A stretch of DNA of 64,000 nt from Macrostomum lignano. Its lineage: Eukaryota. Location of the stretch: assembly GCA_002269645.1 (NCBI GenBank), contig NIVC01001115.1, forward strand, positions 311,403 through 375,402. Direction: 5' to 3'. The notes under the pieces are model-generated. The model was not told where the DNA came from. It saw nothing but the letters and a program-made list of their open reading frames with translations, and ran no database searches. Made by a program: the position numbers and the translations under genes. Below, in pieces: positions 1 through 64,000 of this stretch. Positions within the stretch are counted from its first letter, which is position 1; the number at the start of each line of letters is the position of its first letter.

Positions 1-399
1 TGTGAACGTGTGTAGCAGATTTTGCAATCGAAAATTTATTGATGAAGCCAAATTGTTGCGTTTCCGATTGCAACTTTTCAACATTTATTAGTTTCTTTTA
101 CTCTTAAGCGATGTTGTATTGAATTGAATTCAATTTTCTCAGACTGCGCGCAAACCCGGAATGATACAAATTGATACAGATAAACAAAATGTCTGACTAA
201 CGGCATGATGGAGATGGCCGGTGCATTTAGCATGCTCTAAAGAAGCATAGCGCCGAATGTGGTTCGGCCTCAGGTGCATTTCTAAGAAAATAGACTGAAG
301 CGTCCTTGTACTTTAGTTGTCCATGTAAATCCGCTGCAGCATGGCAAAAAACTATATTCACTACTTCAGATAGAATTCAAATTAACTTTAGGTTTGAAG

Positions 400-2125
400 C
401 AGATTAGCTTCAGGTAGGATTCAGATTAGCTTCAGGTAGGATTCAGATTAGCTTCAGGTAGGATTCAGATTAGCTTCAGATTAGCTTCAGGTAGGATTCA
501 GATTAGCTTCAGATAGGATTCAGATTAGCTTCAGGTAGGATTCAGATTAGCTTCAGATTAGCTTCAGGTAGGATTCAGATTAGCTTCAGGTAGGATTCAG
601 ATTAGCTTCAGGTAGGATTCCGATTAGCTTCAGTTAGGATTTAGATTAGCTTCAGGTAGGATTCCGATTAGCTTCAGGTAGGATTCAGATTAGCTTCAGG
701 TAGGATTCAGATTAGCTTCAGATTAGCTTCAGGTAGGATTCAGATTAGCTTCAGGTAGGATTCAGATTAGCTTCAGGTAGGATTCCGATTAGCTTCAGTT
801 AGGATTTAGATTAGCTTCAGGTAGGATTCCGATTAGCTTCAGGTAGGATTCAGATTAGCTTCAGATAGGATTCAGATTAGCTTCAGGTAGGTTTCAGATT
901 AGCTTCAGGTAGGATTCCGATTAGCTTCAGGTAGGATTCAGATTAGCTTCAGATTAGCTTCAGGTAGGATTCAGATTAGCTTCAGGTAGGATTCAGATTA
1001 GCTTCAGATTAGCTTCAGGTAGGATTCAGATTAGCTTCAGATAGGATTCAGATTAGCTTCAGGTAGGATTCAGATTAGCTTCAGATTAGCTTCAGGTAGG
1101 ATTCAGATTAGCTTCAGGTAGGATTCAGATTAGCTTCAGATTAGCTTCAGGTAGGATTCCGATTAGCTTCAGTTAAGATTTAGATTAGCTTCAGGTAGGA
1201 TTCCGATTAGCTTCAGGTAGGATTCAGATTAGCTTCAGGTAGGATTCAGATTAGCTTCAGGTAGGATTCAGATTAGCTTCAGATTAGCTTCAGGTAGGAT
1301 TCAGATTAGCTTCAGGTAGGATTCAGATTAGCTTCAGATTAGCTTCAGGTAGGATTCAGATTAGCTTCAGGTAGGATTCAGATTAGCTTCAGATTAGCTT
1401 CAGGTAGGATTCAGATTAGCTTCAGATTAGCTTCAGGTAGGATTCAGATTAGCTTCAGGTAGGATTCAGATTAGCTTCAGGTAGGATTCCGATTAGCTTC
1501 AGGTAGGATTCAGATTAGCTTCAGGTAGGATTCAGATTAGCTTCAGATTAGCTTCAGGTAGGATTCAGATTAGCTTCAGGTAGGATTCAGATTAGCTTCA
1601 GGTAGGATTCCGATTAGCTTCAGTTAGGATTTAGATTAGCTTCAGGTAGGATTCCGATTAGCTTCAGGTAGGATTCAGATTAGCTTCAGATAGGATTCAG
1701 ATTAGCTTCAGGTAGGATTCAGATTAGCTTCAGGTAGGATTCAGATTAGCTTCAGGTAGGATTCAGATTAGCTTCAGATTAGCTTCAGGTAGGATTCAGA
1801 TTAGCTTCAGGTAGGATTCAGATTAGCTTCAGATTAGCTTCAGGTAGGATTCAGATTAGCTTCAGATTAGCTTCAGGTAGGATTCAGATTAGCTTCAGAT
1901 TAGCTTCAGGTAGGATTCAGATTAGCTTCAGGTAGGATTCAGATTAGCTTCAGGTAGGATTCCGATTAGCTTCAGATTAGCTTCAGTTAGGATTCAGATT
2001 AGCTTCAGGTAGGATTGAGATTAGCTTCAGGTAGGATTCAGATTAGCTTCAGGTAGGATTGAGATTAGCTTCAGGTAGGATTCAGATTAGCTTTAGATTA
2101 GCTTCAGGTAGGATTCAGGTTTCCT
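400..2125. repeat. 22-bp minisatellite (GATTAGCTTCA-GGTAGGATTCA, two related 11-mers)
   Basis: Directly visible tandem array, with frequent single 11-mer units and point variants. Confidence 0.97.
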
Positions 2126-2131
2126 TCAGGC

Positions 2132-5100
2132 TCAGGCCGGTTTCCCGCGGCTCAGGCTATCACACGACTTCGAGCTGAAGTGCTTCCTGATGAAGTCGCT
2201 CACGATTCGTCGAGGCGATGGACGCTTCGAACTCCCGCCGCCACCGCCGCCGCCGCCGCCTCCGACGCCATTCGAATTCGCTTTTCCGACTCGGCGTCGC
2301 TGCGCCCGGATCTGCGCCAGCGTCGACACCAGCAGCTCATCGACGCCGTGATTGAGCGCCGAGGACACCTCTGAGTAGTGGGCGCCGTACACAGCTGCCA
2401 GGCTCTTGGCCTCTGGGGTCGGATTGGTGAGTCTTGTGTGTGAATTGAAATTTTGTGTGTGAATTAAAATTTTGTGTGTGAATTGAAATTTTGTGTGTGA
2501 ATTGAAATTTTGTCTGTGAATTTGAATTTTGTATGTGAATTGAAATTTTGTATGTGAATTGAAATTTTGCGTGTGAATTGAAATTTTGTGTGTGAATTGA
2601 AATTTTGTGTGTGAATTGAAATTTTGTGTGTGTGAATTGAAAGTGAGTTTATGTGAATTAAAAGTGAGTTTATGTGAATTGAAAGTGAGTTTGTGTGAAC
2701 TGAAAGTGAGTTTGTGTGAATTGAAAGTGAGTTTATGTGAATTGAAAGTGAGTTTATGTGAATTTAAAATGAGTTTATGTGAATTTAAAATGAGTTTATG
2801 TGAATTTAAAATGAGTTTGTGTGAACTGAAAGTGAGTGAGTGTGAAGTGAAAGTGAGTGTGTGTGAATTGAAAGTGTGTGTGTGTGTGTGTGTGTCTGTG
2901 AATTGCAATGGGGTGCATGTGAATAAAAAGTAAACATGTGTGAATGGAAGCGGCTGTGCGTGAAAATCAGTGAAATTTTCCTTTCTGCTTCAGCATCGCT
3001 GAAAAGGCATTTTTTGGGAATTTCTGCATCAAGGGTCGGCTTTGCCATGGAGATCAATAAGTGATGATGATTTAAAGATTAATTCCGACAGCGCGCTAGC
3101 CCAGATTAAGCCATTCTTCCTTTGAAACTGGACTTCCTCTTCTCTCCCTTTGTTCTCTTGAAATGATGATGAAGCCTTAATGGCCCCCAGCATCCTTAGT
3201 ATCTATATAGATATAGATTGTTGTTGTAATCCTATGTAATACCGTCATGTACATCTCTCATACCTATTCTTCCCTATTCCCGGTTTATCTCTCATGTCAC
3301 GTGCCATCAATTATAAGTGCCTGTGGCATCCAGGCCAGCACCGGCTCAGAGCTCAAATCCCAGACTCCCCGCCTCCCAAAACTGCCGCTGACTCTTTGCT
3401 CTTTTATCTCGAGTAGGAAAATTTCTAAATTATTGTATTACGTAAAGCTAGGAATAAACATTTTTTCCACAGACTCTACACAAATGCTTCCCAGTTGAAA
3501 TTTTGATCCCAAATCAGTCAGATCCCAACTCAGTCACAAATCACAACTCAGTCACAGATCCCAACTCAGTCACAGATCCCAAATCGATCACAGATCCCAA
3601 ATCGGTCACAGATCCCAAATCGGTCACAGATCCCAACCAGGTCACAGATCCCAAATAGGTCACAGATCCCAACTCAGTCAAGATCCCAACTCAGTCACAG
3701 ATCCCAACTCAGTCACAGATCCCAACTCAGTCATGATCCCAACTCAGTCACCGATCCCAACTCAGTCACCGATCCCAACTCAGTCACAGATCCCAACTCA
3801 GTCATGATCCCAACTCAGTCACAGATCCTAACTCAGTAACAGATCCCAACTCAGTCACAGATCCTAACTCAGTAACAGATCCCAACTCAGTCACAGATCC
3901 CAACTTAGTCACAGATCCCAACTCAGTCACAGATCCCAACTCTATGTATCCCAAATCAGACTGCACAAAGATCACGGACTCTCACCGTCTCGCGGAACTT
4001 CTCTACCGCGCACTAAGTCGGCCTTATTTCCAGCCAGAGCGAGTGCTGCGGACGCCGCAGGCGAGGCGCACCCTGCCGGAGCCCTGGCAGCCAGGCGGCC
4101 CAGCAAATTTCGGGCCTCGACGAAGGAGCGGTGGCTGTCCAACGAGAAGACCACGAGGTAGGCGTCTGCTGGCTGCAGCAGCTGGCTGGAGCGCTGGTGG
4201 GCAGGAGAGAGTCTTTGTTTATGGCCTCGTGTGTCTTTGTTTATGGCCTTGTGTATGCCTTTGTTTTTGCTCTGTGTGTGTCCTTGTTTATGCCCTTGTG
4301 TACGTCTTTGTTTATGACCTTGTGTATGTCTTTGTTTATGGCCTTGTGTACGTCTTTGTTTATGACCTTGTGTATGTCTTTATTTATGGCCTTGTGTATG
4401 TCTTGTTTATGCCCTTGTGTACGTCTTTGTTTATGGCCCTGTGTATGTCTTTATTTATGACCTTGGGTAGGTCTTTATTTATAGCCTTGCTTATGTCTTT
4501 ATTTATGGCCTTGTGTATGTCTTTATTTATGACCTTGTGTATGTCTTTATTTATGGCCTTGTGTATGTCTTTATTTATGACCTTGTGTATGTCTTTATTT
4601 ATGGCCTTGTGTATGTCTTTATTTATGACCTTGGGTATGTCTTTATTTATGACCTTCTGTACATCTTTATTTATAGCCTTGCTTATGTCTTTATTTATGG
4701 CCTTGTGTATGTCTTTATTTATGACCTTGTGTATGTCTTTATTTATGGCCTTGTGTATGTCTTTATTTATGACCTTGTGTATGTCTTTATTTATGACCTT
4801 ATGTATGTCTTTATTTATGGCCTTGTGTATGTCTTTATTTATGACCTTGTGTGTCCTTTTTATGCCCTTGTGTACGTCTTTGTTTACTCGTATGGCAGTG
4901 TGTGTCTTCTTTATGGCCTTGTGTGTGTCGTTTCCATGACCCCTTCATTCATTTTTTAGATTATAACCCTATATTCTTTTGCGTGCCTGTCTTTGAGTCT
5001 CGTCCGCATTCACAGTTTTCCATGTTTCATAAGCGGGACTAAAATTCAATTTTCAGCCCGTCTGCCCGCATCCCAGGGTGTCTGGTGACGCCATTGATGG

Positions 5101-5378
5101 AGTCACGTGACGTCTCGGAACACGGCGGCCGCCGGCTCGCTACAAATCCAATTTCGAACCTGAACGCTCGAATATTAGATTACATTTCAGGGGCAATCCA
5201 GGGGTGGCGACAAAAAACGATTATTTCAAAACACACGAAACGCATGTCTGGCTCACCTCCTCATCCTGGTCCGTCTCAGCGTCCAGAATGGTCACGTGAT
5301 ATTCCTCGGCGTCAAGCAGCACCGTGACGAATCTTGCTCCGCCTGCGAGCTCCCGGTCATCCTCTGCCGCTCCCGAGT
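2132..5378 (-). CDS. RGK-family (Rem/Rad/Gem-like) small GTPase, last three coding exons: 5378-5257, 4172-3986, 2412-2132. The N-terminal P-loop exon was not found.
   Basis: The spliced translation reads ..RFVTVLLDAEEYHVTILD..|PADAYLVVFSLDSHRSF..LAGNKADLVRGREV..|..YSEVSSALNHGVDELL..SKSCDSL. This gives G4 NKxD, a G5-like EVSSA and the RGK C-terminal SKSC motif. All junctions are GT-AG with matching phases (0 and 1). Confidence 0.85.
2436..2905. repeat. Intronic 18-bp/21-bp TG-rich minisatellites ending in (TG)n
   Basis: Units TGTGTGAATTGAAATTTT and AAAGTGAGTTTATGTGAATTG are visible. Confidence 0.93.
3505..3960. repeat. Intronic 18-bp minisatellite (CAGTCACAGATCCCAACT)
   Basis: Visible tandem array. 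Confidence 0.95.
4215..4925. repeat. Intronic 24-bp minisatellite (TTGTGTATGTCTTTATTTATGGCC)
   Basis: Visible tandem array. Confidence 0.95.
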
Positions 5379-5486
5379 CTGCGGGGTGAGCAAGGAGACG
5401 ATATCTGTTTATGTCTGTTAATGCCTGTTTATGTCTGTTTATGTCTGTTTATGTCATTGATAGATGGATAGATAGATGTTTGTTTA

Positions 5487-5567
<81 letters not shown>

Positions 5568-5582
5568 TAGTGTCTGTCTGTG

Positions 5583-5613
<31 letters not shown>

Positions 5614-5614
5614 G

Positions 5615-5657
<43 letters not shown>
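5487..5657. repeat. (GTCT)n microsatellite
   Basis: Visible. Confidence 0.97.
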
Positions 5658-5659
<2 letters not shown>

Positions 5660-5972
5660 TTTTGTCGGACTTTGGTTTATTTTTATCCTGGGAATTTTCT
5701 CACGATAAAGTTATGCCACCGATAGCAGACGCATCGACTCGGACAACCAGCCGGCTTTTAAAACGAAGCGAGGATCGAATCTCTGCTCGAGTGTTCAATT
5801 CGCTTCATTGAGCTCAAACTAAAGATTTGAGTCATTTGAGTTATGGGAGATGATGAGAGATTCTGAGTATATCCTGGTGAGCTTGAGCTCAAGCGTAAAT
5901 AATTTTGGACAGATAATGACTGGGGTAATATGTCTAAAAGAGGGTCAGGATCAGTTCACACTAAAAATAGGT

Positions 5973-13980
<8,008 letters not shown>

Positions 13981-14051
13981 TTCATAAGCAGTTTGAAACT
14001 GCAAACCACGCACTCGGAAGATATTGAAGGTTACCAGTTGTCGAATGTTCG

Positions 14052-14100
14052 AAAAAAACCGATATTTCGGCCCAGACTGGGCCTTCGTCAGGGTTTATTT
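14052..14100 (-). ncRNA. Minimal type I hammerhead ribozyme (Penelope-like element type)
   Basis: The minus strand reads AAACC-CUGACGA-A-GGCCCAG-U-CUGGGCC-GAA-A-UA-U-C-GGUUU. That contains both core boxes, a perfect stem II, stem I AAACC/GGUUU and a palindromic AUAU in place of stem III. An AATAAA lies immediately upstream. Confidence 0.75.
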
Positions 14101-14451
14101 ATTCGGGTTAAAAACAAATATATTGGCAGTGAAGTTATTGTAACATAATTTCAATATATATATATGCGACTTTTGGGGGTGCACTGAGCAGTGTTGAGTA
14201 AAGATGTGTACGCATAATTAGTTAAAAACGTGAGTTGAAGCACGCTGATTGGTTAAAGATTGGCAGCTTAAAGCCTTGCACAAAAAATATTAAAGATGTT
14301 AGGTGCTATAGAAAAACAGATTTAGAGCGTAGAAGTGTATGAATAAGCATCTTGAAAAGTTCAACAAATAAGTTATTTACGCCCGTAGAATTGAGAACAA
14401 ATATTAAATTAAAACAGAGCACTGAGAACTTTGAGAACTGAGAAAATTGAG

Positions 14452-15170
14452 TCGCCAGGCAGGCCACTAGTTGCAGTTGGCGCGTCTGGTCACAGATCGC
14501 CGCCTGCAGCAGCCCCTGGTCACAGGCGACTGGGCACTGCAGATCAGTTGAGGCTAGATTATCAGTAGTAGTAGCACTAGTAGTTGCAGTAGTAGCTCGT
14601 AGTAGTAGTAATGGAAGTAGTAGTAGTACAAGTATTAGTAGAGTAGTAGTAGAGCAGTCGTAGGCGTAGTCGTAGTAGAGACGTACTGGTAAGCAGTTAT
14701 TTGAAGTAGCCAGGCAGGCCACTAGTCGCAGTTGGCGGCGTCTGGTCACAGATCGCCGCCTGCACAGCCCCTGTCACAGGCGACTGGCACTGCGGATCAG
14801 TTGAAGCTAGATTATCAGTAGTAGTAGCACTAAGTAGTTGCAGTAGTAGCTCGTAGTAGTAGTAATGGAAGTAGTAGTAGTACAAGTATTAGTAGAGTAG
14901 TAGTAGAGCAGTCGTAGGCGTAGTCGTAGTAGAGACGTACTGTAAGCAGTTATTTGAAGTAGCCAGGCAGGCCACTAGTCGCAGTTGGCGGCGTCTGGTC
15001 ACAGATCGCCGCCTGCACAGCCCCTGGTCACAGGCGACTGGGCACTGCGGATCAGTTGAAGCTAGATTTTCAGTAGTAGTAGCACTAGTAGTTGCAGTTA
15101 GTAGTAGTAGTGGTAGTAGAGTAGTAGTAGTACAGTCGTAGTCGTAGCCGTAGTCGTAGTAGTGTCGTGC
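14452..15170. repeat. About 3 copies of a ~255-bp unit (GC-rich module plus (GTA)n-rich module)
   Basis: GCCAGGCAGGCCACTAG..GGTCACAGATCGCCGCC recurs near 14455, 14710 and 14960. Confidence 0.9.
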
Positions 15171-15262
15171 GTCTTAAATATTCAGCTGCAGAAATAGTAC
15201 TCTTGCTTATCCCAAGTAGATTTTTGGCGGAGAATAGCTCGTATACGAAGATATTTTGTTGA

Positions 15263-15998
15263 NNNNNNNNNNNNNNNNNNNNNNNNNNNNNNNNNNNNNN
15301 NNNNNNNNNNNNNNNNNNNNNNNNNNNNNNNNNNNNNNNNNNNNNNNNNNNNNNNNNNNNNNNNNNNNNNNNNNNNNNNNNNNNNNNNNNNNNNNNNNNN
15401 NNNNNNNNNNNNNNNNNNNNNNNNNNNNNNNNNNNNNNNNNNNNNNNNNNNNNNNNNNNNNNNNNNNNNNNNNNNNNNNNNNNNNNNNNNNNNNNNNNNN
15501 NNNNNNNNNNNNNNNNNNNNNNNNNNNNNNNNNNNNNNNNNNNNNNNNNNNNNNNNNNNNNNNNNNNNNNNNNNNNNNNNNNNNNNNNNNNNNNNNNNNN
15601 NNNNNNNNNNNNNNNNNNNNNNNNNNNNNNNNNNNNNNNNNNNNNNNNNNNNNNNNNNNNNNNNNNNNNNNNNNNNNNNNNNNNNNNNNNNNNNNNNNNN
15701 NNNNNNNNNNNNNNNNNNNNNNNNNNNNNNNNNNNNNNNNNNNNNNNNNNNNNNNNNNNNNNNNNNNNNNNNNNNNNNNNNNNNNNNNNNNNNNNNNNNN
15801 NNNNNNNNNNNNNNNNNNNNNNNNNNNNNNNNNNNNNNNNNNNNNNNNNNNNNNNNNNNNNNNNNNNNNNNNNNNNNNNNNNNNNNNNNNNNNNNNNNNN
15901 NNNNNNNNNNNNNNNNNNNNNNNNNNNNNNNNNNNNNNNNNNNNNNNNNNNNNNNNNNNNNNNNNNNNNNNNNNNNNNNNNNNNNNNNNNNNNNNNNN
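15263..15998. other. Assembly gap (736 N)
   Basis: Run of N. Confidence 1.
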
Positions 15999-16093
15999 TT
16001 GGAGGGGTCGCGGGTTCGCTCCCCGCAGCTTGCAGGATCGGCGGTGCGGTCTCCCGACAGGAAAATCGGGCTCTGCATCTGGCGCTACCCGCT

Positions 16094-17329
16094 TCAGGTC
16101 AGTGCAGTGCCGCCTGCAAAACTCTGGCGCCCCTGCCGAATGGTCATCGAGTCGCCCTTGACACTCTCGACCAGCCAGGGTGTCCACTCGAACGGAGTCT
16201 CGCCCTTGAGCGGATTTAGTCGGCGCCGGAGCACCGTGTCGCCGACTTTGAGCCATGCGGTCTCGCCTGCCGTCGCTTGTCCGTGTAGCGCTTGCCCTTT
16301 GCCTTGCTGCTGGCGTCCTGTGTCGGAGCCTCCTGTCTGCGATGGCCACCGGTCTCGACGGCCTGATTGACGGGATGGCGTCGTTTGGGACGCGACCCAA
16401 GAGCAGCTCGGCTGGTGCCCGGTTGGTGGTTCGCTGCGGCGTGCAACGGTAGGCCAGCAGCCACTCGTCAAGGGCCGCCCTCCAGTCGCGCTTCTGGGCA
16501 ATGGCAGCTCGTACAACCTTATTGATGGAGCGGTTCAGGCGCTCAGTGATGCCGTTGGCCTGCGATGCAGCGGTGTGATGAGACGCTGCCGGATTCCGTA
16601 GCTGTCCAGAAAGCCTTTGAACTGGGCCGAGGAGAATGGCGGGCCGTTATCGGTGACCAGTACCTGTGGGATGCCGAATCTGGCGAACGAATTCCTCAGC
16701 TTGGGAATCAGCGCTTCGGCCGTTGTGGTCTGGACGATCTCGACTTCAGGGAAGCGCGAGTAGTGGTCAACGCAGACGAGCAGCATGCTGCCTTGAATGG
16801 GGCCTAGCAGGTCTGCCCCTAGTGTTAGCCATGCAGCTTTCGGGATCGGCGTCGGCTTCAGCGGCGCGGCGGTCACGTCGGCCGCGTGCGACGTAGCTGC
16901 ACAGGCTCGGCAGGCACGCACGAAGAGCTCCGCTTCTGTCTGCATCCTCGGCCACCAGACTTTGGTGCTCAAACGGTCAACCGTCTTGCGCAAGCACTGA
17001 TGACCGCGGTGTGCCAGGTCCAAAACCAGGCGCCGAAGCGCCATTGGAACTACGATTCTCTGGCCCCGCAGGAGCACGCCGTCTGCTGCCGATAGCTCAT
17101 TCCGTAGGGCGTGGAGCGATCGCGTCTCCGCCGACTCGAGGCTCCATCGTCCTGTCTCCAGCGATCGAATAGCGGCTTGAATTGTTGCATCTTGCAGCGA
17201 ACTCTCTTGCACTGAGGACAGCGACAGCGCGTTCGGTATGGCCGCCTGGACGATTGCAGTGATGCAGAGGGTGTCGAGCTCTTCGCCGACATTTCTTCCT
17301 CGTGTTGGCAGCGGCTGCCGGCTCAGCAC
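16094..17329 (-). pseudogene. Gypsy integrase, with frameshifts near 17340 and 16560
   Basis: The HHCC zinc finger and the D,D residues are in ORF 16535-17329. The catalytic E (ANGITER) and C-terminal WLLAYRCTPQ..PAELL continue in a shifted frame. Confidence 0.88.
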
Positions 17330-17340
17330 GTCCGCTGGGT

Positions 17341-18048
17341 TTAGCCAGGCTGGTATTCGACTGTAAATTTCATATGCTGAATGCGCAGCGCCATTCTTTC
17401 GATCCTCGGGGGAGGCCTTGAGCCACTGCTGAACAATGCGATGAGCGGCTTGTGGTCTGTCACCACCGTAAATGTCGGAGCGCCGTGCAGATAGTACTGA
17501 AATTTCAAGCAGCCGTATTTGACGGCCAGCGCCTCCTTCTCAGTCAGGAGTTCCCTCCTGATCCTCTCGGACCGGTAATGAGCCACGATCTTGTCCCTGA
17601 TGAGCGAGTCTCGGAGTTCGCCGAACGTACATTGGTCCGCAGCCTTGCGTAGCCGATGATACCAGGCCTCAATTGACTCTCCTTCCTCCTGCCGGCATAT
17701 TTCAAACTGGTACCTGAGGAAGACAACGCTGTTCTTTTGGTCGAAGATACCCTGCAACTTTTTGATGAGCTCCTCCGCGGACTCTCCTTTCTTGACGCCG
17801 TTATCGTCCATGAAGTCTTCCAGCTTCTCGCCCGCAGTGTAAACTAAGAGCTCCAGCTGCTGTGTCGCATCTGTGATGCCAGCTGCGCGTATGTAGCTGC
17901 TGAACCTTCGCGTCCAGGTTTTCCATCGCTGAGCTCTTGTCAGAGGATCGCCTTCGAGGTCAAAGGCGTCTGGTGCCGCGAGTTGCAGGGCCTGTGCCAT
18001 ATTTGCTGAATCACCGGTCGTTATCAGTGCGCGGGGGGTTGGCCTCAC
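17341..18048 (-). pseudogene. Gag N-terminal part fused in frame to the RNase H C-terminus
   Basis: Gag capsid motifs (CRQEEGESIEAWYHRL, LIRDKIV) are followed directly by TEKEALAVKYGCLKFQYYL..TDHKPL..RIERMALRIQ. Confidence 0.88.
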
Positions 18049-18244
18049 TGAGAGTTTGCTTGCGACGCCATGTAATGACTCAGACTAGCTATTTAGTTTG
18101 GCGAGAGAAACGATGCACTTAAATGAGCCGACTGCTCAATTCAATATATTTATAGGCCCGAGAGCATTGCGTAATAAGAGTATTGCTACGAGTTAGTTCA
18201 TCGACCAAGCCAAGTACATTATTACCGCGCAGAGCGTACACTAC

Positions 18245-18550
<306 letters not shown>

Positions 18551-20944
18551 ATTGCAGCACACTGTCTGTAACGTACATCGATTTCTCTTTCTCTTTGTCA
18601 GCTCTGCATCAGCTGGCCCAGAAAAGCATTGGTTTGTCCGGCATTACTCCTGCGGAACCCACATTGCACTGCATGAATGCACATGGCTTTGGCGCGGCTG
18701 TAGCGCCATATTGTATTCCGGCGACTGACTGGTTGGCGCCGTTACGGTGCAGTCTTTTTACGGCGCGTAATTTCGCCTGAAGCGACACGACTACAGATAG
18801 ACAGGAGCATACGGTACACAGATTACAGCGTAATTCAATTTCCTGTGCAAAACCCGTGGCATGACTTTCTCGACCTGAGACGTGCAATTACGAGCTATTC
18901 ATGACTAAATATAGTGTCCCAATATGCCTTTTGAGCATCAAGCTGTAATCCCATGCAATCATTAACGCTGCGTTCTTTAAATGTCGTAATGCTCCTACTG
19001 TAGTGCAACGTTGCCTGTAAAAATTATTTCGGTAGAGTAGCTCCGTGATCTTAGAGTAAGACAATGCGAGAGACAGGTGATATAGATAATATAATTACTT
19101 CATCTCTTCTGACCTAGTGCTCCTACAGAGCTGGGTCCTGGACTGAGTAGGGAGAAAAGTGCAGCTGATCGAAAGCTGTTGGGGTCATTTGCTCGACAAG
19201 CAGGAGTCCTTGTACAATGCTCTCGAACCCTCGATTGAAAGTTTCAATTCACTTTCGTTCACAAATTATTCATGGAGTCTGAAACCGGTCGGTGACCTGG
19301 TTCACCGGGCTCTCGTAGGGGAAGATTGAATCATGCCTCCCATCTATTCGAGGATAAAGTCGAAAAAATGAGCACGAGTGTCCAGCTTCTCTCAGAAGCG
19401 AGAGTTGCGTATATGCGTGTCAGCGAAGCACAAATTAATCCTTTCGGATTTTGATTTAGCTTGAGTCGCTGAGATCACTGCTCTCGGAGGCTTGGGGAGG
19501 ACTGTGTCCGGGATCCTGAGTAGGAGGGGAAATAATCCTTCGAGCATTTTAGCTCAAGCTCCATTCCGACTGAGCTAGTAATCCCTGGTCGATTGGTTCT
19601 TAGATTAACGAACTGTGGCCTAGCAATCGGATGTATGTTCGAGATGTTACGAAGACCACAGCTTGAAATTTAGAACGTGATTGGAAGTTTTAAATTATTA
19701 ATTTGACAAAAATCTGGGCTGAAGTTCGCTTTCTGATAGGCAGGAATCAAATCAGAGGCTTCTGAGTCAATGCAACGCCGCAACTCAAGGCTACTGTCGA
19801 CCCAGAGCTACTGAGGAAGCAAGGTGACCCATCAAAGGTTGACCCTCTGGGGGCCTGAGGGCCAACTACAAAGCATTGAGTGTGTATTCGTACTCTACCT
19901 GATGAGGAGAAGGTCAAAACAGTACGTCTGTACACTCTGTGTGATGCTAGACACAGGTTTCGTTACAATAGAATTACGATTATTAATAGCCTCCTCGATG
20001 GGAGTAAACTCCAGCGATAAATCCAGAAGTCCTTACTTATGCTAACTTACTAAGCAATCCATCAACTGTATTTGTTATATCAGATTATTATAATGCGATA
20101 ATCAGTTTCACTCACCTGGAAAATGATCGTCTTGGTCCTCTGGCAGTTCTATGGTCAATATCCCTGTAGTATGGACCTTCGTCCATCTAGGTTGGGGTAC
20201 GGCTATAAGAGTTCGGGACTGGGACTCCAGACTAGAAATTGAATGACCAGACGAGTGAGAGAAGCAGACTTGGCGTTCTGACTTTGTAGTGTTTAGCAAT
20301 ACCTTTGTTTGAAGCGATTCTATTGACTAAAATACTAAACTGGATGTCTTCCAGCACCGTTAGTGCCGCCGAGCATGGCTGGCTGAGTCGTCTGCTCAAG
20401 CTGAGTCAGAATGCGCTGCGCAGCAGATGAGGCATGCTAGATCGTCGGTCTAATGGGGAGAATCGTGAGGGGCGGACCCGCTAGTCCGGGAGGCCAATGG
20501 CGAGCGACTGACTGTTGAGGAGGGCATCTCAGGAACTGTAATGGACTTGACTGCGACTCTCTACTCTGCCCAGTATGCAGCATGGATTCAGAGCATTAGG
20601 CGTGAGCAGAAAACTGCAGGACTCAATCCTGATTAGGCATGGGCGATATTGGACTCGCATTATGAGTTGGGAGACAGATGCAGCTGTACAAGGATGCAAC
20701 AGCGAGAGTAGAGACTAAGGATCCGGGTCTAATGCGGGGATATCGCTGTTCGTAGCTTTGATGAGCAACCAGTCTATTTTGCGGTTGGAAGTTGCATAAC
20801 TGAACTGCTTACAATTATGATAATAAAACTAATTGTAATTGAGAGCTAATTGTATAATTATGAAGTTTCCAGGCAAGGAACCTCCTGAAGTAGTCTCTAG
20901 CTATGAGCATGTGAAGCTTATAAAATGTCTGTGAGAATTTGTAA

Positions 20945-21605
20945 GCTTGTCCAATGACTGTGAGCATGTGTAGCTTGTCCAATGAATGTGAGCATGTGCT
21001 GTTTGTCCAATGACTGTGAGCATGTGTAGCTTGTCCAATGACTGTGAGCATGTGTAGTTTGTCCAATGACTGTGAGTATGTGTAGTTTGTCCAATGACTG
21101 TGAGCATTTGAAGCTTTTCCAATGACTGTGAGCATGTGCTGTTTGTCCAATGACTGTGAGCATGTGTAGTTTGTCCAATGACTGTGAGCATGTGTAGTTT
21201 GTCCAATGACTGTGAGCATGTGTAGTTTGTCCAATGACTGTGAGCATGTGTAGTTTGTCCAATGACTGTGAGCATGTGTAATTTATCTGTCTCCGACTGT
21301 GAGCATGTGTAGTTTGTCCAATGACTGTGAGCATGTGTAGTTTGTCCAATGACTGTGAGCATGTGTAGTTTGTCCAATGACTGTGAGCATGTGTAATTTA
21401 TCTGTCTCCGACTGTGAGCATGTGCTGTTCGTCTAATGTCTCTGACTGTGAGCATGTACAGTTTGTCTAATGTCTCTGACTGTGAGCATGTACAGTTTGT
21501 CTAATGTCTCTGACTGTGAGCATGTACAGTTTGTCTAATGTCTCTGACTGTGAGCATGTGCAGTTTGTCTAATGTCTCTGACTGTGAGCATGTACAGTTT
21601 GTCTA
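20945..21605. repeat. 28-bp minisatellite grading into a 34-bp variant
   Basis: TGTGAGCATGTGTAGTTTGTCCAATGAC units, then TGTGAGCATGTACAGTTTGTCTAATGTCTCTGAC units. Confidence 0.95.
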
Positions 21606-22986
21606 CTTGTACTTCACAGAACTCTTTGGCCATTATCACCTTAAAAGAATTGACAAAGACTAGTAAACTGATTTCATTCCTTCATTGTCGAGAATAGGAA
21701 CAAATGAAAAAGAGCATGAACTATAGTAAAGCGCATCTTCCCTTTCTTGTTGCCTCTTCTCCTAGGAGAGCCGTGCGCCGGTAGACAAAAAGGAAGCGAC
21801 TGGAACAGATTTTTCGCAGAAGCATTTTTGGGGACCCTTTTGATGGGAACAATGAATCAACGCGGATTTTCTGGGGGCTATGAGGGGATCACGAGCTCTG
21901 GAGGATCTGGGGCCGGATCTGGGCGGAAAGGACTTGAAGAATGAGGCTGCAGGCGACTCCAGCGCGGTGGAGGCGAGGAGAGATGAATGAAAAATGAACG
22001 CCATCGCCGCGGCTCCGCAGAGGAAATTAGACTCTTTAGAGAGATTGGGAGATTGGGAAGTGGGATCAGCCTCAGAAGCCGTTAGGGACCGTTTATTGAG
22101 GCAGTGGGGTTAGGGGAGATACTCATAGTTGTGCCATCTTCTTCCCTAGTTGATGCCGCTGTCCCCCACTGCCGGAAGTGCCCAGGAAGGTACACAGCAT
22201 TCGTGTTCTTTCATCCGTAGTTGCTTGCGAGATAGAAAGAAGATCGGAAGTTGAAAGCCTCCATTGAAATACTCTTGCATTGGGAATAATGTATGCTTCA
22301 TGTCATGCAGTCGGATGGCTAGTGAGGTATGTCATTATTATTATTAAAAGCCGACTTTTATGTTTTATAATATTGTTTAAGACGAATTCATTAGTACATC
22401 CTAAAGCAAAGCAAAAATGAATTTTTTGAATGTTTTCATCCCCCCAGTGTCCGGGATCTGCTGTTGCACTCTCGATGCAAACCTGCGAATTTGTCACATC
22501 CTGGACTTACAAAACTGGACTTACATTTCCGTCAGAAAGTGTTTGAGCTCGCTCGACTAGAAAAAAATCGTTCTACCAGTGCTGATTGGCTAGATTGCGG
22601 GCAAAATATTGCTGACAAAATAACCTTCAAATTTGCCTGGAACGCTTCAAGATTTAATAGCTAGAATTCTGCAAACGTTTTTAGCAAATTTGGGTCGAAA
22701 TTTTTTAGCAATAAAAAGCCAACGTCTTTAATTCTATCTTCAATAGATGTCCATATTTGTAACCTGGGGGCGTTTTTGGGCTTGTTCGACACGCATTGTC
22801 ATTTCATCAGATACAATGCAATCAAAATTGATTGATTGCCGGTTGAATGAAATCTACTCTTTATTCCTTTAAAAACGCATTCAATTTTATCAGATTAAAT
22901 GAATTACCGCTCTAATACAGGTTCTTTTCCTGCCCAGGATTTGAAATTCATTGGGAGGATGCAGATTTACACTCTGATAAAAATTG

Positions 22987-23700
<714 letters not shown>

Positions 23701-24415
23701 AGAGCTAACAGACACATCGGCAGAGAACAAATCCAAGCAAAGCCCCGACTTCACGCATCCGATAATCTGCCTCGGTCACGAGGATTCATTCTATGTTTAG
23801 TCTTTTTATTCCCCCGTGTCAAAACAAAAATCTGTTTCAGAACTTTTCAATAAGCTTCGCCCACACGCGGATTAAAGTTATTAACCTGAGCAGGCTTAAT
23901 CCAGTTGAACCCGGCTCCCAGAACCTGTTTATCTGCAGCTTCTCAACTTTCTATTTTCTCCCGACGCGAATTTAATACGCCTCCGCGTGCCAACATGCCG
24001 GATTTTAATCTGGCCTTTCGAGTCCGCTTCATCCTATCCTGTCCATATCGCTCCTCTGTTTCTTCGACTCTTCGTGAAGCCAATAACTTGTCCTCATTAA
24101 CCTGATCCCGAGGCAAAGGGATATGGGATGCGGAGAGGAATTCGACTCGATTCGGAACTGTCGGTCCCAATTGAAGTGTCGCCTCTCTGTCTGTCTGTTT
24201 CAAATTTCCCGATCATGTGGCGAAGAAATTCAACAGAAAATATAAAATTTCAGTTGTTGAGAAATTTTATACTTAATGGCTTTTTAATGCGGCTTATTCA
24301 GAGCCGCAATGTTCTGCTTATAACAGCAATGGGTTGAGGGTGGCCTCACCTAACGTTACTTGAGCATGTCCAAGGCATGCACTTTTAACGTTGCTGGCTT
24401 TGGCGTGCACTGGCG

Positions 24416-24708
<293 letters not shown>

Positions 24709-26083
24709 TAAAGTTTACATACACTTTTTGATAGTTCAGCTGTCTGGATGATGTTATGTTTTAGTAACTGTTTGTAGTGGTTTCTCGGTATTTAAATACG
24801 CTGTGTGCTTTTGTTGCTCTCACGCCATCTCATCCTTTCATCTCATTGAGTAAAGGCTAAAACATCTCTTACTCAAGCCTGAGCATAGCAGTTTGGCAAG
24901 ATGCTCATCAACCGTGTCCTTCTTTTAGTCCAGCCATCCGGTACAAAGCCGCTTGACCAGAAGTGAGAGCAGAGCTTTTTTACGACTCCTTACAATTACA
25001 ATGTGTATAAAAAAGGCATTGCGCGAACCGTTTCGCCCGGCTAACTTTGCCAAAGCAGCTCCTCTGAAGTAGAAGCGAGGCGACAAACTTCAGGCCATTC
25101 AGCCTCCTTAATACCAGCCATTATTCCTGTGAGGCTTTCTCCTCAAATATGAGGAAGAAACTGTCTCTTTTTTACAGTACCCGGTATATTTTCAATGGCC
25201 ATTTCGAACTTTACTCCTGCGAAGCCTGGATAATCCCTCGGGCCGGATTATCGCCCAGTCTCGGTCCTGTCTGCTTATCCGTATCTCCGTGACGCAGGCT
25301 TGAGCCACTCGAACTCTTTAATCCCTTTTTTCATAAGAAAGAATTCGACGGTTGATAAATATAGCGAGGCAGGGTCTCATGCTCGAGTTTTTCTACTGTT
25401 AGTAGCGTATGCCTAATTTAGTACTAAAAGTAATAGGAGAAATTAGAAGGGTTGCGGGCACCGCTGACTCCTAAGTACACACAAGCGCGTCATAACTGCA
25501 CTGACTTTCTAATCGTCAGGTACATACACTAACTCTCTGTTCACCTCTTGCGCAAGCCCCAAATGAGTGTGTTTACCTTATGACATGAAGTATTTGATCC
25601 TTTATGGAGCTACGAGTATATAATTGTAGAGATACGTACCTAGCAAAAGCAGACTCCTGGAAGTAGCTGCAGTGCTTCGCTGTCATTTAAAACTTCTTTG
25701 GTAAGAAACGATAAATAAACTACAAGAGTTGCAGATCGCAAGACGGCAGATTCAGTCCTGGGTATTTAAACTGTGAGAGCCTAAACATGACCAGCTGGTT
25801 AACGCGACACATTCGACCTGATGGATAGCTTTAATAAGCTCTGCTACGGACTGCGTGCGCCCTGACCCAATGACCTCCCATGCAGTAAGTTTTTGGGATC
25901 GCAAGTTATTAAATTTTTTCTTACTGAGCGAAAAGCGTTCTGTCGTTACTTTTCGACTATTTTTACTCTTGAAGCGAAAGTGAGCACATCCCATGGAAGT
26001 CAATGAAGCATTTTCCACCTAATATAAGCTCGATTCATAAGCATGAGGAAAGTTGAATCAAAAGAAACAAGCCTGGGTTGCTA

Positions 26084-26445
26084 GGGGGGCCGTAGCCCAG
26101 CGGTCTAGTGCAGGCTCTGGTGTGCCAGCGACCCAGGCTCCATTCCAAGTGCAGTCATATAAATTTGGGGCTGAATTGGAATCTCGGCTTGGCTCTGCTC
26201 GTGCAATTAACGGCCTTGAATGCTAACCCCCCAAGGCACAGGGGGTGAAGTGTACATGCCTAACGATAATATAAAGTTAGAGCCGCTGTACACTACTGTG
26301 TGAGTGTGTGCCTGCGTACGTATCCGCGCGCTTGTATGCCTGCTCTGGGGAGTCGGCGGAATGGGCAGCAATGCCTCTCGCCGGTTGTGTTGATGTCGCT
26401 TAAAGTGCGCCAGGGTGCACACAGGCCCCTGCCTCTAATAAAAAA
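26084..26445 (+). mobile_element. tRNA-derived SINE
   Basis: The head GGGGCCGTAGCCCAGCGGTCTAG carries an A box, a degenerate B box GGCTCCATTCC lies at 26136-26146, there is no intact cloverleaf, and the element ends in AATAAAAAA. Confidence 0.65.
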
Positions 26446-27430
26446 TCGGCTGCTAAGGAGCTTCTATAATTTTTAATGAGCTTTAAAACTCATGCGCCTG
26501 TAGTTAAAAGACAAAGCCACTGAAAAGGAGTCCACTATCAGCGAAGTTTTGTGTGTATTATTCAGAATTCACTACGACTTGCTAGTTTTATAAGAAAAAA
26601 TTTCACGACATTTCTGCACCAATTCTAATTTTATTTTCCAATCTAATTAAAGTATCTCAGCTATAGGACCATAGAATGAACGAGCCCCCAACCTTTTTCG
26701 CCATGATTTGGCTTGTTTCGCGTCCCGGTAGTTTAAGTTGTCCCTGAGTTGAATATTTCTCTTCTCCGTTTTATACATCTTGATATCGATTATTGAGTCA
26801 CACTTCCCTACTTAATATTCCTCAAAGTCTACCAAAGTCAACCAAGTGCCCATCTTCTCTTCCTTGCCTCCTTTCTAGGAAACTTTCTGCCTCCCCAATG
26901 GCTATAGTAGAGCTCTTTCTGGGTGCAACCATAAGATTGCCATGGCAACACTGCGGAAGCAAGAGAGGATAGAGAGAGTCGGCTGTGGGCGAGGACGGAA
27001 TTGAAGGCTGGCCTGTGCAGGTGGTTGCCTGGCGCTGGGGGAGTCAAGGGAAAAAGCCAAGCGCGCAGGTAACGACGATTTTTTCTGGGTGATGATGCTG
27101 GGAATGCATGCAAGCAGCTTAGCAAGCGCCTGCAAGTACTCTAGACAATGGGGCGTGGAGTAGAATGGGAAGAGAGGAGGAGATGGGTATTAAGGGGAAG
27201 AGTTGATGGCTGGGGGGGACAGCCATCAGACAGAGACCAGGAGTAAAAGGCAGGCAGGGAGACACCGGGCCACAGCCTGTTTCAGTTCCCATTTCTGTAC
27301 TTAAGTCTCGCTTCCAAGCACCGCGGGTTCAATTCTATCTGACTGCGATCGCAGTAGCTTGAATACTTTTTCAGAGGGTTTACCCGAAGTAGACACAGAC
27401 TTTAGCAGCGTTTAAGCCTTGGTCTACAGC

Positions 27431-30400
27431 ATGACAGCCGTAGCTCCGTTGAACGACCCGCAACAGGAGCAGCAGCAGCAACAGGAGCAGCAGCAGCAAC
27501 AGGAGCAGCAGCAGCAACAGGAGCAGCAGCAGCAACAGGAGCAGCAGCAGCAACAGGAGAAGCAGCAGCCCTCTTTGGAATCTCGCAGAGCTTCTGTGGC
27601 AGCATCCGCAGCGGTTTTGCGTTCGTTGGCGCAGTCGCGAGCGTCTCTGCGCCGTCGTCAGTCGCAGGCGGCCGCCTCCGGTAGCCGGCCACAGTCGGCC
27701 AATCGAGTTCTGCTGCAGGCGCGTCGCGACGAGGAGCGCCAGTTCCGATGTCAGTTCTTTACCGCGGTCGGTCTGGCCGTCTTCGGCGCTGCTCTGTGCA
27801 TCACGGGAGTCGGTCTGGCGGCCTACGGCCTGCCGACGCAGGAACGGCTGAAGCAGGACTACGCTGGCTTAAGTGCGAGCGAACTTGTGCAGGTAATAAA
27901 AAGCCCAAGACTTTTGCAAGTTTTGTTCGCGCTGGGGACATATTTAGCAACACTATTTCGTCGCAAAGACATTGCTATCAATTCAAGTTTATAATGAATA
28001 TATCTTTGATACAGCTTACAAGTAAATCAATCTCTCAACAACGTTAACACCAAGTGTACCTAGCAATAACAACAACGACAATAACAAAAATATCAATAGC
28101 AACAACAACAACATACACTGTCCCCCAGTAAGTCAGTGGAGACAGCGTCAGATGGCACACCGAAGCGCCAGCGAGCGGACAAAGTCCGGCCTATTGACGG
28201 TGTCGAGCGCCTCAGCGTCGCTCAGGATGCAGTCCACGTATTTCCGTGGTCCTCGCTTGACATCACCTGAACAGTCCTGCCAGAGTGAGCAGCCTTCTAA
28301 CGCATCTGCAAAAGCGTATCAAAGAAACTCTATAAAATTCCTGTTTTAACTTCAAATTCAGGGTTGATAGTTACATGTTACATTTAGGCTATCCAAACTC
28401 GTGGGAATTAAGACTTCGAGGTTTCAAGATCGTGGTTAAGAACTTTCTACATAATTTTTTGTTTGCCAATTTTAATGCTATACAGATTTTATTAATCTGA
28501 AACATTCAGTGTTGGTGTTGGTTGAATTGGTTGAAATTACAAGCTTTAAACCTTGTAAAATTCATCGCAGGTTGAGGTCCGGCTAATGCTGTTCGGTCGT
28601 CTTGGCGGCCTCCTACTGGGCGCAGGTGTTTTCTTCATAGTGGTACTGCTAGTGATCGGGCTGGACTATAAGATTTACCTGGACAGACAGAAGCCGGTTG
28701 AAAACGTGGTGGCCGAAATGAATCGCCGTCTATACGCCAACATCATGCAGAATCTGCGCAAAGTGGCTTCAGACGATGACACGACAAGCCTGTCGACCAG
28801 CCACCGCTCATCTGACCGGCGATCGTCAATGGCCGTCACCCTTGTTAGTAAAAATGGCAGCATTGCTGGCGGAGACAGCAGCGTTGCTTTACGAATGTCG
28901 CGACCATCGACGGCATCAGGACAGCGACGAAATTCGCTAGTGAATGCGATTCAAAACGGTGGCAGGAGAAATTCTCTGCCGGTTAAGGAGCAGCAGCAAC
29001 GAATGCAGCTGAGTCCGACTTGGAAGGTTAATAATGCGTTCGACTTCTCAGATGAGTCGATTGAGCAGTTAAAAGATAATGAAAAGAGCGGAGGAGGCGG
29101 CGGCGGCGGCGGTATTGCATCGCTGGACGATCTGTTTAATCGAACTGCGAGTCCAAAGTCTCCGTTTCCCATGGAAGGCATCGCGGAGGAGGGCTCTGTC
29201 ACAACTAGTGCAGCACCAACTTCTGCAAGTGTCGCTGTTACAACAACAACAGCAACGATTACTGATGAAACAGCAACTAATAAGGCGGAGTCTACTCCAT
29301 CTGGTGGAAAAGAGCCTGTAACAACAGGGAAAACTAAGACCACGCCTGCTGATACAGAGACGACAGAAGCGCCGGTCGCAATGGAAGCTTCTAAGATTCA
29401 GCCGCAGCCGGCGAAGCATTCGGAAGAAAAGCAGAAACAACAGCAACAGAAACCGAAGGAATCTGGCACTTCTGTCGTTGGAAGTCGACCCACGACAGCT
29501 GCAGCCAGAAATCAGACCGCCACTGGAACTAGCCGACCGACGAGCGCTGCTTCAAGCAAACAAATGACAACTGCTACTACCGCAGCCAGTAGACAGACCT
29601 CAACGACGACTACTACTACAACTACAGTTAGCAGGCCAACAACTGCCGCAGCCAGCAGACCACCAACTGCCGCAGCCAACAGACCACCAATTGCCGCAGC
29701 CAGCAGACCACCAACTGCCGCAGCCAGCAGACCACCAACAGCCACAGCCAACAGACCACCAACTGCCGCAGCCAGCAGACCACCAACTGCCGCAGCCAAT
29801 AGACCACCAACTGCCGCAGCCAATAGACCACCAACTGCCGCAGCCAGCAGACCACCAACTGCCGCAGCCAGCAGACCACCAACAGCCACAGCCAACAGAC
29901 CACCAACTGCCGCAGCCAGCAGACCACCAACTGCCGCAGCCAATAGACCACCAACTGCCGCAGCCAGCAAAACCACGATTGCAAAAACTACAGCTGCTAG
30001 CAAACCTACAACTGCTTCTGACAGCAAGCAATCTTCGCAGCCAACGCAGGCGCAAGCGGGCGATGCAGCTTCACGTAGACCGCAGACTGTGGCAGCTCGG
30101 CAGGCACCAGTTGCTTCTGCTAGACAGAAAACTGCCTCCGGTCCATCTCGACAGCAACAACAGCAGACGCAGCGGCAAGCAGAACCACAGTCTCGACAGT
30201 CGCGTCCACCAACTGCATCGACGCAGGAACCGAAAGGAGCAGGACGCCCTGAAACAGGATTTTGTCGAGACTACACAATGGTGTTCGACAGTGATCACGA
30301 ATCGAACAGCGACAGTTCAGCAGCCTCAGACGAGGAGGTTCTGTATGATGAGCACGACAGCAAAGGTGGTGCCAGCAGTGCATCGCAAAACAATCTTAAC

Positions 30401-30742
30401 CGACCGGAAACGGAGAAGCCGCAGAAGGAAAAGCTTTGGCGAGAGGATACGACGGATGAGAACGCCTCCCAAGATCAGAGCATAATCGAAGAGATGACAA
30501 GGGAGATTTGTCGGAACTTCGAGCTGGACAATGTTGGCTCGAATTCCTCGAACGCGTCGAATAACCAGCGTCAGGCAAACACGGGCGGTGACTCCGGCTT
30601 CAGTGTTCAGGTGCACGTGCACGTGCATGTAAGCAAGAACAGTTCCCCGAATCGGCAGCAGCAGCAGCAGCAACAACAAGAACAACAAGAACCGCGATCG
30701 AAGCCAAACATGCTGGAATTTGAGCACGATGGAGCAATATAA
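27431..30742 (+). CDS. Unknown two-TM membrane protein (~877 aa) with a Q-rich N-terminus and a long disordered tail. Exons 27431-27892 and 28571-30742.
   Basis: The donor CAG|GTAATA at 27892 and acceptor TCGCAG|GTT at 28571 are both phase 0. Splicing joins TM1 (FFTAVGLAVFGAALCITGVGLAAYGL) to TM2 (LGGLLLGAGVFFIVVLLVIGL). The second exon has 723 open codons. Confidence 0.75.
28064..28305 (-). mobile_element. 5'-truncated RTE-like non-LTR retrotransposon fragment in an intron
   Basis: The minus frame LWQDCSGDVKRGPRKYVDCILSD..CAI* resembles the RTE C-terminal LW..RGRP..Y.D motif. A short 3' UTR and a (GTT)n tail follow. Confidence 0.55.
29635..29970 (+). repeat. Coding 24-bp repeat (AAASRPPT)n
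   Basis: In-frame tandem repeat inside the large exon. Confidence 0.93.
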
Positions 30743-31488
30743 TATTACAACTGCACTTACGAGTACTATTTAACACATACGCCCGTAAGAACTAGCTAAT
30801 TTTAACAGTACATTCATTAACTGTTTATGTGTACTTGTTCAAACTATTCGATCGAGTGAAAAGCTGTCATCAGTTCATTATTCCTGCCCCACAATTTTTG
30901 GCACATGTACAATTGTACATTACGTTTTCAGGCTCTGTAACATCATTAACATAGTTATAGCGGTCTAATGTCATGCTTTAATTCCTGTAAAAAACTATTT
31001 AGCTCATACATGTATTACAGTGGACATCAGGTTCAGCAAGCCCTAAAATTTTCTAAAACACTTCATTTGATTAATTGTACTTTTAATTCATGACATGACT
31101 ATAGGTGTATATTTTTAAGTACACAGTCAGTTCAGCGTTCAAAATCTGAGATGAGGACTGCAGTTTCTGTTCTGCTCAGCATGTTGCTGAAAATTAAACA
31201 CAAGTCTTTACTCAGCTCTTTGTGCTATAAAAATTAAGTCGAATTAAATATTAAATGATTTTGTTGCTGCCTCCTTATGTACTAAACATTTTACTTTATA
31301 CTTGTACGATCGTAAGATCGCAAGTCCACCAGGAGACTTGTCCTCTAGGGGTTCGGAGTGTTCATCTGGGGCTGGGGAGTCTGGGACTCAATACTGCGAA
31401 ACTTAGTGGACATGCGGTCATGAGAAGATGCAAATATCTGTGCGCTCTACTGCTAGTAGCAAGCGCTGGGTTTTCTCCTATTTGTGTA

Positions 31489-33708
31489 TGATGTAACCGC
31501 CCTTGTCGCCTGTCCGCTCCGTAGAGAGACGAACGCATGACTAGAGGGGGCAATGACCGTAGGCTGCCTATGACCGGGCAATGACCTGACGGACCTCCAG
31601 CACCAGACTGTCCCGCCCACATGATTAGTAGCTTTGGTAGCGCTTCGTGACCAGAGGGCCAAGGACCCACATGGACCCCACCTGTAGCCAAGGTGCAATA
31701 GTTGGTCACTCGGTCATAGTATGACCGAGTGGCTGCCACCACTCTATGTGACCTGGCGCACCTGGATCTTTCTACCAGACCTCTCGAGGCTAGAGCCCCG
31801 CCTGGATTGGTTACCAGGGGATTTAGGCTAACAGGGGAGACGCATGCAGCCGAGTACAGGGACTCTGCTTGGGGCATGATCGGGAACTCTGGGCTCAATC
31901 CTGGAGGATTTCTCAGCAGGAGATCCTTTGTGGCTGTGAGCGAGGCTGACTTGCGACTTTGATTACTAAGAGTAGTATGAGGCGAACATGTACTGTCTAC
32001 AGTTTAGATTGCTCAGGGCGAAGGGACGCGTTAGCATGGGGTGCAACCTTCCTACTGCCATTCTGTGCCAAGACTCGCTAATCCCTCTACTGCACGCACA
32101 CGCGGCCCCGCAGCACGCACTCACAGGCGGGCTTTGCACGGGGAGAGGCCATTAGCTTACCCAAACTTCCTTATGCTTTGCCACCCCGGGAGAAAGGCTT
32201 AGCAAGCCATGAGTGAAATGATGGTGAAAGATTGAATAATGATGAAGTTAGTTAATAGTTAATAATTAGGCCCTTAGGCAAATAGTCAGGCAATTAGGCG
32301 GCTTCACTATTGAGTAAAATACAGCAAAAGATACGGTATCACAATTGGCTCAGCTCTCTAATCAGACAATGGAAAATAGGCAAACCCCGGATAAGCAAAG
32401 GCAATTAGAGCACAAATTAGTAGCAGGAACTTACCGGCAGCTGCACAGAGAGAGAGAGAGGCGGAGTGACCGAGGGCGGCTGTAGGCTGCAGTCAGGCAG
32501 ACGGTGAAGCGGCGATGTGCTGGAGCGACGAGGCGCTGATGTAGATCAGGCGATGCTGATGATGCTGGGCGGTATCAGACCGCTGGCCGATAGGCGAGCT
32601 CACTTGGGGAGCTAAGGATAACTTGGCGGTAACAGACCGCGGGCCGGCAGGGATTCGTCTTATAGACGAATGGGTCAGAACTCAATCTGACAGCAAGTCC
32701 AAAGAAGGACGAGGAGAGGAACAGAGATAAACTCAGTTGAGTATTCTCATGCCGAAATCGCTTCCTTTTATAGACCTCACAGCCGCCTCCTCAAGGTCGT
32801 TACCATGGCTCCCTCTCTCTGATTGGCTGCCGGCAGAATGACGTCAGAATGAGTCATGATGAGAAGCATGAGACCGGCATAGCAACATGAGAAATAGGGA
32901 AATTGCGCAATCCGGAGGTGGGGTGGGGGATAATTGGCGCAGCGGGTGGTCGCGAAAGTGTTGCGCAAGCAACATTGAGAACAATAGGGCTGGGGTCGAG
33001 AACAAAGGAATTGGAAATCGGGGATAATTGGGGAAAACTGAGAACAATGGAAAAGTAAAATTGGAGAAAAGGTGATAATTAGGTGCGAAAACGAGAACAA
33101 AAGAAAGAGAAAATCGGAGAAAATGTGATAATTGGTGAGGGTCGAGAGAACAAAAGAAGCAAAAACGGGAACAATAGAAGCGGAGGTGGGGTGGGTGTCA
33201 CATGAGAAATTTGGGAAGGAGAACAATAGCGTGAGAAAAGGTTGCGCAAGAGAGGGGGATGAGTCATCGATGAGTCACCGAGGGGGAGAAGGGGTCACAC
33301 GACTTGCGTCACCGTTTGGGAGTTTGAGAGGGGATGGGGAGACGGTGAGCACACAAAGTACTGTACATGTAAGTAGACACAGGGAAAGAGGGGACAGCGC
33401 AGGAAAAGAGTGCAGAGGGAGACAAAAAAAGGGAGGAGGTAGAGAAAGTACAGGAAGAATAGGGCGGGAACAGAAGAGATAGGGTAGAGGGGGAGGTACA
33501 GAAAGGGGTAGGGGCTCCGGAAAGGCAGGTGTGGCGGCAGGAGAGACGGGACCAAGGCAGCAGGAGGGGTGCAGCAGAGCGGGAGTCTCCAGGCCCGGTC
33601 GGAGACCTGGCCGAGTCTCGACAGCTCTGTGCAGAGGGTGCACGGGATAGGAGGCACTTTCGAAAAAGTTCCCATGCCCTATCCCGCGACCAGAGCGTGG
33701 TTACATCA
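31489..33708 (-). repeat. 3' LTR (2220 bp)
   Basis: Direct repeat of 42435-44646 with 10-bp inverted termini TG..CA. Confidence 0.96.
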
Positions 33709-33725
33709 CACCCCCACTGCCTTTT
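33709..33725 (-). promoter_or_regulatory. Polypurine tract
   Basis: The minus strand reads AAAAGGCAGTGGGGGTG immediately before the 3' LTR. Confidence 0.75.
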
Positions 33726-34772
33726 GTGACGGAACTGGTTCCGTCATCATCACTGCCCAACATGGAACCACACAGACGGGAGCGGGATCTCAACCGAACG
33801 TGAAATCACAGAATTAACAAACCGCGAGCGGGAATGGAAAAGGCGATAAAATAGAGGGGATAGCAATAAATTCACAAAACGAGATACATAGGTTGGAGTG
33901 CAATACAGAATTTCAAAAATTTCAACTGTTGCTGTGGCTAAAGTGGGAGGGGGGAAACACAGACAGCGCAATAGTAGGGAGAAAAATAGCGAATTGTCAA
34001 CAATAAATTATCATAATTGGATAGAAGCGCAGCTGGGAAAGAGAGGAAACGGGGAAGGGTGAGGGAAGTGGGGAAAAAGAAGGGGGGAAGGGTTGCTAGC
34101 ACACAGCCAAGGGCAGAGCCTCGGGGAGAATGACAATTACACAGGGGAAAAATACTAATGCAGCGCAGTAAATTAATAAGCTAATTTCGCCGGGAGTTCA
34201 ACCGCACGGAGGCCTAGCGTCCTTGAAGGCTCGGACCCGCTTCAGCCAGTCAGAGGGCTTCGGGGCGATCGGTTGTAGGCTGGGAGGCGCCGCGCCGTGC
34301 GCTGGCCACTGTATAAAAGGCGCCACTGATAACGGGAGCCGGCTGCCTGCAACCTACACGGAGTCGCAGTTTCCAACCAAGGCACTCAGCGCGATTTTCC
34401 AAACTATACAACTACTCGGTAAGTCCCATCACCAACCTGATTTCCTTTCGCCTATACGTTAAACGAAATCTACCCACTCGCCATGCCTTTCGTTTTAAAC
34501 TGAGCCAATTGCAGTAATAATATACATGTATGGCCTTTCTTACGGTAAAAGTAGTGAGCAGCCAACACAGAGCCATTTTTAGGAATTTTTAGAATAATGA
34601 CACAACAATGACTCGTATATTGGTTATTAAAGTTTAAAAATGAATATTATGGAAGAACCGAATATTAATAGGATAATTTCACACACACACACACGACAAA
34701 CACACAACGCAAGGGGGCGGAAAGGCGGGTCGGACCGGCCGGCGGACGTCGCTCAGCAGGCAGTCAGCATCC

Positions 34773-36122
34773 TTACTCGAAATGGGCCTCTTGATTTAGC
34801 TGGTACGGGCCATATGCCGCCACCTGAGCCATGGCACTTGCCCATGCTTCCACATAACGTTGGGCTGCCGCGGCCGTGAGCACCACTCGGTGCCATCGGC
34901 TAGGCAAGATGTCGTTGCGCAGCACGCCCCTCAACTGCGGCAGAGTCGGGATGCCCAGGGCTTGGCATTGGACGACGAAGGCCGCATTCCGTACTTGTTG
35001 CAGCCGTGTCAGAGTTGGTGCAGACAGGGGCGGCTGCGCGATTGCAAAATGCTGCAAAGTGCCACGGGGCACCTCGGCCAGGCCCGCGTAGCCGGGCTCA
35101 ACGTCGCCCAGGGCCGCCAACACCCACCCACAGCGGCGATTGAACCGTTGCGAGAGAGTGGCGGCCCAGGCCACTGTGGCAAACGGCGCATAGAGGAGGG
35201 GCGCAGAGGCCGGCGCGGAGGCCGCAAGAATGCCGTCGTGGATGACGAGAGCCTCTTCCCATTCGGCGCCCTCGCTCAGGAAGCCCCAGAGCAGCCCTGG
35301 CAGGTCCGCAGGAAGCATGCCCCAGCGGCTGGCCAAGCTGGCCAGGCCAATCAATAGCCGGGCTCTCTGGGTTGGTGTCAGTTGTCTAGTCATCTGAGAG
35401 GAGGCTGCGCAGCTGATGATCACCTTCTTGTAGACCGGCCGATCGCAGGTGCTGAAGATTGCTGTGATGGGGGCACAGGACGGCGGCCGGGCTGTCAGGT
35501 GTGATGGTTCCTCATCCACAACCTTGCGGAGGAACTTGGCGGCCTGCCGGACTAGGTCGCCGAGGGCGTATTTGTAGGCGCTCTGGGCCGCTGCCTCGAT
35601 GTACATTAACAGCGTATTGTCAACCAATCCCAGCAGGGCCGCTTTTGACAGGATGAGCAGACAGGGCCGGTCCAGGTTGTCGCGAAGTTGGCGCTCTAGA
35701 GTCGCATGCCTGTCCTCGGCCTGGAGTGGGCCATGATAGGACTCAGGCCCGACCCAGTGCACCAGATCCATAGCTGTCGCCGAAGGTTCGCCAGCCACCT
35801 GACCCCAATCGACTTCTTCTCTTTGCAGGGCGATGTCCACACTTCGGCGGCTGTTGGGCAGAACATCACGCAGGCGGCGGGCCGCCTCGCCGAATTCGGC
35901 CGCCAGGTCCGAAATGTCCGCGGTGTCGCCCCCAGCATTGGCCGGGTCGATTGTCTCGTCACCTTCTTCGACCCTGGCGGAGGCCGCCGCTGGCGGCTCG
36001 GGGCCGTCCTCCGCCTCTTGGATGGCGTCACGGGGCCGCTTTCGGCTAACTGGGCTGGCAGGACGCTCAGACGGTAAGCTGGAGCATAGCTGAATTCGAT
36101 TGATGGTAGGCTTCGTGTCCAT
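34773..36122 (-). CDS. Orphan 449-aa protein in the env position of the LTR element
   Basis: An intact 1350-nt ORF with GC3-rich codons and an ATG downstream of its own CCAAT/TATA set. It has an acidic disordered N-terminus with RKRPR, and no signal peptide or obvious TM. Confidence 0.75.
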   Translation of the reverse strand: MDTKPTINRIQLCSSLPSERPASPVSRKRPRDAIQEAEDGPEPPAAASARVEEGDETIDPANAGGDTADISDLAAEFGEAARRLRDVLPNSRRSVDIALQREEVDWGQVAGEPSATAMDLVHWVGPESYHGPLQAEDRHATLERQLRDNLDRPCLLILSKAALLGLVDNTLLMYIEAAAQSAYKYALGDLVRQAAKFLRKVVDEEPSHLTARPPSCAPITAIFSTCDRPVYKKVIISCAASSQMTRQLTPTQRARLLIGLASLASRWGMLPADLPGLLWGFLSEGAEWEEALVIHDGILAASAPASAPLLYAPFATVAWAATLSQRFNRRCGWVLAALGDVEPGYAGLAEVPRGTLQHFAIAQPPLSAPTLTRLQQVRNAAFVVQCQALGIPTLPQLRGVLRNDILPSRWHRVVLTAAAAQRYVEAWASAMAQVAAYGPYQLNQEAHFE

Positions 36123-36189
36123 GTCAAGCTGGATAGTTCATAGAATGCTTCAGCGATTGAAGGACAGAATGATTTCTCTGATTGATGAT

Positions 36190-36360
36190 TTCCAGCTCTG
36201 GCAGGCGTGGGTCTTCTTATAGTGCCGGGGCTGGCTTCCCATTGGTTGAGCACATTGGGAGGCACACCTGCTGCGGCCGGGGTCGCCGTTGGCTTGGGAC
36301 CGCTCGCTCTAGTCTCCGTGCGCTCTGATTGGCTGGTTCCGCCGCTTCCTGTTTCCTCAC
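36190..36360 (-). promoter_or_regulatory. Internal promoter of the 449-aa ORF
   Basis: On the minus strand: GGAAACAGGAAG (36356-36345), CCAAT (36332-36328 and 36245-36241) and TATAAG (36221-36216), about 95 nt before the ATG. Confidence 0.6.
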
Positions 36361-38122
36361 CTGTGAGCAGGGGGCAGACCCGAGACCACCTCCGGTCGCG
36401 CCCGCGGCAGATCCGTACTCCAGCCGACAGAGATCGCACTCCCACCTCACATGCACACATTCAGATCAGGCACACAAATTAATTTGGTTAATATGAATAG
36501 AAGAGGGATTTGGGAGATTAGACTCCGGAGGATAAATGATGATGCGGCCCAACTCCCTTCGATTTCTTCCTTCAACGCCACGCGCACGCAGTTCTCATCC
36601 ATGCCTCCGAGACCCTCATAAACTTAACAGCCGAAAGAATTCGAAAGAGGAATTAATCATTAATTTGACTGCCACCAGTTTGATGTACTATTATAAAAGA
36701 GAAAGGGGAACCTACCACCATCTTGGCGCATTACCAAAGAAAAGAAAAGGAGGATCAGCCACCATTTTGAGAGAGGTTGCTAGGGAAAACTGCCACCAAT
36801 TGTACATTAACAGGGAAGAGAAAGAGGGAACCCGTCACCAATTAGAGTGGATTGCCCGGGGAAACTGCCACTATTTGCCCTTCTACCAGAGGAGAGGAAG
36901 ACGAAAAACTGCCATCCCTTAGAGGTGTATCATTAAAAGAAGGCGGGGAAGAAGGCTACCACTACTTGATCACCTAGAGCTCAAGGGAAGGAGAGGGAAT
37001 GAAGAAAGGAAGAAACCCCCAGGAAGGCCACTACCACACGCCATAAAGTTAAAATCCCCATCTATCTACATCCTAATACCCGGCTAGTTCCCTACTTCTA
37101 TTTCATCCCTTAAATCCTCATTTTCAGGATTCCGGCCGCTAGTAGCCGAGCCCATCCTTGAAGAGGAGTCCGACTACGAAGCGCCCGAAGACAGCCATTC
37201 AGAGCCGGACGCCCCCTCTGATTCTGGGCCGGCTGCGCCATCTGGTGACATAGGCGCCGCGGCTCCCGGGCCATGCGACCGCCGGGCCGCCAGCGAACCA
37301 GCGTCCGGGGCCGGTTGGCATCCGGTACCACCGCCGTTGTCAGCCCGAGCGCACGCTCCGCCGCCGGTCGCCGCGGTGACGCCCGTGGCTGCCGCTCCAC
37401 AGCCCTTGCCAACCCCTGTGGTGGAGACCGACGGCTCCTGGCATTTGGTCGTGCTGTCGACGGCCCTAATAGCCGGTCTCACAATGCACTGGCTACTGCT
37501 CTTGGAGCTATTTCTGCGGCTTCCCAACTGCTGATGCTGGTGGTTCTTAATGCTTACTTACTAATTCTGAACTATCTGTCCCCATAACTTGACTTTAATT
37601 ACTTACCTGACTTTACATTGACTAAACCACTGGCCTACTCTAAACTAATTGCTGCCCCATTTGCCTGATAAACTTAATTACATTGAATGCCCCCCCCCTA
37701 TTGCCTCATCGAAACCAATTAAAAGTTTCCCAAAATCGGACTTTCACAAAGTGTGAACAAACACACGAAATCAGACCTAAAGGTGCTAATTTCCTACGGT
37801 CCCAGACTTCCATTGTTCCCAGAAAATCTTGAACAGCGGGGCAGGACCTCCTGTGGAGCAGACCCATAGAAATTTTACTAGTTTCCAAGTTAATATTTAC
37901 TGATAGGGAATTAACGCATACTGTACGGGCCTAATTTTCGAGCTAAAATCTTAGATATTTAAACAACACCAACGAGCACGAGGTCACAACATAAATTCGA
38001 GTAATAGAGGGCATACGTAAATACGCGAAAAGCGGTCTCCAACGGGGCAACACGAGCAAAATTTCGACACGCGAATCGGGGGGGGGAATTAAGCAATCAC
38101 TGGCTAGCTACCGATCTGTTAC

Positions 38123-38647
38123 TCAGCGGGGGTCGAATGGGAGACTCACACCTAGCAAGTAAACCTTTTCTGTTCGATAGTCTATGATAGCATGCGTACT
38201 GGCTAGAAAAGCACTACCCAGGAGGGAAACTGCTGCTGAATTGCCAACGACCAGAAAGAGGATTCTCACCTCTTCTAGCCCAATAACTGCTGTGAGGGTG
38301 GCCTGGCCTAGCATCTCTAATTCATTGCCCGTGTAGGACACGGCCTTCACACATGGGGGCTCCAGGGCCTCCACACTCTGTCCGGTAATTTTAGTAAAGT
38401 CTTTGACTGTTAGCAAAGACAGCGCACTGCCCCCATCTACCAGGAGGCGGGTGGGAACATTCTCAATTGGCAACTCTACAACAATATCTCTCCCGCGTTG
38501 TCCTCTAGCTGGTCTTGGCTGATAGAAATCGGGTACCTTCTCAAATCTAAACTTCTTGCTGGGCGGACGTGGCAGGTTAAGCTGGGCCCTAGAGAGGGAA
38601 CGGGGCTGAGTTCGGGCCGGGCCATTCAGCCCTCCCACGGGTTTCCC
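38123..38647 (-). CDS. Retroviral-type aspartic protease in the -1 frame of gag, ending in a stop
   Basis: The motifs LLVDGGSALSLL, SYTGNELEMLG and LLGSAFL..HAIIDY are present. Slippery heptamer G GGA AAC at 38647-38641 lies just before the gag stop. Confidence 0.85.
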   Translation of the reverse strand, partial: GKPVGGLNGPARTQPRSLSRAQLNLPRPPSKKFRFEKVPDFYQPRPARGQRGRDIVVELPIENVPTRLLVDGGSALSLLTVKDFTKITGQSVEALEPPCVKAVSYTGNELEMLGQATLTAVIGLEEVRILFLVVGNSAAVSLLGSAFLASTHAIIDYRTEKVYLLGVSLPFDPR

Positions 38648-39961
38648 GAACCCGGGGGCTCTTCAGGCGTGGAAGGAGGAGGCATCAGAGCTTGCGCGCG
38701 CAGCTGGGCGAGCCTCTCCTGCCTCTCCCTGGTAGCCTCGTCTAACATATCTCTGCCCCACTCCTCTAAATCTTGCCTATGGCGATCAGGTGGCGCACGA
38801 AGCTGCAATTGCTGCTGCTGCACACCCGGCGCCGGCGGCGTGGGCGCCTCCTGAATTGCAAGCGGCGGGGGCTGGGGTTGGCGCCAGTTCCTACTGCTAT
38901 TAGAGCCGCCCTGCCCCTGCCTCCAGTTCCTGTTGGGAGTGGCGGGGCGAGGGGGCCTCATCTGCTGGGGCAGCTGGGCAACAGACTCTGCTGTCGCCTT
39001 CATAGTTTCATTGAGCTGCACCAGCTGGTTGCGCAGATCCTTTTGCGTTTGCTCTAGCGCGCCCAACCTCTCTTGCATCTCTGATAGGCCGTCACCGTCC
39101 TCCTCCGTCTCGTCAGCTTCCTGGTTCACCATCCTGACCCACTTGCGAGGGGGCCTGGGTGGCTGCTGAGGTTGCAGACGGACTTCGGTGCGGGACTCAG
39201 ACCTGGGCGGGCCACTACTGTCCCATTTCCCGGCTAAGTCTGCGGCTTCTAACAGGGCTTGCTGCTGTTCTAACACCTGCTCAATTGTCTGCCAGCGACG
39301 GCTCAACAGATCTTGTCTGACCTGGCGGGGGAGCTTAGCGTGTTCCAAGTAGGTGTACACGATTTCTTGTTCTCTCTGCTCACCCTGAATCTGAGGAAAC
39401 ATGGCCGTTATCTGAGATCTTATCATAGCAGCAAAAGCACTATGTGATTGGCCGGGTTTCTGGCTCAGATTCTTCAGCTTATTTCTCTTAGCCAGATCAG
39501 TGTTGGCCTCGCCCAACTGCTCTCCTAATCTAGATACGAACTGCTCAAAGGGCAATTGCCCGTCCAATCCTAAGGCTAAGTTCTGAAATTCACCTGGGAG
39601 GTGCGAGATGAGCACCTGCTTCCTAGCCTGATCTCCTACAGTTCTCTCCGCGTCCAGCTTGTAGATCATTCTCTCTACCCATTGCACAAAACAGTGTTCG
39701 CCGGGAGAGAACTTCTCTACGTAGATTTTCGGCCTCTGGGTCTTGGCCCATGTTTAGCTGGTTAAACGCATTGGCTATAGCGGCAACTAAGTCTCCTAGC
39801 TGCGGGACTGCCTGAGGAGGATTCTGGGCTGCGTCCGGGGGAGCAGCGGCGGCTGCTGCGCCACCCTGATTGGGAGCGGGAGCTGCTACTCCTTCATCTG
39901 GTTCCTCAACTACTACTGCTTCTGGAGGCTGAGGGACCTGGTTACCAGCGGCTGCGGCCAT
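38626..39961 (-). CDS. Gag of the large LTR element, with one frameshift near 39740 (possibly a sequencing indel)
   Basis: The ATG is at 39961. After the shift the frame reads RPKIYVEKFSPGEHCFVQWVERM, includes the MHR-like LSQKPGQSHSAF, has a coiled-coil, Pro/Gln-rich C-terminus and no CCHC knuckle. Confidence 0.8.
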
Positions 39962-42413
39962 TGCGGCTGGGGGCGGCAACTGCTGGGGTGTCAGCGGCCG
40001 AGGGTGGTTGACCAGGGGCGTCTGCGCACACAGCTTCTACGACCCTATCTCCACGCGCCCGTGACATGTGAATGCCGGATAGCTGGGGGAGTACCACCGG
40101 GAAGGAAAAGAAAAGAAAACCGGGGCAACTACAGGTAAAGACCGAAAAGTTGATCCGAAACACACAAACACACTCACACACACACAAACACAGACAAAAC
40201 TCACACACTTGCGGCGTCGAAGAAAACAAATTGAAAAACGGGTGGCTCCACATAATTCCATTTAGGCAGTCCTAACGGCTTCACTCGGCAAAGCACACTG
40301 ACTCAAACTGCGGCTACCACTACCAGTTGTCTATGGCACATCCTGACAGGGAAAAATTGGCTATTCAGAGAGACTTGACCTTCATTTTGCGGCCATGCTA
40401 GGGAACCCAAATGCCGACCGTAAACGGACTTACGGCACCTGTACAAATTCTCCCCTAGGGTTGCGCGCCGGGCCCCATTTCCTTAAGAAAGCTACTACGA
40501 AGAAGCGTTGGCGCCTGGACCCAAAAACCCAAGTGGCGGGAGCAATCCCCATGGAGGTCCTCCCACTTTACTGCCCTTGCACAGCCGGAAAACCGTCGGA
40601 GTCCAGTGGGGCTTCCACCTCAGGACTACCAATCTTGTACACGCAGCTTCACAAAAGGCGGGAATCCAGCTCCCCTACGTCTAGCAGAATCCACAAAAAC
40701 CAAGACCTCCCCTTCTGTTCAGAGCGAAGGCGCGCAGCGGGAGTCCAGACTAAACTGTCCCGAAGTTTTCAGGTTAGGCGGATTACAAGCCTGAAACTCT
40801 CGCCCGCTTTCCTAGGATAAACAGACCTAAGTGAGTATCTTCCTGAAATGCTTGCCCCTCCGATACTCCACCTTTGCTGCAGCTCGAAATAGCATACTTG
40901 GGACCTTTATCTGATGGCGGAGAAAGTCCTACAGTTGTCAGCCTCTCCACTTTACTGTACTTGAACGCCCGGTTCTACCAGGAGACAGCGGTACCTCCAT
41001 CTAGGTTATTCCAAGTTGCCAGAGACGTCAACCCGTCTTATTGACCTTGCGGGGCACTGGGGTGGCACTCTATGTACCGGGGCTTTACATTAGGGGACTG
41101 CATGCAACCCTGCGTCTAAGCGCTTAGTGGGCTGCAGTGGCCAGAGGGGAAAAGAGTTGCGCAATAGCGCCTTCCTGGGCCAGGCTGACAAGTCGGGCAG
41201 GAGCGCCGTTCTACCGGGTCGGGCTGATTGGCACACCCACCTCCCCTATCAGACTGACAGCAGGGGGGAGGAATTACTAAAGGAGGAGAATGCAGCAGGA
41301 AACATTACGAGATCACTGGGGGCCACCAGACTTCCAGTACACCATTCCAATACTCACTGAACTCCACTATCAATAGGATACTATGGGATCTACTATTTCC
41401 AGCCACTGCACCAGCCCAAATGCAACCAAAGCAGTTACTACCGGGTCTGCAATACAGTGGGGAGAGTCAGCAGACACGTTGGGATCGAATCCCAGCCATG
41501 AAGGCACCAGGGGTTACCGCAGAATTCAGGTCCGGGCTGATCGCAGGTATTCCATAGGAGGTGACACTTTTTTTAGCCCGAGATTTTTGAGTCACACTGA
41601 TACCCTACAGAGATACAATCACACCGCTATTCCCATTCCTGCGAGACTTTGGTATCCCCCAATGTTTCCAAGGCCATGACTACTGCTTCCCTTACTATGC
41701 ATATATAGCGAGTTCCCCATAGCCCTTGATAGCTGTTCATTCTAATGGACAAACAAAACACGCTCCGGTCTCTACGCATTTCTAGGATTAACTGAGCGAT
41801 CAGGGAGAGCGACTGTTACACTCCCCCGAGTAAAAGAAAGAGGTAGGACAAAGGAAAGAAATGCTTCGCTTCCAGCTTCCCTGTGCTTGCGTGATGAGGC
41901 TTCCGTACCTGGCTGGCTGTCCACCTCAACACTCACACAGTTCTGCTGTAGGCTAGGCGAGAGAAAGAAAGGGAGGGGAAATAAAGCATATTACCATGAA
42001 ATAGAAAGTGAGTCCGGAAAATTCACTTTCGCAGTTCTTCACACACTCCGTTACCAGGTAGCTATTCTGATTGTAATCAAATCCGCTCGTCTACCACTTC
42101 ACACTTTCTAGCGCTGAAACTGATCGGCTAAATTAATTTTAAATTGAATCAGGGGCTTTTGGCGAATGAATGAATTTGGAAATTTCGAATGAATTGAACG
42201 AATTCGCAGCCCGAAAAATTTGAAAAGTTACATTAATATTTTTGGATTTTGTTGCCTCACGCCATGGGAGAAGAGAATGACGATTGGCGATTTTTACGAT
42301 TGGTAGATTTAGACATGGCACTCTTTGCGCTTCGGCCACCATTCTGAGGGATGCCACAGGTGCGCTTGTCACATCTAAACCACCAGTCCGAAACTCAGCG
42401 CTGTTTGCACCAG

Positions 42414-42431
42414 ATCCCACCGCTGCCACCA
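42414..42431 (-). promoter_or_regulatory. Primer-binding site complementary to the tRNA-Leu 3' end
   Basis: The minus strand reads TGGTGGCAGCGGTGGGAT, 3 nt inside the LTR. This is the 18-nt complement of the tRNA-Leu(AAG/TAG) end ATCCCACCGCTGCCA-CCA. Confidence 0.9.
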
Positions 42432-42434
42432 TTT

Positions 42435-44646
42435 TGATGTAACCGCCCTTGTCGCCTGTCCGCTCCGTAGAGAGACGAACGCATGACTAGAGGGGGCAAT
42501 GACCGTAGGCTGCCTATGACCGGGCAATGACCTGACGGACCTCCAGCACCAGACTGTCCCGCCCACATGATTAGTAGCTTTGGTAGCGCTTCGTGACCAG
42601 AGGGCCAAGGACCCACATGGACCCCACCTGTAGCCAAGGTGCAATAGTTGGTCACTCGGTCATAGTATGACCGAGTGGCTGCCACCACTCTATGTGACCT
42701 GGCGCACCTGGATCTTTCTACCAGACCTCTCGAGGCTAGAGCCCCGCCTGGATTGGTTACCAGGGGATTTAGGCTAACAGGGGAGACGCATGCAGCCGAG
42801 TACAGGGACTCTGCTTGGGGCATGATCGGGAACTCTGGGCTCAATCCTGGAGGATTTCTCAGCAGGGGATCCTTTGTGGCTGTGAGCGAGGCTGACTTGC
42901 GACTTTGATTACTAAGAGTAGTATGAGGCGAACATGTACTGTCTACAGTTTAGATTGCTCAGGGCGAAGGGACGCGTTAGCATGGGGTTGCAACCTTCCT
43001 ACTGCCATTCTGTGCCAAGACTCGCTAATCCCTCTACTGCACGCACACGCGGCCCCGCAGCACGCACTCACAGGCGGGCTTTGCACGGGGAGAGGCCATT
43101 AGCTTACCCAAACTTCCTTATGCTTTGCCACCCGGGAGAAAGGCTTAGCAAGCCATGAGTGAAATGATGGTGAAAGATTGAATAATGATGAAGTTAGTTA
43201 ATAGTTAATAATTAGGCCCTTAGGCAAATAAGCAGGCAATTAGGCGGCTTCACTATTGAGTAAAATACAGCAAAAGATACGGTATCACAATTGGCTCAGC
43301 TCTCTAATCAGACAATGGAAAATAGGCAAACCCCGGATAAGCAAAGGCAATTAGAGCACAAATTAGTAGCAGGAACTTACCGGCAGCTGCACAGAGAGAG
43401 AGAGAGGCGGAGTGACCGAGGGCGGCTGTAGGCTGCAGTCAGGCAGACGGTGAAGCGGCGATGCGCTGGAGCGACGAGGCGCTGATGTAGATCAGGCGAT
43501 GCTGATGATGCTGGGCGGTATCAGACCGCTGGCCGATAGGCGAGCTCACTTGGGGAGCTAAGGATAACTTGGCGGTAACAGACGCGGCCGGCAGGGATTC
43601 GTCTTATAGACGAATGGGTCAGAACTCAATCTGACAGCAAGTCCAAAGAAGGACGAGGAGAGGAACAGAGATAAACTCAGTTGAGTATTCTCATGCCGAA
43701 ATCGCTTCCTTTTATAGACCTCACAGCGCCTCCTCAAGGTCGTTACCATGGCTCCCTCTCTCTGATTGGCTGCCGGCAGAATGACGTCAGAATGAGTCAT
43801 GATGAGAAGCATGAGACCGGCATAGCAACATGAGAAATCGGGAAATTGCGCAATCCGGAGGTGGGTGGGGGATAATTGGCGCAGCGGGTGGTCGCGAAAG
43901 TGTTGCGCAAGCAAACATTGAGAACAATAGGGCTGGGGTCGAGAACAAAGGAATTGGAAATCGGGGATAATTGGGGAAAACTGAGAACAATGGAAAAGTA
44001 AACATTGGAGAAAAGGTGATAATTAGGTGCGAAAACGAGAACAAAAGAAAGAGAAAATCGGAGAAAATGTGATAATTGGTGGGGGTCGAGAGAACAAAAG
44101 AAGCAAAAACGAGAACAATAGAAGCGGAGGTGGGGTGGGTGTCACATGAGAAATTTGGGAAGGAGAACAATAGCGTGAGAAAAGGTTGCGCAAGAGAGGG
44201 GGATGAGTCATCGATGAGTCACGAGGGGGAGAAGGGGTCACACGACTTGCGTCACCGTTTGGGAGTTTGAGAGGGGATGGGGAGACGGTGAGCACACAAA
44301 GTACTGTAAGTAGACACAGGGAAAGAGGGGACAGCGCAGGAAAAGAGTGCAGAGGGAGACAAAAAAAAGGGAGGAGGTAGAGAAAGTACAGGAAGAATAG
44401 GGCGGGAACAGAAGAGATAGGGTAGAGGGGGAGGTACAGAAAGGGGTAGGGGCTCCGGAAAGGCAGGTGTGGCGGCAGGAGAGACGGGACCAAGGCAGCA
44501 GGAGGGGTGCAGCAGAGCGGGAGTCTCCAGGCCCGGTCGGAGACCTGGCCGAGTCTCGACAGCTCTGTGCAGAGGGTGCACGGGATAGGAGGCACTTTCG
44601 AAAAAGTTCCCATGCCCTATCCCGCGACCAGAGCGTGGTTACATCA
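42435..44646 (-). repeat. 5' LTR (2212 bp)
   Basis: Direct repeat of 31489-33708 with only a handful of substitutions and small indels seen by eye. Confidence 0.96.
43710..43799 (-). promoter_or_regulatory. LTR U3 promoter: AP-1, CRE, CCAAT and TATA
   Basis: TGAGTCA 43793-43799, TGACGTCA 43782-43789, CCAAT near 43765 and TATAAAA 43716-43710. The same set is in the other LTR at 32766-32856. Confidence 0.7.
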
Positions 44647-45517
44647 TGTATCTCAATATTTGTGCCCCTTTCCTTCCTCAGACGCTTGACAGATTTTGAC
44701 AAGCTATTGGTTTTGTCGTAGAAACTGAAAGTACAGTAAAATACATTATCATTGGTGGGTTACATTTAGCTTTAATAGAAATCCGATTCTGAAAGAGCTG
44801 GTTTGGTAAGCTATACAGTTTGCACCGATTCCCCGTATGTACTGCAGCAATCCGACGTAGGCGATGTTGCATCAATATGTACTTTTACATTGGGTGGGAA
44901 GGTTCTTGTACATTCACCGACATTCAGTGCGATACAGTGCAATTCTTTCCAGTTTTTCGAGTGGACTGGCATTGAGTTCCTGTCATAATCTAGCTAATAT
45001 CTAGCATAATCTAGCATAGGTACGAGTACACAGTAGTGAAATTGACAGGGAAGATTTTCGATGCTTCTAGCTTTTTGATACAACTGAAATACAATTAATC
45101 ATAATTTGAAAGATAATGGAATTAAGGGGTTGGTAGGTTACTTTATTGCAGCTACTTTAAATCGATATCAAGATTAAAAGATTTTTTAAAATTGTCATAA
45201 ACTTTTCTTAACTTAAGTGTACTCAAGTATTTGGACATCCCTTTTTGGGGTATCAATGAATGAAATTTGATCTCGAATTTTCGTAGTCTATGGTAAAACA
45301 AGTTCCAACCAAGTATGCTTTTACAAGGTATCACCCCCATGGACTGATTTTTCTGGCCCACGTACAAGACTCAGGACTGCGTTGATTTGTCTGTGGGCCA
45401 GATTGATTTAGTTTTCTTTTACGCTTTCGTACTTTTATAATTTCGTAACAGTAACGCAACAATATTCGACTTGTTAGTTTAGTTCATTCAATCAGACGAC
45501 GTTTTACTTTTTCCAAG

Positions 45518-45874
45518 CTACTGCTTACCAACTCCAGTTAGATTAAACGCGCAATTCTGGAAGGTCCCGTTGAAGTTCACGACGATTGCAGCCGGCTCTG
45601 ATTGCCGTTCTCCATACTTGGTTTCAATAGCCCTTGTCTCACTGATCGCCACTTCACCATCCTGACCAACACGACGGATAGAGACCTGGGAGGCGCTTGT
45701 CTCGACGCTCAGCGCTGATGACATCGCACGGAAGTCGGCATCGCGCCTCACTCGCGTATAGCGCTCTACGCTCGTTGAATTCTTGTGGCCGGTGTTAACC
45801 GCGATGGCAGCGTTTGAGAAGCCGCTCTCCTTCAGTACTGTCACGTGTGTCAATTTGGTCGGGCAGATTCGCAT
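45518..45874 (-). mobile_element. Crypton-type tyrosine recombinase C-terminal remnant
   Basis: T.VTVL..SG....I...TGHK...SVERY carries the YR catalytic H and Y, and the ORF ends in the FQNCAFNL tail typical of Crypton-derived proteins. The N-terminal catalytic part is missing. Confidence 0.7.
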
Positions 45875-46281
45875 AGTTCAACATTCTTAGTCAGTAGTTG
45901 ATTAGACAGACAGAACTTTCTAGAATCGTTGCTTCAAAACGCGGCTCCATAGCCCGTCCTCTCGATTACTTCGAGTGTTTAGTCTATGGCACAAAGATTT
46001 GCCCATCCACCGAAAAAAATAGCCTTCGACCATAGACTTTCTCAACTTTCTGCCCATCGCTAACATAATGCCCGCAAATTTCCACATTGTTACCCGCAAA
46101 TTTATTGCATTGATTAAGTTAATGACAATCTTATTGACATATAATTTTGCTAGTTGTCAATGCGGAATTTTTCGGGCGCTTGCTTGCTTGCGCGCCCTCA
46201 AAATTCCACATTGACAACTGCAAAATTATATGTTAATGTTATATTGATTTTATTTTACAAAAATTGCAGCAGTTTGAGTAG

Positions 46282-46443
46282 CTATAGCCTGGGAAGCCTC
46301 TATGGTCGCTGCGCTCCCCAGGAAGGGACACTAGTTTAGGCAGCATACAAGTTTAGGGGTAAAAACCCAATTGGAAAGCAGTGAATGAATAGAAAAATGC
46401 AGCGCATTTAAGCGCTGCGACCATAGAGGCTTCCCTGGTATAG
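46282..46443. mobile_element. MITE-like element with ~33-bp imperfect terminal inverted repeats
   Basis: GGGAAGCCTCTATGGTCGCTGCGCT (46291-46315) versus AGCGCTGCGACCATAGAGGCTTCCC (46411-46435). Confidence 0.65.
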
Positions 46444-46878
46444 TTTTATTTTAATATTCGATGCATATATCTCGTACTTATAGATATACGTTCTCCTCTC
46501 CTCCTCATGTGGCTATGGAAAAGTATAAAGTCCTCGGCTGATATTCTCAAGGCCTCGGCGAAAATATTTAACCTACTGAAAGCAAAAGGCGCATCAAAAT
46601 CCAGTACAGTTAGTCTATGGCACAGGCCATGTGACTGACGATATGTATTTCATCCAATAGGCTACATGTATGAGCATGCACGAACTTTGCCACTACATCA
46701 TTTCTTTATTCTGTGGGCCACTCTTCAAGTGATTTAAACAATTTAAAAGAGCTTTCTTCTCGCCATGACCTTTGTTCAGGATAAAGTTGTTTTTGAGTTT
46801 ATATTTAGTGTTAGCAACACTGTTTCAAAGAAGTCTTTTTTCTTTTTATTTTCTCTCCGTTGGCCCGCGATTCTGGCA

Positions 46879-47144
46879 TCACGGCCGGACCAGGAAGAGT
46901 AGGCCTACGACTACGATGGCAAATATTATACCAACACGGGCAAGATCACAGCTATCTTGACGTTGGCTGCGCCTAGATGGTCAGGTGTATCGCAGATGTC
47001 GTTCTTCCAGCCCTTCAAGCACTGGCAGTAGAGCTTGCTGGGTGGAATCTTTCTGCAATAGCCACCTTCCAAGCAGTAGCTGCTGTGCAGCTGGCGCCGA
47101 AGCGTCTCTTTCTCTTCTACCGTGCAGTTACCATAGTCTGACAT
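46879..47144 (-). CDS. Small EGF-like plus transmembrane protein (NRG4-like layout), with one apparent 1-nt deletion near 46933
   Basis: The 6-Cys EGF motif C..YCLEGGYC..YCQCLKGWKNDIC is present. Restoring one G gives the TM IAVILPVVGIIFAIVVVGLLFLV-RP*. An AATAAA lies about 30 nt after the stop. Confidence 0.65.
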
Positions 47145-49138
47145 TGTCCGCCTGATGCTTGAAGTCAAGAAGCTACTATATAAATTTAATTGGTTTTAGA
47201 AGTCTGGTCTGCTTAATTAAGCCCTGTACTTTTATAGACAAATAATATTCTTACCTTTCACCAATTCACCAATATTAGCAATTGATTTTAGATTTAGATA
47301 TATAGCTCAAGTAGCCTTACTCGTATATAATTATTTCAAACTGTTTTCACACCATCAGTCTAATGACTATAGGCATAAGGCTGTGAATACCAAAGCAGAA
47401 CCTATATTACTATGGCACGCACTCTACTAATAGGTGTGATTGGTTTTCATGTCGTTTCTTCAGTTTCAAGTCCACAAATCCCAAGTCATTATCCCAGCAA
47501 CCCTAGTATAAAAAATTCAAAAAAACGACGTCAGTGATCCTCATTGCGAAAATTTTGCATAGAAATACTGCTCGCCCGAGCTCCTACCATTCGTTGTTGA
47601 GGCGCCCAGCGCCAGATTGACAGGCGCTGTTCCAGTGGCTTTCTTCGTGGTCAACACGCTTAAGACCGAGGTGCTCGCCGTGCGTCCTGACATCCCTGCG
47701 GATCTGACATGGCCGCGTCGCTGATAACCGATAACCGCGGATGTCCTTATTGGTTCACCTCCCTCGGCAGTCTGGTGCCCCTCGTAGAGGGATCCGGCGG
47801 CACAAAGAGCTCGCCTGGACGGCCAGAGGGTTCGGCTGTCGACATGCACTCGAGAGTATGCACCCTGCGTGTGAGCTAATCGATTTTCTTAAAAGAGAGA
47901 GAGAACTCTCTTCCACTCCCACTCTCCGCTCACAGAGGGAGCGCTCATCTTGCAGCAAAGGCTCGTGCTGGACATGAAGATCCTACAAGGCACCTTCTCA
48001 GTGCTAGTGGCTCGCACTGATGGCCAATTCATTATTAGACCTCGCGCTGGGACCGTGACGCCGCCTCTCATAGAGGCCACTTTCGCCCGGGGTGGCGGGT
48101 CTGCGCCAGCCAGAGGCGGCAGAGGCCGCTGTCGTGGCCGAGGCCAGAGCCCGCTCTCAACTGCCAGCTCGAGAACGATCGTCTCCCACCGTGTGGGCGT
48201 CCCTACGACTAACACCTCTCATCACATGGACTCGCCATGTGCCTGCTCTAGAGCCGGTGTCCGAGGAGGTCGTCGATTGAGCCTACTGCTCCACAGGGTT
48301 ACCGTGCCAGCTGCTGCCGGACTCTCAGCGCTACTGCAGCAGCACGCCACTACCGCATGTGTACGCTAATGTATGTACATGTACTTTTCTACTTGTACAG
48401 TATATATTATGACAGGTTGGGCCTCTATAGAAGCTAGGTACATGTAGAACTAATGAGCCTAGATTTAGCAATCAGAAGTTTAGGGGTTATAGGTAGAACA
48501 ATAGAGCTTTTAGTTAGCATTATAGGAGCAGTAATATTTTAGGATTTGGCACCCGGAATTGCGGTAGCATTAGGAACTTAGTGGTGCATTGTTGGATAGC
48601 AGTGTGCATAGCGAGTAGTAGAATAGGGAAGAAAGTAGTTTTTACGCAAACAAGAGCTGTTAATTAGTCTGGCTGAGCCGAGCAGCGGCTTGCATCAGTA
48701 GCTCGACTGTCTGGTTGTGAGCCGGGCAGTTGTGGTGCGCGGCTCAAAGCGTCGAACCGACCGCAGACCGACGTCGGATTTTTTTGTACGGGCTAATTTG
48801 TAGAAGAAGAGCTAGGTTTCGCAAATCAATGTGTTGATCGATCGTTGGGTAAAATTCGGGATAGAAAGATTATAGAAAAAGAGCTTAATTTTCCGTCTCT
48901 TAACTCTGTCCATGGATGATTAAACAGTCCTCTCTCTCTCTCGGTTGTCAAGCTGTTTGGGTTTGATCTCACTTTCTTGGGCCGGTTCAGGTTGGGTAGG
49001 AATCCGTAGGTGGGCCTCACGTTTTCTCCCTCAGGGTGCGCCAGAGTCTGCCGCGTGCCGCGTCGTTCTCTGAGTCGGGCCGCTGCTCAGTTTGATTTTC
49101 CCGGCTGGTTTAGTCGCCATTGTTCCTGCGGTGGGGTG

Positions 49139-49798
49139 TCGCTACTGACTGGACTATGACTATGACTATGATAAGTACTTCCGGCGCCTCAGCCTAAGTA
49201 AAAAGGCTCTTACGACACTAGAGATAATTTAGATTCCAGATTGGGAGTGTACTAATGTACACTAAAAGCCAATTAGACTATAGAGGACTGTACAGGGCAA
49301 TAACATAAAATCCAAACCTCCCCGGGGGACAGTGACAGCGGTTCGACGAACCAGTCAGGAGCCCGTGCCCAAAAAAACAGGTTAGAAGGCCCCTTAGCCT
49401 ATTAGGGATGGCCCGAAGGCCTAGAGCCGTGGCAACCATGCTGGGGCCGACCGCCCACCACCCCGGGTACATATCAAAAACCTCCCCGGGGCCAGAGGGG
49501 GTTGAGTGAACCATTCAGGGAAGCCCGTGCCTACTCCTGGGTTAGATAAGCCAATGCCGGTCATTTGACCGCCCCCCACGGCCGGGGCAACCCGAAGGAG
49601 CCTCCCCCCCAACTAAACCCCGGGTACTCTTGCCAACAGACAGTCTCTTATCTTTGAAGCGGCAGGAGGGCTAATCGCCGTGACTGTTTCACCCTTTGCT
49701 TCGCCAACCCGCCATTTCTATTGTGACCGTGCCAACGGTCTCGTCCTGCTCAGACTCAGTCCTGGTTCTGGCACACTCCAGCTTCGCTACTGACTGGA
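49139..49798 (-). mobile_element. About 630-bp 5'-truncated non-LTR retroelement insertion with a 15-bp TSD
   Basis: The TSD TCGCTACTGACTGGA is at 49139-49153 and 49784-49798. A (TCATAG)3 tail sits next to the left TSD on the minus strand. Confidence 0.75.
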
Positions 49799-51589
49799 AT
49801 GGAAGGGGGCTTTATTAGATTTGGCTATTCAAATTGACTTGTAGATGATTAATTATATTAAAGCTGCTTCTGTTTGGCCTTCTAATAGCTTTAGGGGTTC
49901 CATTGTGCTCTTCTGCTTCGCCCTTCACTGCGCCTGGGCATTTCATAAACTTTCTACCTATCTTCTAACTTAGAGTAAAACTTCAGGTTTCTAACTCTTA
50001 TACTTACGTCAGGCTATGAATACTTGAGTTCACTTAGGAATTTAATGCTTTCATTTTAAATTATGCAAATATAAATAAAAGTATAACAAAAATCTAACTA
50101 GCTACTTGCACGTAATCTTACTTGTGTGTATTCTAATGGAAGCAATAATTTAAAGAGCAGGTAATAAATTATGCATGTATATGTTTCACAAATTTTAAAC
50201 TGCCTGCTAACAACTAAATAGTGGCCTGCTTAATATGTCCGGTGCCTTACGTACGACTAAGAGAGCTTCGTTCTTCGGAATATCTGAGCTATAAGATGCA
50301 CTCTTTTTCAGAGGCAGACAAAAATTGAGCTGAAACTTAAACACGAATTTCCCAGTTTCAGTTACTAGGGCGTATGTGTAAAAGTTTGCTATTTGTTTAC
50401 TTTTCGTTGAAAGTAATTGCAACTATACTTCTTTGCTAGGCCTAATTAGGCTCTAGGCCTATGTTAAAAAGTAAAGCATAGGCCCTACTTAGTAGGCCCT
50501 AGACCCAAGACCCACTAGGCCTTAGGCTTATCTCTAAGTCTAAGTAAATTGATTTCAAACAAAAATGGATTTATTTTTTCTTCAAGCAACTGCTCAAAAC
50601 TAGGTAGGCCTAGCCTATAACAAGTACAAGTAGCCTAGAGTCTAGACCTAGCCGCCTAGGGGGGCCTATAACTAGGTAGGCCTAGCCTTGTCAATAACAA
50701 GATAGCCTAGGCCCTAGTCAAATATTATAAATAGCTAAGCTAAGCCTAACGCCCTAAGGGCCTAGTATGTTTAACCTGTAGCTAGGTATATGCCACATTT
50801 ACTAGTAAGTACTAACTAATATAGTAGACCCCCCTCTAATAATAGTATGTGGCATATGCCTAAGGCTTAGCTATTGGTTAAACACTTAAACTTAGTTTAG
50901 AGTAGAGCCTAGGGCAAATATAATTTGAGCAATAAATTTAACTTTAAGTTTAAGATCAAAGTATATTATTGCAATTTATAATGCTAGGCCCTAAGCTTCC
51001 TATCTTTGACTAGGCCTAGACTAAGTAGGCCTAACAAAAGTTACAAAAGTCTAGGCCCTAGTCTTATAGACTAGGCCTTTTTATATAGATTAGGCCTAAC
51101 CCCTATCCACATTTCAAAATTGATTAAAATATTAATTAAATCTTTAAGAATCATAGCTTTAATACTTATTAAATATGATTTATAAATAAGATAACATATG
51201 CTTAGAACTTAAAATAAATGGTATCTAGCTTAAATTAATATATTTTAAGGTTTTTAAGACTTCCATCAATTGCTATATTTAAATAATTTGTTATAATATT
51301 AGTCGTAAATTAAGTGTAAGTGTAAAGCAGAGTCTATTATCTTATATTTACAGCTAAGTAGATTAACTAGCCAGCCAGGCTCACAGTAACACTAGGAAGC
51401 TAAGTTTGTTAAAAAATTAAAAAAATGGATCTATGATAAAAAAGAACTAACAAGGGGACAATTAAGGATTCTACCTTATGAGCTTAAGTTTAAATAATAG
51501 CCTAGTCCCTAATTGTCCCTAACTATCCTAGGTCTAATTTTTATAATATTTTTGTCAATTGGTTTTATTATTGGTGCCTTCGGTCAGTC

Positions 51590-52410
51590 AAATAAAAGAG
51601 TAGAAAAAAGGAGATAAGAGAAGAGATGATAGAAAAGAAAGTAGATATAAACAAGGAAAGATTAAAGAGAACAGAGGGGAGAGAAGAAGGAGTGAGGCAG
51701 AAATGAAGAGGGAGAAAGAGGAGAAGAAAGTAGAGAGAAGACAAGAGATGGTAGAGAGGAAAAAGTAAAGATAAGTAATAAAAAAAGAAATAATAGAGAC
51801 AATATACATATGAGACATAAGAGCAGAAAAGAGAGAGAAAAGAATAAAGAGAGGACAAGATAGAGAAGAAAATACTAACCCTAACCCTAACCAATTGGAG
51901 TAGAGATGTATTAAAGAGAGGAAAAGATAGATAGGGAGAACAGGAGAGAGGAAAGAGGGGAGAAAAGAAGAGAAAAAGATGGAAGTGAGGGAAGAAGAAA
52001 GAGAGGAGAAAGATAAGAGAGTGGAAGAGAGCTATAAGGGAAAATATGAGAGGAGAGAAGGGGGAGAGAGTAAAAGGAAAAAAAAGAGGAAAGAAAAGAG
52101 TAGAGAGATGCGATATAAGAGAAGAGAGGAGACAGGAAAGAGTAGAGCTAAAAGACAAGAGAGAAGAGATAAGTGAGTAGAAATGAGGGAGAAGAGAAGC
52201 AAGAAGATAAAGGAGAGAGGAGAAGGGAGAAAGTAGAGATAAGAGAACAGAAAGGAGATAAAGGAGAGGAAAGAGAAGAAGAAAAAGAAGAGAGTAGATA
52301 TGAGAGTGCAGAGAAGAAATGAGAGAGAAGAGATAGGAGCAAAGAGGAGAGATTAGAGAGGAAAGAGCAAAGAGGAGACAGAAGACAATAGAGAGTCTTA
52401 GTCTTGATGA
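51590..52410 (+). repeat. Polypurine (A/G) low-complexity tract containing (CTAACC)3
   Basis: Strong purine bias, with telomere-type hexamers at 51875-51892. Confidence 0.85.
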
Positions 52411-53773
52411 TACAGTTAGTTTTTGCAAATAGGGAAAACAAGATATGGTATTTGAGAGGTTTTATAGAAAATTTGAGGGCAATTAATGGGATTTGGGTCA
52501 TGGGATTCAGCTGATGCAATGGGAGTTCTTATCCCCTTACTCCGCCAATGGAAGAGTTGGCCTCATACTTTTATATATTCTAACTAGTGAACCAAGATCA
52601 ACCAAATATGGATCTTTTTGCAAATTTCTAAATCTAAATCTAAATATGTTTTTTATATGTTTTCAAATGTAAGCTTAACTTCCATTAATGGAAAAGGCAT
52701 TAGTATAATACAAAAAAATTTTAACTTATTAACTCTTAATTTCATTTAGTTAACTGAAAATTAACTGATAATTGTTAATAAACAAGAATCTATTAAAGTT
52801 ATATAGAAAATATAGAAATCTTGTATTTTTTCAAAGCAAACTTCATAATGCACCTTGTCTTTGCTTTTCCATCTTTTTAGTGAAACACAAAGGTCATCCA
52901 AGCAATTTACAAGCTAAAAAAGTAATACATAATAATTGTAAAAACTTGTATCTATAATAATACTACTACTAAAAGTAAGTATATGGTAAAAAAGTAACTT
53001 TTTTACTTGAAACTTGAAAGCTAATTGATTAATGATAAAATATGAATGGGAAGGTTGTTTACAGTAGCATTAGCAGGTGCAGCAGAAAGTTACAAAATAT
53101 TGTAAAAGAAGTGAATCAAAGCAATTGATGCTCACACGCAAGCAATAAAGTTCACAATTTGAATTCAATATTAAAGTTCATTAGTAAAGAAGTTGTTACA
53201 ATTCCATGATCATCATCATAAACAATGAGATTAATTAGACATTTATGTAAATTCAAATTCATTCATAATGTAACTTCTTGTTAGACTCATTGGTAATTGA
53301 ATTTGTCATTAACTCACAAAATTATTAACACAAAATCGTTCATCTGTTACATTAGTGCAAAAAATCGTAATGGCAGTCTGTTAACATTAATGAGAAATAT
53401 TATGCTTATTAATGCTTATTAACAGATTAACACAAGTTTATTAAGGTACTGGTGCCCAACACGGCAACACTGAATGAAATTAGTTCGAATTATTGAGACT
53501 AACATTAGCTTTTTCTATGTTATGAGAAGTTACCAATGCCATCAAGTATCTATACTATCTAATAGCCAAATTAGAAGACAATTACATTATTTTCCTTAAC
53601 CCATACCTTTATACGAGTATTTGATTTTTCAGAATTGTTCAAACACAACTCGCATCAACTTGGCCCAATTGAGCATTTTAACACATTCAAAATTCTATCT
53701 GCACAACACAGAGAAGACTCAAAATAATTTGTTTTGAGTCAAACAGTTTCTCAACTGTTTAGCAAGGAGAAGC

Positions 53774-56700
53774 ATGCAGCAGCAGAGTTCAGAGTTGCAG
53801 GCACAGCAGCTGGCACCGCCACCTCCGCCCAAGCGTCGGTACTGGAGCAACAGGTTGGATTACATCAAACGAATCGCTCTGCCAGCACTGATGAAGCTGC
53901 CAAATTCTTGGCCATTCAAGACTCCGGTTGATCCGGTGAAGCTGGGCATACCAGACTATCCCAGGATAGTGCTGAAGCCCATGGATCTGGGGACGGTTAA
54001 AAATCGATTGAATAGCGGCAAGTTCTACCAACGCGGCCAAGACTGCATAGACGATATCAATAGCATCTTTTTAAACTGCTTCATATTTAACAGGCCAGGA
54101 GAAGATGTGGTTCTGATGGCTGAAGCTGTTGAGGCTGTGTTTCGCGATAAAATGCGCCATTGCCCGGCTAATGAGCTGGAGATCCATAGCGGCACGTCCA
54201 GCGGTCACCACCACCGAGTGCACGATCAGCACTCGGCTGTTGTGAAGCGCAAGGCCGTGTCACTCGGCGGTACAGCGACCTCCATGTCTGGTCTGTCATC
54301 GATGCAGGCGATCAAGAAGCCCAAGCTGACGCCGCCTCCGACGCCGTCGCCCGCGTCTTTGGCTTCAACAAATGGCGTTAGCGGCGTCAGCGCCGCGTCA
54401 CTGCTGAGCGCCAATTTGCCTGAGCGAATGCGCCCATGCGCCCAGCTGTTGAAAGAGTTGACTACAGTTAAATTGCAGGTAAGCAATCAGAACTGCACGA
54501 AAGTACAGTACGTACTTAAGATTGGCAACTCATTTTCTGAAGAAAAACATTTATAAGGCTGGCTTTATTGCCGGTTATTTATCTGCCGACCCTAACAAAA
54601 AGCTCCTAACAAATTATCCCAAACCGTAGTTATCCCAATCCCGATTATCCCAAACCCTAGTTATCCCAATCCCGATTATCCCAAACCGTAGTTATCCCAA
54701 TCCCGATTATACCAAACCCTAGTTATCCCAATCCCGATTATCCCAAACCCTAGTTATCCCAATCCCAATTATGCCAAACCGTAGTTATCCCAATCCCGAT
54801 TAACCCAAACCCTAGTTATCCCAATACCGATTATCCCAAACCCTAGTTATCCCAATCCCAATTATCCCAAACCCTAGTTATCCCAATCCCGATTATCCCA
54901 AACCGTAGTTATCCCAATCCCGATTATCCCAAACCCTAGTTATCCCAATCCCGATTATCCCAAACCCTAGTTATCCCAATCCCAATTATGCCAAACCGTA
55001 GTTATCCCAATCCCGATTAACCCAAACCCTAGTTATCCCAATCCCGATTATCCCAAACCCTAGTTATCCCAATCCCAATTATCCCAAACCGTAGTTATCC
55101 CAATCCCGATTATACCAAACCCTTATTATCCCAACCCCAACTATCCCAAACCCTAGTTATCCCAATCCCGATTATCCCAAACCCTAGTTATCCCAATCCC
55201 GATTATCCCAAACCCTTATTATCCCAACCCCAACTATCCCAAACCCTTATTATCCCAACCCCCAATTATGCCAACCCCAATGATCCCAAACACTAATTAT
55301 CATAAACCAGAATTATCTCAAAGCACGTTTTTTCGTATTTTTTATTGTTCAGTTCCTAAAGAGGTATCTATATGTCTGGCTAAGTGTAAAGTGTTTGGGA
55401 AAATTAGGGTTTTGGATAATCATGGCTTAGGATAATTTCAGATTGGAATAATTAGGGTTTGGGATAACTACAATTGGGATAATCAGGGTTTGTGATAACT
55501 ACAATTGGGATAATCAGGGTTTGGAGTAATTGTGGTTGGGATAGTTAGGGTTTGGGATAAATAAGGTTAGGGCTAAATAGGGTTTAATATAATTAGGAGT
55601 TCAGATAATTATGGTTTGGGATAGATAAGGTTTGGGATAATTAGGGTTTAATATAATTAGGAGTTGAGATAATTATGGTTTGGGATAGATAAGGTTTGGG
55701 ATAATTAGGGTTTTGAATAATAAGGGACTTCTATAATTCAGGTTTGAGATTGATTTAAGGAACCAATTTAAATTGCCTACTAATATGATCGCCCTACAAT
55801 TCTACATGAATGCTAAATTATTATAATAAACATCGCTCTGGTTTATATTTATTAAGCGCTTTGCGGCTACTTAAAGTAACAAGTAAGAAAATTACTCGCT
55901 ATTTTCCAAAACGCAGGCCATCAGCTGGCCCTTCCTGGAGCCCGTAGACGTTGTGGGCCTTGGCCTGACAGACTACTTGGACATTGTCAGCCATCCTATG
56001 GACTTGTCCACTATGCGGAAAAAGTTGGAGTCCGGTAGCTACTCAGAGCCTGAGCAGTTCGCCTCGGACTTTCGACTAATGCTGGACAACTGCTTCAAGT
56101 ACAACCCGTCTCAATCTGAGGTGCACCGGCTGGGCAAGGAGTTGCTCAAATATTTTAATGAGAATTTTCCTAAAATGTGCTCCGGAGTGCAGCAGAAGCA
56201 ACAGACACAGGTCAAGCAGCAACCAAAACTGCAGCAGCAGCCGCAGGTGCCCGCAAAGCTGCCACCGACTCCAGCGGTGCCGCCTTCGCCAGCCACCCTT
56301 GCTGCCTCGCCAGCTGACATGGCGAGGGTCCGCGAGCTGTCCATGCGAGTTGAGGACCTGTTTGCTCAGGTTTGACCTGCGGTCTGTTGGATCCCCAGTT
56401 GCTGGGCCAGCCTCCCAGATCCTCAGTTGCTGGGCCAGCCTCCCAGATCCTCAGTTGCTGGGTCAGCCTCCCAGATCCTCAGTTGCTGGGCCAGCCTCCC
56501 AGAGTGTCAGTTGCTGGGCCAGCCTCCCAGATCCTCAGTTGCTGGGCCAGCCTCCCAGATCCTCAGTTGCTGGGCCAGCCTCCCAGATCCTCAGTTGCTG
56601 GGCCAGCCTTCCAACCATCTGTCTCGGCCTCAAGCCGTCCGATTTCAGAGCCACAACTCCCACCCCTCATTCCAGATGAAGTCCTGCGTAGACGATATCC

Positions 56701-57921
56701 GCTCAGTCCTATCGGCCCGCCAGTTCTACGTGCCCCCGTCGCCAGCGTCGCAGTCGGCAGCATCGGCTGCCGCAGGCGGAGTGCTGAGTGGCCTGCTGAG
56801 CGGCCTGCCCCAGCAGCAGCCTGCGGCAGTGAAAAAGCAACGCCGTCGAAGGCAAACCACGGCTGGGGTGCCGCAGCCACCGCCTCCGCAGTCCCAGCAG
56901 CAGCCGTCGGCGGTGTCAAGCAATTCGCAGTCGCAGGCCTCGATGATGACAACAACGACAGCAAATTCGGTAACTGTGTCGCCGGCGCCGGCAGCGAAGG
57001 TTAAGCGGACTAAGAAGTCAGCAGACGGCGGCCTCAATAATGGCAACGGCGGCGGTGCTAAGCGAGGCAGGAAGCCAGCGGTGGCTGCTGCTGCTGCGGC
57101 GGCTTCGGGCCAATCCTGGCCGGCTTCAACAGCCGAGCAGCAGGAGGTGGTCCTGCCGATGACCTACGACGAGAAGCGGCAGCTGTCTGTGGACATCAAC
57201 AACCTGCCTGGCGACCGACTCGGCCGCGTAGTGCAGATCATCCAGCAGAGGGAGCCGACACTGCGCGACTCCAATCCAGACGAGATTGAAATCGACTTTG
57301 AGACTCTGCAGCACGCCACCCTGCGCGAACTGGAGCGGTACGTCAAGTCTGTGCAGCAGCAGGCGCTGCAGCCTCCGCAGGCGCCACCGCAGCAGCCGCC
57401 GCAACCACCTGCGCAGGCGCAGCAGCAGCCGCCGCCCCCGCAGCCGGCTCACAAGCCGGTCACTCATCCGCCAGTTGGTCGGCGCGTACCGTGCAAGAGG
57501 GGTCAGTGCTGTTGCTGATATTGGTATTGCTGTATCAATCAGTTACAATGGGATCTTGAATAATGGGATCTTGAATAATGGGATCTTGAATAATGGGATC
57601 TTGAATAATGGGATCTTGAATGATGGGATCTTGAATAATGGGATCTTGAATGATGGGATCTTGAATAATGGGATCTTGAATGATGGGATCTTGAATGATG
57701 GGATCTTGAATAATGGGATCTTGAATGATATGATCTTGAATGATGGGATCTTGAATGATGGGATCTTGAATCCAATTTAATGCGATCTGGCATAAATTTA
57801 ATAAACCATATCGGACTCCCCCCCAAATATTGCAGTAGTCAGCGAGTCCAGCAGCTCATCAAGCTCGGACTACTCGTCAAGCGGTAGCGACTCAAGCGGT
57901 AGCGAATCGGACTCCAGCTGA
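53774..57921 (+). CDS. BET-family bromodomain protein (BRD2/3/4, fs(1)h-like), ~680 aa. Exons 53774-54478, 55917-56369, 56676-57477, 57836-57921.
   Basis: BD1 ([19 protein letters not shown]), BD2 ([17 protein letters not shown]), a coiled-coil motif B, the ET domain ([27 protein letters not shown]) and a Ser-rich SEED tail are present. The GT-AG introns have consistent phases 0, 0, 1. AATAAA is at 58395. Confidence 0.93.
54620..55320. repeat. About 31-bp minisatellite (TTATCCCAAACCCTAG-TTATCCCAATCCCGA) in BET intron 1
   Basis: Visible tandem array. Confidence 0.93.
55395..55745. repeat. Diverged inverted copy of the 54620-55320 minisatellite
   Basis: Units such as TAGGGTTTTGGGATAA are reverse complements of TTATCCCAAACCCTA. 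Confidence 0.8.
56390..56612. repeat. 28-bp minisatellite in BET intron 2
   Basis: CCTCCCAGATCCTCAGTTGCTGGGCCAG units with an internal CCCAG/CTGGG inverted pair. Confidence 0.95.
57545..57775. repeat. 15-bp minisatellite in BET intron 3
   Basis: GGGATCTTGAATAAT units. Confidence 0.95.
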
Positions 57922-59795
57922 GACTTGGGGTTTAAGAGGCGGAGTGGATTACTGACTTGTGGATTTATCAGTTGCAATTCATTGTCATATGCGATGCGGT
58001 TGAATCTGCTGTAATTATCATTGAAATGAGTGAAAAAAGTCTGCTACAGCAAAGCGTTGTTTTATTGTCCGTTTTACTTTTAGTAGTATAAGTGGGAAAA
58101 TTGGCCTAGAACTCAAATCGATCGTGTTAAAATGCTTGAATATTGCAGTTAAGCAGTGTGTAATTTTATAAATATCGAATGTTTTAATGTGTTCAAATAT
58201 GCCATAGGTTTTTTGATTTTCTGTTGTCTAAAGCTTGTGTATTTAGAATAATCATGAATTCTATTGTCTAGTTAGTGTTGTCTACAGTGTATTTTAACAC
58301 ACGCATTAATTTTTGCGACATCAAATAGCGTATTTATAGAATTCTGGCAATCGCGTTCAAGTGTTTTTTTAGCCATTTCATTCTTTCATAATGCAATAAA
58401 TTTGTTTCCAGTGAACTACTCGTAAGTGGCTACTATCAGTAGGCTGCAGAGAACATTTTGTTTGAATTTGAATCGACTCGATTTAAAAATTTGTAAACAG
58501 CTTGCTAGACTACTAGTGGGATTGCGCTTTAAATTGTCTCAGCAGTATTGAGTGCCGCTTAGTGAAATGTACTTTTTATGTGCATACATGCCTGTCCAGC
58601 TTTTACCGAAACGATTACAAATATTGCGCGACGCGTCGGTTTTTTTGTACAAATTATTGCAGAATTGTTTTTATCATTTATAGATGCAACTAAACATATG
58701 CCGGCATGACTACTTACAGCGTCCGCTACGAGCAGCTTTTTAAACATTAATTACTTATTAGGCACTCATTATCAATGCGTTCTTAACTGTCTAACTGTAC
58801 GCGAAAACTCTTCTTTCATTCAAGGTCCATTTATGGTTCAAAATTGTGTCATTATTTATGTTTAATTAATTAAGCTTTCGCGTCGCGGCACCAGTCTACA
58901 TCAAGGATCGGCAAACTTTTTACCATAATATATTATCTCACGGCTGGAAGATGAGAGATGATAGGAGGCACAAGCATTGAGCAGGCTCAATTACTATTGC
59001 GAAGTTTCAAAGGACCGAAAGGGTTTGCCGACCCCTTGTTTAATTTTTTTCTCGTTGAAAGCTTGTTGACCAATTTTATTATACTTAATGTTACACTACT
59101 TGTCAAATACATTGCAAGCAATTCTTTCTTTTTAATGTATTCTGATAAGAAAGAAACAAGGCATGAAAAAACAAGGAATTTATTACACACATGAATGACG
59201 TAATAAGTAGCATATGACTCAGCCTGATTGATAGTTAATATTTACTTACAAAAGTACTACAAGTAGCAGTCAATAATTTTGCACAATTTCAAGTTAGGAT
59301 TTCTTAAAACAACCGAAAAATGTCGGTTTTCAGATAAAAAAGACAAGCGCGCATGCGAAGTTCTTTAACCTGTAATTATTAATAATGCAGTGGGGATAAT
59401 CAACGCAAACAGTGATCAAGTCTGTACAGTTTTAGCTGCAAAGTAGTATGGAATTATATTTATATATCATACTTCATATTTATCGCGTTGCACACAGATA
59501 AACAAGGCAATAATAACATATTACTAAAGCGAACGGTTAAAATTAGATCAAATATACATGCTTATTAGTTGCAAGTTTCATACGCTGATGGTTAACACGA
59601 ATAATTATGGCTACACTAAAACAAAAATAAAATTGAGTGCTCAGATTTCTGTTTGAGTCATGCAGTAAAAAATAAATTAATGATTAGTGCGCACCGCAAA
59701 TTGCATCATCGTTTTTAGTTCGGCAGAGAAAAATGCGCGTCAGTTGCATCATACTACTACACTAGTAGTAGCCAGTTGAAAAAAGCAATAATAAT

Positions 59796-62700
59796 TTAAC
59801 CGATCTGATTTTTAAGCGCCTTAATCTCGGCTGTAAAGAAGGCTTCGAGGTCCTTGGTGTCGCGAAATTCGTCGCTAACAATGGGATTGTAGAGTCGCGA
59901 ATTGGCGAAGATGAGCTCCACATCCGCTATGAAGCTGCCCAAGGATTTGTAGCGCTTTTTAACCAGTTTCTGACGCACCGTGCCAAGGTCCATGGGCTCA
60001 GACACAATGGTTAGGTAGTCCCGATATTTGCGAGAGTCCACGGGCTTTAGAAAGATCCTGGCCGAGGGCCGGCTGCACACTCGCTGTAGCAGCTCCAACA
60101 GCTGGCCGTGCAAGCTGGAGTTGATCACCACCTGAGGATTGGGCGTTTCCAAATCAGTGTTTAGAATCAAGCATATGTTATAGATGAATGCGGAAAATTT
60201 CAAAGAAATCCTCGGATTAATAACAGGAAAGCTTCACAAAATTAGATATTCCTTGAGGCAAATCTTTCGGAGGGATTCCCTGAAGGAAATCTATGGGGAA
60301 TTCCTTGAAGGCAATCTATGGGGATTCCCCGAAGTAAATCTATTGGGAGATTCACCGAAGTAAATCTATTGGGGGATTCCCTGAAGGAAATCTATCGAGG
60401 GATTCCCCGAAGGAAATCTATGGGAATTCCCGGAAGAAAATTTATAGGGATTCTCCGAAGAAAATCAATGGGGTCCTTGAAGGCAATCAATGGGGATTTC
60501 CCGAAGAAAATCTATGGGGATTCCCCGGAGTAATTCTTTCGGAGATTCCCCGAAAGAAATCTATGGGGATTACCCGAAGGAAGTGTATGCGTCACCCACC
60601 CCAAAAAATCCATTGAGACATTGCAAAAATGAAATGACATTAAGAAATCCCTCCAGCAAGTTCCTCTAATAAAAACTACCATACCTGATGATTGCTTTTA
60701 GCCTTCCAACTGCCCCGACAACTAGAGCAGGTGTAAGAGGCCAGCGCTTTAGCTTTAGCCTCGGACAGTCCAACGCATTCAACGTGGAACCAATCGTCGC
60801 ACACGTCGCAGGCCAGATAGACTCTGGTGGCGTCGTACGGCGTCCGGCACAGGCAGTAGAGCTCGGGCTGGTCGCTAACACCGGCGGCGGATTTCCGACC
60901 AGGGCCGCGGGCCTCCTTGTCGCGACAGGCCCGGCACAGATAGCCGTCAAGTTGGGCGGCTTCGTCTTCGCTGAGGCCGACGCACCTGCCGTGGTACCAA
61001 TTGTCGCATCTGTCGCAGCCGATGTAGAATTTAGTCGGATCGTACGGCTGCTGACAGACGCAGTACAGCGGCTCCTGTGCCATCAGCTGCGGCCGTTTAG
61101 CCACCGTTGAAGCCGGCGCCGCAGGCGATCCCGACGATCGCGGACGCTTCCTGCCGCTGGGCGCCGCTTTCTGCTTTTTGCGCTTCTTACCGCCGCTTGG
61201 CGCTTCTGGGGCCGACTCGTCCTCTTCGGTGTCGCCGCCCTCGCCGCCGATGACGCTGTTGAAAACGTCGTCAAGATTGCTGGTCGAATCGGTTGATTGT
61301 TGTTGCGCTTTCTTTTGCTTTTGCTTCTGCTTCTCTTGGCTCTGCTCAGATTGAGCTGGCTGTTGCTGCTTCAAAGGCGTCGGTTTCTTTGGAGAAGCCG
61401 ACTTCTGCTGCTGCTGAGACGGTGGAGGCGGAGGAGGCGGCGACATTGGCTTCCGCTTGGCTTCTTCTCGCTCCTGCTCCATCTCCAGGCGCATCTCCTG
61501 ACAGGCCAGTTGGCGCCGTTTGAGCATGCTCAGTTTGAGCTGGGCCGCCCGGCCAGCCAGGGCTTTCAATAGTCGGTCCTGACGCTCGGCAGTTGCAGCC
61601 GCGGCGGCTACTTGTTGCTTTTTCTGTTGCAGAATCTGCTGTTGCTCCTGCTGCCGTTGTTGCTGTTGCTGTTGTTGTTGTTGCTGCTGCTGTTGCTGTT
61701 GTTGTTGCTTTTGCTGTTGCGGTTGCTGCTGTACAGGCTGAGCAGCCGATCTTTTCCGCTCGTTAAGATCGAACGATTCCTCTTCCGAGTCGGGATTAGC
61801 AGCCGAACTACCACCGATGGCTCGGCGCAGAGCTTCGAGTTGTTGAGCAGTTTTCGGATCTAACGGCGAGTCGCGGTCTGCCTCTGTGCGACGGGCAAAC
61901 AACTGAGGGAGGGAATTTTATTGGGCAGGCGATGATGTACGGCTTTACAGGGGAATTATTGTAAGGGAAGTATAAGAAACAAGGCGAATCTCCAGGGGTA
62001 ATGCGCAGGGGGATTCCCAAATGATGGGTAATAAACCGAGGGGAATTCACCAGTGATGGGTAATAAACCGAGGGGAATTCACCAATGATGGGTAATAAAC
62101 CGAGGGGAATTCCGCAGTGATGGGTAATAAACCGAGGGGAATTCCGCAGTGATGGGTAATAAACCGAGGGGAATTCACCAATGATGGGTAATAAGCCGAG
62201 GGGAATTCCGCAGTGATTGGTAATAAACTGAAGGGAATTCACCAATGATGGGTAATAAGCCGAGGGGAATTCCGCAGTGATTGGTAATAAACTGAAGGGA
62301 ATTCACCAATGATGGGTAATAAACCGAGGGGAATTCCGCAGTGATGGGTAATAAACCGAGGGGAATTCCGCAGTGATGGGTAATAAACCGAGGGGAATTC
62401 ACCAATGATGGGTAATAAGCCGAGGGGAATTCCGCAGTGATTGGTAATAAACTGAAGGGAATTCACCAATGATGGGTAATAAGCCGAGGGGAATTCCGCA
62501 GTGATTGGTAATAAACTGAAGGGAATTCACCAATGATGGGTAATAAGCCGAGGGGAATTCCGCAGTGATTGGTAATAAACTGAAGGGAATTCACCAATGA
62601 TGGGTAATAAACCGAGGGGAATTCACCAATGATGGGTAATAAACCGAGGGGAATTCCGCAGTGATGGGTAATAAACTGAGGGGAATTCCCCAGTGATGTT

Positions 62701-63955
62701 TAATAAGCCGAGGGGAAGTCCCTAGTGATGGGTAACAAACCGAAGCCGTCCTCACCGGTTTCCGCAGAATGGAGCTAGCAGACAGGGTGCCTGAAGAGGC
62801 GGCAATTCTAGCAGTGATTGGATTTCCGCCAGCGCCGCCGGAAACGCTGAGAATCTTTGGCGGCTGATTGTTGAACTGTTGCTGCTGCTCCTGCTCAGGT
62901 TGCAGACTATGCTGCTCGGGTGCTGCAGACTGCTGACGCGGCTGGGTCATGAGTCTCACTTGGGCTAGCTGAGTTGGCTTCAGCTGCTGAGGCCGTTGCG
63001 GCGGAGGCGGAGGCGGCTGTTGCGGCGGTTTCGGCTGGGCGATCTCGCACAGCTTCTCGTTGTCACGCAGATTGCGCAACGCTTTAACCATTCTAGTCTG
63101 ATAATAGATCACCTCCCACAGGTGGAGGTCCTTCTCTTTGATCCATTCCTCCTGGGTTTGGCTGCGAGTCTCCCTGGGTTGTTTGGTTCGGAGTGCGATT
63201 GATCGATTCGGGGGGATTGCACAAGGGAGACGATTTTCCTTATTGTCATAGGTGGATTTCCCTTATTGTCATAGGTGGATTTCCCTTATTGTCATAGGGG
63301 GATTTTCCTTGTCATAGGGGGATTTCCCTTATTGTCATAGGTGGATTTCCCTTATTGTCATAGGGGGATTTTCCTTGTCATAGGGGGATTTCCCTTATTG
63401 TCATAGGTGGATTTCCCTTATTGTCATAGGGGGATTTTCCTTGTCATAGGGGGATTTCCCTTATTGTCATAGGAGGATTTCCCTTATTGTCATAGGATTT
63501 CCCTTATTGTCATAGGAGGATTTCCCTTATTGTCATAGGAGGATTTCCCTTATTGTCATAGGAGGATTTCCCTTATTGTCATAGGGAGATTTTCTTATAG
63601 TCACGGGGGATTTTTTTATTGTCATGGGTGAATTCCTTATTGCCGTCAGGACCGATTTTCCTAATCTGCACCCTCAGTCAAACCTGTAAGCTCCGGCGCC
63701 TCGATTGCCTCGATTTCGACGTCGCCGACTTCCGCCGCCGGCCCTGCCGCCGCCAAGACCGGGCATCCAGTCTTCATCGCCGGATTCGGCGCCAGCTCCG
63801 TCCTCGTCGTCCATCAGGCAGTCGTCGGCGCCCTGCAGAGCGGCTGCGTAGCGGCCAATGGCTGGCACGCTGGTGACAATTGTCTTCTCAATCAGGTAGC
63901 GATAGCTGAGGCCGCAACTGTCCAGCTGCTGGTGGCCGCGGACTACCCGGGTCAC
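59796..63955 (-). CDS. BPTF: BPTF/NURF301 homolog, 3' exons 63955-63684, 63161-62756, 61902-60685, 60131-59796. The 5' part lies beyond the window.
   Basis: The conserved BPTF middle motifs (YRYLIEKTIV; EEWIKEKDLHLWEV), a Q-rich region, two PHD fingers (LYCVCQQPYDPTKFYIGCDRCDNWYHGRCVG; LYCLCRTPYD..CDVCDDWFHVECVG) and a terminal bromodomain are present. Splice phases 2, 0, 0 are consistent. Confidence 0.9.
60255..60595. repeat. About 24-bp degenerate minisatellite in a BPTF intron
   Basis: ATCTATGGGGATTCCCCGAAG-type units. Confidence 0.85.
61995..62740. repeat. 32-bp minisatellite in a BPTF intron
   Basis: GATGGGTAATAAACCGAGGGGAATTCACCAAT / ..CCGCAGT units. Confidence 0.95.
63230..63605. repeat. 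20-23-bp minisatellite in a BPTF intron
   Basis: GATTTCCCTTATTGTCATAGG(TG) units. Confidence 0.95.
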
Positions 63956-64000
63956 CTGCCAGGTTGCCGGGGGGGGGGGGGGGTTGAGCAAACTTTGAGC

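Follow-up and report, generated by a model that had tools for sequence, protein, structure and literature searches.

A conserved 449-codon open reading frame and an overlapping spliced antisense gene in a young LTR retrotransposon of Macrostomum lignano

Structure of the LTR element and its surroundings

The window, the whole stretch of 64,000 nt analysed here, whose internal positions serve as coordinates throughout, contained an LTR retrotransposon of 13158 bp, recognised by its LTR pair when the window was compared with itself. The gag-like and protease frames and the 449-aa accessory ORF all lie on its minus strand. The 5′ LTR (42435..44646, minus strand, 2212 bp) has a 10-bp terminal inverted repeat, an NF-Y box at 43771 and a TATA box at 43716, and the 3′ LTR (31489..33708, minus strand, 2220 bp) was 98.97% identical to it in the self-comparison. 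In addition to LTRs with TG..CA ends, the element has the other hallmarks of an LTR retrotransposon, namely a primer binding site (PBS) of 18 nt, 3 nt past the 5′ LTR (42414..42431, minus strand), a polypurine tract (33709..33725, minus strand) and a 4-bp target-site duplication, TACA, on both sides (31485-31488 and 44647-44650). We tentatively take the PBS to be that of tRNA-Leu. The element is young and recently inserted.

A gag-like ORF, so labelled from its position, was found at 38626..39961 (minus strand), split in the window into two frames by a break near 39740. The profile scan gave it no family match, and a word-index homolog search, a search of low sensitivity, was blank. Near 39740 all four sequencing runs compared show short indels relative to the window, and several of them also depart from it at isolated positions of the 5′ LTR (42435-44646). 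Errors of assembly may therefore account for some breaks, and the true identity of the LTRs may exceed 99%. Towards the end of the gag frame a GGGAAAC heptamer (38641..38647, minus strand) is followed by a predicted stem-loop; presumably it is a slippery heptamer for a -1 frameshift into the protease frame. The latter (38123..38662, minus strand) is terminated by a stop at 38123 and matches retroviral-like aspartic protease 1 (E 2e-7). Its active-site motif (38429-38437, minus strand) reads D-G-G, where aspartic proteases usually have D-[ST]-G, and its activity is uncertain. Among 60 interior stop-free segments of at least 60 aa, a single one, the protease (E 0.021), matched a TE family at E<=0.05; reverse transcriptase (RT), RNase H and integrase were absent, and the interval from the protease to the 449-aa ORF is only 2 kb. 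The element is therefore non-autonomous.

The LTR family may be Ty3/Gypsy-like. Compared with the Osvaldo lineage, the 2.2-kb LTRs and the 4-bp target-site duplication fit, and the PBS, if it is that of tRNA-Leu, would differ from the tRNA-Lys type. That lineage is described as having LTRs of 1-2 kb, mostly 4-bp target-site duplications and a tRNA-Lys PBS (PMC3286476).

Several minor features of the element were also recorded. The U5 part of both LTRs contains an ATG frame of 142-171 codons (42395-42823 and 31362-31877, minus strand). The leader between the PBS and gag is 2.4 kb long (39962-42413, minus strand), with acceptor-like sites before gag and donor-like sites in the LTR (43381 and 43108); none of the 13 splice joints listed for the four runs led from the LTR donors into this leader. 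On the sense strand both LTRs lack an A[AT]TAAA poly(A) signal, and the sole one in the element, scanned over 33700-44650, is at 37599. Rfam gave no matches across 31000-45500, and no canonical heat-shock element was found in the LTR or in either of the internal promoters described below.

The surroundings of the insertion include BET-family bromodomain/ET exons (53774-57518, plus strand) and a BPTF-like PHD exon (60676-61527, minus strand), neighbours that indicate an animal genome. Low-complexity ORFs at 27431-30742 (plus strand) end about 750 bp before the insertion. An AGAT microsatellite array of 8 kb and about 2000 copies (5974-13980) is one of 42 tandem-repeat rows, and the window has a gap of 736 Ns at 15263-15998.

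The 449-aa open reading frame and its protein family

The accessory ORF (34773..36122, minus strand) runs from an ATG at 36122 to a TAA at 34773 with no internal stop. As first noticed, it is an intact frame in the env slot: the protease stop (38123) lies on one side of it and the edge of the 3′ LTR (33708) on the other, and it shares its strand with gag and protease. The other five frames of the region have 9-14 stops each. An open frame of at least 440 codons arose in none of 5000 base shuffles and in four of 2000 order-2 Markov simulations. The GC content of the ORF is 64%, as against 29-50% in its flanks, and, shortly ahead of the stop codon, climbs from some 30% to more than 60%. By codon position the ORF (GC1/GC2/GC3 0.69/0.51/0.71) is close both to gag (0.64/0.44/0.64) and to an exon of the host BET neighbour (0.70/0.54/0.73).

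The ORF had been called an orphan, a description that no longer holds. When 1.84 billion representative proteins were scanned in full with HMMER, three matched its product (P0001). Two were unnamed Logan proteins, P0002 (40% identity over 176 aa, E 2.8e-21) and P0004 (40% identity over 100 aa, E 6e-5). The third, a bacterial TPR protein (P0003, E 8e-14), was rejected as a chance match whose score is inflated by seven repeats of one 40-aa stretch. A member of the cluster of P0002, P0005, is 437 aa long from Met to end, is 33% identical to P0001 over 341 aa (E 6e-42) and has the same layout: a poorly conserved N-terminal tail of about 100 aa, with KRPR in P0001, then a conserved and mostly helical body (aa 103-433 of P0001). 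Identity between the two rises from 9 of 50 positions at aa 51-100 to 21-22 of 50 at aa 251-350, and the residues kept best are Pro (13/23), Trp (5/9), Gly (10/19) and Leu (23/45). That two intact proteins have diverged so far points to long purifying selection, and the ORF is very probably a real, selected gene. Its homologs come from unnamed contigs and may or may not belong to LTR elements.

Annotated families gave no counterpart. Pfam (E<=10), PHROGs and NCBIfam returned no families for any of the four family sequences, PDB profile searches gave no significant match (best E 0.97-1.8), the ESM Atlas gave no usable match for P0001 or P0005, and scans of viral, metagenome and prokaryote contigs detected no relative. 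Word-index homolog searches were blank for P0001 and for the alignment A1, whose own members are in the collection searched, so this result reflects low sensitivity and not absence. Nor did Pfam and TE-family scans of the ORF find a known TE domain, which supports the first interpretation. A structure model from the four-sequence alignment was mostly helical with a few strands, though at pLDDT 44.6 it is too poor for fold assignment. Low-confidence models searched against BFVD and the PDB yielded nothing at E<=0.001, the best hits (Z 6.3 and 8.3) being generic helical proteins, and no known fold was recognised.

The protein features first noticed were borne out in part. The RKRPR motif is present at aa 27-31, and Ala and Leu make up 123 of the 449 residues of the Leu/Ala-rich product. 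By hydropathy, the sole measure used, no signal peptide is apparent, the best 11-residue value in the first 30 aa being 0.48 in P0001 and 0.34 in P0005. Neither protein has a signal peptide-like stretch, a C-terminal transmembrane (TM) anchor, an RX[KR]R furin site or an N-X-S/T site, and the view that the product is not an env stands. Two claims held in part. The absence of a TM segment is borderline, as the best 19-residue window reaches 1.71 at aa 154-172, while the best window of P0005 (1.45) lies elsewhere. The motif read as NLS-like does fit K[KR]x[KR] through KRPR in P0001, but the strict pattern is absent from P0005, whose start has only a looser basic stretch. The suggested likeness of one segment to helix 3 of the cyclin box gained no support: none of the four sequences matched a Pfam family at E<=10, no cyclin appeared in the PDB profile searches, and the segment is a conserved helix of this protein family itself. 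As for the cyclin fold, the structure models (pLDDT 37 and 45) were too poor to exclude it.

The foremost rival account of the ORF is capture from an unsampled virus, for instance of a helical nucleocapsid-like or a DNA-virus protein, which would now be a component of the particle, with a structural or RNA-binding task, or would act as a decoy against viruses, and would not be a nuclear regulator. Its GC excess over the flanks, intronless frame, size and mainly helical model are compatible with such an origin, and the ORF3s of rotifer LTR elements are described as captured genes, for a viral glycoprotein and for enzymes (PMC5408684). However, gag and the host exons have a similar GC3, so composition does not mark the ORF as foreign, and it carries a promoter-like set of its own instead of being fused to gag. 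We consider viral capture fairly unlikely, and prefer to read the ORF as an old accessory gene of the LTR family.

Candidate internal promoter, antisense gene and variation among sequencing runs

Upstream of the ORF, a compact ETS-CCAAT-CCAAT-TATA set had been proposed as its own promoter. The candidate promoter (36215..36351, minus strand) comprises an ETS-like core at 36351, NF-Y boxes at 36334 and 36247, an extra CCAAT box at 36258 and TATAAGA at 36221. The three CCAAT pentamers begin at 36332, 36258 and 36245, and two of them have the full NF-Y consensus. Two NF-Y boxes in the 250 bp upstream occurred in 6 of 5000 dinucleotide shuffles, and two together with TATAA in none of 5000, figures that flatter the set as its motifs were chosen after being seen. 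The NF-Y pair thus goes beyond chance. The other parts of the proposal fared less well: an ETS core occurred in 1437 of 5000 shuffles and is not significant, and TATAAGA misses the strict pattern TATA[AT]A[AG], which the TATA box of the LTR meets. The internal and LTR promoters have a 13-nt NF-Y word in common. The main ATG (36122) is in a strong context and is preceded by a uORF of five codons in a weak context (36124..36141, minus strand), which ends one base before it. A sense mRNA probably starts at an internal site, expected near 36190, served by this candidate promoter. Just upstream of the set, 240 nt before the ATG, is a splice-acceptor-like site (36361..36377, minus strand).

On the opposite strand, contigs from the sequencing runs define a gene of three exons with a TATA box of its own. 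The stretch 34312..34418 (plus strand) holds the TATA box TATAAAAG at 34312 and exon 1, whose donor is at 34419. Exon 2 (35829..36073, plus strand) has an ATG at 35833 and overlaps codons 17-98 of the 449-aa ORF. Exon 3 (37128..37723, plus strand) is in frame with exon 2, with a stop at 37532-37534 and ATTAAA at 37718. The GT..AG joint 34418/35829 was found in run X15 and the joint 36073/37128 in X2 and X15, each with 28 letters on its short side and in runs whose RNA status is a guess. Neither joint was found in the DNA-like run X13 or in X11, one of the three runs guessed to be RNA. The donors fit the consensus, reading G|GTAAGT and G|GTAAGC, and each acceptor consists of a pyrimidine tract closed by CAG.

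From the ATG at 35833 the frame crosses the joint of exons 2 and 3 and ends at 37534, giving a predicted product of 215 aa with a charge of +7 in its first 20 aa, an acidic and Pro-rich middle and, at aa 187-206, a hydrophobic helix (2.02) followed by nine residues. The exon 3 frame was open in 1252 of 20000 shuffles and is by itself weak evidence, and its peptide had no matches in the PDB profile search. Exon 2 overlaps the least conserved part of the 449-aa ORF; poor conservation of an overlapped stretch is expected for overprinting. On balance, translation of the predicted antisense frame is slightly favoured.

Of 24 runs listed for the same organism, 20, from eight studies, contain 0.88-0.94 of the sampled words; none of the 20 is entered as RNA on record, and one of them may be the source of the assembly. 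Four of the 20 were compared over 33712-44650, three guessed to be RNA and one, X13, guessed to be DNA. The frame is intact in their long contigs. A record of X11 covers 34784-36672 with one other letter and no gaps, and records of X13 cover 34648-35826 and 35839-36518 without gaps. The X2 and X15 records have six gaps, which by the X11 record would fall in 34441-34765, outside the ORF. Among the rows listed, two substitutions affect the ORF, L73M in three of the four runs and M118R in one, both non-synonymous, a point against the explanation preferred below, though M118 of P0001 aligns with an Arg in P0005. In two RNA-like runs contig depth rises across the body of the ORF, and it is far higher over the LTR, but depth can neither rank parts nor give copy number and carries no weight here; the contigs give neither strand nor transcript start.

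Runs X13 and X15 each have a contig that links position 34516 directly to 36605, with the intervening letters not given. These contigs skip a block of 2088 bp (34517..36604) that holds the promoter, the ORF and antisense exon 2, and indicate that relatives without the ORF exist. No direct or inverted repeat and no poly-A relic was found at the block edges. A nested DNA transposon was considered and rejected, as no target-site duplication or inverted repeat was visible by eye.

This variant, seen in two of the four runs, would suit a second rival, in which the ORF is transduced host cargo, a retro-copied member of a host gene family peculiar to the lineage, which travels in this subfamily together with its promoter and is dispensable to the element; that the homologs come from unnamed contigs, with no context given, is also compatible with it. 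We judge it improbable. A retro-copy would not normally carry upstream promoter boxes, the block edges lack the expected relics, and the N-terminus of the ORF is interlocked with an antisense gene whose other exons sit outside the block.

A proposed nuclear accessory function and comparison with known systems

The explanation we prefer, tentatively and with slightly less than even confidence, is that the ORF is an internally promoted accessory gene of a Gypsy-like family, acting in the nucleus on the RNA of its own family and faced by a convergent antisense gene. The ORF would be an old and selected gene of a Ty3/Gypsy-like LTR family, now carried by a young non-autonomous member. The LTR would transcribe a genomic RNA that yields Gag and Gag-protease, and RT and integrase would be borrowed in trans from a partner, an arrangement already put forward for wheat Quinta (PMC11302176). 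A separate sense mRNA would start at the internal NF-Y/TATA promoter and run into the 3′ LTR, so that the level of the ORF would be uncoupled from that of the genomic RNA. The product may be soluble and for the most part helical, with a basic, flexible tail at its N-terminus. The case for a nuclear location is about evenly balanced. In the nucleus it would act on expression of its own family, through transcription, export of unspliced genomic RNA or anti-silencing; functional models are CERV (PMC10309623), factors of the Rec/Rev type and GENE23 of maize Grande (PMC7264820). Export factors of the CERV or Rev kind are nuclear proteins that bind the genomic RNA and are required for it to be exported. 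Such a regulatory role, argued by analogy, is possible but rather doubtful. The convergent antisense unit may tune the sense gene by RNA overlap, and its 215-aa protein, with a hydrophobic tail, may be membrane-anchored.

Expression might instead follow the route of an env gene, on a spliced mRNA in which one of two LTR donors, 43381 or 43108, is joined to the 36361 acceptor, with the CCAAT boxes incidental. The donor-like LTR sites and the acceptor-like site ahead of the ATG would permit this, and CERV and env-like ORFs are described as using spliced mRNAs (PMC10309623, PMC7264820). Yet no such joint is among the 13 listed, which do include the antisense joints, the route would add two more upstream ATGs (36255 and 36242), and the NF-Y pair is improbable by chance. 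We hold this route to be quite improbable and retain the internal start site.

Least probable is that the two products form a selfish pair, working as poison and antidote or at the membrane, to the advantage of cells or offspring that carry the element: two interlocked genes with separate promoters in a young enzyme-less element, one product having a basic N-terminus and a hydrophobic C-terminal helix, recall such a pair, but a variant lacks the 449-aa ORF and the antisense start codon together, and antisense-RNA regulation accounts for the layout more simply.

Extra ORFs in LTR elements, in the env slot as well, are already known from plants, rotifers, nematodes and flies, as the sources cited here describe. 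The closest in kind are the 3′ additional ORFs of plants (maize Grande gene23, rice RIRE2 and Retand TRP28), described as lying between pol and the 3′ LTR, with a promoter of their own and no database match (PMC7264820; PMC11963269). According to these sources they likewise occupy the same slot, have been given a proposed nuclear role and are carried by non-autonomous members. Those with their own promoters are described as antisense, whereas in this element, from an animal, a sense gene is overlapped by a spliced antisense one. Pfam scans for TRP28/Transposase_28, the Retand type, gave no match for the ORF or, scanned separately, for the segments with antisense exons 2 and 3. In animals, CERV is a novel non-env protein of the C. 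elegans Gypsy element Cer1 (PMC10309623). Its mRNA is described as spliced and Cer1 as autonomous, and the 449-aa protein is likened to it by description only. The ORF3s of bdelloid rotifer LTR elements, also non-env ORFs in the env slot, encode DEDDy, GDSL and fusion proteins (PMC5408684). These are described as recognisable enzymes or glycoproteins, whereas the 449-aa ORF matches no Pfam family.

Gag-only elements, TR-GAG (PMC4350172) and wheat Quinta (PMC11302176), are reported to keep gag without RT or integrase and still to move. The present element is not itself a TR-GAG: those are described as shorter than 4 kb with a single gag ORF (PMC4350172), whereas it measures 13158 bp, has at least three ORFs and carries, over its 13.2 kb, a protease and two further genes. 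For the antisense product, the sORF2/FAST-like proteins of MDG1 elements offer a comparison, being membrane-helix accessory proteins of env-less Gypsy elements. The criteria given for them are a length of 60-210 aa, an MGxxxS/T start, an ectodomain of 10-50 aa and a polybasic stretch after the TM segment (bioRxiv 10.1101/2025.03.14.642691). The antisense product is not of this type as so described, having 215 aa, no Gly-2 or MGxxxS/T and a C-terminal helix with nine residues after it.

In complex retroviruses, HTLV-1 Tax/Rex and HBZ form a sense/antisense accessory pair. The element resembles HTLV-1 in having a spliced antisense gene opposite accessory genes in its 3′ region, and differs in lacking env and pol and in its antisense promoter, which is internal and about 600 bp from the LTR; the likeness is one of layout, not sequence. 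The antisense promoter of such systems is also mentioned in PMC7264820.

Among the open literature, searched mostly at the level of listings, no description was found of this protein family or of an overlapping pair of sense and spliced antisense genes in an animal Gypsy element. We know of barely any transposon-encoded counter-measures against silencing or RNA-export control in animals. In the boldest reading, which we consider unlikely though worth stating, the element carries a cassette like that of a complex retrovirus in an animal Gypsy-type lineage, with two internally promoted, convergent and overlapping genes: one for a new family, possibly with a new fold, that counters silencing or drives RNA export, the other, spliced and antisense, for a membrane protein anchored by its tail. 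By supplying both products to an autonomous partner, the enzyme-less element would spread.

A young element thus bears a conserved, unannotated protein family with a spliced antisense partner, and with 20 runs from eight studies at hand its start sites, protein location and response to knock-down are directly testable. Annotation pipelines anchored on RT, such as that described in PMC12801592, would not start from such an enzyme-less element. Diverged contigs and loose ends, near the protease end at 38061-38154 and 38444-38456 and upstream of the promoter at 36424-36701, point to related subfamilies or else to an autonomous partner.
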